A stretch of DNA of 63,047 nt, filler included, from Asterionella formosa (lineage: Eukaryota): assembly GCA_002256025.1 (NCBI GenBank). It is 2 parts of 2 records of this genome, joined end to end, with 100 filler letters (N's around TTAATTAATTAA, not from the genome) between each part and the next. Parts side by side here need not be neighbours in the genome. Positions count along the whole stretch, not along the records: positions 1 to 31,490 come from NKIB01000656.1; 1 more part is not named here. One strand, 5' to 3'. This document shows positions 1-63,047 of the stretch, in pieces. Position numbers and translations under genes: made by a program. The notes under the pieces are model-generated. The model was not told the DNA's origin. It was given only the letters and a program-made list of their open reading frames with translations, and ran no database searches. Numbering within the stretch: the first letter of the stretch is position 1; the number at the start of each line of letters is the position of its first letter.

Positions 1-579
1 GGATATGTAGCGATCAAGGGGTACTGGAAGTTGCGAGTGATGAAACCAGTCGAGCGACATGCTGGTCTGCCTTGCTATGGATTGTGAAGGAAGCTTGTAG
101 TTTTAGTAGAAGTTGTTGTTGTTGTTGTTGCGGCTGCTGTCGTTGTTGCTCACAGTGAGTTGTTCAATAAATGATGACTTCTTCTTCATCCAATTGCTCA
201 TCAAGGAAGGCAACGAAAGAATTTCAAGCAAGACTTAATTGACAATGCAATCAAGAGGGAAGAATGAACCATCAGCACATAAAGCAGGGATTATTAAATA
301 TATGCTACCGGGTGTACGGGTCTGCAAAGAGCACACCGTCATGAATGCTGATTACCAAGTCTGTTCGTCATTGCTGGCCTTTTTGCTTAGCTATCCGATA
401 TTTTGCTTGCTTCGTCGTGACGCCAGTCATTCTATCCAACATACCGGTACCAGGTACTATGGTAACCAGGTAACCTGGTACCTGGTACTTTGAATGTCAA
501 GAAGTGGTACCAGGTGCCTGGTACCGGAATGTACGACCCACCCTTCCATTATGATATTTTGATGCCATTGTTTTATTTA

Positions 580-2480
580 GCAATTCCCGCTCCAGCTATC
601 GTCTTGCCATTCGGATACTTAAAAGTAATTTTTAGGCTGTAAGTAATTTCTTAAGTAATTTTTATTTAAGGGCAATATGGGGCACATCCAATTTTTCGGC
701 AATAAAATTGCCGATTTTAGCATGACAAACAAAATGACGGTAATATGCATAGAGATGGTACAACAAGCGTAAAACAAACGAGAATGATTGTAACATGCAA
801 CATCAATGAAAATTGAACATAATGTTTGGAGCAACCAAAGTATGAAATGCGATGTAATAAGTAACATCAAATGAAAAATAGAAAAAAAATTGGGTTAGAA
901 ATGAAATAAAAAATAAGAGTTCCAATGGAGACGTATGCATTGTGAATCATTGTAGTACTTACACAGGCAACATTTGACTTTCCATCAACATACAATCAAA
1001 GACCAAAAGAAGAAGAAAAAAGCTTAACCCAATGTAGACCTGCATCGTTATTTAGCGTCAATGGTCTGGTTGCTGCAACCATGCGCATCGCTGTAGTAGC
1101 CTGACACCAGTAGCAGTATTTCCGCCACAGTCATTCCTCTCCACCCACCAAACAGGCAACCCTGATCATTCCATTCTGAGCAAGAATGATCGCCACGCTG
1201 CTCCAGCACTATTGACTCTCTCTAGCTGAGTACTCATGTAGCTTCTGTTACTAGCTCGCAGTAGAAATGTAGCAAAGCGCGTTAGTACAAGAAAAGCATT
1301 GCTTGGCGGCAATATTGACATAATTGTCAATGACTATACAAATCAACAAATGCGATCAACAACGGCACAATACCACATCTTCAATGAGTAGTCATTGATA
1401 AATGCATTGGTTCTTATGTAGATATGTACAATCGAAACAAAACGACAGTGCGTAACGACAAACAACGATGGAAGTGATCAAAACAAACCACGGAAGCAAT
1501 CAAATCTGAAAGTCGATAAATACAATCTACAATCCACATTCAGTGTTTCACTGTTGTACTTACCGATCCACTTCAACTAACATAACAAGCAGCAGACAAT
1601 GGGATAAAAGAAAGACGAACATTGCCTATTGCAAGCCCGAATAGAGCAAAGGCAGGCAAGATAGAGTGAGAACTATATTTGTGAGGACGAAATCGGGCAT
1701 ACGGTACGTAAAATCAATGAATATGTGAATGATATAATTCAACATTTCAGGTCTCGTAAAAAATACAGAGTCTACAGAGATAATATTGTAACGTGTTCAA
1801 AGTAAGCGTCAAAGCAGAGCTTAAACCATGCATGGTTGTTAGACTAGATGACTGCCGGTAACCGGTCCCAATATCCGTTAAGCATCATTACATACTACAT
1901 GACCGGAGCAAAAACTTGCCACCAACATCAGATGTATCGATATCATCGTTCGTCCGACGAAAAATGGACAATGCGACTACATGAATGCCTCGAGAAGACA
2001 AGCAATCCAACAATCAACCGCATCCGTTAGGCAAACAAGAATCGCTACTGGTGTCATTGCGGAACTGATTTCGATTCAAACCGGTCATGATGGACGACGA
2101 TTGGCATGGTGAAAGGTGAATTGCCGGAGTCCACTTTTCAGGAGATGAACGAAAATGAGGTCAATTCTATATTTAAATTATAAAAATCTGAATAGTATAT
2201 AAAATGGTTTCCTTAAGTAGACCCCTTGCCGATTTCGGCAATCCCAGGGCTGGATAACCGAGGGGCAATTGCTTACAAATTGTAATGCCAAAATAGGAAA
2301 TATACAAAGTATATTATAATGATGGGCAATGTCGGACCTTGGCAATTTTCGAGGTGAATATAGGAATTATACAAAATATATTTTATATGATGGGCAATAG
2401 TAGGCAAAAATTGACATTTATGCTTAATTTGTAGGCAGTAGGTCAGCGAATGAGGCGACGATAGCTAGAGCGGGAATTGC
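580..2480. mobile_element. Putative non-autonomous TIR DNA element (~1.9 kb)
   Basis: Imperfect terminal inverted repeats: gcaattcccgctccagctatcgtc (580) and gacgatagctagagcgggaattgc (ends 2480). The right-hand ~400 bp recurs inverted at ~37758-38250. No clear TSD. Confidence 0.55.
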
Positions 2481-2987
2481 CTCAACAATACCCTTCTCGG
2501 CGGCTACTTGCCTTCTCGTATACATGTGGACTCGACTGGGATGGCACTCGTACGGTCAACCTACATGCGCCACCCATCCTCGAACACATGTATACTCGCA
2601 GGCAAGAGACCACCTCGGGCGTGTATTGCCTTCAGCAACCGGTACGTAGTATTTCTATGTACGCCATTGCTTTTTTTCTACTAATAGTTAGCATACAGAC
2701 TATTCACTCTATACGGCGATCGGAAGAGTTATTACCTATATAATTATTATGTCCATTAATTTGAGTACCGGTAACTACGTAGTAAATGTTATGTGAAATT
2801 TGACAGTACAGTACAGTACAGTACAGTACAGGAGGGTACATTTTTATGGATTGCTAATATAATTAATTAAATAAAGCAATATAACGGTAACCATCGTCAT
2901 ACCGGGATATACAATGTATGTACTCTTAATTTCTTATGTGCCGTCAGTATTCCGGTAAACCTATAAACAAATCGTTCATGTTTAACA

Positions 2988-5030
2988 ATGGCGCCTCGCA
3001 GCAGCAGTGGCAAGAAGAAGGCCAGAGACTCAACAGCTCTGATTCCGAGTAAATGGCCTGAGTGCTGCCCTTTCCCAGAGGAGCATGCCTTTCTCAGCAT
3101 TTCGATTGGTAACACCAGCATCAAGTGGGCTGTTCACAATGGAGCACATGACAATTACAGCGCCCGTACTGCATGGAAGTAAGTACCTGGTACACTGGAT
3201 CTTGTTGAATTCTACACAAGGATCACCCAAAATCATCGAATATTTCAATACCGGTATGCCGGTACCATATATTGGTTTTGGTACTTCCATCAATATTACA
3301 CCAACAGCTAACAAAGATCTTTGCGATCCATCAATTCTCCATTCCACACATGCTGACAGAACGACGCATCTGGGTGAAGAAGACTTCAAGGAAAATAATC
3401 CCTTTCTCATCTTGTCTCGCTACCTCTCCAATGCGGGCCTCAAGCTCGTCTTCGGAGAATCCATGCAAGCCAGCAAGGAAAAAGCAGACGAGGCTGCTCG
3501 GCTCCGACCTGTTCACCTGCTCACCGTCTACTTCACGACCAACGAATTCGATCAACTCGCAATGATCGCTTCTCTCTGGAAGGACATACCCTGCAGGTTG
3601 ATTCAACTTCAACCTAATGATTTCTTCACGGAAGAACAAGGTCGATACGACACCATGGGCATTGATCGGTTGGCAACACTCCGCTGTGCTGGGAGCACTT
3701 TTGGCTTTCCTGTTTTAGTCATTGATGGAGGCACCTGTCTGACTCATACGTCAGCAGATGAGAATGGAAAGATCATTGGAGGAGGAATCTCATTTGGCTA
3801 CGGAGCTCAATTGCATTCGATTGTGAATCGCATCGACAGTGTGGCCCTAGACACGAACGTCTTGATGAAGGAAGCGAACGCCATGCTTGCAAAATGTCAA
3901 GAGCTGGATCCATTCCCGCAAAATACGGTACATGCGGTTTTGACCGATGTCATGGGAGGGATATCTACCAATCTTAGACGAGTGATTAAACAATATGTGA
4001 AGCGTGTGGGATCACCTGAGGGAATGGAAGACGACGGCATCACACCCAAAGCACGCCATGTAGTTATTGTCGGCGGCGACGAAGCTACAATCAGCGACTT
4101 GTTGAACCCACGGGCTCCCTACTTTGAATCGGATGAAACTATGCCGAATTATCATGTTCATACCATGAAGCATGCCATTGCACTTGGGGTCTCTTTTGTA
4201 CTTCACAACATAGTAGAGGAGACTCGTAATAAGAACAACAGCAAGCATGGAGAACTGATGCGGCTTCTCATGGGAAAGCGAGTGGCCAAGCATTTTGCAG
4301 ATGGAAAAGGAGGTATGGACGTCTTCCGGGGGACCATTATGGCTGTTAGTGATGAAGTAGATGATGCTTTCTTCGCCATGGTCAGATATGATGATGATGA
4401 CGTTGAAGAGTTGCAGCCGCCCGACCTGTTCAGTGAGTTCATTTCATTCAATGTTTTATTTGGTTCTTTGCAGCAATGTAAAGACCTAGCTTACATGTAA
4501 TTTTTCTTTGCTTTCCAGCTGCTTTGAAATTATACGTGAAGGTTGGAGAAATTTCGGTTGGAAAGCCAAGTGAAGACCTGATGGAGAGCTCTAGCAAGAA
4601 GAAGAAAGGTGCCGAAGATGCTTCAGCCGTTGTCCTTGCATCGTTTCCTGCAGTTCAAGCTCAAGCCGATAAATTGCACAAAGCTGCTGTTGCCGCTGCT
4701 ACTGGTCCTACCGTCAAGCCTGCGCCAACACCGACTGTCAAACGAAAGGCACCAACTGAAGTAGCGACTCCGGTCTCCTCTGCCAAGAAGAAGAAGGTTC
4801 CAGAAAAGCCGGACCCTCTTTCTTTCAAGGGAAGGCGGGCTGCAAAGCTATTTGATAATGTCGTGTTTTACGGGACAATTGACAATTTTACCGCCGAAAG
4901 TGATGGGGAAGATGAATTCTGGCATGTTACCTATGATGACGGAGATGACGAAGAGTATGACAGTACTGATTTAAAGATTGCTCTGAAGTTTTATGAAAAA
5001 GTCAAGGCTGATGATCCCAAGGGCAAGTAA
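2988..5030 (+). CDS. coaX: Type III pantothenate kinase (CoaX)-like protein with two C-terminal Tudor-like repeats; exons 2988-3178, 3360-4432, 4519-5030
   Basis: GT-AG introns 3179-3359 and 4433-4518 join three ORFs in frame. CoaX-type motifs SIGNTSIKW, GIDRL, VIDGGT, GGGISFG and VGGD. Two repeats of GxRxAKxF..F.GTI..V.YDDxDxEE. Confidence 0.8.
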
Positions 5031-5098
5031 TTATATCGATGACTGACATGGGGCACCTAGTTATAGTTCCATTCCAGTTGACTACTCTAGATTTGGTT

Positions 5099-6064
5099 TT
5101 ATGATGGGTTACTGTCATTGGCATAAGTTAACATCCCTGGCTTCTTTCGCTTCTTTGCAATTCGAGAATACCCAGTCTTGGCACTCTTTGCTGGCAATTG
5201 CCTTTGGCCTGGATGCATCTCTGATACACTTGTCAATGCAATTATAGAATTCCTTTCTGAAGATTCCTTGCTCACATTGGCCGGTAGGTTAATGGGCAAC
5301 ACTGTCCACCATTTAACAAACGCTGCCGCAACCAAGTCATTATCCTGTTTGGCTTCTATCTCATGTCGTCGCAAACTATCTTGCTCGAAAAAATTAAATA
5401 GCAACATAGACGACGTTGGCGAGTCGAGCGTTGACGTTGTTTCCACTTTGACAACTAGAGTCCCCGTTTCCTCCAGGTCGGCGTAAAAGATAGGAATTCT
5501 AACCACCATTATCTTCCCGTTCACCATGCTCATAGATATTGGCTCAATTTTTCTCAATGCAAGCAATGCATCGCACATGCTAGTCGCCATTGCCTTCGGA
5601 GGCGTTGACTCTATATCAACACCAATCTCTTCGGCATTTTCACGCAAATCAGATATGGTAAAAGGGATTCCCTTAACGTAAAAATACAGTGTGCTAGATC
5701 CTGACTTGGCTAGAATAGTTCCAAATTCAAGTTTGATGCATGATTCCCCGGTTGATTCCTTTCGTGAAAATGAAATCCTGACATCCAAGATGACGCAATA
5801 GAATTCAGGTGTACATTTGTCAGAGATTTCGGGTCTGTCAATCAATGGAGTTCTCCAGTAGATGTTCGTGCTAGAATTTTCTTCAAGCTTCTTTATTAAA
5901 GGAACGCTTCCGATCAAACCAGCCGCCAAATGAGTCGAGAACAGTTCCAAAAATAATGGAGAGATCATCATGGCGGGGGTATCGCCTGTTGAATACATTG
6001 CATGTGTTCGTTGATTCAATATCCCGTCTTGTTCTTGGCCTCGTTTCTGAGTAGTATACCACAA
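5099..6064 (-). CDS. Hypothetical protein (~300 aa; true start uncertain), basic C-terminal KKRKK patch
   Basis: 321-codon open frame, convergent with the CoaX-like gene and divergent from SCC2. No family recognised. Confidence 0.55.
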   Translation of the reverse strand: MWYTTQKRGQEQDGILNQRTHAMYSTGDTPAMMISPLFLELFSTHLAAGLIGSVPLIKKLEENSSTNIYWRTPLIDRPEISDKCTPEFYCVILDVRISFSRKESTGESCIKLEFGTILAKSGSSTLYFYVKGIPFTISDLRENAEEIGVDIESTPPKAMATSMCDALLALRKIEPISMSMVNGKIMVVRIPIFYADLEETGTLVVKVETTSTLDSPTSSMLLFNFFEQDSLRRHEIEAKQDNDLVAAAFVKWWTVLPINLPANVSKESSERNSIIALTSVSEMHPGQRQLPAKSAKTGYSRIAKKRKKPGMLTYANDSNPS

Positions 6065-6611
6065 GTCTGTATGAATACAGCACTCAATTTTGACATTTAC
6101 TATTTATCGTGGATGTTCAAATGAGGATGCCTCGTCGTCCCGACAACGATGGACAAAGTTTGGCGAGGAATCAGAGAGTGCGTGAGAGTCAACAAAACAT
6201 GGTGGGCTTCGATGTGTTTATTAGTTTAGCATCATGCAACTTTAGTACCGCGACGACCGTTATGTAACATGATTTCGGATGCTATGCCTGTTGTGTGATA
6301 CCGGTATGCATATTTCCTTTCTCCATCACACATAATGTACACGAGTATGAGTACATTTATTTTTAATTAAAGCCAAAATTTGATAAGAATATTTCTCGAG
6401 ATAGCGCGCCATAATTGTCAGAAATATTCTAAAGTTCATGCATTTTGGACCTTGGACCATTTTAAATTTGAATTTTATCTCCATTGTTCGTCATTCTTCC
6501 GTAGACATATTCGGACCGTTCTGTTACGAAGGATCATTTTATTTGTTTCGGAACAAAACGCGAACAGAGCAAATCCCACAAAAATTGCAATTCACGTCAG
6601 TCTTGTTCACC

Positions 6612-9600
6612 ATGGCGTTCCATCAACCGGTTGCCTTCGTAACTCCAAGATCAACCAGCGGAGACAAAAAAATCGACATTCAAATTGAAACACCCAATGG
6701 AGGCTTGTTTGATACTTTAGAAAAGATTGTTCTCACGGCTGAAGCTCGTTCTGATTTGCCACCTTCCGCTGCCCTCGGATCTGCCTCCAACAAAAGTATT
6801 TGCACTGTTCCTACATTTGGTGGTCCCCTAACTACAAAGGAGCTCTCTCGACTATCTTTGATCTCTACTTCTGCTGTTTCGTCGCTTTGTGCGGGAAATG
6901 AAGCGAAAAATAAAAGCTTTGGAAGCGTTGATGGCGATCTTTTGATGAATCTGATTCCCCTCCTCGAGCAGCACGTTGAAGCCGCTGCGAGCGTTGATTT
7001 GATCCGCGAAGCTTCCAAGGTTGTTGCAGCCAATAAAATTATTCACAACGGTACTTCTGGGTATACTAAATCAATGACAATTGACAAGGTAAGTGTCATG
7101 CGAAAGGTGTGTTATGCATGGCGCCGTTGTTTGAATTCTGACACTGATAGTTCGTGCAATGCAGTGGCTGAAGGGAGTTTCTAATCTGGATTCCTTCAAC
7201 AATCTCGGTCTAGGATCTGTTAGAATCATGATAGTGAAGAATGGCCTCGAAGCTGCATCGATTTTGCTTTCTATCATGATGAGTCCAGGAGTCGACGGTC
7301 GAGTCATCAACGAAGATTCGATAGAGAGTTGTATGGTTTTGCTGCGACAGCACCTATGCAAGAATGTGACTCCAGCTCTCACTAATACAGGTCATATGCA
7401 ATCGATTTCTATTAGCGCTGTAGACAAGCTTACTCCGACTCCGAAGAAGAGACATCGAGAATCAGGGGCTTCCAGAGAATTGGAACTTCAGAAGGAACTA
7501 AAGAAGGTTTACAAACATATCATTGCTACAATTCCACAGCTTCTATTGCTTTTGGAGCGATTTGAGAGTCTAGTTGGAATTGTATCATTGGATGACCAAC
7601 CTGTTTTAACTCTTTGCTCCACAGCACTTTCTGTGTTTACTATTGAGCCGACATCGTCTCAAAACGATGAGGGTTCCTATTGTCACCTGCTCCAAGTATC
7701 TGCAATTGATCTTGTCACCGGGATCTTTCACAAATATCCTACTCATCGTCATGTCATAATCGAAGATATATTTCCTGTTTTGTTGCACCTTCCGACTACC
7801 AAGAAGTGGATGCGATCGTATCCTCTGCCTCTGATCGCTGGCGAAACGGTTCGAGCGTCATTAAAGTTGCCGGCTTCTCGGCGCCTTTCATTCGCTGATG
7901 ACCATAGCCATGTGCAATCTTTTGCCATCCTTATCCTCTCACTCGTTCAGACGTGTGTTGTGATGCCAGGATTCGAGACACCTGAGGAATTCCAAGAGGC
8001 CAATACTGCAAGAGCGGAACGATGTGATACACCACGTTCCTCACCAGAGTTCAAGTCGGGACTAGCCAACTGTGAAGAAATGAGCGACCTGTTTGCGTCT
8101 CACCTGTTACAACGATGTTCTCGAAAGGGAGAGGAAGGCGGCGCTTCAGAGTTTAGACCGGTGTTGCAAAATCTCATTGATGATCTCCTTAAGCTTCACT
8201 TGTTACCGGAATACCCAGCTGCTGAAATGATTCTCATGTCGTTCTCTAGAATAATAGAAAATCACTTACACAAGGCAAGATCATCTGGAACAAAAGGTTG
8301 CACTAACAGTTCGTCAGTGGAATCAACCTACTTGACAACAGGTTTTGATGTGCTGGGGAAGATCTGCGCATCAGTTGCCACTGTACTTTTGTGCAATCGT
8401 GAGAATCCCCTCTCCATCGCGCGCCAGATCAAGGAAAATCGGAAAACCAGGGACAATGGAACAGAAGTCAACAGCTGCCATTGTGGCCGAACTCATACCA
8501 GCAATGCACTAATGGTCTGTTGTGACAACTGCCAGGGTTGGTCGCACGGAGAATGCGTTGGAGTGACGAAGGACATACTTGGGTCGCACTGGTTATGCGA
8601 CGATTGTAAGTTGAAGCAGATGGTGATTGCCGCAACCGAAAATTTCACTTTGCGAGGATCAAGAAAAACTAAAGGAGGTGCCAAGGAGATTGATTGTGCC
8701 GAAGTTCCTGAAGCAATGGAAATTCATGTCTTTCGGCAACTACTCCTCTCCTACCTAGGGGGCGCAAGAAGACAGAAGAATAAAAATTCCATGATTTCAG
8801 CTCGAGAGTTCCTTTTGGCTTCATGGGTGAAACAACTATCTGCTGTTGTGGAGCGATCCGAGGAAAAGGTAAAGTCTGGCCCTGACCCAATGCTCCTTTG
8901 TAGACACTTTCTTGAATTTTGGAATCGAACTGAGACCTTCGAAGGGATAAATGAACCTGTTCCAGCCTTAAATAAAGAAGGATATGTCCGACTCATGATT
9001 ACACTCACTGCAAGTCAATCTGAGCTTGTGAAATCATTTCCTCGTCAGATGGGTCTGCTGATGGGTCTCATGTCTGACGACAGTGCATCGAACCGAAAGC
9101 AGGCCGTCAAGGCACTTTCTCTAGTTCTTGAAGCCGATTCAAAGCTCATGTTACAACCCATAATCAAGAAGGCCGTATCTGGTCGATTTCAAGATGAATC
9201 GAAATCTGTGCGCGAGGCGGTTGTGTCACTTGTCGGAAATTTCGTCGTCCAGACTCCTGAGGTCGCGAACGCCTTTGCCTCCTCGCTTCTCCCTCGCCTC
9301 AACGACGAAGGCGTTAGCGTGCGCAAGAAAACAGTTCGAATCTTTCATGAAATTATGACTTCAAACCCAACATTCCGGTTGCGGGCTACGGCATGTGCTG
9401 TGATGCTACGACGCGCTGCCGACCCGAAGGAAGATGATAGCGTTCGTGATCTGATCCATGCACTATTTGCTGGGTTGTGGCTTTGGGGCGAGAACTCTCA
9501 TTTACCTCTTCAAGATTCTAGCGAACCTTTAATGTGTGGGGACCCGACATCATGTGCAGTTAGTTCCGATGCCGGTTTGGTAACTCCGAATTCAAAAGAA

Positions 9601-12089
9601 AGTACAAATGAATCTGGTGAAGTCGTATCTGCCAAGAATGTACCTCGACATAGCGTCGAGTCTAATATACAAGTGCGCTGTAGGATCGCCAGCGAGCAGA
9701 TGATTGAGGTTGTCAATGCCGCCAATAGCAAGGATGTGCTCTTGGCACTACTCCGTGTCCTACTTTCAGGATTTTCGGACTCAGACAAAGACCGCAAAGC
9801 CTCTGAACGCGAAAAACGAAAGAACACAACAATTGCCCATTGTTCTCACCTTGTGGATGCCTTGTTTGAGCACCTCCTCAAATTGGAGGAAAGTTGTCAC
9901 CACGACCGGAATGATTTTTCCAAAACCTTGGTGGCCGTTGTTCGTACCATAGGCGTCTTCGCTGAGGTCACTCCTCTTGACGTGCTCCGTCACATCAACA
10001 CTCTTTTACCCTACATTAAGGCCGACAATGGAGTGTCGAATGCAGTTGAATGTGATATCGTTTCTGAAGTTTGCGACACAATCTATGCGTGTTCTGCAGT
10101 GATGACAACCATGGAGTATCGCGAAATCTGTGATGCATCAGTAGCTGATGACTTGCTCCGTATTACGTATCATTTCGGAAACTCTGCGTTGAGTTCGTCA
10201 ATCAGAACCCTCTCGTTTTTAGCCCAACATTCTGAAGCCACTGACTATTGCGTCTTTTCAAAGCAGTTAATGAAAGTTGCTGGGACTTTCTATGGATATC
10301 TCGTCAAGAACTTGAACCTCACTAATAATTTCACCGAAGTCCATGTAAGGTTTGAATGATTGCATATTGTTTTAATATTTGTGCCTATAATATCTCATCA
10401 TTTTTATTTGGGTGCACGGCGCAGGTCAAAATTCGATCCAACGTGCATCGAGCGCTTGCCGTCATGGGGGCTCTGTGCCGAAACCATGCTAGCAGCGAGG
10501 GTGAATGTGACTCTTGGATGGAGGAATTGAATGACGAGATGACAAAAGAAGCCATTCCCTCAGAAGTTACCGGTGAGAAGTTGATTGAATCCTGTTACTT
10601 CGTCTTTTCGGAGTATCTTGCAAAGGAAGATGGCGAGACAAAGTGCGCTGCGTTGCGTGCCCTTGGTGGAATCTTTGTCTCGCGACCACGAGTTCTACTT
10701 GCAATGGAGCAGTCGGGAGCGATCTCCGAACTCATGTCAGACAATGCTATGCCAGAAATACAGCTTCAGGCACTTCGCAGCTGGCGCGAGATTTTGTTGG
10801 CTGAAGAAAATCGAGTCACTAGTGGAGAAGCCAAAGCAAAAATGGAGAAAAATTCAAATGTAACTTTGTCGAAGAAAATTCAAGGTGATCAAGATAGCGA
10901 TGCAACGCTAGTTGGCGGAATTCTATCTCAGCATGCACAGCGATTGTTCCAGTTGACTGCCTGTCGAAATCCCCAGACCAGACTTGCTGCTGTGGAACTA
11001 CTGGGGCATTTGCTCCGCCAAGGTTTGATCAATCCCATGCAAGCTGTCCCATTCCTCTTTGGACTTCAGGGTGATGTCGCAGCTCCCAATATTCGATCTA
11101 TAGCGTTAAAATTGCTGACTATCGAAAGTGAGAAGCGCCCCGAGATGATTCGTCAACGAGTTTGCGCGGGTATTAAGCAAGCATATCGATTTCAAAGACA
11201 TGTTTACCCTACACAAGAAGTGACGGGTGTTATTCAGACAAAATGCGGCGAAAAGATAATAATTGATTGCATCTTCAGCTCCGTTTTCAAAGACTGCATT
11301 CGCAGTTCGTCGAAGAATAAAGCGGGACTGTTCCGAAATCTTCTGTCGCTTTTCGAAATCGATCAGTGCGATAATTCGACGAAGGGGGACTCGGCAATTG
11401 AGATGATTCCATTGCTTTCCTTTGCATCGCAGGTCTTGGCACATTTACCGTACAATATAGTGAGCGATCCACTATTCCTTATCTTCAACATTCAAGGACT
11501 CGTTGCTTTACAAGGCCAGCAACTTGTTGACAAGATTGCAAGGTTTCTACAGTGCCAAGGAATCCCAAGTGTCACAGTTCACGATGAGTTGAATACAGAA
11601 GAGGATACGCTAGAGATTGCAGCTATTTCCAAGTATCCAAGTAGATTCAAAGGGGCATCAGCAATGAACGAAGCTGATTTTGCACTCGATCGCTTTGTTG
11701 AACTTTGTGCTCAAGCTTCGGCAGTAGTTCTCCTCCTTCGACTGAAGACTTTCCTCAGAACCAGCTACAATATCAGCGAAGCTCGTTGTCATGAGTATTC
11801 TCCGGATAACCAGCAGCGAAATTGGGATAAGATTGCGGTATCTCCACACTTTCCAAGTGTGTTTGATGCCACCATTCAGAGTTTCTTCCGATCGAAACCG
11901 CAGAATATGAAAGAATCAGTGAAACGCTCGAGCAACTGCAATGTTGACAAGGACGCTCTCATAAAGCAATACGCTGAATTTCGTTTGATGATGCGTATCG
12001 ATCAAGCTGCGGATGTGAAACTGGAATCCGATGATGAAAAGGATAACGCCAAGCCCAAGTTGGGCGATACGGGGGAAATGATGGAATAG
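6612..12089 (+). CDS. SCC2: Cohesin loader SCC2/Nipped-B-like protein with inserted PHD finger; exons 6612-7088, 7165-10344, 10425-12089
   Basis: In-frame GT-AG introns 7089-7164 and 10345-10424. Scc2 motifs LLPEYPAAE, RFQDESKSVREAVVSLVG, RLNDEGVSVRK, LRQGLINPMQAVP. C4-H-C3 PHD at 8476-8607. Confidence 0.92.
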
Positions 12090-12762
12090 TGATGTGCAAG
12101 ATCTGGCAGTTCAATTATTTTGTCACTCGGCATAGCAACAGTGATAAAGGCCTCAAGTTTTCATATCATATCATTGTCATTAGAGAAACGTATCCTTCAT
12201 GTACGAGTAATATAGCTTAACGTTATTATTACTGGTTAGGAGTCACGTAGTGCGCTTGGTTGCTTCGTTTCTGGCGGAGTGCTAGTGTTCGAGCACTATA
12301 ACCATCATAAGTATTAGGGCATGGAATCTCGAGATCATCGCAACTACCCTCGCTTTTATCAGATATAAGGATTTATTCGGCATGACATAGAACTACAGAT
12401 CTCAATCTATGCAGACTTGACCAGGGAAGAGCTATTCTTGTAAATGAAAGTATGTTTCTCTGACGCAAGGAAAAGTTCGGGGATCGAGCGTTGATCACAA
12501 AATTCCAAGAATGGGGTTGGCAACTATACCACTCGTATTTAGTTTCTCCTTTTTCATGATACAACTGTTGCATAATCCAAAACTTGTATTGAAGATAAAG
12601 AAAAATAGTTTGGGGGAATGCTTCAGTCTTGATTGCGTGGAAATATGTGCCAAAATATTCATTAAATGCGTTGCATCGGATACTGCCAGCCCTGGAGTTC
12701 AGGTACGTGCTTACATGTGGTCCAGAATGATAGGTATTCTTTATCATTCCGTTGTTGCTATT

Positions 12763-13476
12763 TTACTGGCGCGTCCAAAAGACAGGCATAAATATATTCT
12801 TAAACAAACCAACTTTGCCTTCCTTCTTTCGCCGCCTTTTGAAAAAGTGTCGGAGTAGGCTGGCACTTCGCTCGGATTGAACTCCTTTGACTACGTCCGT
12901 TATGTTATGATAAGGATGCTTTGAATCAAGCAAGCGAATATGGGTCTCTACTGCTCCTAACCTCAAGTCTGGCGCTCCATAAACCAAATTATTAATTCGG
13001 AATGCCTGACAAGCAGCCAAGCACATGGGACAAGGCTCGAGCGTGGAATAAAGAGTTGTGTTGACCAATCTCCAATTCTGAAGTCGAACTGAGGCCCGAC
13101 GAAGTGCCAGGAGCTCAGCATGTGCTGATGCATCGTGGTTAGTTTCCACGCTGTTGCCTGCTCTGGAAAGTATTTCATACTGATGATTGCTCCTTTGTTG
13201 AACGACTAATGCCCCAATGGGAACTTCTCCCTTTTCGCCAGCTTTTTCTGCTTCGTGCAAGGCTAATTTCATAAAATAATTTCGAACCGTAGCAATGTCC
13301 CAACCGTCATTCAAGCAAACAATTTCGTTTCTCCTCCATCGATGAGTGAATTCTTGCAGTGTCCAGGAATTTACAGTATTACTGGGTAAAAGAAATAGCC
13401 ATGTGGCGAGGTAGAAGAAGTAAATTCCTTTGAAACGGTAATGGCCCTTACTCGTAATATTATTGGTACAGATCAT
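12763..13476 (-). CDS. tadA: tRNA(adenine34) deaminase, TadA type, with hydrophobic N-terminal extension (probably organelle-targeted)
   Basis: Motifs GEVPIGA, AHAE, TLEPCPMC and LVYGA. ATG at 13476 is followed by the hydrophobic segment YFFYLATWLFLLP. Confidence 0.88.
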   Translation of the reverse strand: MICTNNITSKGHYRFKGIYFFYLATWLFLLPSNTVNSWTLQEFTHRWRRNEIVCLNDGWDIATVRNYFMKLALHEAEKAGEKGEVPIGALVVQQRSNHQYEILSRAGNSVETNHDASAHAELLALRRASVRLQNWRLVNTTLYSTLEPCPMCLAACQAFRINNLVYGAPDLRLGAVETHIRLLDSKHPYHNITDVVKGVQSERSASLLRHFFKRRRKKEGKVGLFKNIFMPVFWTRQ

Positions 13477-13654
13477 TGTAATCAATCTGTCAATATGCAA
13501 CACTAGGATGATTATGTAGCTTGTTCGAAAGTCGATACAGTGGCCTAAAGTTCGCGAAACCTTGATCATAATTTGAAATTTGGGATGATGGCTTGTTGGA
13601 ATTATCACATGCACCAACCTTTTGTGCCCCACATGCAACCTAAGATACGCCGTA

Positions 13655-13885
13655 GTCAAACGTTTGTGTTTTCCGGGTTTTTAAGCCTGTTCTTCCTATA
13701 GGTAAAACTTCTTTTTCGAGTTCCACCGAAGCTTAGTGGAGCCTCTCAACAAATGCCTATATACAAAGTATTACTTCATGTTACTCCTTTCTTTTTTTGG
13801 AAAAATCGGTCATTGAGATTAACCCCTCGAGCACAATACAGCACGAGAAAACTAGAACCGGTAGCAATTTTAAATCAACTAGCTG
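13655..13885. repeat. Dispersed direct repeat, copy 1 (copy 2 at ~15275-15503)
   Basis: Both copies share tcaaac.tttgt.ttttcc...ttcctataggtaaaacttct...tggagcctctcaacaaa.gcctata...aatcaac.agctgat. Confidence 0.75.
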
Positions 13886-15274
13886 ATAAACAATGGTGGT
13901 GTTTTCGGTACCAGGTAGCGTTGGTGAGGACCTAACAAACAGGATAAATGATAACAAATTATTGGAAACAATGATAAGATCCTCCAATTTGAGTGTAGGA
14001 CACTGCTTGAGGAAAAGGCACATCGGAACTAGAGCAGTTGACATGATGATACATGTCTCCTTTGTGATTTCTGCGTCAATGATTGATTCGATGTAGTATA
14101 TTCAGTAAAACAAGGACAAAGTGGGAATGTTAGCAATGCAGAAAAAAGCTCATCTGTTCTCAAAGCATTCCACAGGTCTAGGGCAGAGCAAAGTGTTTGT
14201 TTGATATGCAGTAATGTGAACAAACAAAAATCAGATCCAAACAAGAAGTAACAAGACACTAGTGTTTGTCGAGCAGAACTACAGCAATTCAAAAAGAAAA
14301 ATGAAGAAGACCATTGGTATACACTACCGGTAATGATACTCTGAAGTGAATAATTTTTTAAGAATGAATATAGGCATGATAGTAAATTGTTGACACAAGG
14401 AAAGATCAATGGCATAAAAAATAAATTATTGTTTTATGTTGTGAAATGCTGAAGTATGAGGGAAATAAGTATGATATACCGGTATTAGGAAAATGATATT
14501 TCGTCCTCCTCACCCTTACCCTTCTTTTCAGATGCTACCTTGGAATAGTATAAGATTAGGGTTAGGGGGACGAAATATCTGTTTTATTTTTTATAAATAT
14601 ATTTATAATATAACAAATATAATTAAAATCCTTTGTATTGGTGTAATTTACGTATATAGCTACACTGTATTTCGTTTCGACATTGTATGCCAAGTACCTG
14701 CAAGTTGCGGTAATTTTGCTATATCTAGTTCCACGTACAACTTCGTACCGGCAATACTGATTCCAATTCCAAATTGATAAATGTGTCTTTTTCTTGATAT
14801 CCGTTTAATAAACAAACCCGGCCAGCTTGTTGTTCCTATATATTTTTAGCTTTACTAATCTGATTTTGCCTAAAATATTGGAATCTTTTTTGCTTATTCT
14901 GCCATTTGCTTCTGTTGGTTTTGCTTATTGTTGGACTGTTTTGATTAAGCAAAGCAGCTTTGCTTAAAGTAGCAATTTTGTTTATTGTGACGTGATCATT
15001 TTAGTGCAGCTGCCGTCACACCCACCTATGACCTATGTAATCATACTATAGCTAATGATACTGAATACAGGTAAATAAATGTCCTACTAAGATGAAGTGA
15101 AAAATGTATATTGCATACCGGCATACATTATAAGTAGACTATGGATGGATTCAGATTCATGCACAGGGTATGTAGTACCCGAGATAGCATGCATTTGCTC
15201 TGGAATAAAATTATTAATACGCTATGGTGTAGCAGTAGTCATAGTTGCAAGCGGCCACATGCCACCTTTGTTGT

Positions 15275-15503
15275 GGTCAAACATTTGTATTTTCCTGGTT
15301 GTTTTGGCCTGTTTTTCCTATAGGTAAAACTTCTTGTTCAAGTTTCACCAAATTTTACTGGAGCCTCTCAACAAACGCCTATAGTACTTTATATCATTCC
15401 TTTCTCAATTTGAAAAAAAATCGGTGATTGAGATAGTACCCCTCAAGCAAAATATAGCAAGAAAAAAACAACTACTGGTAGAAATGTTCAATCAACCAGC
15501 TGA
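15275..15503. repeat. Dispersed direct repeat, copy 2
   Basis: Diverged copy of 13655-13885. Confidence 0.75.
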
Positions 15504-17238
15504 TCCAGTCAAAGCGGAAGGCAACTATTGGATCAATAGTTACACTTAAAATGGACTACAGATATAGAAGGCAGCAACCCACATGGAATTTCTACCATTG
15601 TGTTTGACCTATCTAACAAATGAACTTGAAAAGGAATACAAGCAGTAACTGATCATCGCGTTATATGTTCTGGAAAAAGGTAGATATCATGAGAAGATAT
15701 GCTTTATCCCTCTAGAAAGATAAATTGTCCAGCATCGAAATAAGGCAGTCATTTCACCATATTTGAATGAAAAGAGACAAGCCATGCTTGATGGAACTTT
15801 CGCCTGTGAAAATTATAGAAAAATGAGTATGCAGCAAGTGCATACTTTGTGTTATCTTCAAGATAGCAAGTCAAAACAAAGGGGTAAGTGTATGACAAAA
15901 TGCACAAATGCTTGTGGATGTTTTAAGGAAAAGAATGATTGCAGTGTGTCTTGCAAATGTTCTGCAAAATTTATGAACAAATTCTTAAGTCCTTATTATG
16001 TAACAATAATTTTCATCAAATTTTTTGTCATAGAAAAATCGGGTGAAACAGCTGTGTTGGAAATTGTGGTAAATGTAGGAATGATTGGATAAAGCCTCAT
16101 CCTAGAATGCTTTAGTATCTGATTTATTTTTCCTTGGTAATATGCAGACTACTACCGGTATACCAGTACATAGGCGTCTTGGAATCACCCCCATATCAGG
16201 GGTCAGAATGGTGATTTTCTTAGCCTGAAATACATTTCATTTCAATTCAATTGCCTCCAAATTGCCTTGAAATTTTTATCGGTGACTCGAAAAAAGATGG
16301 CCATGACTGTAGAGATTATATTCACAATTCAAGCACTTGTATAGCAGAGATACTTCAACTTGTTACTTCAAATCTGATGAATAGTGTCGATTCAGCAGAT
16401 TTCACTAGTAAATTCTGCTGTTTTGGATTTATCAGACATGGCATAACAGATGGCTATCGTTCCCAAGGTGCAAACTGGGAGTTACCAAATTTGGTCAATA
16501 CTAACACAAATTTTGGTGTTATAATACACATGAAATAACATTTCTTTTTTTAGCATGCCCAGTATGATAGCAGAGGAATATTACAACATACCACTGGTAT
16601 ACTGCAGCCATTCAATGAGTTACATCAGTCACAGTATTGTGGAGATATGTATGACCAATATGCTGTGTGAATGTCCTGGAACTTCAACACAAGTATGTGG
16701 ATTTATTGCAGATAGCCTACCAGTTATGCTACCAGTACTAGACCCAACAATGCATGCAATGAATTTATAGAAGATAAAATACTGGTAGCAATCATCACAC
16801 TTCAGCTTTGCTGTCAAAACTTGTTCTCAGCACCCTACATCACTTCATGGATACACCTTCAATGGTAGATAACAATGTTACCAGTGCTCCATAAGGTACT
16901 GATAGTTCTTTTTGGTTGCTAGCCTTTCCGCATGCAGTGTTTACACCCTTGCATAAATCTCAAAAACCAAATGGAAGAGCAAGGAGCTTGAGCTATCCTT
17001 GAGTATTTATCCTCCATCATCACTTCAGTCTGGAGGTTGAAACTTGCTGTTGTACTGATGCTGGCAGTTCATATACATTGAAGCAGGAATGCTAGAAAAC
17101 TCCCATCACCAAGAATTTATTGCTGTATCTTTGGTGCCATTTAAAATATGGGCCTAAAAGGGAAAAGTACCTAAATATTGGAATTATTGGCAGGAAAGAA
17201 CAGGATTTTTTGCCTGTACATGGAATGCAGCAGTAACA

Positions 17239-20200
17239 TTATGCTGACATGTGTGTGAAGAATGATGCCCGCCAAGGATTGTCAGTGCGAAAGTTTTCAG
17301 GGTCATATGGGCTGAATGCAGGAAGAAGCTCTGTTTTCACAGAATCATTAGTGAGATTCAATTGCTCCATATCTTTGCGAATGAAACTGACTTTGTCACT
17401 GTCCTCTGAATGTATCTTTGCAAGTACTTGAAGGCCTTGCAACCGTTGACCAATTTCTCTCTGACCAGTTAGGTCTACAGAAAGTGTTAGTGTATATGGT
17501 ATCATCATAGAAATGCATGCTTTTAAATTTCAAGTTTGACAAAGCACTTACATCCAATGTACCCCACAGCGACATTAGCCAACTTGTTGCTGTAATAGAC
17601 AACTGGGACCATCCGCACAGCTTTTGTTGCTGTTGCATACTGATAACTCATGTGATAAGTCATCTCTTGAATAATTTCTTTTGTTAGTGGACTCACGTGT
17701 GCATCAGGTTTCCAAACAACATTTTCATTCAGAATAACACGATAAAAAATGGGTTTGCTTGTACCCTTGATACCACCATGTGCTGTCAATAGGAAGTCAT
17801 ACCCTCCATTGGGAGATACCATCTCAAACAATTGCACGGGAGATGCAGGTTGTTGTGACATCATCTGCTCATCCTCTGAAGGACAAACAATAGCCAACCC
17901 CTGACTATCCCAGAAAGCATTAATTGTGTGATCCACACAAGTGCCACTCACAACATTCCTTGGACTGGATTTCTTGCCAAAAACCTCTAATTTTCTAGGT
18001 ACCATTCGAATATTGTGCTGACTCAAAGCCACAACAAATGTGATTATTGGTGTGCAAAAGGCACAACCAATTCCTCTGCACTTTGGGTTATGGCATGAAT
18101 CCATTCCATGCTCTGCACGAAGTTGAGCAAAAGCGTGTCTAATGCTTGTAACTTCTGTCTGTAGAAGTGCATCAAAATTTCCTTCGGATGCCCCATTTCT
18201 ATAGACGATAATCCGTTTTGGCAATTTTTCACCAGTGTGAAGATAATACTGGATTGCAAGATTCTGGCAAAGACAAGGCGGAGAAAAATAGACAAAGAGT
18301 GTGTGAGCACTGGAGTTCTGCTTAATTTACATTGCCTTCGAAAGCAAAAATGTACCTTTGTGAGGCTTACAAGGACACCTGGCTCAATAAGGCTTGGAGA
18401 TTGTTGAAGTCGGTATGCCTGGGCCATTTGCATCCCATTTTGGAGACATGCTGACGCTGCAACAACACTTTGGCTTTCTTGACCGCTAGCTGAAAGGGGA
18501 AATGTCAAATCAAGGTAGGAACAAATCCATCTCAGTAAAGCACATTGTCTTACCTCTTGCCATTGAGAGGCCCATGACCATTGTTGGTGCTTGTTCAAGC
18601 CACGGAATTCGTGCTTCCACACTATCAACATCCCATGCATAAGCGCAATTATGCTTGCTTGACAATTTAGCATTCAATTTCAGTGCGATGTTGCTGCAGC
18701 TGAAATTTGCGAAAATAATTAGTGGCTGCACAAAAATAAATGCTCACTAAAACAAAGGAGAAGCAAGAAACTCACTATTGGTCGGGACTCTTCTGCTGTG
18801 AAAACTTTGAACCAAGGAAGCACTGGGATTGCACACCAAACTCAAAGTTTGACATTAGTTTAATTAAATTGTACCTTTCATTTAGAACATTGCAAGTTAG
18901 AAAATTATTCGAAGACTTATTGCGGACAAGTAGCAACACATGCACTTACCGGCCAGCTCCATCATCAGGTAACTGACAGAATACAACACTAGGACACTCA
19001 ATTTGCCAATCCTCTGCTATAGTGACAGGTCGCTTTTTTGCCTCCATTGGAATTTGAGAACCTTCTTCTGAAATCCAGACATATGCTTCAAGAGAAACAG
19101 GTTGTCCTTCAACAGTACATTGTCCTTCAACAAAAGTGGGAAATAGCATACATTAGGGCCAACAATACAACTTAAAAAACAATGATTTCATTCTCATTGA
19201 ATATACCTTGTTCGTTCCACGACATATCAAATAAATCAACTGGCGATGCATGATTGCTGACAAGGGCCATTTTTCTGACTATGATTTCTTGTCCATTCAA
19301 GTCAACAGCATGAGTAGGGGGGTAAACTCCCTGCGGTAGCACAACCTCAAAACTGCTAGATCCCTGTTCTAGCCATGGGAAGATGATTCCCTCGGTAGTG
19401 TCCCCATCGGGGCTAATCACGTTAGTTCTGAAAAATGCACCGTTTTTCTTGAAAAAACCTGAGGAATCCCGAAGGAAATAATTCCTTGCCCTGAAAATTG
19501 CTTCCTTGAAAGCATCAAAGATCTGGGCAGCAAGTGTCAGCAGACATGGTATTAATTCTTTTAAGTCAACGCTTCACACATACCTCAGCTGGGTTGCCAT
19601 TGCTACTTGCTTTGACAGTTAACTCAGGAAGTGCAGAACGCATGCTGATGTTTTTTGGTAACTGCATCCCATGAGCCTTCATCCTTGATGTGAGCATGGT
19701 GATGAACTTGTCCATCGAAGTCCAATTCCCTGCAAAATCTATAGCAGCAAAAGACATCAATTTTGCCGGGCTGCAGAGAAGAAAGGAAATGAATAAGCAT
19801 TTAGACACAGTTCGGAAGGCAGCCCGAACAAGTGTTAACCCCTTCACTCACCTAGAAAAAACAAGGTCGTTTCTTCCGTCAAGAAGATTCCAGGAGCCAT
19901 CCCTTAAGGAGCCACGGATTTTGTTATGAAAAGTGATATTGGGCTCCTTTAGCACTTTGGCTTTCAACGTCAGGGGTTCATTCTCTATTTTCACATTGAA
20001 CTGGCTGAGTAGAGCACTAGAACTTTGGCCTGTTTGTGCCTGGACTTCTTCAGCCATTTGCTTGATTTGTGCAAGATGGTCAAGCCGTCGTGTTGACGCG
20101 AAGTTATCGTTAAAACCAAGTACGTGTTTGACCTTTACATATAATTGAGTTAGTTTCACCAGGATCACTGAGAATGACAATAGATTTGCAGTAGGACACC

Positions 20201-22254
20201 TACCTGCTCAGGAGAGTTAGCATCCTTCATCTTTCCAAAAGCTTGTCGCAGGAATTCCACTGGAAAATACCCCTCTGAAGTTAAAACCATTGGCATGAAA
20301 GGGAACTCAAGAGGAAGACCTCTCTTCTCTGCGAAGTATTGAGCAACAGAGTATTTGATTGGAGTCTCATCCGGAACAGAGTCTTCGGGGCCTTTCCTTG
20401 GCGTCAATTCGAAGCTGTGAAGATCTGGGTTGTTTGCTTCCATGATGACTCCAGGCTTTTCCTTGCTCTTCCACATGACATTTTGATTATTCAATATCCT
20501 CGTCCGTTTCTTTTTCTTGAAGGCTACCTTCTTCTCGATAGTGTCTTGATCCTTTCCTTCTGCTCGTAAGGTATTTCGAAATTCTAAAAGAAGCAATGGC
20601 AAATACTTAGAATCATTTCTCTTGTGAAAGCGCGGCCCATGCATGTATCACACTAACCTTCTTCATCTTCTCTGCTCCATGGCAGGGTGTAGCGGACATG
20701 AAAATTACACTTTTTCAAAGCAGCTTTGACAGCCTCTACAGTTCGAGGGTCTTTGATTGGTCTGCTTAAGTCGCCAACAGACACACCACAAATGGTTCTA
20801 TTCTTGCGATCCAGCAACATTACAGGTTGTGCAGGGTGGGGACTCTGTCGGTCCTTGTTCTCTAACAGGAACCAAGACAGGCCGACATCAACATTCAAGA
20901 ACACATTTCCATCTTGGCAAACTCGAATCGCCTGGGACATACCAACAAACGGAGCAAAGGATTGCTCTCTCTGAAACTCGAAATTAGAACATGCCAAAGA
21001 TCTTGTACATCGAGATCAATTTGGAAAACTTACATTGGAGAGGTACACACCAGAGAGTGCAGGTCCGAGCACTCTCCTATCGAGTTGCATTTCTGGGGGA
21101 AGGTAAAAGAAGTGGGGGGACTTCCCAACAGAAATCATGGGAGAGCTATACATGCTCGATTTCAACATAGTCTCGAGGCATTGTTTGATCTGCTGCACAA
21201 ATGCTAGTTGATCTGCTACGCAAGTAACTTCCGTTGCCTGAATAATCCCGACCTCTCGCACTCTGACTATGAACCATTGTTTCTTTGCACTATAGCAAAG
21301 TGAGCCAGATGATAAATGAGTACTGCGCTAACTGAACAATAATACTTACCTCTCTGCTCCCTCGTCAGATTCATCGCAATTTGTAAGTACCTTGACGCAG
21401 TAATACCACGTCAATCCGACCTGTGGTCCCTGATGTCCTCCTGTTGGGATACCTACATCCGATGGACCATAGATGCCTGGGGTTACCAGAGCTTGCTTAT
21501 TCTCGACAAAGGCAGCCGCGGGAATGCGGGGGTCGGAGCCTGACTCTTTGATTATTTGTGAAGGGGCATAAGCTGCGGCCCCTCCGTCACACTGAATGAA
21601 AAGTGAGCTTCGGAAGCAAAATGGATGCGATCCAACGAAAAAACACGATAACTTACTACTAGGGCTACGCCAGTGGTGTCGAAAATCTCTCGACGGAGAC
21701 TGTTAAGGATTCGCCTGGAAAGAGGCGTGGATCCCTTGTCGAAGTCCATTTCAAACTTCGTTCCCTCCATTTTCCGCGAATCCTTCGGAATAATCATGAT
21801 GGGGCGGCTGCCCTCAGGCAACTCAGAGGTCTGATCGATAGTCCTTCTAGCATGGAAGATGCTGACATAGTATTGTACCCAAGTGCAGTTGTCACTCATG
21901 TGCTGCACCGACATGTTGAGCTTGAAAAAGTTCAGCTGAGAAACGACGTGTAAGATTGACAAGTGGTCTGCAAGTGAGAGTTCGTATCTTCCCAGGTAGA
22001 ACGATCTTCGCTATGATGATGATTCAACTTTGGATTCAGAACATGATCGGAGAACTCACCATGACTTCTTCGTAATCTGACCTCCCACGACTTCCCCCAC
22101 CTCCTCTTCCTCCAAAGCTACCGCCACCGCGTCCGCCACCTCTATGACCGCCTGGGGGGCCCTGGTTGTACCCGAAGTCCCGGGAGCGGGATCGTTCGCG
22201 ATCATCGTCGCGATGATTGTAATCCTGGCGGCCTCGGCTATTCTGATACGACAT
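17239..22254 (-). CDS. AGO: Argonaute (RGG-rich N-terminus, N, L1, PAZ, MID, PIWI), ~15 exons, predicted slicer-dead
   Basis: Exons join via GT-AG introns (e.g. 21936-22059, 21592-21656, 21290-21349, 20971-21033, 20584-20657, 20133-20203). Motifs LNFF, GMSQAIR..LNVDV, PAZ SVAQYF..L.FPFMP..YFPVE, MID YNLIK..VQSQC..KLNAKL, PIWI PKRIIVYRNGASEG, HGGIKGTSKP, YATATKAVRMVPVVYY. Confidence 0.92.
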
Positions 22255-22945
22255 TGCAGCTTGCTTCTACAGCACGATGCAGCAATAGCTTGCGTGACTT
22301 TGCCTCTGCCTTGTTGAGTTCAGAGGTGTCGACGATGTTGAGAAAGGAATTGCAAAAAAGCTTATTGTTAATAGGCAGACTTAAACAATACCGGTTGTCA
22401 AAAGATTCTGCCAAGGAATACTGGTAATACAAAGTACGTAGAATTTAACAATAACCATTATACGTATAACGTGTTGAAAGATTTCTTATGTTAATTTCGG
22501 TTATCATGCGCTCTCAAGGAACATTTTTCTTTACATCGTACCTGGTACCTGGAACCGGCTGTTGGGAAGAGAATGACAGTGCCACGTATGTCTGCAAATT
22601 AGAAGTGTCATGTAAGTAGCATCAAGGTATCATGCACCAAGTAGCACAGGATTTTTCGGTTTATGATACATTTGCATGTACATGTATGTATGATCAAATC
22701 CTACCATAAGTATGATAATATTATCATACCAGTACTGGTACTTTAAATGATAATATTATGCATTGTATTGGTTGTCATAATTTGTCAGAAACAATTCCAA
22801 TCTACAAATAAACATCTTAGATCTACAATGCCAATTATTGGAACAGCCACCATAAGAATACTACCGGTAGTCAAATATGATCACCCTAATTAATTATTTC
22901 GATGGCCCACTATGACAAATTGGGCTACATACATAAACAACTTAA

Positions 22946-24199
22946 GGTTGCTGCATTTGAACCTCTAGCTAGAGGTAGGGTTTAAAAAATAATATTGAGT
23001 CGGACTAATCAAACAGGTACTTTTCACGTATAAAATAGTTATATTTAACGCTCAACGGAGCTTTCACCAATACACACCCTTTCCAAATGCTTACATACAG
23101 TCTTCGGACAAAGTAGGGGTGTAGGTCCACTCTATATATCTTCAGTATGTAGGATCTGGTCAGAAACTGCAGAAAGGAACTTCTGTTTTTTTACTATGCT
23201 AAAAAGACTCGAAAATTCGGGAGAAATCTGTTTATTTGGCATAGTAAAAAAACGAAGTTCCCCTCTGCAGTTTCTTGCCAGAAGTTATATACTGATGCTA
23301 TTTGAAAGTTACCTATGTATCTAAATCGCCGTCAGACCCAGCCAACGTTTAGCTATCATCGTCCAAAAACTCGCATCGTCCCAAAACTCGACAAAATCGG
23401 CCTTTTCTACAGTCGCCAAAATATCGGAATCACAATTATTAAGTGCCGAAACGTCATCATCGGAATGGTAGCCGTGTGCCGGAATTTTTATTCCTAAAAT
23501 CTCCTGTCCAAAAAATCCATTGTAAGTGCCCGCTTCCACATGTATAATATAATTGTTGAATGTGAATTACATTCCTCTGTTTGATTGGCCTGGTTTGCGA
23601 GGTCTTGCAAACCCATACCGGCCACATTGGAAAAAATGTAACATTTTCTTGGGCGTACTTACAGTCCGGTTCTATATTCACGACAGGTACCAGTTGATGA
23701 TCATCATTGAACATAAGCATACCGCTCCTTGAGTGCACTTTCAAATATTTGCTGAGCCGCCGGGTCGTATACGTGACACATAGTCGTCGATTGGAGTATA
23801 GATTGTAGTACTGGTGTATGCACATGAAGCGATGTAGAATCTAAATAGATATAAATATGTATATATATATGTGCATTAAATGATTTGAATATGTCGAACT
23901 GATTCAATGGATAGCATATAAATCGCTAATTGGAGTATAGAGTGTCCATGCGCACACATGTTGATTGTATTTTTAGCGTATACCGGTATATACATACAGG
24001 AGCAACTAAGAGTGTCTAAATATATATCTAGCGATTTCGACAAGGAATCTATGTACATATTCGCAAATTTCCACTGATTAAAATATTTCAAATGGAATCA
24101 CGTCATTCAAAAATAGCTAACTAAATTCTTAATTCCAGGGAATTGTGGAAACCCTGAGCAATAATATAATTTTTGCCTAGGTTTTCAAATGCAGCAACC
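22946..24199. mobile_element. Non-autonomous TTAA-flanked TIR element, family A (Kolobok-type GG..CC termini)
   Basis: TTAA|GGTTGCTGCATTTGAA at the left end and TTCAAATGCAGCAACC|TTAA at the right end. The internal part recurs inverted at ~59126-59865. Confidence 0.85.
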
Positions 24200-24466
24200 T
24201 TAAGGGTATGACATCAAATATAAAATGTCATCCATCATAGAATAAAAATGATAGGAGTGAACTAAGATAGTTTCAACAACTTCCATAAACTTTTATAAAC
24301 CCACATAAATTTTGGGGCAAACTAACAATATGTTGTGTGCCTGATCATTTAATTTCTGTATCAACAGCCACAATTATTGTTCGCAGCAATCAACTGTAAT
24401 TTCTATGAAGAGCAAAGTAAAATGGCAATGCTATAGCAATATTAATGTTGTTGTCATATCCATTCA

Positions 24467-24525
24467 GGGGAATTTCTTCATGGTTAGCACACCTGTTGCG
24501 GGGGCAGGTTCGATTCCTGCCTTTT
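24467..24525 (+). pseudogene. tRNA-derived fragment / possible SINE head
   Basis: A-box-like TGGTTAG and a T-arm GCAGG-TTCGATT-CCTGC (B box) followed by a T run. The anticodon arm is too short for an intact tRNA. Confidence 0.4.
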
Positions 24526-24859
24526 TCATGTAATCCCTAGGGTTCCGGTGGGTCCGGCTTACGAAAAGACAGGTCCCGTTGTACTGTATGGACGAATAAA
24601 ACCAGTACTAATAGTGTTCATTTATTCTTTCGTGGACACGAGTGCGATAATTGGATAGCTTTAATAATGGAATATAAGATTTGATTGACAATTTTTTGTC
24701 ATATCTATTCAAACTATTCATATTTACATTATTTGCTGAACAGTATGCTTATTTACAACATTATTTTATTTCAAGTAAAACTTTCTATATAAATAACATG
24801 CATGTGAATAAATTTTATGTATACATGCATCCACAATCTCGTTGTTGTCATGCTGGAAA

Positions 24860-25375
24860 ATGGTGGTAACGAAAAGTGCCATTCTCCTGTTGTTCTTTTC
24901 AACCTCGGCATGTTCGGCATGGCTGTCCATACCGACAAAGCAAAAGGCGACTGTGTCCTTCATAAGATCAGAACCAAGTCGTTTGCAGCAGAACGGTAAT
25001 CGAGCTCTTTTTAGTTCTATGGAATTTGAGTCTGGGGTGCAAGTAGTCTCGTTGGAAGTGCTCACGAACCATGAAGAAGAGGGATCATTGCTGGCAGTGT
25101 CGCTTATCAAATGGTTGGATGCCGAATGGATGCCTCAGGACATTCATGTGACCATGGGAGAAAGTGCGAAGAAGAGCTACATAGAAGCACGCGAAAATGG
25201 CGAATCGGACATCATGAGTGTAATGATACGAGTTGCTGACGATCTCCGCGCCAACTGGAAAGTATATGAAAAGGAGGCATTTGTCAACGAATGGGATGTC
25301 GCCAATTACTGTAGTGACTACTTCACGCAGCGGAGCGGAAATGAGGCATGTGATTGCTCCACAATGATTTTATAG
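24860..25375 (+). CDS. Conserved protein of unknown function, predicted plastid-targeted
   Basis: Signal peptide ending ACSA-W (ASAFAP variant) plus a Ser/Arg-rich transit peptide. The mature part WLDAEWMPQDIH...FVNEWDVAN resembles an algal/plant/cyanobacterial family (from recall). Confidence 0.75.
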   Translation: MVVTKSAILLLFFSTSACSAWLSIPTKQKATVSFIRSEPSRLQQNGNRALFSSMEFESGVQVVSLEVLTNHEEEGSLLAVSLIKWLDAEWMPQDIHVTMGESAKKSYIEARENGESDIMSVMIRVADDLRANWKVYEKEAFVNEWDVANYCSDYFTQRSGNEACDCSTMIL

Positions 25376-25997
25376 ATGAAACAGTCGCGAAACAATTACA
25401 GCTTGTTATCCTATTTATTCAATCTCAGCATTTACATTTTTCTCGTAGGCTTGTGCAAAGCTATGATTTGTTGTCTCAACTACCAATCGATTGAATTCAG
25501 ACCGAAGAGGAAAGGAAAAGCCAAGTGAGCCTTGGTCCACGCTCTGGATCGCTGTCGCTGCCAGCTAAGATTCCAATTTTTAGCCTGTGCAGAATCAAGC
25601 AGCGAGAAATACTTGTCAGACCCTGAAATGTATACATTTAAAAATAATTACAAGTCTCGAGGTTGTTGATAAATTTCAGTAAAATTGACTTAGCTTTGCA
25701 AAATTTCCAGCACAAATAAACTCATGCAAACTTCAGATGCTTTCTTGATGGTCTTATCTCATGTTCGATGACCAGCTAGATTATTCATGTACTTTGGGCA
25801 TTGAGTGGAACATGGAAAGGTACAAATTATGAAGAGACAAACTTTAAGAAATGTTTGATTGACAGAAGTCAGCGTATTGATTTAAAGCACAAATTCACAT
25901 TCGTGCCGTCACACACAAAGGTTAATAATCTACCGCTTTACCTGATGTGCAAAAAATGTTCCAACTGCAATCCGTCAGATTCACGTTTAAACAATCG

Positions 25998-27938
25998 CTA
26001 GACCATTTCAAACTCTGGATCTATATCATCTGCAGGTTGCTGATCTTCCCCTTCTTCGTTTGCAAAGCCTCCTTCGTCGTCAAATATTGCTGACATGGCA
26101 TCGTAGTTTATCTTCCTAGAAATCTTCCGTGCACTGACAGCTGCGAATAAGGCCTCCTCCGTTGTTTGTTGCAACTCCTCTTGCAGTGTACTTGATTTTC
26201 GCTTGCGGCCTCGCTTGTTTAGGTACCGAGCGTGGCCTTCTGCTTGTGCCATTTCATCTTGTTCTTTATGTGTCAATGCTGCTTCTTGTTGTTGGCGTTC
26301 TGCTTCCTTTCGCTCTTGTTGTTCGAGGTATTCTTTGTTGAGTGAGTTGAAAATAGCTTCTTTTTGAGCCATCTCCACGTCAGATCTAAACAACGACTCA
26401 ATACCTTCCACGTGAGCCTCGGGCATGTCAGACTTCCAATGTTGAAGATTCAATTTGTCTTCATTTAACTGTGTCGATACTTGCAGTTCTTCTTCTGTCG
26501 CCTGGTTGGGTAGAACAATGACACGACCGTACTTGGACTTTGGATACATTGATGCCAGCAGAGGGTTTGGAGCCGTGAGTGCTCCGTCAGCCCGAAGTAC
26601 AACCTGTTGGTCCTCGGACCGGCCTTCTTCGTCGTCTTGCTGCTCATGCACTTTCTCTAAGGCCTCGGTTTGTTCCGAATATTTTTCCACGTCAATGTGA
26701 GCTTCGTTTTTCGGTCCATTGCCGGCATGTAGTGTTTCCTGTCCTTCATCTCCAGCAGGCTCATCACTCATTCCTTCGTTTGTGCTTTGTACGGTGCCGT
26801 ACGTGAGATCTTTCGCTAATTCCATGTATAATGCAGTATGCTCTTCTCGGTTTTTGGGCTTTCTTCCCCCTTTGCGCCACATTGTAGAATGCTTGCCTTC
26901 AGATGGATCGTCCAATGCACCAGATGACAATAGTTGAACGTTACCTTCCTGGATGGCCCGAGCTCTGGCCTCGCGAATGCGGTTTCTAGTGAAAACTGGA
27001 GGATCTGCCTCTGCTTCCAATTCTACAGTATTGAATTGTTCCAATGTCAATGTTGCGCTCGGTGTCTGTTCAAACTCCTTAACTCGATTCGTCACAGTCA
27101 GTCCACACACCCTCAAAATGCGACTCACATCTTGATGATGGCGCGAAAATCCGTGTGCGCGAGCAGCAATCAACAGAGCGGCAGCGCAAATACCAGCAGG
27201 TCGGCGACCTGCGACAATCCAATCTCGCTTCATCCGTCCAACCAGGCGCAGAGCGGTCAGGGCCACTGCATTGGCTTTGTGGTCCAGATCCAGATGTGCA
27301 GCAAATCTGTATACATACAGTGCAGGATCAATAATTTCCAACTTGAGACCGAGCAGTCGTCTAAATTTCAAGAAACAAGTTCCCAAGGTATACACATTCA
27401 CTTGCAAGGCATCCGAAAAATCAATCAACATATGCTGACTCTTTTCTTGTCGACATGCAATATACAAACACGCCGCGACAACATGAGTCGTTCGTCGTCC
27501 TTGCACAAAGTTCTTTTCCACGGCAATCGTAAATAAGCGATGTGCAGCATCGACATAGTGTGATCCCAATCTTAGCCGCGAAGCCACATCTTGAATCCTT
27601 CTTCGGCCATTGGCCAGCGTTGTTTCTCTCGAATCTCTGGAGAAGCCGTATCGTCCTCCTCTCCCCCCTCCAGTGTATGCTTTGCTGCTAGTGGCACTGA
27701 CAAACTGTCCCACCATGCTGCTTGCCCCACCAGCTCCCTCGACGAATTCTACTGACGAGACAATGGCATTTTCTTCCACCACGACGCCGCAGTCGGTGCA
27801 AATGGAAGCTCCCGAAGCGTCATGCTGTTCTATTTCCTTGGAACCGCAATTGGGGCACAACAGTCGGGAGGACTTTGTCGGAGGTGGTGCCACAGCTTCT
27901 TCGGCTGTATTTGCAGCGAAGGAGACTGTGCGAGACAT
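25998..27938 (-). CDS. BRF1: TFIIIB subunit BRF1
   Basis: Zn ribbon CPNC..CTDCG, cyclin folds (NFVQGRR, GRRPAGICAAALL) and C-terminal TBP-binding region (SRKINYD). ATG MSRTV at 27938. Confidence 0.93.
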   Translation of the reverse strand: MSRTVSFAANTAEEAVAPPPTKSSRLLCPNCGSKEIEQHDASGASICTDCGVVVEENAIVSSVEFVEGAGGASSMVGQFVSATSSKAYTGGGRGGRYGFSRDSRETTLANGRRRIQDVASRLRLGSHYVDAAHRLFTIAVEKNFVQGRRTTHVVAACLYIACRQEKSQHMLIDFSDALQVNVYTLGTCFLKFRRLLGLKLEIIDPALYVYRFAAHLDLDHKANAVALTALRLVGRMKRDWIVAGRRPAGICAAALLIAARAHGFSRHHQDVSRILRVCGLTVTNRVKEFEQTPSATLTLEQFNTVELEAEADPPVFTRNRIREARARAIQEGNVQLLSSGALDDPSEGKHSTMWRKGGRKPKNREEHTALYMELAKDLTYGTVQSTNEGMSDEPAGDEGQETLHAGNGPKNEAHIDVEKYSEQTEALEKVHEQQDDEEGRSEDQQVVLRADGALTAPNPLLASMYPKSKYGRVIVLPNQATEEELQVSTQLNEDKLNLQHWKSDMPEAHVEGIESLFRSDVEMAQKEAIFNSLNKEYLEQQERKEAERQQQEAALTHKEQDEMAQAEGHARYLNKRGRKRKSSTLQEELQQTTEEALFAAVSARKISRKINYDAMSAIFDDEGGFANEEGEDQQPADDIDPEFEMV

Positions 27939-28874
27939 GCGTTTTGGAATGCTTGTATTCGCACCGGTAGTCTTGGTGATGAGGAACGAGGTGAGGGATG
28001 TTGCCAACTAGGACTGTGCAACGCACAAGCGAACATATGATACCTTATGGTACGAGTACTTATCACCGGTACCTGGTACCGGTACCGGTACTGTAATACA
28101 TTCTTTCTGATGTGTGGAATAGAATTTACCGGTACTCACCTGCTCCAGATTTACTGGAGTATCACGGTCTTGAAAAATTACTCCAGCCATACTTGGGGTC
28201 GTTCTTATCATTTTCGATTTGGTATCATATTTTTTGAAAAAGTATCATGCAACGGCTACTCGATTTAAATCGAAAAAATCCATTCTCCACAAAAATAAAA
28301 ATAAAATTGTATCATCAAAAAGTATCACGAAAATTCAACGGTTACGGGCTGGCTACAAACATGTGCTTTTCCTTCCAGACTACCTGTACATAATGGTACC
28401 AAACCAGTCCTCAAACCATGCAAGAAATCTACGCGAATTATGTATATGGATTACTATAATCAATGGTATTTGCACAGGTATTTGTTGTAGTCACGTGATC
28501 ATTTTCGTATTCTATTATCATTTTCGTATTCTATTGCCTAGTACTTTGTCATGAATTCCCGAATATCAGTACCAGGTACTGGTACCTGTAATTAGATACC
28601 GGGTATGTCTCTATGCACATGACTCAATCTGTTCAATTCTCGACTTTGTGGTTGTCGTTCTTTGGTGTTGTGACTGAACATTGCAACACACGGCCGCTAG
28701 AATGATTGTATGGTCCTTCTTTGATGCACACCATAACATGTATATTTTATGTAGATGTAAGGAAAAGTACTGCCCTGCAGGCGTATTTTCGGTTATTTTA
28801 TTAGTGACAACGGAAATGATACCCGCGTGAAAACGTCAGTATCACTGATACCGTTTTTGGAGGGGGCAAAAAAA

Positions 28875-28911
28875 GGTATCAATTTTGTATCAATGATACA
28901 AAATTGATACC
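28875..28911. repeat. Perfect 37-bp palindrome
   Basis: GGTATCAATTTTGTATCA-A-TGATACAAAATTGATACC: 18-bp arms, 1-nt loop. Confidence 0.85.
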
Positions 28912-29099
28912 ATCAAGTTACCGTTGCTGATACCGTGTTTTGATACCTACCGTCACTTTTGGCCCGCAACCCGGAAATGATACAGCAAATTCGGAATGAT
29001 AAGAACAACCCTTGAACCACACGTATTTGATTCGTCATTTGTAAAATCAGTACCAATGTTACCAGTAGTTTCATGTACAAGTTCAACACAAGGAGCTCC

Positions 29100-29660
29100 A
29101 TGCATTTTGCTCTTGCTTGTTGTATGGACATACTGGTACCAGTAGTGCACTTTGTCCTTCTCAAATGATCAGAATGTCTGCAATGTTTCCATTTCTTGGC
29201 AGCGGAAGGTTCAAGACTTCCTTGAGCATCCATGGTGACTGCTATACCGGATTCGTAAGTTCTTCCTCTTTTCTTGTTTAATGGTTTCAAATTGTGCACT
29301 ATGCTGGATTGCTTTGCTTCGTTGCAATGATTTGTTCGCTTTTTTGTTGTTAACTCCAAAAGGTTTGTTGTTGGGTTGACATTGTCATCCCCAGCATTTC
29401 ATATACATCTGACATGTATTTATCAGCGCCTTGTGTCCTCTGCTGCTGTCCTGCAACTGATGCTACTCAATAGAGCAGGCTTTGGGAGCCAGCGAAAATT
29501 TTGTTTTTTGGACAACCCCTTCCAACAGCATTGTTCATCACTTCATTCATTTGTGTATCAATTGGGTGATGTAATGCTTTGAGTTTCTCACCTTCCATCC
29601 TTTTGCCAACATTTTCAATTAACCAATCGAACATTTCCTTGTTGTTAATAGATGACCAAC
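29100..29660 (-). pseudogene. C-terminal relic of a Kolobok-type DDE transposase
   Basis: The minus strand reads KALHHPIDTQMNEVMNNAVGRGCPK (H..TQ.NE..N....PK catalytic-Glu motif), then YESGIA and a CxHxxHxRRxxC knuckle. Interrupted by stops and frameshifts. Confidence 0.6.
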
Positions 29661-29662
29661 AT

Positions 29663-30110
29663 TCATTTGCTACTATGTTTAATCATTTTAGACACTGGTT
29701 GGAAACCAGTGTACCCTTCTTTGTGATCCGTATTCTTGAGAAGCGAACAAACCCCCTTCAGGCAACAATCTGGAAGTTCCATGCGGATGCCTTTCCCCAA
29801 GGAGCCACAGAATGTCTTGACAAGAAACTTGTAGTATACAAGGTTTCTTCCTTGACAAAGCATGACTACATTTTCTTCAAGTCGAAGCTGAACCAAATCC
29901 GTCTCCATGTATTGCTCAACTAATTCCTCCAGCTCGTCCCATTGACATTGTTGACACTCTTAGCATGCAAAGTCACAAATTCACAGAAGATTCGGTTCCC
30001 GCAGCCTTCAACTTCTGACTCAGTAATGGCATGATCAATACAAGTAGGGCACGGAACATGGTTTTATGGAAGAGGATGAGAGCCATTCACTACAGGCAAT
30101 GCAACAGAAC
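29663..30110 (-). pseudogene. KolX (P2X7-tail-like) accessory gene relic
   Basis: YYKF...GSLGKGIRMELPDCCLKGVCSL...YTGF resembles the KolX pattern GxLGxGxRxxLPxC..IR..FP...YxGF. Upstream CPTC. Contains stops. Confidence 0.6.
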
Positions 30111-30197
30111 TCATTGTTGATTGTTGCGTTGCTCGACATTATTTTGTTGCTCAAACAAGAACCAATATCATATACATAGATTCTCGAGGTATTTATA

Positions 30198-30602
30198 TGT
30201 CAAGAATATAAGCCCAAGTCACAAGGATTGTGGACTCAATTGTAATTGAATGAGTCGAATATTGCATTGCCACATCAATCATCTGTCTAACTAGATCAAA
30301 GATTGAAGATTTATATGGAAATGTTAAGTGGAAACTCGAAGAGAGTCTTAGAACGACTTTGCGGGAAGCGAAGATGCATGGAAAGGAAACCTTTAGTTTA
30401 GCTTATAATTTAATTTGAGTTAAGATTATCAACCAAGGAAACAGAGTGTTAATTGACAGGAAGGTCAATTAGTCTATCTAGCAGGAAGGCTAGAAGCAGA
30501 GACAAGAGAGAAAGTAAGTGGCACTAGGTAGTACTACAAGCATGTACGAGTCTACATGAAGAGAGACCCAGCCCACGGGAAGGAGTACAGACCATTTCAA
30601 CA
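30198..30602. mobile_element. Probable solo LTR (405 bp)
   Basis: TGT...ACA termini flanked on both sides by TTTATA (30192-30197 and 30603-30608). Confidence 0.6.
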
Positions 30603-30639
30603 TTTATACTAGCTCAAGTCTATACATGCATTCTGGCGG

Positions 30640-30862
30640 TGAGTAAAATTATAACTACATTGAGCAATGTAGATATAACATAAACATCTTCATTCTTTTT
30701 GAAATGGAACTCTGTCAATGTGGAGCCATTTTCTACTCAGTTTAAATATTCAAACAGGTACTTGCATCATGGGAATACACACAAACAAATTCTGATTTCC
30801 ACGTCAATTTTACAACCCTAGCGATTTCTTCTTCAAACCAGGGTTAAGCGGGGGCCGCAACT
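30640..30862. mobile_element. Terminal fragment of family B TTAA/Kolobok-type element
   Basis: Matches 45432-45666 (tttgaaatggaactctgtcaat; tttacaaccctagcgat; gggttaagcgggggccgcaac). Confidence 0.75.
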
Positions 30863-31490
30863 TCAATCAATAACGGGAGTCGTGATCATAGAAAATAAAG
30901 TCGTTGAATTTCCTGCCGGATCTTCCCCTTCAGTTCGGCTTCGAGCAGGCCAACATATTCAAATTGAATCTTCCATGATGTGAACGGCTAAATGTTTCAC
31001 AATCTAGATGTTGCCAGCGTATTTACCGCCACATTCGGGAGGTACTGTACAATGTACAGCAACATTAGAAATTAATTAGGGACTATGACATGCTTCGAAA
31101 GGGAGTGCATACTTTCCAAATCACTGTCGTATTTACCTGGTATCAGGTACTGGTACCAGGTACTCTGGATTCCTGTACGTGGCCTACAAGAGACTTACTG
31201 GTACGGCGACAACCATGAACAGTTTATCTGGTACCGGGGACAGTTCAGTAAAAACGTCCAAGTTGAATTAGGTTTCCCTAATAGGTATGTAATATTGGTG
31301 AAGCATTGATTACAGACACTGTCCTAATTTATATTTCTTGTCTGATGCTTGAAAAGAACGAAAGCGACAATTACATGTACTATTTTGAAGACGGTCAAGA
31401 ATGCCAAAGTTGTTGCAAAGCGAACCCTAAAATGACCGATTTTGTATCCTAACCGTTACATTTAGCCACCACAGCAGCATGATGTATGGG

Positions 31491-31590
31491 NNNNNNNNNN
31501 NNNNNNNNNNNNNNNNNNNNNNNNNNNNNNNNNNTTAATTAATTAANNNNNNNNNNNNNNNNNNNNNNNNNNNNNNNNNNNNNNNNNNNN
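31491..31590. other. Assembly gap with artificial TTAATTAATTAA linker
   Basis: 44 N + TTAATTAATTAA (six-frame stop spacer) + 44 N. Confidence 0.97.
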
Positions 31591-32409
31591 GTCCTTGCCT
31601 TTTTGCTTGGTGACGCTGGTTCCTAAGATACCAGTACGATAGTTGACAATTGCCCATTCACACATGATACTTACGTAATTTGCATCGAAGTGCATAAACA
31701 CAGATTCCATCAAGACATCTACTACATATGTAAAATTCCACGAGAAAACAGCTACCAGAAAAAAACGGCCGTTCGTCCGATATTTCCCTCAAATGATCAA
31801 ACTTCACTCCAAGTTCAACATAGTAGTACTAGATATACCGTGTTAAATTATAAAATGGGAATGAACGGAAGTTCAGACTTCGGTTGAAAAACCGGCCTAC
31901 TGTCCGAACATTTCTACGAAAATCAGCGTAAGTGTCCGGTAGATGTCTGATGATGTCTTCCTCATAATGCAAATGACCGGTTTTTGTTCCGGAACCTGGT
32001 GGTACCAGGGGTACCAGTCACCGGAGTACCGGTAGCTATGTGTCGTATTGATAAAATAATACAAGTAATATTACCGGTAAATTATGATAACGTCACTAAA
32101 GGCAGATTGTACCCCATGTACCATTCGTTACTCCCTCTGTCTAATAACAGTTGCATCGATTCACCGGCACCACCATTGTCTTAACTGTTCGCATATGAAG
32201 GATTATGTAGCCAACATAGCAAATTTCTACGTGAGGGTCAGCTTACTCGAAAAAATGCGTTTTCAATGAGTTACATAGACGTGAACATATACTCTGTTTT
32301 GTAATTAAATATTTAGCATCTAAATAGGTCAATCGAAACCAATTTAACATGTGTTTATATATTGGGTACATGTATATAGATAGCAATGCTAATGCATTGA
32401 TTTTGCATC

Positions 32410-32845
32410 ATGATTTTTGTCAAAATGGATGTTGACATTGCCGATGCGCCCATTCCTGATGGTCAGATCCTTGGCCTGATGGCCAGAAACAATGGTCGCA
32501 GTTGCGCCCATCATCACTATTGCGGATCAACAGTAAAGGTTGGCTCTGTGGCTTTCTTCTCTTTCTATATTGGGTTGGACGAGATCCTCCAAGAACTCGA
32601 GGACACTATTGAGGTGATCATGGACTGTGATCTCCATCCAGAAGGTCAAAGGTGCAGAGTTGTTGGGTATCTTGCAAGGAGGATTGCACATAACAAGCAA
32701 AGTCGAGGCAGCGCAGTATGTTAATCATACTGCTGTAGTTATTGAACTACTACAAGATTCTAAGGAGCAAACAAAACAAAGAATGAATATGAGAGGTTAT
32801 GGAGTTGCTCTTTTTACCTTTCTTGACGTTAGGGTCAAAAATTGA
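32410..32845 (+). pseudogene. Passenger ORF inside the mariner element (Cys/His motif, possibly HIRAN-like), frameshifted
   Basis: NGRSCAHHHYCG...CRVVGYL.R. The frame shifts near 32710 into YVNHTAVVIELL. Confidence 0.5.
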
Positions 32846-33249
32846 AGAATCTGTTAAGGAGAAAATTCATAATCCTTCTGCTGTGTAGTTAAAATAAAAT
32901 CCATTTATAGTTATCCAACTCATCAAAGAAACTATAAGTTCAATACATATAGAGCCATTAACAACCAGTGCTAGCATATATATATATAAAAGGGGGATCG
33001 TCATTTGATCCAATGCAGCCATGCAAAATGGCGCTGGAGACGAAAACCCCCTTGTTCTCATTACACCCTACTGTTAAAATAGATCATCCAGAAATGTGCG
33101 GGCCAACTCAATTGCTCCTTCCCCAGCTGCTAACCTATCAGGTAAAATTCCCGCCTGTTCCAGAGCCGCCTTCCCAATGTGAGGTATATTATAATTGTTG
33201 TCGCCATCAACCAAAATAATCTCTTCCAAACAACCCTGATATTTTAAGA

Positions 33250-34450
33250 AAGAACAATTTAATTTGGTTGGTTAAAAGAAGAATGCTGCCTGCACTGCCT
33301 CTATCAAACCATCCACGTCGTTGTGGGCTTCTTCCACGGAATCCTATTAACCTGACTGTAATGCCCTAAAAAAGATAGATCGTTGATATTCAAATCCGGA
33401 CTGTTTGCTGGTTGCTTTGTCAATCAAATATCCCATTCTTCATCTGTTGTAGATGCTACAAAGGGAGCAAAATCGGAGCCAAAATGTGTTGAAGCATTAT
33501 CATGCTGTAGATATATTCGTTTGTTTCCATCAGGCCACTTCGCTTTTATCATAGGTAAAACATTATCAACAATCATGTCAGCATATGCCTGTTTGTCACT
33601 GGGAGTGACTTTGTTTCCATTGTCCCTGCCGGTCGATAAATTGAACTTCTTTGCGCTGCTACTTGGTGCACAAATGGCCAAATTCCAATTTTACCGTCAA
33701 ACATACACACTTTTTCGTCGTCAAAACGCGGACGTGTCACAGCAGAAAGGAACATGACCTTTTCGATGTGCTCTTTATGTTTCATCCGCCTTGTGGGAGC
33801 CTCTTTTCCATGAGCCAGATATATTTTTTCAACTTTCCTTCTGAAACAAAGAACCACTTTTCATCTACATGGACCTGTTCATAGAAGCCATCATGCATAG
33901 TAACCAAACAGTCCCGGATCAAAATCAAGCAACGTCAGGGGAAGGATGTTCTTGATCTGGATGGTTCAGTTGTAAATGAATAACACAATACATAAAACAA
34001 CTTATCTTACCCTCCTCCAAAAGCATTGGCTTGACTGCACTTGGTCTGTGTGCGGTTTTATTACATTCTCTCTGTTATCCTTTGCAATCCAAAAAACTGT
34101 TGACTTGGGAAGGGCAAGAGCAGCTGCTAATTTACGATACATAGTATGCTTGCAATTATTTCTTCAAGTGGGTATTTGCAAGTATACCCAGTCAATAATT
34201 TGCGGGAAAGCGATGCAAACATGTAAAGATCATCATTATAATAGGATTCGAGCATGCGGTTCCAAATACGTTGTATAGTTGTTTTATCAACTTTGAACCG
34301 GCCTGCAAAAAATTTAATGGTTCCACGCACTAAAATGAGCTGACCATCTATTTCGTCCCCTCCATCAGGTCCTTTTTGGAGGTTCCGTAAACCATAATCC
34401 AACACAAGTTGACGCTCTTCTGGTGTTAGATCCTTTCTCATGTGCTTGTT
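33250..34450 (-). pseudogene. Mariner transposase pseudogene
   Basis: VHVDEKWF, KVMFLSAVTRPRFD, DGKIGIWPF, QHDNASTH and QPANSPDLNI motifs spread over several frames. Confidence 0.88.
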
Positions 34451-34893
34451 GAGAAGAGGTGGTGGCAAGAAAAAAGGGGGGTCAGGCATCTGCATTTCGC
34501 TCGAGATGAGCAAAAGTGGAAGTCGAAAAAGCCGAAAAAGCCGAAAAACGTTTTTTTCAAATGTATTTGCCAATTCTTATCTTTCTATATATTTTGTATA
34601 TACATGGATCCGTAGCTTAGAGCAAGCTGCACCATATGTAGGGCTATTGAGTGGGAGGAAGTCGTAGGAGTCAAAATGGCCCCGGATAAATTTGAATTAT
34701 CGATGCAACTTGTTATTAGACAGATGGAGTACCAGTTACTACCGGTACCTGGTACCCGGTACCAGGTACCATCAGGGCACTCACTCATGTACCGATATTT
34801 CATCGACAAGTTGTCCTCCTAAGTCCACATGCTATAGGTACGGCTCCAAGTAAACCAAAAGTATAATCTGCCCACGTATTAAAAGAATTTGCC

Positions 34894-36348
34894 ATGAACC
34901 CGCCAAAGACTTCTGCGTGGAAGGAGGAAGCACTGCAGCTGATTAATCTCGCCATTCCAACAGTGATCGTTCAACTCGGGGCCACCATTCCTCCTGCTCT
35001 GGTTGCCTCCTACGTTGGACGACACCTCGGCTCAACCTATTTAGATGGATTCACATTGGCCAATCTGACCGGGAACTTATGCACTCTCTCGCTTCTCTCT
35101 GGTCTTTACTCGGCTTCGGATACACTTTCTCCGCAAGCCTTCGGCGCCGGCAACTACAGAGAGCTTGGATTATTGGCCATGCGAGGGTTTGTAATTTCCA
35201 TGCTTGTGCTCATTCCGATAAACATTGTTTTGGTTCTTTTCATGGATCAATTGTTGGTCCTAGTCGGCCAGGACCCAGTGCCATCCGCCCTAGCTTCCAA
35301 GTGGTATACCATCTATGTGATGTCACTCCCATTCTATGTGGTCTATATGGTCACTTGGAAGTTCCTATCGGCACAGGAAATCATGACTCCACTCGTGCTT
35401 ATATTGGTAGCGACACTTTTGATGCTGCCTCTGTTACTGGATATTTTTGTGCCCGCATTTGGTTTCTTGGGTTCCGCCGTGGCGATTCTAATGTATTTGG
35501 TGAATCAGTCGGTATTGCTGGTGGCTTATCTTTGGTGGAGAAAACCCCATCGACCCGAGTCTTGGCCGGGAATAGGAGCTTGGAGGGAAGCTCTAGCATG
35601 TAAACCTATGAAGATTTACATTTCGTTGGGGTTGGGGGGCATCTTGTCGGCTAGCGAATGGATTTACTGGGAAATGTTGGGAATTATGATTGGCAAGCTC
35701 GGACAGTTACCCCTAGCTATTCATACAGTTCCAAATCAAGTACTAATGATGTCATTCATGATTCCCTTAGGTCTTGGAATTGCACTTTCCATTCGGTTAG
35801 GGCAGGTTTTGCCTCGGAGTGTCAAGAGAGCGAAGAAGCTCGTCGCATGGACGTTTATTGTGGCGTTCATCATGGTTTCATGTATATGCATCTGGCTGTA
35901 TATCTGCCGAGATTTCATTGTTCACATGTTTACCAAAGAGCAAGATGTTCTCGAAGGGTGCAAAAGAATTTGGCCTCAAGTTGTATTTTATAACTGGACT
36001 CTCAGTATTTCTGCGATTGCCATGGGCACTGCGGCAGGACTTGGTATGCAGTGGACCTTGGGTTTTGTTACTTTTATTTGCTTATGGGTCGTTGGAATGC
36101 CTGGTTTGTGGTACTTTGCTATTCATTTGGGAGGTGGAATCGTTGTAGCTTGGAATTGGATTTATCCTCCTTACATGGTATTGAATGCAATCATGTGTTA
36201 TCACTTTTATTTTGCCGACTGGGACGATATAAGTGATAAAATCAGAATTCGAGAGGGCATGGATGACGACCCAACACAAGATATCTATGAATCATCCTAT
36301 GGTGCTGTTGATGTTGCACTGAGTTTACTAGAATATTCTAAACCATAA
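34894..36348 (+). CDS. MATE family efflux transporter
   Basis: 484 aa, about 12 hydrophobic segments, motifs SASDTLSPQAFGAGN, SEWIYWE and ALSIRLG. Confidence 0.92.
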   Translation: MNPPKTSAWKEEALQLINLAIPTVIVQLGATIPPALVASYVGRHLGSTYLDGFTLANLTGNLCTLSLLSGLYSASDTLSPQAFGAGNYRELGLLAMRGFVISMLVLIPINIVLVLFMDQLLVLVGQDPVPSALASKWYTIYVMSLPFYVVYMVTWKFLSAQEIMTPLVLILVATLLMLPLLLDIFVPAFGFLGSAVAILMYLVNQSVLLVAYLWWRKPHRPESWPGIGAWREALACKPMKIYISLGLGGILSASEWIYWEMLGIMIGKLGQLPLAIHTVPNQVLMMSFMIPLGLGIALSIRLGQVLPRSVKRAKKLVAWTFIVAFIMVSCICIWLYICRDFIVHMFTKEQDVLEGCKRIWPQVVFYNWTLSISAIAMGTAAGLGMQWTLGFVTFICLWVVGMPGLWYFAIHLGGGIVVAWNWIYPPYMVLNAIMCYHFYFADWDDISDKIRIREGMDDDPTQDIYESSYGAVDVALSLLEYSKP

Positions 36349-36396
36349 TTATTAATGAAATTCATCAAAACTTGACCTGCTAGTTTGTCGATCGAC

Positions 36397-37617
36397 TTAA
36401 AAGACTTCAAACCATCGGGTGAATTGATTCTCAAAAATAACACGAATGCTATCAAATCCGCCCTCTTTCAACATTTTTGTCGCAACGGGAATAGAAAATC
36501 CAAGAGTGCCAAGTCCCCTACCACCTTCGACGGAAAGAGCACAGGCCATGCATAAACATGCAGAAAATGCAAAGTAGGTACCTGCTGCGGGGTTCCCAGC
36601 AATATTCTCTCGGATGGATGGCGCAGAGGGAATGTCGGCTAGCAACCAAATTCCTGTTTCTGACTTGAGCGCAATACGCACTTGTGCAACGAGTTCTTCG
36701 GGGTTGGGTGCATCATGCAAAACATCGTAAGTAGTGACCAGATCGAACATGTGCTTGAAATCGCCGAGGCTTTCGGCAGATTCCTTGGCGTCGTGCAGAA
36801 AGGCATTTCGTAGCTGGAGGGATGCTATTCGATGCGCGCAAATTTCCAATGCCGCCTTCGATACATCAAAACCGTGAAAAGTGGAATTCGGGAATGCTTG
36901 TGCCATGGCAATCATGAGATTGCCGCCCCCGCAGCCCAAGTCCGCAACCAAGCAGCCTTCCTCTAGCATCCTCAAAACCCTTCCGTTCGCGGTGGCTGGC
37001 ACTACTTGTGGAAGGAAAACATCTCGTATGTGAGTTCGGTGTTGTCGATCAATTCCTTCCGCGATTTCTGGCTCATCGTACGGCCTGCCAATCCCAGTGC
37101 GAAAGGCCTCGGGCAGCATTGTTTTGGCCCTGTTGACTAGGCTAGGTACCGCTTGAATCATAGCAATATCATACTCTTTCGACGATGCGTCTGCTAGTAC
37201 CTCTGCGGTAGCTCGAGGCAAGCGATAGCGCAAGGATTCGTCGTCGTCATATGTCCCAGGGAGTAGCAACAAAATACCCATGGCGGCTTGCTGTGCGAGC
37301 CACTCCCGCAGCCAGCGCTGATTCAGACCAGTCCGTTCACTCAGCTCTATGGCGGTTACGGATGATCCATCCTTACCACAGCAGTCCCTAAGCGTTTCAT
37401 ATAGCTTGAGTCTATCCCCAATGTAGAGCATCGAAGAGTGCATGGCGCCTCCAATGCAGGTCCAAACAAGTGCATGAGCGATGCTGTGATCTTTCTCGGG
37501 GTCTTGTTCTTTCCTGGAGGAACGCAACCTCAGCAAATCAGCGTAGTATACTGCTGCACCACCCAAGGCACTGCCAACTGCCAATAGGAGTGCTGTACTT
37601 CGACCTGTCGCTGCCAT
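36397..37617 (-). CDS. Class I SAM-dependent methyltransferase with N-terminal winged helix (Rv2258c-like) and N-terminal membrane anchor
   Basis: IGDRLKLY..ELSERTGLNQRWLREWL (wHTH), VADLGCGGG, FHGFD, YDVLHD and GLGTLG. Confidence 0.88.
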   Translation of the reverse strand: MAATGRSTALLLAVGSALGGAAVYYADLLRLRSSRKEQDPEKDHSIAHALVWTCIGGAMHSSMLYIGDRLKLYETLRDCCGKDGSSVTAIELSERTGLNQRWLREWLAQQAAMGILLLLPGTYDDDESLRYRLPRATAEVLADASSKEYDIAMIQAVPSLVNRAKTMLPEAFRTGIGRPYDEPEIAEGIDRQHRTHIRDVFLPQVVPATANGRVLRMLEEGCLVADLGCGGGNLMIAMAQAFPNSTFHGFDVSKAALEICAHRIASLQLRNAFLHDAKESAESLGDFKHMFDLVTTYDVLHDAPNPEELVAQVRIALKSETGIWLLADIPSAPSIRENIAGNPAAGTYFAFSACLCMACALSVEGGRGLGTLGFSIPVATKMLKEGGFDSIRVIFENQFTRWFEVF

Positions 37618-37757
37618 GTCTTTAGTAGGTCACGTCAACTACCGGTTTTCTTGCGCAGAACAATACACGACCAAGGCCGAATGATAGCCGAGCGATGATC
37701 GTATCTTCCTGTTGAATTTGTGACCGCTTCTTTCTAGCGCGCTCCAGTACTGCTGAA

Positions 37758-38250
37758 GGCAATTCAGGCCAGAGGTGGTCTGAAACAATTCACAAACTAG
37801 CTATCGCCGCGCCATTCACTTACCTACTGCCCATTCATCGAGTGTAAATGTCAATTTTATTTAGCTCGCTATAGCCCATCATATAAAATATGTTTCGTTT
37901 ATTTTCTATGTTATCTTCACATCGAAATTTGCAATGGGTCCTTATTTTGTATTTTTCCTATGTTCGCATTTTGGCATTACAATTTATAGCAATTGCCCCT
38001 CGGTTTTCCAGCCCTTGGTACCAGGGTACCTTGTACCTGGTGAGTACCGGTACCTGGTACCTGGTACCAGGTCCCGGTACACCTACATAGGGATTGACGA
38101 AATTGGCAAGGGGTCTACTTAAGGAAACCATTTTATATACCACTCTACAGATTTTCATAATTTATATCTAGAATTCACCTTGTTTTGTTTGTCTCCTGAA
38201 AAGTGGACTCCGGCAATTCACCTTTCACCATGCCTATCGTCATCCATCAC
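37758..38250. repeat. Inverted copy of the right end of the 580-2480 element
   Basis: Reverse complements of ggtgaaaggtgaattgccggagtccacttttcaggaga, aaatggtttccttaagtagaccccttgcc and ccgaggggcaattgct. Confidence 0.8.
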
Positions 38251-38695
38251 AATGAAAAACTTGTCTTCAGGAATAGGGAGTGCAAATGGGCTATAAGACA
38301 AGCTAAATTTTTAGCATTCATGTTATTACATTCTCATGTTCCTTTTAAATGAGGGGGATATACATTTGATTTGATTTGATTTACTGATGTGTTAATATAA
38401 CATGTGACTACTAAGGTCCCCTGCACTTTTTGCACAAAAGTGCCTGAAAATGCACAATGAGATAGTTCTGGGAATTCATGATTACCTTTTTTTGACTAAA
38501 TATGTAGCGAATCAATAATAATTTCTATCAATGATAGAATATTTTTCTAACTAAATTTTAAATGACTCTTTTTGCTTACTAAAATGAAAGTCGAAAAATA
38601 TAAACAATTTTTTTATTATCATAGAAATCATCAGTAAATTGGGGTTGGTTTCATAACATAGTACTGGTACTTGCTGCCTGCATTATAATGTCATA

Positions 38696-39461
38696 CCACT
38701 TAAAAACTGTTAGCCACCGTTATTTTACTCCATCTTCCGACTAAAAAATATTCAAGTAATTTTACAATCGAAACCTGATACAGGTACGAAGTGTATGTTA
38801 CACGATGCACTCTATTCTACAAGTAAGTAATCAGTTTCGATTCAGTGTATAAAGCCATGAAGATCTAATTTTTTAAAAAGTCATTAAGATTGTTGCATAG
38901 TGGTGGCTTACAGTGAATATTTTTCTATCCATACATGAGTATATTTTCTCCCCAAACCGTGATTAGTTTTACTCCGTTTATACTACAGAAATTATTTCGT
39001 ATTACTTTACCTGTTAGGCGTGATGCAGTATGCTTTTTGCGCTTGCATCATCACCAAATTCTTCTGATGCATAATGTATTCGAAAGCATAATGACGTCGT
39101 ACACACATGTAATAATACTAAATTAATTCTATGGGAAGAATATTTATATTTTTGTCCATATACATGTGCACGTGTATTTAGAAAAGACGATGCCAGCTCG
39201 ATAGAGTAAACATGAAATTTTCCATTTTCTAAATTTCGCGTCGACAGCAATCTTTGGGCCATAATAAGCAAGTAGTTAACAACATACACAATGCATCAAT
39301 ACAAGTACGTAAGTATTTACTCGCTTTATAAATCTTAACAACTCCTTCGTGACAATAATTAACGTATCTTCCAAACTAAATTCAAACCGTGCGTTTTCTC
39401 CGTTTAGCGGTGGCTTACAGTTCAAAAGTCGTTATAGTGGTGGCTTACAGTTTTTAAGTTG
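38696..39461. mobile_element. MITE with TA target duplication
   Basis: TA|CCACTTAAAAACTGTTAGCCACC at left and GGTGGCTTACAGTTTTTAAGTTG|TA at right. Extra internal GGTGGCTTACAGT copies at ~38902 and ~39409. Confidence 0.75.
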
Positions 39462-40287
39462 TACCTAAATGCTGTTACCCAGTGCAGTAACTCCGGTATG
39501 CTTAGTAGACAATGACATGCTCATGACGCATGTTGTACTTATGATACTACAGTTTCACCTATTTCATAGCTTGGGAGATTTTTCGCTCGGGTACATCCTT
39601 TCTTGAAATATATGGTGCCTACTCTAGCGCACTCCAGTACTGCCCTGGAATTACCGGTTAAGATCTTTCTCGCGCCGCTTGTTTGCATATTATTTTGTTA
39701 TATAAATCCTGTCTATTTCTGTTTAGACATTCCTCAGACTACATCTAGTCTTCGGAAACCTGTCGACATCAACAGCCTAACAGCCTAACAGACACACTCT
39801 GATAACCTCCCCTGTTGATGCTCGACATACCACATCATCCTTATGTGTATGCTTGACACGTCATTTCCTACAGGAATTCTCATAGTGCCCTCTCTCTTTC
39901 TTCGCCTCTTTTCTTTTTCTCTTCTTCTTATCGTTCCTCGTGGGGAGCCTTTATGGCAACATTGAGTGTTGACGATTTTCATTATAATTAATTACTATAA
40001 TATTCCTATGAACGAGACTTCCAATCTTCCTGTGGGAAATAAAGATCAATTCACGAGATCCATCATTTGACGTATGGATTGACATACTGTTTAATCTTTG
40101 GACTGTAAGGTGGCCATCAAATTTCCCGAATACGAAGATCGATGATTTCTCCGTTATAGCTTCGCAATATCCGATCTTTGTTTTTCGGGCACTTTAAGCT
40201 TCAGCCTAACATCATTACATGACAAAGCAAGGAGTAAAGGTACTATGCTGTTAGATACTGGTGTTATTATGCAAACAATCATATGAC

Positions 40288-43200
40288 TGAGCGATCTTGC
40301 GCATCAATAAAGATGTATATAGGGTTAGTGTTATATCATATATATCAGAACTCAATAATGAAGAGAACTCGACTAACCCTTATAGTATACTTTGGTGTCG
40401 AGTTAGAGAACGAGTTACACAAAAGGATTAACAAATAAGCTCATACATTCAACAAATACTACTACTTCTAGTTAAATACTTCACTTTGAATTCAAAAAGA
40501 GTCCAATTAGAATTAATAATGTTGACGTCCTCTCAAGTTCCAGTGGTCCCATTGATGAAGGATAACAACATACTAAACATCAACATTCAAACCTCTTTGT
40601 GTATCCCTACAAGCCAGGTCGATATTTGAGTCTTTCAGCAAAGATATGATCAATTGACGGTCAGGGAAAGCTTCTTGATTGATTTCAGTAAATCCTGTGA
40701 CATGGCTAACACATATACCTTCAGTCCAGCAGATTGCTTGCTTGTTTTCCTATTGCTACAGTATATGCCTTATTGATATCGCCTTGTCTGACTGGATGAG
40801 CGTTGCAATTCACCCAGATACTCAGTCCTTTGACAGTTTCTACAAAATCATGGTGAGGTGGCTGAAGCATTATTTTCTGATAAAACTCGATAAAACCGTT
40901 CAACGTGCTGTTGATGAATGTCACTGCCTGTCTCAAGACCTTAAAGAAGTTCTTAAAACTCGTAATAGCTCATCCAGAAGATCAAGAGGTCTCCGCCAAG
41001 GAAGATTTGAGGTTGATTGTCATTTTGCTTTATTGACAATGCCTAGCAGCAAGTGTTTGAATGGAACAATGAAAAGAACAAAAAATAATTAATTCGCTTG
41101 GTTTTGACTACTTCGAGAGTCAACAATCATTCAAGATCAACCCAAGCACATCCTCAAGCATGTGTTCTACCATAAGCCGAAATCGACTTCGCATCGCTGA
41201 AGGCAATTGTGTTATGTCGAGAGAACGCGCGTGCCTGGTGTCAATTTTCTAACACAAAATCGTGTATAAATTGTTGAAGTTGAAGACAATCCAGTGATGC
41301 TTCCAGAAAACAAGCGTGACTAGTGTCAATTTTAACAAAAAAGATCATCTTCGCATTGCTTAATGCAGTTGTGTGACGCATCAAGAAAACAACCATTTCA
41401 CGCGAAAATGTGTATGTGATAATTTTATACTAAGTGGCAATGGCAGGGCACATGCATTTAAATGCAGTCGGCCATGCATGGGATGCAAATCAACGGTCAA
41501 ACATGAGGCACATCGATTTAACATTACTAACACTGCCTACTAGCCCTGTTCCTGTTCCTCTGGCATGGAAATTCTACACGGAGCAAATTATCATACTGAC
41601 ACAGCTAACCCTATTCATATTTTTCTTCCGTGCATGTTTCATACAAGCAAATCCATGGGTTAACCCTATGATGATGTCTGGTTGGGGTACTGTGCCGAGG
41701 GCCATACCTGCCAACTTTTATGAATCTGCCCAGGAAATTTTAGTGGTCATGATCCCTCCTGTTGGTGAGCTAGTGGCCTATGTGCCTAATAAAACCAGCA
41801 GAATGCTGAACAGATCGCCTTAAGAGAAGTATGTGCGACGATAGCAACAATGCTATGATTTTAATAACATACATACATATATATATATACTGATGAGTGA
41901 CAGCACATTGAATATGTCTTACGTCAATCATTACCTGAATAACTTTGGTTATTTACAGGATAATTACAGGTTGGATATCACCGCTATTGTAACGCGGGAT
42001 ATTTTAAAATGCAAAGGTAGATTCAATATATCATTCCATATGCACATCTCAAGCAAGGCCTGACTCCGGTCTCATTCTTTCTTTGCCTAAGAATGCATAA
42101 GCTTAATTGCATTTCATTCTCATGTCATTAGCAACCCAAGGATTGGTGGCTGCTATGTATACACATGACATAAGATGAATGTTATTTGATCGTAGTGGGT
42201 CCTGAGTCCTGAGTACTGATCTTTAACTTATGAATGAATTGTACTTCAGGACATTTTGTTGCCCATCGAGCATTTATACTTCATATATATGCAGGTATGA
42301 TGCTTTCTTCCTTTGCCAGTACTCTTTCATAAAACATGGATGATGCTCCAAAAATTTAATCCGTCAGCTTGTATCCTTCAACAGAAGTACCTGGTCTTAT
42401 TGCATTCTGCAAGTTTGCTCATTTGTCCAGCTGCTTAATTTATGATGGATTTTGTACAAAATAACATATCGTGTGTGGTGGATTTATCAGTGTTTTTCTG
42501 CATGTCATTGATTCCTATAATGATACAGAAAATTTACATAATGGGTTCTTATATTTTGATACACCTATCAAAGATTATGCTTACACATGGAACAATAAAG
42601 CTGCTAACTATAAGGATAAGGAAAGCTGCTGTTATGGCTGAAAAAATGTATTTAACCACAAGTCATCCAGTGCAATTCCGAATGAAATGGTCTAATGAAG
42701 AAACTGGCTTATTGGGATATCGATAAACTACAACCGACTTCAAATCTTGGCCTTCAAAATTAAAAAAGTATTTACATGGAACTGGTCCATTTGTATGGTT
42801 ACCCATGCATACATCAACAAGCTTTTGAATCAATGAAAGCATTGTGAGTTGAAGATACACTCATGAGTTATCCTCATTGTAATTTTCCTTTCCATATTTT
42901 TTACTTATGTTTCTGATATTCAATTAAGAAACTTTCAAAGATTTTCCTTCTACTTTATTGAATGCGGTTCTACATGTTCATGCTGATCATCCTATTTTTA
43001 TCTACATTACCCTACACAGAAACTCAACGTGTCCTACAGTGGAGGCTTTATATTGAAGAATATCTTCTTACTTTTCACGATATGAAAGGTACTGATAATG
43101 CTAACTATTACAGATTCTATCGCTCGCCTCCCGAGGCTTGAGTCTTTGTTGGGGATGATATTGGGCCGAAATCTTCAGCATCAACATCCACTTCTACTTT

Positions 43201-45905
43201 CTCAATTGAATTAATTGGGCCGAATCTTCAGCATCATCATCTACTTCTATTTTCTCATTTGAATTAGATGATGAACCTCTGTTTACCTGTTTCCTTAATC
43301 ATCCAATCTTGGCAGACAATATTCAATTTCCTCTGGATTATAATTCAATACATGATAGAGAATTGCTGGATATACAATTGATTCTCAATCAAACAACACA
43401 TCTCATTCTCAATCTACAAACACATCCGTTAAAATTTCCCTCTATCAATTTTCATGATATACATTTAATATGTTCTGTGAAGAATCCAGGAGATACTTGA
43501 CGTATTGTTATTACTACATCACTATTGGATTCTATTATTAATTGGTATCATCAGATATTAGCTCATGTGGGTATGACAAGATGACATGCTACATTTTCTA
43601 CACATTTTTATTACCCTCCATTAAAAGCAAGAGTGGAACATATTGCAAGCATATATGAAACATGTCAAAACGTACAAAATTACCTGGTGTGGTTTTTGGT
43701 GAACTTCCACCAAGGAATGCATTGTTTTTACAATGCTCAGAAGTCACAGTGTATTTCATTGGTCCATGGAAGATAACAGTGGTGGCTGCACAAGCGATTG
43801 AATTTCGTGCTCCAACTTGAGTTAACACAGTCACCAATTTTCCAGAAAATTCACGTATCAATAATAAGACATCAGAATATATTGTGATGAAATTTGAAAA
43901 TGATTGGTTAGACAGATATCTCCGTCCAGAAGGTTGTATAAATTACAATGGAGGTCATTTTACTGGTATTCCTTTCATACACATGTAAGTTTTGAATGGC
44001 ATTAAAATTGGGATTATTACAGTCAAGAATCCACAAACAAATGCTATCTGTGAATGTTTACATCAATCTATCAGTAACAGTCCATGAATTATGTTAAAGG
44101 CTCATTTTCCAATCAAGGAATTTCAAGCTTAGAATATCGTGGATACCCTGTTTGCTGCATCATATTCAGCTCGAGCTACTATTTCTAGCATATTGCCTAT
44201 TTCACCAGGAATATGGCTGGGTTTTCCAACATGATATGATATTAAATATTTCTTTGATTACAGAAATGCAATTGATATTGGGATATCAATGTCGATAAGT
44301 GATAACTGACAAATGTCTAGGTCGTGCTAATTTCCGTCGTCATTCTTGTGATTACAAAGTTGGTGATCAGATTTTAATCCTATTGCTGGATAATCCTACT
44401 ACCTTGGATGACTGTGGACGAGGTCCTTATTATATTATTCAAGTATATAACAATGGAACAACAGTTATTTTTCAACGAACCATGCATACTACGGAATGAA
44501 TTAATATTCATTGCATCAAACCTTTTTAAGGTTGCGGCCCTGCAGTTACACATCACGAGGTCTGTTCTTTTCCAAAATAATTTTATTATGTACTTCAATC
44601 CACACAGTACGAGCAACGAAATAAAATAAAAGTAAAATTAGCTTTCACCAATACGACCACTTTGCATATGCTTAGATACAGTCATGGGTCGACTTAGGGG
44701 TATGATATCTATATACTGATATGGTAAGGACCTCATTTCTGGAGAGAAGTGGCAGTTATCCCTCTTGGAATCGTAACTATCCAGAAAATAGTAAAAAAAG
44801 GGGGCCATCAAGCTTTTAAAAAAATCTACGAGGGATAACTGCCACTTCTCTGCAGAAGTTAACTCCTGACGTTATAGGGTACACGGCTATCTATTTCATT
44901 CTTCATGAAACCCCGTAGATGTAGAGCAATCCTCCTCCAAAAAGTCGACCCAATCGGCTTTTTCAACCATCGCCAATATATTGGAATCAGAATTTGTACG
45001 TGCAAAAACGTTCTCGTATACTTGGAGTCTTGCATAGGTATGTTTCGCTGAATAATTCTCAGTCCGAAAAGACTCCAGGGTTCTTTGCCGCGTCACTACA
45101 CATATTCTGATTGGTTGAATTGAATTTATTCATCTGCTCCAGATTCCGGTCTTGTAAAATCACGCCAGCCACGCTTGAACCACATTTATTACATTTACCA
45201 TACCAGCAGGTAAAATCAGTACCGGTACACCGGTACTAGTTTCATCCTTTCTTCCATCGTCATGAACCGAGAATATGTACTACCTGGTACCGGTTCTCTG
45301 GTACTTCGGTATCTGGTACCGCGCTGATCTTTATTAAACCAACATAAATCAGCGTAGATTCAATATAACGCATAAACACGAACCATGAGCATACATGTTG
45401 GCATACTCCTGATTTATATATGTGTTTTGGCATTGAGTAAAATCATGTCTACATACAGCAATCTAGATATAGTATCAACGTTTAAAAATCATTTTTGTTT
45501 GTTTGAAATGGAACTCTGTCAATCTGGCGCCGATTCCTATTTAATTCAAATATTCAAATGGACACTCAAATCATGGGAATTTATGGTAGGAAACTCCCTG
45601 TTCCACGCCGTTTTTACAACCCTAGCGATATTTTCTCCAAACTAGGGTTAAGCGGGGGCCGCAACCTTAAAGGTAAAAGGTTTTCCCTTGGTGTGGGAGA
45701 GTGAGCAATCTTGCGCATCAATACAGATGTATATAGGGTTAGTGTTATATCATATTTATCAGAACTCAATAATGTCAATAATGAGAGAACTCGACTAACC
45801 CTTATTATATACTTTGGTGTCAACTTAGAGATCGAGTTACACACAAGGATTAACAAATAAGCTCGTATATTCAACAAATACTACTACTTCTAGTTAGATA
45901 CTTCA
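40288..45905 (+). mobile_element. Decayed Ty3/Gypsy LTR retrotransposon with both LTRs
   Basis: LTRs 40288-40483 and 45702-45905 (TG..CA), 5-bp TSD ATGAC on both sides, purine tract GGGAGAG before the 3' LTR. Integrase relics near the 3' end: IGPWKI, FENDWL.RY, KNPQTNAICE, GPYYIIQVYNNGT. Confidence 0.9.
44530..45666. mobile_element. Non-autonomous TTAA-flanked TIR element, family B (Kolobok-type), nested in the Gypsy element
   Basis: TTAA|GGTTGCGGCCC at left and GGGCCGCAACC|TTAA at right. Partial copies at 58119-58856 and 30640-30862. Confidence 0.88.
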
Positions 45906-46848
45906 ATGACTACCGATAGCTTTCTTCATGGTGCTAGTTAATTACTTGCGCACTAGCTTCCACTATGGCTAGAATTTTCTGTCAAATAAAAAGTGAATAC
46001 CAGTGTCCCTACCAGTAGTAAATTCTGCTTATTTGGATATCATCAGATATCATGAGCTTGTAACTCGTCGATGACCTCTTATTGGCTGAGAACTATGGAA
46101 CAGTAAAGTATGACACAATCTGGTATGTGCTCAAGATACAGGCCCACTCTGCGTTAGGCACAGCTTAAGAAATAGAAAATAAATGATTTTCAATAACAAA
46201 CCGTGTTCTTATCCTGTCATCGGGTCAATGCAGTTCGAAATTTTTCGCAGTGGTGGGTACCAGGTACTATATACCACACCCAAGTATTCTTTTTGCATCA
46301 CGCACGACAGCAGCTGCTTGACCTTATATACTGGTAGTACTCGTAACTGATACGTACCATTAGCAGAGCGAAACTGTAAACCTGCATATTTGTAACAGGT
46401 AGACTACCGTACCAGGTACCGGTACACAACTAATCCACATGTACCTATATGTGGAACTCTGGCATGTTCCTGTTTTTTGCATACTACTTTCATACATAAG
46501 TATGGCATGTTCGCATGTACATGCAATAGGACCTGTTCATCCAATTTTCTGTAATTTATTCATACATGAATACTGCATTTCTGGTCGACCTCGCGTTTTC
46601 GGAGTGATACAAAGCAGATGAAACGAACAGAGAGAAGGGACATAAATTGCTACTCGAGTACCTGGTACTCCAGAGTACCAGGGTACCTGGTACCAGGTAC
46701 CACCTAAAAAAAAATACAAATATAAATTCTGGTCCACAAGTATGCCGGTAGGTACATAGCAGCTATGAACAAAGCTAAGTAGTCTTTTATAATTTTCGTT
46801 TTGTTCGCTCGGGGGCTTCTTCCTTCCGAGTGTTGTTTGCTTCACACC

Positions 46849-48900
46849 ATGACATACGTTGGGTTCGTTCAGGGATCATATGGGTCGCTACTTGACCACG
46901 AGCAGGATGCCCTTTTGGATGAAGAGTCTCAAGTTACGATCCACGAGGAATACAGGCCACGAGCATTGCTCTTTAGAAGCATTGGTCTGACCGCACTTGT
47001 CGTGATAGCAGGTACAAGAACATCATGGAGCAACAACAGAATGGAAGTTACACCATCAACTTCGTTACAAGTAGAACAAGAATTACCAGCGGATCCATCC
47101 AAACTCTCTCTTCAAGCGCGATTGGACCAATGGGATCAGTACAAGTCGAAACTAGGCGATTGGATGCATGCCACAAAACAAGACTCAGAACAGCTTGGAT
47201 TGACCCTGCGCGAGGACACGAGTGCCCTTTGGAATGCCACTTCTTTTCATGTGAGGGATTCTTGGAATTCAACTGCCGTGGAACAAGTGGATCTTTGGAA
47301 TGAGGCAGTACAAGGAGCAAAGCATGGCTTGGCAACAGGCGGTGCATGGACTCAACACCTTTGGAATGAAACGAGTAATGGAGTTAAATATGCCGAAGAA
47401 GCCACGGAGAAAAAATCTGGCGCTGTTTGGAATGCAACGGTTCATGGAGTAGAGCATGCGGGGGAGTCCACTGTAGAGGAAGTGACTGACCTATGGAATA
47501 AAACGACTCAATGGTCGGGTCGTTCCCAAGAAGCAACGAAGGAAACAGTGGGGAATATGAAGGAATCAGCTCTTGATGAAGCGAAAGAAATTTTGAATAA
47601 AACTGTTCAACTGTCGGGTCATGTGGGAGAAGCGACAGAGGAAAAAGCTACATCTTTGTGGAATGCTTCGGTTCACGGAGTAGGAAATCTGGAAGAATCG
47701 GGTTTTTTGGAAGCGGCAAAGCTGTGGAATGAAACTGCTCAAATGTTGGGACACGTCGAAAATGCAGCAGTCGAAAAATCTGAAGCCCTTTGGAACACCA
47801 CAAAAGTTTTTGCAGAAAACACGAAAAAATCCTCAATGGAGAAAGCTGACGAGTTCTGGAATAACACTGCGCACGATGCTGAAAATGCTGGATCAGTGGT
47901 TGAAGGCTGGTTTTTTCAAGCGGAAGATGGGACCAAACATTTGTGGAACGAAACATCACACACAACGGGTGATGTGATGCGAAAAGGAGGGCAATCCATT
48001 GAAGAATGGTGGAATCACACTTCGTACAAGACAAAGACGTGGTGGCAAGATCGACTCGTTTGGTGGCAGAACTTGACGGATTCGGGAAAACAAGCAGAAG
48101 ATGCACCCACAATGGTTTACTTGAACAATTCGTATGCGTATTCGCTTTTAACCAATGGTATGGGGAAATGGTTCGACTATACGCAAGACTACTTTAGTTA
48201 CCAGAAGGGTTGGGACGCCCAAATCAATCAAGCATACTGTGCAGTTGCCACGTCGGCGGCTTTATTGAATTCTTTTCGAGATGAGGAAGGAATGGTCTTA
48301 CCACAAGATCCAGTTTATGATCCCCACCCGTATGCGACACAATCGTCGCTGTTTGACGAGTGCACAGAAAGTCATGTCATTTTTCAAAATTCTTCGTACA
48401 ATGGAGTCTTGGTTTCGCCGGGCGGGTTGGGCATGGCCCAAACCAAGGCCTTGTTGGAATGTTGGATCCCTGAAACGTGGACCGTCACTGCTCACCACGT
48501 CGATCCCTTGAAAGTCACTATCGACACTGTCCGTCACGACATTCGACAAGCTCTTCAGAACCCCAGAGCCCGCATTGTAATTAACTACGATCGCTCTGCT
48601 GTGGGCCAACTGGGAGGTGGCCATTGGAGTCCCTTGGGATCGTACTCATCAGACCGCGACGCAGTGTTGGTTATGGATGTGGCCAAGTACAAATACCCAG
48701 CGGTGTGGATTCCGTTGACTGCCTTGTACAATTCTTTGTCCACCTACGATACTTGTGGAGAGTGGGAGTTCCCGTTGGCGCAGCTTGGACTGAGGAATAA
48801 GTACCAAGAACCAACTAATGAATTGGACTACAGGGTGAGCATGACAAAGTTGGGGTGTAAAGCGACGAGACGTGGTTACATTATTGTTCAAAAAGAGTAG
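46849..48900 (+). CDS. PCS: Phytochelatin synthase-like protein with N-terminal hydrophobic segment and a 22-aa W-N-x-[ST] repeat stalk
   Basis: C-terminal PCS domain with Q..QAYCAV (Cys), GGGHWSPLGSY (His) and VMDVAKYKYP (Asp). ATG MTYVG at 46849. Periodic LWNxT repeats at ~47230-48080. Confidence 0.85.
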   Translation: MTYVGFVQGSYGSLLDHEQDALLDEESQVTIHEEYRPRALLFRSIGLTALVVIAGTRTSWSNNRMEVTPSTSLQVEQELPADPSKLSLQARLDQWDQYKSKLGDWMHATKQDSEQLGLTLREDTSALWNATSFHVRDSWNSTAVEQVDLWNEAVQGAKHGLATGGAWTQHLWNETSNGVKYAEEATEKKSGAVWNATVHGVEHAGESTVEEVTDLWNKTTQWSGRSQEATKETVGNMKESALDEAKEILNKTVQLSGHVGEATEEKATSLWNASVHGVGNLEESGFLEAAKLWNETAQMLGHVENAAVEKSEALWNTTKVFAENTKKSSMEKADEFWNNTAHDAENAGSVVEGWFFQAEDGTKHLWNETSHTTGDVMRKGGQSIEEWWNHTSYKTKTWWQDRLVWWQNLTDSGKQAEDAPTMVYLNNSYAYSLLTNGMGKWFDYTQDYFSYQKGWDAQINQAYCAVATSAALLNSFRDEEGMVLPQDPVYDPHPYATQSSLFDECTESHVIFQNSSYNGVLVSPGGLGMAQTKALLECWIPETWTVTAHHVDPLKVTIDTVRHDIRQALQNPRARIVINYDRSAVGQLGGGHWSPLGSYSSDRDAVLVMDVAKYKYPAVWIPLTALYNSLSTYDTCGEWEFPLAQLGLRNKYQEPTNELDYRVSMTKLGCKATRRGYIIVQKE

Positions 48901-49296
48901 TATTTTTTTGTCGAATTTGATGTTCTTTGTCAGTTAATTTTTGGGAAAATTGAATAAGATGCTTCATAAAATTGTTTCAGTAAAGTGATATAGTGTTGTG
49001 TTTTATCATTACTTTCCTCTTGTCTCCTTGATGGATGATGTTGGTGCTGAGTAAAAGTGTGGACTTGATGGCGTATCAGTGACAGTACATCATGCTGAGT
49101 ACAAGGCAGGAGCGCGAATATGGTACAGTCTACTGGTAGTCAAACAACCTCACATACATTATGTGACATCAGTAGTATACTTAAAGAACTTCTTAATCCA
49201 TCAGCTACAATATTCAGCAGTAATCCATGATATCTTTGATGTTTTATCTGTGAATCTATAGTCGCTATGTGTCAGGATTAAGCCATCTAGGATATG

Positions 49297-51768
49297 CTAC
49301 AACGGCTCCTTGTTCGCAATCCCCAACTGGTCCAACAAAAATGCAAAATCAAAGGAAAGTTCACGAAGATACTTGTAGCGGTCAGAAGCAGAGAAGTGGC
49401 CTGCCGCCATATCTAATTTGACGCATACTGGGCCAGATTCCTTGCCTTGAGAATGACGAAGTTCAGCGGCAAACTTTGCGGGCTCCCAGTACTGAACGCG
49501 CGGATCATGCAGACCCCCGGTCAACAAGCAGGATGGATACGTGGCATTTTCTTTCACATTGCTTGTTGGACTGTATTCCATCATATAATCAAAGAACTTT
49601 TCCTCGTTCGGGCAGCCCCATTCTCCCCACTGCAAAATAGGTGGAAAAGTCAACAAGTTAGCCAAGTTGCGATGATCAAAGATTATGTTAGCCTTGACGG
49701 ATCATTTTTGTCATACCTCAACGGCTGTCAAGGGAATCGTGGCATCGATCATGGTAGGAACAACATCAACAAAAGGTACGCCCATGACAGCCATGCGGAA
49801 AAGATGTGGAGCTTGGTTAATGGATGCACCGACCAACAAACCACCTGCAGACCGACCTTCGCACGATAACATGGATGGCTGGGTCAATTTCCTATCGTCG
49901 ATCAACCAATTAGCAACATCAATAAAATCATTGAAGGTGTTCTTCTTGCATAAAAACTTGGCTCCATTGGGCTCTTCGTACCATTGTCTACCCATTTCGC
50001 CTCCTCCTCTCACATGAGCAATAACATAGACCATCCCACGACGAAGCAAACAAAGACGAGTCACGCTGAAATCAGCTTCCATGCAAGCACCGTAGCTACC
50101 ATAGCCATATAGATGTGTATGTACTGGCGCGCCCGTATTCAAGTGCTCTTCCATCACATCTTTGCGATACACAAGGGAGACTGGTATGTCCACAGTTCCA
50201 TCACGAGATTTGACAGTGAGGCGGTCGCAGCCATATAAGGACTTGTCATATCCAGGAACATTCTTGGTTTTCAAAACTTTTCGTTCGCTTGGATTATTCA
50301 TCGAGATTTCAAGGCTGGATAATGGAGTTATCAACGAATCATATGAAAGAAGAATTTTGTCGGTTTCAAACTCATAATGTGTCGAAAGGCCCACGTCGTG
50401 AGCTTCTTCGTCAAAGAGCAAGAGCTCCATCCTTTGTAAGTCATTCGTTCCGTCAAACGACAAAATCCAAACTCGAGGAATGCCGCCTTCGCGACCGTCT
50501 GCAACAAGGTGATTTGCAAACGACGAGATGCCCTCGAGGGCTCGATCATAGCCTCCGTCAAAGATAGCTTCTCCGTTCACTAACACATCGGTCCACTCAC
50601 TGTCGCTATTTGGCTTTACAGGAGCAGTCATTAAGCGCATATTGGGGGTTCCACCCAAATTGGTTGTGATCCACCATTGGCCGTTGCGGTGGTCCACATC
50701 ATACAGGACCTTCTCCCGTCTCTTGGCAACACATTCCAGCTTTGCATTGTCTGTTTCAAGGTCCAAGTAATGCTGTTCCGTAGTTTCTTTGGACGAAGTT
50801 TCAACGAAAAAGTACTTTCCGTCCAATGACTTTGAAATTCCCATCCAATACAATTCGTCGTCTTCTTGGAACAACAGTTCATCATCTTGCTCGGATCCAA
50901 TCACACGCTTGTAGACCTGGTATGGCCTATGCGCGGCATCCATTTTGAGGTAGAATAACGTCGAATCATCCTTTCCCCATACGACGGAGCCATCAATCTC
51001 TAGAGTTTCGTCGTGATCTAACATTTCACCCGTGTCCACGTTTTTGACATAAAGTTTGCATGTTTCGCCCCCCGTAAAGTCAACCGAGTAGGCCACAAGC
51101 TGATGGGAAGGACTGGGTTTCATAGCTCCCACACTGCAATACTTTTGACCCTCAGCCAGTGCATTGACATCAAGCAGGACGATTTCGCCTGGTACAATGG
51201 GAGATTCGGCCGTGCCATCCCAGTCAACCGTTTCAGCAGTGGAAGTACGTGGCGCACGACAATAGACGGAGTACGATTTTCCCTCGAAGGTTCTCGAGTA
51301 ATATAGGTATTCCCCACGAGGGCGGGGCACCGTATAATCTGTTTCTTGGATACTAGTGAGCATTTCCTTGTAAAGGTTTTCACGGAGTCCTTCCAAATGT
51401 TTGGTGAGTGCTTCCGTGTACTTGTTTTCGGCCTTTAAGTGCTCCAGTACTTCCTCGTTTTCACGAGTTTCGTCACGTAGCCAGCCATAGGGATTGTGAA
51501 TCTTTCGGGGAGGGTCCAAGAGCTTCTCTAAGCTGGATTCAGCCTGTCTCGGCGTTTCGTCACTCTCTTGCAAGCTGATTCCAGCAAGGCAAAAGGACTC
51601 TTCGTCACGGCGAGCAATCGGAGGAGAGGTCATTGCTGTTATCGCAAATGAGCGACGGGCAGCGGATCTTCTAGAAAATGGAGCAAAGGCTCTAGAGGAC
51701 CCGAGAAGAAACGACGAGAGGATGGTTACGGTGAAAAACAGCAGAGATGCGCTGCTAAACTTCGACAT
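49297..51768 (-). CDS. ptrB: Oligopeptidase B (peptidase S9A), predicted plastid-targeted; intron 49630-49716
   Basis: Signal peptide plus SRAFAP. Motifs NPYGWLRD, YGYGSYG, HVRGGGEMGRQWY, GRSAGG (Ser), DPRVQYWEPAK (Asp) and AGHF (His). Confidence 0.93.
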
Positions 51769-53109
51769 GAGGGAAGCAAATAAGCAAGAAACAATCCAAG
51801 ATATTTCACATACAAGCCATCATGGGAACGTCGCCTACATCACCTTACGTATGATACCGGCATGTATCATGCTTGTCACGACATACCCTTCACATCATTT
51901 CCGGTACCAGGTACCTGGTACCTAGACCCTAGCTACGTATGTTTGTGTGCACTGGTAGACTACAGGTACCTGGTACCAGGTACCAGGTATGGTGCCGGTA
52001 TCAAGAGCTCGTTGTGGTTTATCAATGGTCTGGCCTTCATCCTAACTTCCAATTACGGCTGCACTCGTTTGTACAACACAAAACCCGAGAGGAATTCCTC
52101 GATCAGGAAGATAATCTGCACTTCTCAGAATCATGTTCTAGAAAGAGAGAAACTTGGTCTGTCCTAAACACTGCACCCAAAAACAGTGATTGTATAAATT
52201 AAATATACTAGAGGAGACCAACAAACCACCCCAAAGTCTGGGAATAAGTGTTCCTGCATATAGCTATTGTCTTCTCATCATCACACAAATTTAATTCACA
52301 GATGCTGCCAGTTTCAAAAGATTGCTATATATTCTTATTAATGTGTGAAGTGCCACTCCCAAGCCTAATGCCACGTGACATTGAGCTCAGTATGACTCAT
52401 CATTTACTCAATATGGCATCATGATGCATACTCTGGAATCAAGACCTTCGCCGGGGTAGCTAAGCAAGTGACAATAGCTACTCAAACATCATACACAATT
52501 GACCCCCTCCTATTGGACCCACTCACATCTGAGGCCTCTAAAATGATTTTGTTGTTCCACTTCTGAACTACCAGCCTACCAGCCTACCAGTACAACTTCC
52601 ATTTCATTGTTACTGTTCACAAAATTTCCTCTTGCACCCCAATTCTCGTCACTGCACCAGAGTTCTCCCATCGTTTTTTGGAAAAATTCATTGCAGTTAA
52701 AAATCATGGATCCAATTTTCTATCCCTGGTATGCCAAAGTGCACAAAGTTCAACTTCAAGCCTTCAACTTGAAACCTAAGCATGACAGTAAAGATTCTTG
52801 CTTTCATCTTTTTAGGACAATTTAACTAGTGGATGCTCATCCAGTTTTCTGATAGTTCTTATTTTCAAATGACCTTTCATTATTTAGAAATGATTTATTG
52901 AATGAAACTTCGATCATGAATAGCTGATGCATATGTGCATACAAGAGCTCAACTGATAGTTGCTGTCTCTGAGAAAGATTTCACAATACTGACAAATTTG
53001 ATAGTTTTGCTAATGGTGACAATGAGGATTCTCAAACTGATCAGTGCAGATAAACTGTGCAAACACCCAAAGGAATACTGATGAGACTGGTGGTATGAGG
53101 TCCATCATG

Positions 53110-53225
53110 GTGATTGGCATTTCACTATGTTAGGGGAAAATATAGCATGCAAAGATATCGAATTGGATTAGACTTTATGAATGTATCTTGCTTACATCAG
53201 ACTAGCCACATTTTCTGGAATTCTA
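53110..53225 (+). pseudogene. Possible copia RNase H remnant
   Basis: FHYVRG...I.LDF...QTSHIF is weakly similar to HFVRE...QLADIF. The surrounding sequence is degenerate. Confidence 0.25.
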
Positions 53226-54136
53226 TCCCAGGCAGCAGTCATAACTCCAATGGACCTAGGAAGCAATGCCTTGTATACAATTTCATGCTAACATTAGACT
53301 GCATTTACTGGGATGTATGGACACTTTCTGATCTCAATCCTACCACAAAAGAAATTTGGCTTATGATGAAGCAGAGAAGTGAGAAGCACAAGATATGTAT
53401 AGACTAGTCGACCGATTGGAACGAAATGTAGGAATCAGTTGTGGGTGAACACATTTTCTGCACACTGGATAGCTAAGGTGTAGTAGAAGATACTCCGAGT
53501 CACACTGGCTTATGTACCTGGTACTCTGTACCTGTTACTGGTACAGGCAGCTGAGGATACTCCATCACCACTTGAAGTCGTGGGTGGGTATGCATCTTTG
53601 AAATGTGCGCGCACCTGAAGGAACAACTCAGCCATATAAACATGATATGTAGACTAACAGGTGCGTGCTGTATAAGTCTCAGCAGTGACCGGTACAAGGG
53701 TACCTACCAGGGCACCTAGTAGCAGGTACCATGTACCGTACCAGTAGTATTGAGAATGAATTATGCACATGACGAAATCTTTCATACAGCGGGTGGATAA
53801 AATAAAAGTACATACCGGTACTGGTATATTCTTATTGTCATACATAGCATACCTGTATCTACCACGGCTGATCTATTCTGTGTACCTGGTACCAGGTACG
53901 GGTATTTAGAAAAACAAAAGGACAATGGAATGATATTTTCATTAAGTATTGCCCGTACGGAATATAATCCGTTAGGGCGACACTCCAACGCTGAAGAAGG
54001 TGCACCTCTGAAGAACGACAAACCCCATTTATCACCTCCACTCACAAGTTGACATCTGAACGCCAAAATACCAAGAATCGTTGCCCAGAAAAACACTGAT
54101 CGAATAGGGTCTTTCCATTTAGAAGGAGAAGAAGCA

Positions 54137-55651
54137 ATGAGGAAAATGGTTGCGAAAATATTTAAGATATTTACCGTCCTCGTAGTAATCGGCTATGCCG
54201 ATTCTGCGTTGACGACAACTGACGAAATGGTGGGTGAATACTGTGCAAAGTACAGCGGTGGCGATAGCGCGTTATAGCTAACATTCATTTCCATTTTCTA
54301 GACATTCCATGACAGGAGATTGCAAGCAGGGCCTTCAGTTGCCCCAGTTGCTCCGATTGTTGTCGCTCTTTCACCAGCTTCTCCAGCGGACATGAGTGCT
54401 CCAGTCGGGTCACCTGTTGATACCATGCCTCCTCTTGCTGTCCCGACTGCCCCTGTCGCAACGGTCACAAATACTGGCGCTCCCGTCAGTTCACCTGTTG
54501 ATACATTTGCACCCGTGGTCACTACCACTGTCACACCTGCTCCAGTGGTGGTTGGTACACCACCTCCCTCATCTCCTCCTGTAGCTCCAGTAGCATCGAT
54601 GGCTCCAGTTGTCCAAAACGTTTTCACGCCTTCGTACTATCCTAGCGACGGTCCGAGTCCGTCCCCTCTTGTGAATTCCCCTTTTTTCATCTCTAATGAT
54701 GTTCCGAGCCGGTCCCCAGTTAGGAATTCTCCTGCTTTCAATTCTGAGGATCGCCCGTCAACAGCTCCAGTTGGACCGTCAAGAGCTCCTGTCGCATTGT
54801 CATTGGCTCCATTGGCTGGCACATCTCCGGCCCCCACTGTTCCAAGTTCTGGAGATCAAACAAGTTCTACCCCTAGCGATGTGAGTATTCCTGATGCACC
54901 AGCCGGGGTCCCATCGTCAGAACAAAGTGAGGTCCCCTCGTCAGTCATCTTTGAAGGACCGGTCTTTTTCCTTCCCTCTGCGGCACCCACGGTTCTAGAA
55001 ATGCTGTCCGGACGAGCTGCACCCATTGGAAAACCAGCAAAGAAGAAACTGGATAAAGTCTCGATTTCAAAAACCCTTCAAAAGATGCTCCCGACGTTGC
55101 AGCATGGAGCCGTGATCGTCGCCGGCGAAACCGCGAAAGTCGAAAAACGCAAAACTGATACTCCAACTGTAGCACCATTTAAGGGAACCGATAAAGGAAA
55201 GAAGGAGACCAAGTCAAAAAAGAAAGGCAAATCGAAGAAGGGCAAATCGAAGAAAGGAAAGTCGAAAAAAGGAAAGCCCAACAGAAACCCTAAGGGATAT
55301 TCACCAGTTACCTCTCCAACAGCAGCTTCACCAGTTGCCTCTCCAACAGTAGCTTCACCAGTTCCCTCTCCAACAGCAGCTTCACCAGCTGCGTCTCCAT
55401 CATCTGGGACGGGGACTTCTATACCCGTGAAAAAATTCACACCTGCTGCGGCAGATATCCCTGTGTCATTTGCATCCGTGAAAAAGTTCCCAGTCTTCAA
55501 GCCAACATTGCCTCCAATAATGATTAATATCTCACAGGCTTTCGCCACCAAGGGCAGAAGCAATGCATCACCTGTGATTTCGCCCGCCTCGTCGCCAGCG
55601 GCATCACCAGTATCATCGCCAACCAGAAGGCCAGTCCATGTACCACTATAA
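54137..55651 (+). CDS. Secreted Pro/Ser/Thr-rich protein with RRL motif and KxxK cluster (silaffin/cell-wall-like); intron 54230-54301
   Basis: The signal peptide MRKMVAKIFKIFTVLVVIGYADS splices in frame to TFHDRRLQ. Contains PS..PS and AP repeats, (KKGKS)n and (SPxxSPTxA)n. Confidence 0.75.
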
Positions 55652-55956
55652 TAGTGACGATCGCCTAAATTAGGGCATTCACCCCCCACAGGTGCAAACG
55701 CGTTCCGCCGTGAGAAATTGGACGTAACAAATTAGCTAACAGCACCAGTATATGCAATCATGGGTAGGGAAGGAAAGGGAAAAACGAGAAAAGACGATAG
55801 TGCCACAACTGGAAAGGCACCGAAACGCAAACGTGGAAAGGGGAATATCAGAATAAACAACGAGAATAAAAGGCTCAGAGAGTTAGTGAATCGAACTCGT
55901 ATGAGAGATCAGATAAATAGATACTAAATCTGATCAAAACATACCTGTGCCGCGCG

Positions 55957-57765
55957 CTATGTCAAACCTGAGATTTCTTCCATGAACTTATCGTAGTCAT
56001 TTGCCACTGATTTCGACGCCTCTTTGACAGTTCCTGGTGGCGGTTTCCTCTTTGGCACTACCTTCGTCCGAGACTTTCGACGCTGCAAATGGGAAGGTAT
56101 CAGACCAGGAACTACAAGCTGCTTGAGCGGCGCCGATGATCCAACATCATCAGCGTCATCTGAATCGCCATAAACTCCCGTAACAGGATAATCCCCATCG
56201 GGTGGATACGTCATATCCGCAGGATACGCGCCCATTGGGTAGGACGGGACTCCATGCACATCTATCATGAGCGCATCATCGATGGGATAAACCATATCGT
56301 CAATAGTAAAGAGAGCTGGTTCTTCGATTGGATATACCGGAAGCTCGACTATGGAGTTGGTACCAGCCTTTTCATATAAATGTCGTAAGTTCACAGTGTG
56401 TGGTGTTTCAATAGAGTCATCCGTGGCATGCTCAAGAGGATCAGGTGAAAGCGATGAATCTAGTCCTCCAGTCCCATCCAAGTCATCCAATCGATGATCT
56501 GAAGCCTTTCGCAGGGCGTCTATTCGATCTGCAACTCCAGAGTCATCGTCCTGTTCGGCGAGGGACTTTCGCTCCTGACAAGAAACTTCTATGCGACCTG
56601 CAAGCCCGGCGTCGCACTCATCGTTCTGTGTTTTCAAAAGTTGTTTGAGTGCTTCAATGCGAGCATTAATTTCATCGCCCTCCCCCTTATCGGATCTTTT
56701 TCTGTTATCTTCAACAAAATTTACGCCATTTTTTCCATTTCCATTCTTTCGTAGCGATGAGATACGTTCGTCTACGCCATCAGTAATGGATTTCACCCCC
56801 TTTCTCTCCCCCGTCGTCCAATCCACATCTCCCATGATCCACCACTTTCCCTTTTCGCCTTGTTTCACTGGGGTATCTGGAGGAAAGAAACCTCCTCGGC
56901 TCCAATCTAGAATCTGCTCCCTCGTAAAGGGCCCCTGCACCTGACGAACACTATCTCGATACCACCATCCACCAGTGTTGAAGCTATCTTCTAGATCATT
57001 GCATTTCACATTCCGTTCATAAGATACTTCTTCAGTAGATGCCCAAATATCGGCAGCGATGGTACGTTTGGTCCGAAGAACAGCGGCGGACGGTGCTGGG
57101 AGCGGCGGGGGTATAGACGGTTTATGTTCTAGTGGAAGTGGCGGAGGTGGAAGCGGAGGGCGATACTGCTCCTGTGGTTGTCTTGGGTTAGAGGAGAGCA
57201 GCTGTATACCGGCAGACGTATTGGAACGTTGATCCTGATATGGCGGACGACGGAATTGGAGTATTGGCAGCTCGCGCGCTTTCGGTGGCGGAGGTTTCAG
57301 TACCGCTATCGTCGGTGAATCTTGTTCGCTCGGAACAGCTGCCTCACGAGCATCAATGGTCTCGCCTCCACCTCGTCTATGATACAATCTTGGCTTCCCA
57401 GGTGGTGGTGCTCCGTATGGATTGAGCATTTCGTCGTAGTACACGGACTTGCGCGGGTCATCGAGTTCCGTCAATTGAACCGGATGTGGCGGAAGGTGAA
57501 CCTTGCTGTTGTCCGCCTTCGCTGCCTTTTCTGCCAGGACTAGTTTCAGTTCCTTTTGCAGTCGTTGGAGCTTTTGTTGCTCCGCTGGTGTTTTCACGCC
57601 CCTGGCTTCCAATCCCCGAATGGCCTCTTCGACCTCTCGGACCGTTTTGGTTTCCTTGACTCGTTCGTCTCGGGCGCTAATGCGGGCGGTTTTGTTTTTG
57701 GCAACTTCTTTCTTCCGTTTCTGACGACGAAAGTCATCCATTGGATGAAGCGTTCGTTTTCCCAT
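55957..57765 (-). CDS. WBP11: WBP11-like N-terminal domain plus proline-rich region plus GYF domain (probable splicing factor)
   Basis: MGKRTLHPMDDFRRQKRKKEVAKNKTAR, PRKSVYYDEMLNPYGAPPPGKP, GYF WWYRD..QVQGPF..QILDW..GGFF, C-terminal DYDKFMEEI. Confidence 0.8.
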   Translation of the reverse strand: MGKRTLHPMDDFRRQKRKKEVAKNKTARISARDERVKETKTVREVEEAIRGLEARGVKTPAEQQKLQRLQKELKLVLAEKAAKADNSKVHLPPHPVQLTELDDPRKSVYYDEMLNPYGAPPPGKPRLYHRRGGGETIDAREAAVPSEQDSPTIAVLKPPPPKARELPILQFRRPPYQDQRSNTSAGIQLLSSNPRQPQEQYRPPLPPPPLPLEHKPSIPPPLPAPSAAVLRTKRTIAADIWASTEEVSYERNVKCNDLEDSFNTGGWWYRDSVRQVQGPFTREQILDWSRGGFFPPDTPVKQGEKGKWWIMGDVDWTTGERKGVKSITDGVDERISSLRKNGNGKNGVNFVEDNRKRSDKGEGDEINARIEALKQLLKTQNDECDAGLAGRIEVSCQERKSLAEQDDDSGVADRIDALRKASDHRLDDLDGTGGLDSSLSPDPLEHATDDSIETPHTVNLRHLYEKAGTNSIVELPVYPIEEPALFTIDDMVYPIDDALMIDVHGVPSYPMGAYPADMTYPPDGDYPVTGVYGDSDDADDVGSSAPLKQLVVPGLIPSHLQRRKSRTKVVPKRKPPPGTVKEASKSVANDYDKFMEEISGLT

Positions 57766-58118
57766 GATGATGCGGTGGTCTTTGTGAGTGTTTTTGAGCT
57801 TTCGTTGGGTGCATTTATGGAGTAGACAACCAGTGGTCGAGAACAAGAACAATCTACTGTACCGGTAGACTGTGTTTCTGTATGATGGAATTTGTTGAAG
57901 GATGGTAGTAACAGTACAGGTGGTGTGGTGGACTTGAAATTGAGTTGACAATATATTATTTAGTATGCCATGCATGACGGTACCAGTGTACCTGGTACCA
58001 GGTACCCTGGTAGTTGTACCTGGACCTGGTAACTGGTACACCACGTATTGTTTCTGTCACAGTACCAGCAAGTTACGGTCAGTTTACTTAAATAAACAAT
58101 TTAATACGGGAAAAATAA

Positions 58119-58856
58119 TCTCGGTTCATGACGATGGAAGACAGGATGAAACTAGTACCGGTGTAACGGTACATACTGATTTTGCCTGCTGGTAGGGCAC
58201 GTCTAATACGTGTGGTTCACGTGTGGCTGGGATGATTTTACAAGACTGGAGTACTTCAGCCAATCTGGAGCACGTGAATAAATTCAATTCAACCAATCAG
58301 AATATGTGTAGCAACATGGCAACGCACCCTGGAGTCTTGTCGGACTGAGAATTATTCAGCGAAACATACCTATGCAAGACTCCAAGTATACGAGAACATT
58401 ATTGCACATACAAATTCTGATTCCAATATTTTGGCAACTGTTGAAAAAGCCAATTGGGTCAACTACAAGGTTTCATGAAGAATGAAATAGTAGATAACCA
58501 TGTACCCTATAATGTCAGGAGTTAACTTCTGCAGAGAAGTGGCAGTTATCCCTCATAGATTTTTTTAAAAGCTTGATGGCCCCCTTTTTTGACTATTTTT
58601 TGGATAGTTACAATTCCAAGAGGGAAAACTGCTACTTCTCTTCAGAAATGAGGTCCTTACCATATCTGTATATAGATCATACCCCTAAGTTGACCCATGA
58701 CTGTATCTAAGCATATGCAAAGTGGTCATATTGGTGAAAGCTAATTTACCTTTAACTATTTTATTTCGTTGCTCGTACTGTGTGGATTGAAGTACATAAT
58801 AAAATTATTTTGGAAAAAAAACAGACCTCGTGATGTGTAACTGCGGGGCTGCAACC
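58119..58856. mobile_element. Truncated inverted copy of family B element
   Basis: Reverse complement of ~44530-45270; ends GGGGCTGCAACC|TTAA. Confidence 0.85.
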
Positions 58857-59125
58857 TTAAGAGGAATAGTGTATGATTTTATGCAGTTACAATGTCCAAA
58901 TGAATTGTTGCTGTTCCATTTTTAATCCAAACAGAGTACCGGTACATTACCTTATACTCCCTCACAAAATATAACTACAACATACCATATGTGCACTTGT
59001 GAGACACGCATCATCATGGTACCAGCTGCTATACCAGTACATCTCTCCCGGTGTGAGTGATATGCTGATGATGTGATGCTCGATTTCGACATCAAGCATT
59101 ACATCCAAGCTGATTCTGGATTCCG

Positions 59126-59865
59126 ATTCCATTTGAAATATTTAAATCAGTGGAATTTTGCGAATATGTACATAGATTCCTTGTCGAAATCGCTAAATAT
59201 ATATATAGACACTCTTAGTCGCTGTATGTATATATATGCTAAAAATACAATCAACATGTATGCATGGACACTCTATACTCCGATTAACGATTTTATATGC
59301 TATGCATTGAATCCATTCGACATATTCAAATTGTTAAATATATATATATATATATACATAAATATTTAGATTCTACATCGCTTCATGTGCATACACCAGT
59401 ACTACGTGTCATGTATACGACCCGGCGGCTTGGCAAATATTTGAAAGTGCACTTAAGGAGCGGTACACGTATGACCACTCATGATCATCAACTGGTACCC
59501 ATCGTGAATATAGAACCGGACTGTCAGCACACCCAAGAAAATGTTACATGTTTATCCAATGTGGCTGGCATGGGTTTGCAAGACCTCGCAAACCAGGCCA
59601 ATCAAACAGAGGAATGTAATTCATGTCCACCAATCATATTATATATGTGGAAGCGGGCACTTACAATGGAAATTTTTGGACAGGAGATTTTAGGATATAA
59701 ATTCCGGCACACGACTACTACCATTCCGATGATGACGTTTCGGCACATAATAATTCTGATTCCGATATTTTGGCGACCGTAGAAAAGGCCGATTTTGTCA
59801 AGTTTTTGGACGATGATCATAGCTAAACGTTGGCTGGGTCTGACGGCGATTTAGATACATAGGTA
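59126..59865. mobile_element. Inverted internal fragment of family A element (no TIRs)
   Basis: Reverse complement of ~23309-24096. Confidence 0.85.
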
Positions 59866-59867
59866 AG

Positions 59868-60295
59868 GTTAAAAGTAAGATCAAGCAAACGAGCTAAAAG
59901 TTGTTATCTGTGATCTTATTTAATGGCAAACATATCTAACCAGAAAGTATGATCTGTAATTTTTTAGTAGTAAGATATAATCATGTTAAAAGTAAGATCA
60001 AAACAGCTAAAAATTGTTATCTGTGATCTTATTTATTGGCAATCGTATCTAACCAAAATATGATCTGTAATTTTTTAGTAGTAAGATATATTCATGTTAA
60101 AAGTAAGATCAAAAAAGCTAAAAATTGTTATCTGTGATCTTATTTATTGGCAATCATTTCTAACCAAAATATGATCTGTAATTTTTTAGTAGTAAGATAT
60201 ATTCATGTTAAAAGTAAGATCAAAAAATCTAAAAATTGTTATCTGTGATCTTATTTATTGGCAATCATTTCTAACCAGGAGGTATGATCTGTAAA
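59868..60295. repeat. Tandem repeat, ~111-bp unit x4
   Basis: Units begin gttaaaagtaagatcaa at ~59868, 59985, 60096 and 60207. Confidence 0.9.
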
Positions 60296-61304
60296 TCATA
60301 AAGATTGATTCAAGCGATTCATCTACTGGTAAATATTCTATGATTTGTACCACCATATGAAAAATTTCGTATGACTTCCGCTTATTGAGGGGCTTAATTA
60401 AATTAAATTACTTGCTTGTAGGTACAAGAGTTGATGCGGAAAAATTCAAAAACAGTACATCAGGTTGTGGAAAACAATGATATCCTCATGCATTGTTGTA
60501 TATATTTGAATTATGAATAACCTTAATTGACGATAGTATTAACATTATTTGTATGTATTTATACGTTTTCAAAATTTTATAAATATATACATAGCCTATA
60601 TATACATTTGAAATCATGTTGAGAGGTTCCTTGTTATGCATACCGGTAACACATGATCCTGAAATGAAAGATCATCTCTGCACTGTGACAAGGAAAACTG
60701 AAAGAACGACGCTTCAACGCCCACAATGATGATAAACCTTGCGGCTGAGAAGGATTGAAAATGGAAAAGTGAACTGAATCTAGCTATGGTATGTCAAGAG
60801 TACATGCCAAGGTTATCAATTTTTGGGTTCACAAAGACTAAATGATTGCCTCCTTCCCTATCAATTCAAAAGCACATTTCGCATTCAGCAGGATACCACC
60901 AATGTCGACCAAAAACTTGTAAATGCTCTTGTTGGATCAATGAGCCACTGTTAGAAAATCATTGGCACATGTTTGTTTTTCAATCTTTCAGGATAATTTT
61001 AATCAAAGAGTTTTGTTGTAAGTTATAAATGATATTGGTGGAACGGTTTATTGATTTGTACTTATGTGATCATTGACTGACACATTATTTTACTGAATTA
61101 TGCGAAAAGTTCATCGATTTCTGGTAAGTGGAGCATGCTACGAAAATGGGACTGCAGTGTTGAGACATAAACAAAACATGGCTAACGAGCAAGTAATTCC
61201 TTCTCATTGTTATTATAATTAGGAAATCAAAATGGATAAAACAGAATCGGATCAAAAGGAAATGGGATGTGCAGCAAGTAGTCAGATGAGTTTCAGAATC
61301 AGAG

Positions 61305-61518
61305 TGGAAGGGAGGCGGGAGGTATGCATCAAGAGATTTGAAGGCAGGATGCGATGCATTCTCAAGAGCATTGAAGGGAAGCGGGGGAGAGGCAGGCATC
61401 CTCAAGAGCATTGAAGGGAAGCGGGAGGCATGTATCAAGAGCATTTAAGGGAGGCGGGGGAGGCATGCATCCTCACGAGCATTTAAGGGAGGCGGGAGGC
61501 ATGCATCAAGAGCATTGA
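61305..61518. repeat. Minisatellite, ~32-38-bp unit x6
   Basis: Repeated aagggaggcggg(gg)aggcatgcat(cct)caagagcatt. Confidence 0.85.
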
Positions 61519-63047
61519 GACAATAGAAAAGGGGAACATTGGCTGTTTGACCACACAAAATGTAGAAACATAAAAATGATTTTGTGATAAAACAGTAAAA
61601 TTACAACCCATTTCAACCTATTTTTAACAGCTATTTCGATTAGAGTTACCATCATATAAGGCAGGATAGGTGCATGATAAAAGAATATACATCATAGTAG
61701 GATAATGTTTTGATAATTATGTGGTGGTTTGATTATTACAAGTATGCTTAGCCTGTTCACTTTCATAGTATGCATTTATCATACATATAACGAAATATGT
61801 ATCATGCACAGAAAAATTCTGTGCCAGTTATCGTATGATACCCCTCATCTTAAAATATAAGTACGATATTTTTTATTTTGGAATGATCTCGTCCAGCAAT
61901 TGGGAGTGCGTCGAAACTGAGAAGGTGCGCATAAAACGTGCACTTCCGGATCTTCCTGTACCACACTACCAGGTACCGGTATACTGCCTGGTACCACGAG
62001 GGTACCAGCATTGCGGTCATTTGGCTTTCTGTAAATAAAAACTTTAATATCGGATAAAGATATCTAATTTTTTCATTTCAGCCCAACCACATACCGCAAC
62101 TTGCAGGAGTACGGTAGCTGGCACCAGGTATGTATTTTCGTACTCCTATGATTTAAACATGATAGTATTATCATTCCTCTATAATATTAAAAGTCTGCCT
62201 ACGTGAAGTATGAGGGTAATTTGCGTTTAGCAAAATGAAGAAACCTCAACAAAATTGGAACACAACAACACATCATCCGGAGTCACACTCCCATCTTCTA
62301 CAGCATACGTTAGTAAGAAGTACTCCGGGGTACCAGAACCAGGTACAAACTGTAGTAACGACAGTATGTGTCTTCTTGACAGACAAGGTACTTGGTGGTA
62401 CCTGGTAGGAACCAGGTACCAGTACCTTTGACCAGTGCATGATGCAGGCATGAGCGAAGGATCCGTCATCAAAACACTCATTTCTCGGCATAATAAGAAA
62501 AACACATCGCTCACACCCCTCATCTGTTGTTAACTACACAGTCAACAAATTTCCGATAAGGTCCTTTCAATTAGGTTGCCGCTTGGCGTTGGCATATTTC
62601 TCTCCAACGCCCTCTTGTTTGCTACTTGTCGTGAAAGTTGACACTGTGAGAGAACGAGAGGAAAAGGTCCCCTCCGCCATTCTTGACATTTTACGGAATT
62701 CCTTGTCGATCTCCTTTTTCTTGTAGAATTCTACACAGATTAGTACTTGCGCCTCCCAGGAAATCCATAGCTTGGAGATACAGTTCGTTCCAGTTGGAAT
62801 TATCAGAAACGGTGCCAAGCACTGTCATAGGTAACCTAACCCACTTCCTTTTCTAACTCTTTGCCTTTTGAGTGTTCTGAACGCTTCTCGTTCACTACCG
62901 ATATTGACCCATTTTGCCTCCACTGCGACCCTCGACTTCAAGTTTTCCACAACTATTCCCATGTTGCAACAGCAAGGTCCTACCAACGATAACAGCAACC
63001 CTCAGCAAGGATCCAACTTGAACCCTAAGATGCATATCAATGAAAAC

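Follow-up and report, generated by a model that had tools for sequence, protein, structure and literature searches.

According to De Riso et al. (2009; PMC2724275), the endonuclease site of diatom Argonautes is poorly conserved, and these proteins form a cluster separate from the AGO-like, PIWI-like and worm group-3 Argonautes. A study of oomycetes also assigned diatom homologues to neither the main AGO-like nor the main PIWI-like group (Bollmann et al., 2018; PMC6284064). The proteins reported by De Riso et al., Pt2_47611 of P. tricornutum and Tp3_1029 of T. pseudonana, resemble the Argonaute analyzed here in being diatom proteins with PAZ, MID and PIWI domains (PMC2724275); their published description agrees with the separate clade and the tetrad states reported below, and they probably belong to the same clade as our gene. 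The DEDD/H tetrad of the PIWI domain is required for slicing (PMC6284064). Among other stramenopile Argonautes, the Phytophthora AGO5, AGO8 and AGO9 groups also carry degenerate tetrads, examples from that genus being D-D-D-N, D-_-N-R and S-D-G-_ (Bollmann et al., 2018; PMC6284064). Unlike the present gene, however, the Phytophthora AGOs are described as lineage-specific tandem paralogues within the AGO-like family, and some of them have lost MID residues that are kept here (PMC6284064). We regard Tg-AGO of Toxoplasma gondii as the best functional analogue of the diatom protein, since it, too, bears RGG repeats at its N-terminus, has a PIWI domain devoid of slicer residues and retains the MID Y-K-Q-K set (PMC2877743). 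Tg-AGO loads small RNAs, and its RGG region is required for polysome association and for Tudor-SN binding (Braun et al., 2010; PMC2877743). In contrast to our protein, it is apicomplexan, and the available part of its published account reports no insertion in MID (PMC2877743). The closest solved structures are those of Arabidopsis AGO10 (AtAGO10; 7sva) and human AGO2 (hAGO2; 4ola and related entries), which share the MID-PIWI fold and the 5′-phosphate pocket residues; both of these proteins, however, have the complete DEDH tetrad and are slicers. As for diatom silencing itself, the mRNA of silenced genes persists in T. pseudonana, and a 2025 review considers the mechanism unresolved for that reason (PMC11910954). 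A preprint (10.1101/2025.10.10.681168) names an Argonaute for an oomycete parasite only, and not for the diatom.

Here, we characterized an Argonaute gene of Asterionella formosa. Positions count along the window, i.e., the whole stretch of 63,047 nt (filler included) that was analyzed. The gene lies on the minus strand, and the limits given in a preliminary description of this DNA proved to coincide with an ATG and a stop codon. The 15 exons join into a coding sequence of 3951 nt without internal stops, giving 1316 amino acids (Table 1). Every one of the 14 introns has GT..AG ends on the minus strand, and the corresponding 14 splice joints were seen in RNA contigs from four runs of four studies (X1, X2, X6, and X7), one of them a polyA library. 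Thus, the earlier claim that the exons splice without frameshift was borne out by transcripts. A single joint, 18871|18947, was absent from the contigs of run X1, and three joint boundaries were moved by 1–3 nt, within the ambiguity given for them. Transcript contigs overrun both coding ends, to below 17000 on one side and to approximately 22345 on the other. A near-identical public protein, P0001, lacks the last 15 nt of exon 13 (18370–18356) owing to use of an in-frame upstream donor. The gene is intact, spliced and expressed.

Table 1. Coordinates of the Argonaute gene and its features in the A. formosa window.
Feature	Position	Strand	Content
Coding span	22254..17239	-	15 exons, 1316 codons
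Start codon	22254-22252	-	ATG
Stop codon	17241-17239	-	
Exon 1	22060..22254	-	start codon, Arg/Gly-rich N-terminal tail
Exon 2	21657..21935	-	RNA joints
Exon 3	21350..21591	-	RNA joints
Exon 4	21034..21289	-	RNA joints
Exon 5	20658..20970	-	RNA joints
Exon 6	20204..20583	-	weak PAZ match, residues 491-540 (20398-20249)
Exon 7	19852..20132	-	ArgoL2 match, residues 576-623 (20072-19929)
Exon 8	19584..19770	-	first part of MID
Exon 9	19207..19522	-	MID helix 2, start of clade-specific beta insertion
Exon 10	18950..19124	-	remainder of beta insertion, MID strand 3
Exon 11	18776..18874	-	MID pocket Y876, K880, Q892
Exon 12	18554..18699	-	MID pocket K915, K919; Ser953
Exon 13	18356..18489	-	glutamate-finger loop; Ser989/Gln985, Glu992
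Exon 14	17552..18263	-	Asn1024, Cys cluster, Asn1227
Exon 15	17239..17474	-	C-terminal extension, H-x-S-A terminus, stop codon
Beta-rich MID insertion	18994..19462	-	residues ~732-860; spans intron 9
MID pocket Y876	18873-18871	-	exon 11
MID pocket K880	18861-18859	-	exon 11
MID pocket Q892	18825-18823	-	exon 11
MID pocket K915	18680-18678	-	exon 12
MID pocket K919	18668-18666	-	exon 12
Ser953	18566-18564	-	first catalytic Asp position
Gln985	18406-18404	-	finger position by AGO10 alignment
Ser989	18394-18392	-	finger position by hAGO2 alignment and MAFFT
Glu992	18385-18383	-	finger loop
Asn1024	18197-18195	-	second catalytic Asp position
Asn1227	17588-17586	-	catalytic His position
PIWI Cys cluster	18095-18054	-	C-x4-C-x4-C-x2-C; exon 14
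H-x-S-A terminus	17262-17242	-	clade-conserved; exon 15

Membership in the Argonaute family is not a chance match, as the Pfam Piwi model (PF02171) matched P0001 with an E-value of 3.2e-42 and a score of 145 bits (cut-off, 28.9); exon 14 alone gave 4.7e-28. In phmmer comparisons AtAGO10 scored best (E = 3.8e-22), with hAGO2 at approximately 1e-15, and AGO-like chains (3.8e-22 to 1e-11) matched better than PIWI chains (8.9e-09 and weaker). Identity to AtAGO10 and hAGO2 is approximately 18–25%. The PAZ model (PF02170) scored only 14.1 bits on P0001 (E = 0.045), which is under its cut-off of 28.8, but it reached 32.7 bits on P0008, a relative from the same subclade. An hhalign comparison of the clade with canonical AGOs, which tests the clade and not the single protein, gave a probability of 100 and an E-value of 2.1e-84 over 767 aligned columns (clade columns 28–1152 vs. 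canonical columns 50–847), and this profile-profile alignment crosses the PAZ region. Together, these results point to a complete N-PAZ-L2-MID-PIWI layout, with a weak PAZ match. An AlphaFold2 model of the MID-PIWI portion (pLDDT 86.5, pTM 0.89) found AtAGO10 (7sva) as its best PDB match by Foldseek (E = 1.5e-20), with hAGO2 structures at approximately 1e-18.

Within this fold, the catalytic tetrad (DEDH/DEDD) is absent. When the protein was aligned by phmmer with AtAGO10 (7sva) and hAGO2 (chain from 8d6j, in its own numbering), Ser953 fell opposite the Asp of GADV (hAGO2 D597), Asn1024 opposite the Asp of YRDG (D669), and Asn1227 opposite the His of YYAH (H807), exactly the codons that the preliminary description had picked out. 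The tetrad was placed identically by MAFFT and by hmmalign when 18 canonical AGOs served as the reference set, and none of the variants that distinguish the RNA contigs from the window is listed at the four tetrad codons. The claim that the glutamate finger has no Glu stood at the aligned position, which is Ser989 or Gln985 depending on the alignment; it fared less well for the loop as a whole, which aligns ambiguously and has Glu992 three residues downstream of Ser989. By alignment, then, the finger position itself, on a mobile loop of uncertain alignment, is without Glu, and the comparisons show an Argonaute without the residues predicted to bind the two catalytic metals.

The preliminary description had asked whether this type of Argonaute was already described and had proposed a phylogeny. 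In a quick IQ-TREE analysis of 50 rows (32 diatom-type, 18 canonical) and 394 columns, the protein fell inside a diatom-type clade split from the canonical AGOs with an SH-aLRT of 100; the clade is probably the one already described by De Riso et al. (2009; PMC2724275). All members that carry a name come from diatoms (Dactyliosolen, Thalassiothrix, Corethron, Odontella, and Thalassiosira exigua); most of the diatom-type rows carry none. A complete tetrad occurs in none of 33 sampled diatom-type rows: the His is missing in every one and the first Asp in 32, where its replacements vary (S, G, A, N, H, and T). Of the 33 rows, 25 keep the second Asp, but those of the subclade that holds our gene do not. 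Judged from these sequences, the first Asp and the His were lost ancestrally in the diatom-type clade and not in this gene alone, whereas the second Asp and the finger Glu went in a later step common to a four-member subclade, marked by the Asp-to-Asn change, that takes in the A. formosa gene and one from Thalassiothrix antarctica. A search of metagenome contigs with P0001 gave 18 pattern matches, none of which was confirmed as a relative. The novelty here is modest, namely an RNA-backed exon structure for one more member of a known clade.

Could such a protein still cut RNA by means of substitute acidic residues, for instance Glu992, or through some other catalytic arrangement? Glu992 is kept in all four subclade members, the finger loop is mobile and its alignment ambiguous, and the predicted PIWI fold is a confident one, all of which would favor residual activity. 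However, canonical rows also carry Q, D or E in the Glu992 column, so this is not a new acidic residue; the metal-binding Asp positions are occupied by Ser and Asn and the His position by Asn; and the varied replacements of the first Asp across the clade look like lost constraint rather than a new site. We consider continued cutting extremely unlikely.

The guide-binding site has fared differently from the catalytic one. In phmmer alignments Y876, K880, Q892, K915, and K919 lie opposite hAGO2 Y529, K533, Q545, K566, and K570, and hmmalign confirmed the same residues, in agreement with the earlier statement that the MID Y-K-Q-K set is kept. The pocket is complete in 30 of the 33 diatom-type rows. 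The RGG tail noted previously is also there, with three RGG and five RG motifs in the N-terminal 66 residues. A reuse of the Argonaute fold without a guide, as a small-RNA-independent scaffold or RNA-binding protein, would fit the lost catalytic site and the large additions found in the clade (the MID insertion, the Cys cluster and the C-terminal extension). Nevertheless, nearly every clade member keeps the five pocket residues together with the conserved C-terminal end, and retention of a 5′-phosphate pocket across the clade is hard to explain unless guides are bound. Moreover, hairpin and antisense silencing reportedly works in diatoms for which only this type of AGO has been reported (PMC2724275; PMC3145265). 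A guide-free role is thus improbable. A non-cleaving, guide-binding Argonaute, as first proposed, fits the tetrad loss, the predicted MID pocket, the expression and the modeled MID-PIWI fold.

The preliminary description had also raised lack of expression or pseudogene status as evidence against its reading; instead, the gene is whole and its spliced RNA occurs in four studies. The pattern of variation is uneven along the protein. Where the RNA contigs differ from the window, the MID-PIWI portion has five synonymous and two non-synonymous variants (a ratio of approximately 0.11, from small counts), while the N-terminal 859 codons have two synonymous and seven non-synonymous variants (a ratio of approximately 1), which is compatible with weak constraint there. 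Relatives at 30–49% identity from several diatom orders keep many PIWI columns invariant. The N-terminal ratio, together with a position in the long-branched part of the clade, could indicate a decaying or redundant paralogue that is becoming a pseudogene, with tetrad loss reflecting relaxed selection on the whole gene. We think this very unlikely, as the 1316-codon frame is open over 15 exons and spliced in the RNA of all four studies, the MID pocket does not vary, nor do many PIWI columns, and synonymous variants prevail in MID-PIWI. In addition, the subclade with the same losses extends to another genus, indicating that the state has been maintained over a long time.

Another feature of the clade is a beta-rich insertion of approximately 130 residues between helix 2 and strand 3 of MID, which is conserved in the clade and folded with high confidence. 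AtAGO10 and hAGO2 have neither this insertion nor the Cys cluster, and they also lack the longer tail at the C-terminus. Within the insertion a His is invariant and an Arg and an Asp are nearly so, and the insertion of a relative, P0002, folded alone with a pLDDT of 94.3. Foldseek with this isolated insertion gave no match at E ≤ 0.001; the top 14 rows listed were KDM4/JMJD2 double Tudor structures (E = 0.014–0.07, TM approximately 0.2). VIA-align gave a best Z of 4.5 over approximately 50 of 141 residues, which is under the tool's level for a meaningful match, and an Atlas search found none at 0.9 or above (best 0.85). The fold searches gave only weak small-barrel or Tudor-like rows, and we do not call the insertion a Tudor domain. 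A full-text literature search found no description of a MID insertion in diatom Argonautes.

Having weighed these alternatives, we think it likely that the locus is a functional, expressed nuclear gene for a diatom-type, non-slicing, small-RNA-guided Argonaute effector. Such a protein would load 5′-phosphorylated small RNAs, which in diatoms are mostly 25–31 nt long and derived from transposons and repeats, and would locate complementary RNA through base pairing. Instead of cutting, it would stay on its target and recruit other factors, for which the Arg/Gly-rich tail is one likely docking site and the clade-specific MID insertion a second candidate. Either translational repression or silencing through chromatin or DNA methylation could result; a role in chromatin or transposon silencing, as suggested earlier, is a guess. 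A larger proposal, which we put forward as doubtful, is that diatom-type Argonautes are a distinct structural class that lost slicing at its root and added the MID module, a Cys4 knuckle and a longer C-terminal tail. In its boldest form, the MID module may consist of small SH3/Tudor-like barrels that act as an effector or reader part in place of slicing, and might bind methylated Arg or Lys (in the protein's own RGG tail or in chromatin marks) or RNA. If this were true, the module could explain why target mRNA persists under hairpin silencing in diatoms.

Diatoms are major primary producers in which antisense and hairpin RNAs are widely employed to knock genes down. The lack of a complete tetrad throughout the sampled clade would provide a simple structural reason for silencing without slicing in these organisms, and it draws attention to whatever binds the RGG tail and the MID insertion.

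In this analysis, we found that the Argonaute encoded on the minus strand retains its characteristic fold and an intact pocket for the guide 5′-phosphate, lacks the metal ligands of the slicer site, and is expressed. In human AGO2 (hAGO2), the catalytic tetrad is D597/E637/D669/H807. When P0001, a near-identical database protein, was aligned with solved chains by phmmer (positions counted in the chains' own numbering; our residue numbers follow the RNA-supported model), Ser or Asn was found opposite three of these residues. The same three substitutions were obtained with MAFFT (three plant AGOs) and hmmalign (18 canonical AGOs), and the codons named for them in the preliminary description proved exact. 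The glutamate-finger position is occupied by Ser989 (hAGO2 alignment and MAFFT) or Gln985 (AGO10 alignment). This agrees with the earlier claim that no Glu is present there, though one follows three residues on; that Glu is conserved in the subclade, and canonical rows also have Q, D, or E at its position. The tetrad assignment, in well-conserved motifs, rests on sequence alignment. Y876, K880, Q892, K915, and K919 of the MID domain lie opposite hAGO2 Y529, K533, Q545, K566, and K570 by phmmer, indicating that the Y-K-Q-K pocket is retained as proposed, and the RGG tail is likewise kept, with three RGG and five RG within 66 residues of the Arg/Gly-rich exon 1. The DEDD/H tetrad is an established requirement for slicing (PMC6284064).

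The window DNA is of eukaryotic nuclear type with short introns. A Piwi domain (E 4.7e-28) was detected in stop-to-stop frames of minus-strand positions 22254-17239, together with weak matches to ArgoL2 and PAZ. P0001 (1311 aa) was found with the largest exon as the query, where identity is 100%, and is nearly identical across all exons. RNA contigs from four public runs of four studies were placed on 17000-22500; three of the runs derive from freshwater or lake metatranscriptomes or from polyA RNA libraries, and the fourth (X7) is RNA by automatic guess only. The contigs revealed 14 splice joints, all CT..AC on the plus strand and thus GT..AG for the Argonaute gene, of which 13 were shared by every run and the remaining one was seen in three of them; three joints were moved by 1-3 nt, inside the ambiguity reported for joint placement. 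Because the 15 exons so joined (3951 nt) give an uninterrupted frame of 1316 codons with no internal stop, the gene limits and frameshift-free splicing claimed earlier are confirmed. Relative to this model, P0001 carries five substitutions and lacks five residues (VSLTK). Two in-frame 5′ splice sites lie 15 nt apart directly after the glutamate-finger loop; the downstream donor (GTACAT, at 18355) was used in all four RNA runs, and P0001 reads as if the upstream GTAAGC had been used. Spliced transcripts nearly identical to 17000-22500 were present in the metatranscriptomes that several studies obtained from freshwater and lakes, with seven runs containing at least half of the sampled words; a common freshwater diatom is the probable source.

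The frame is thus open through 15 exons, and spliced RNA was seen in four studies. Among the 18 variant places listed for the four RNA runs (17000-22500), none fell at a tetrad codon when the window was compared with the contigs. This comparison gave seven synonymous and nine non-synonymous base changes (eight codons), a ratio of about 0.36. For MID-PIWI alone the ratio was about 0.11 (five synonymous vs. two non-synonymous), and for the N-terminal 859 codons it was about 1 (two vs. seven); these small counts are a hint at most. Many PIWI and MID columns are invariant among clade members at 30-49% identity, and such conservation over long time is a stronger argument for a live gene than the variant counts.

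When 1.84 billion representatives were searched with a profile, 7407 matches were obtained at E≤0.001. Diatom-type proteins matched in a single stretch (about 400 bits or more), and canonical AGOs in three separate ones (about 190-270 bits). The tetrad was then counted in 51 rows covering MID-PIWI (33 diatom-type, 18 canonical), with P0001 excluded as a near-duplicate. The first Asp is present in one diatom-type row (P0005) vs. all 18 canonical rows. The catalytic His is found in none of the 33 (one Asp, two Glu), as compared with 11 His, six Asp, and one Asn in canonical rows, and the second Asp in 25 of 33 (Asn in four, Ser in two, Glu in two) vs. 18 of 18. Y-K-Q-K-K, scored in diatom-type rows only, is fully kept in 30 of 33 (Ser for Gln in two; P0012 garbled). 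The phylogeny that the preliminary description called for, a quick IQ-TREE run on a 50-row, 394-column alignment from which garbled P0012 was left out, with SH-aLRT as the sole support measure, separated 32 diatom-type from 18 canonical rows (support 100) and placed the gene's protein among the former, in a four-row subclade with P0008, P0009, and P0017 (support 99). P0009 comes from the araphid pennate diatom Thalassiothrix antarctica, and the second Asp is lost in all four rows. Most clade rows are nameless; those bearing names are all diatoms (Dactyliosolen, Thalassiothrix, Corethron, Odontella, Thalassiosira exigua). By the census and tree, loss of the first Asp and the His dates to the clade root or close to it, and the lineage of the window gene then lost the rest.

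From MID to the C-terminus, P0001 (663 aa, 53-row MSA) was predicted to fold with a mean pLDDT of 86.5 and pTM of 0.89. The top PDB matches of this model were AtAGO10 (7sva; E 1.5e-20, TMq 0.49), then human AGO1-4, and the clade profile matched the canonical AGO profile from the N domain through PIWI (probability 100, E 2.1e-84). Every diatom-type row covering the region carries about 130-150 extra, beta-rich residues (here about 732-860) between helix 2 and strand 3 of MID; this insertion is not in the eight canonical rows compared or the canonical profile. It is ordered in the model (pLDDT >90 except one 10-residue block, 84), and the homologous insertion of P0002, a diatom-type relative, folded alone with pLDDT 94.3 and pTM 0.86. 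One His is invariant, and an Arg and an Asp are near-invariant. Only weak rows came out of fold searches, most of them Tudor/SH3-like or other small barrels (Foldseek, E≥0.014; VIA-align, Z≤4.5 with alignments covering about 50 of 141 residues). A Cys cluster (C-x4-C-x4-C-x2-C) inserted in PIWI was modeled at pLDDT about 90 and may bind zinc; about half of 20 clade rows retain it, but P0008 and P0009 do not. Relative to hAGO2, the C-terminal region is extended by about 35-40 residues; it was modeled with lower confidence and ends in a clade-conserved P-F-x-x-H-x-S-A.

Features of the Argonaute gene and other genes in the window
Feature	Position	Strand	Remarks
Argonaute gene	22254-17239	-	15 exons; ATG at 22254, stop codon 17241-17239
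MID beta insertion	19462-18994	-	spans intron 9
Ser953 codon	18566-18564	-	opposite hAGO2 D597 (GADV); phmmer alignment
Alternative 5′ splice sites	18370-18356	-	in frame
Asn1024 codon	18197-18195	-	opposite hAGO2 D669 (YRDG); phmmer alignment
PIWI Cys cluster	18095-18054	-	
Asn1227 codon	17588-17586	-	opposite hAGO2 H807 (YYAH); phmmer alignment
C-terminal region	17474-17239	-	
PTM/DIR17-like Tudor protein	4482-5030	+	
Nipped-B/SCC2-like cohesin loader	7135-12089	+	two adjoining long frames: PHD, Cohesin_HEAT, Nipped-B_C
Cytidine/tRNA deaminase-like protein	12763-13680	-	
BRF1 (TFIIB-related)	25998-28007	-	
Two N runs	31491-31534, 31547-31590		44 each; inside filler between the two records
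MATE transporter	34867-36348	+	
Class I methyltransferase with wHTH	36397-37629	-	
Phytochelatin synthase	46783-48900	+	
Prolyl oligopeptidase	49711-51819	-	
Wbp11/GYF protein	55957-58056	-	

The surroundings of the Argonaute gene are ordinary housekeeping genes, and no link to transposons or other RNAi genes was seen among those around it in the window.

This kind of protein, a diatom AGO with a degenerate site in a separate clade, is already described. De Riso et al. (2009) report that the endonuclease site of diatom AGOs is poorly conserved and that their clade is distant from known groups (PMC2724275), a statement repeated in later papers (PMC4156623; PMC6284064). Since these papers state the same traits, the gene is a further case. 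Full-text searches, mostly outside subscription journals, turned up no tetrad census of the clade and no account of the MID insertion.

The closest functional analogue is Tg-AGO of Toxoplasma, which has an RGG tail and an intact MID pocket, lacks the slicer residues, and loads small RNAs; it depends on the RGG tail both to associate with polysomes and to bind Tudor-SN (PMC2877743). In diatoms, most small RNAs are 25-31 nt long and derived from transposons and repeats, and no canonical miRNAs are known (PMC4156623; PMC4247016; PMC12867755; PMC11910954). The mRNA of silenced genes persists in T. pseudonana, as summarized in PMC11910954, which fits a non-slicing effector. Most likely, the A. formosa protein, acting perhaps on chromatin or perhaps on translation, would bind 5′-phosphorylated small RNAs, and complementary RNA would be silenced without cutting, through recruited partners.
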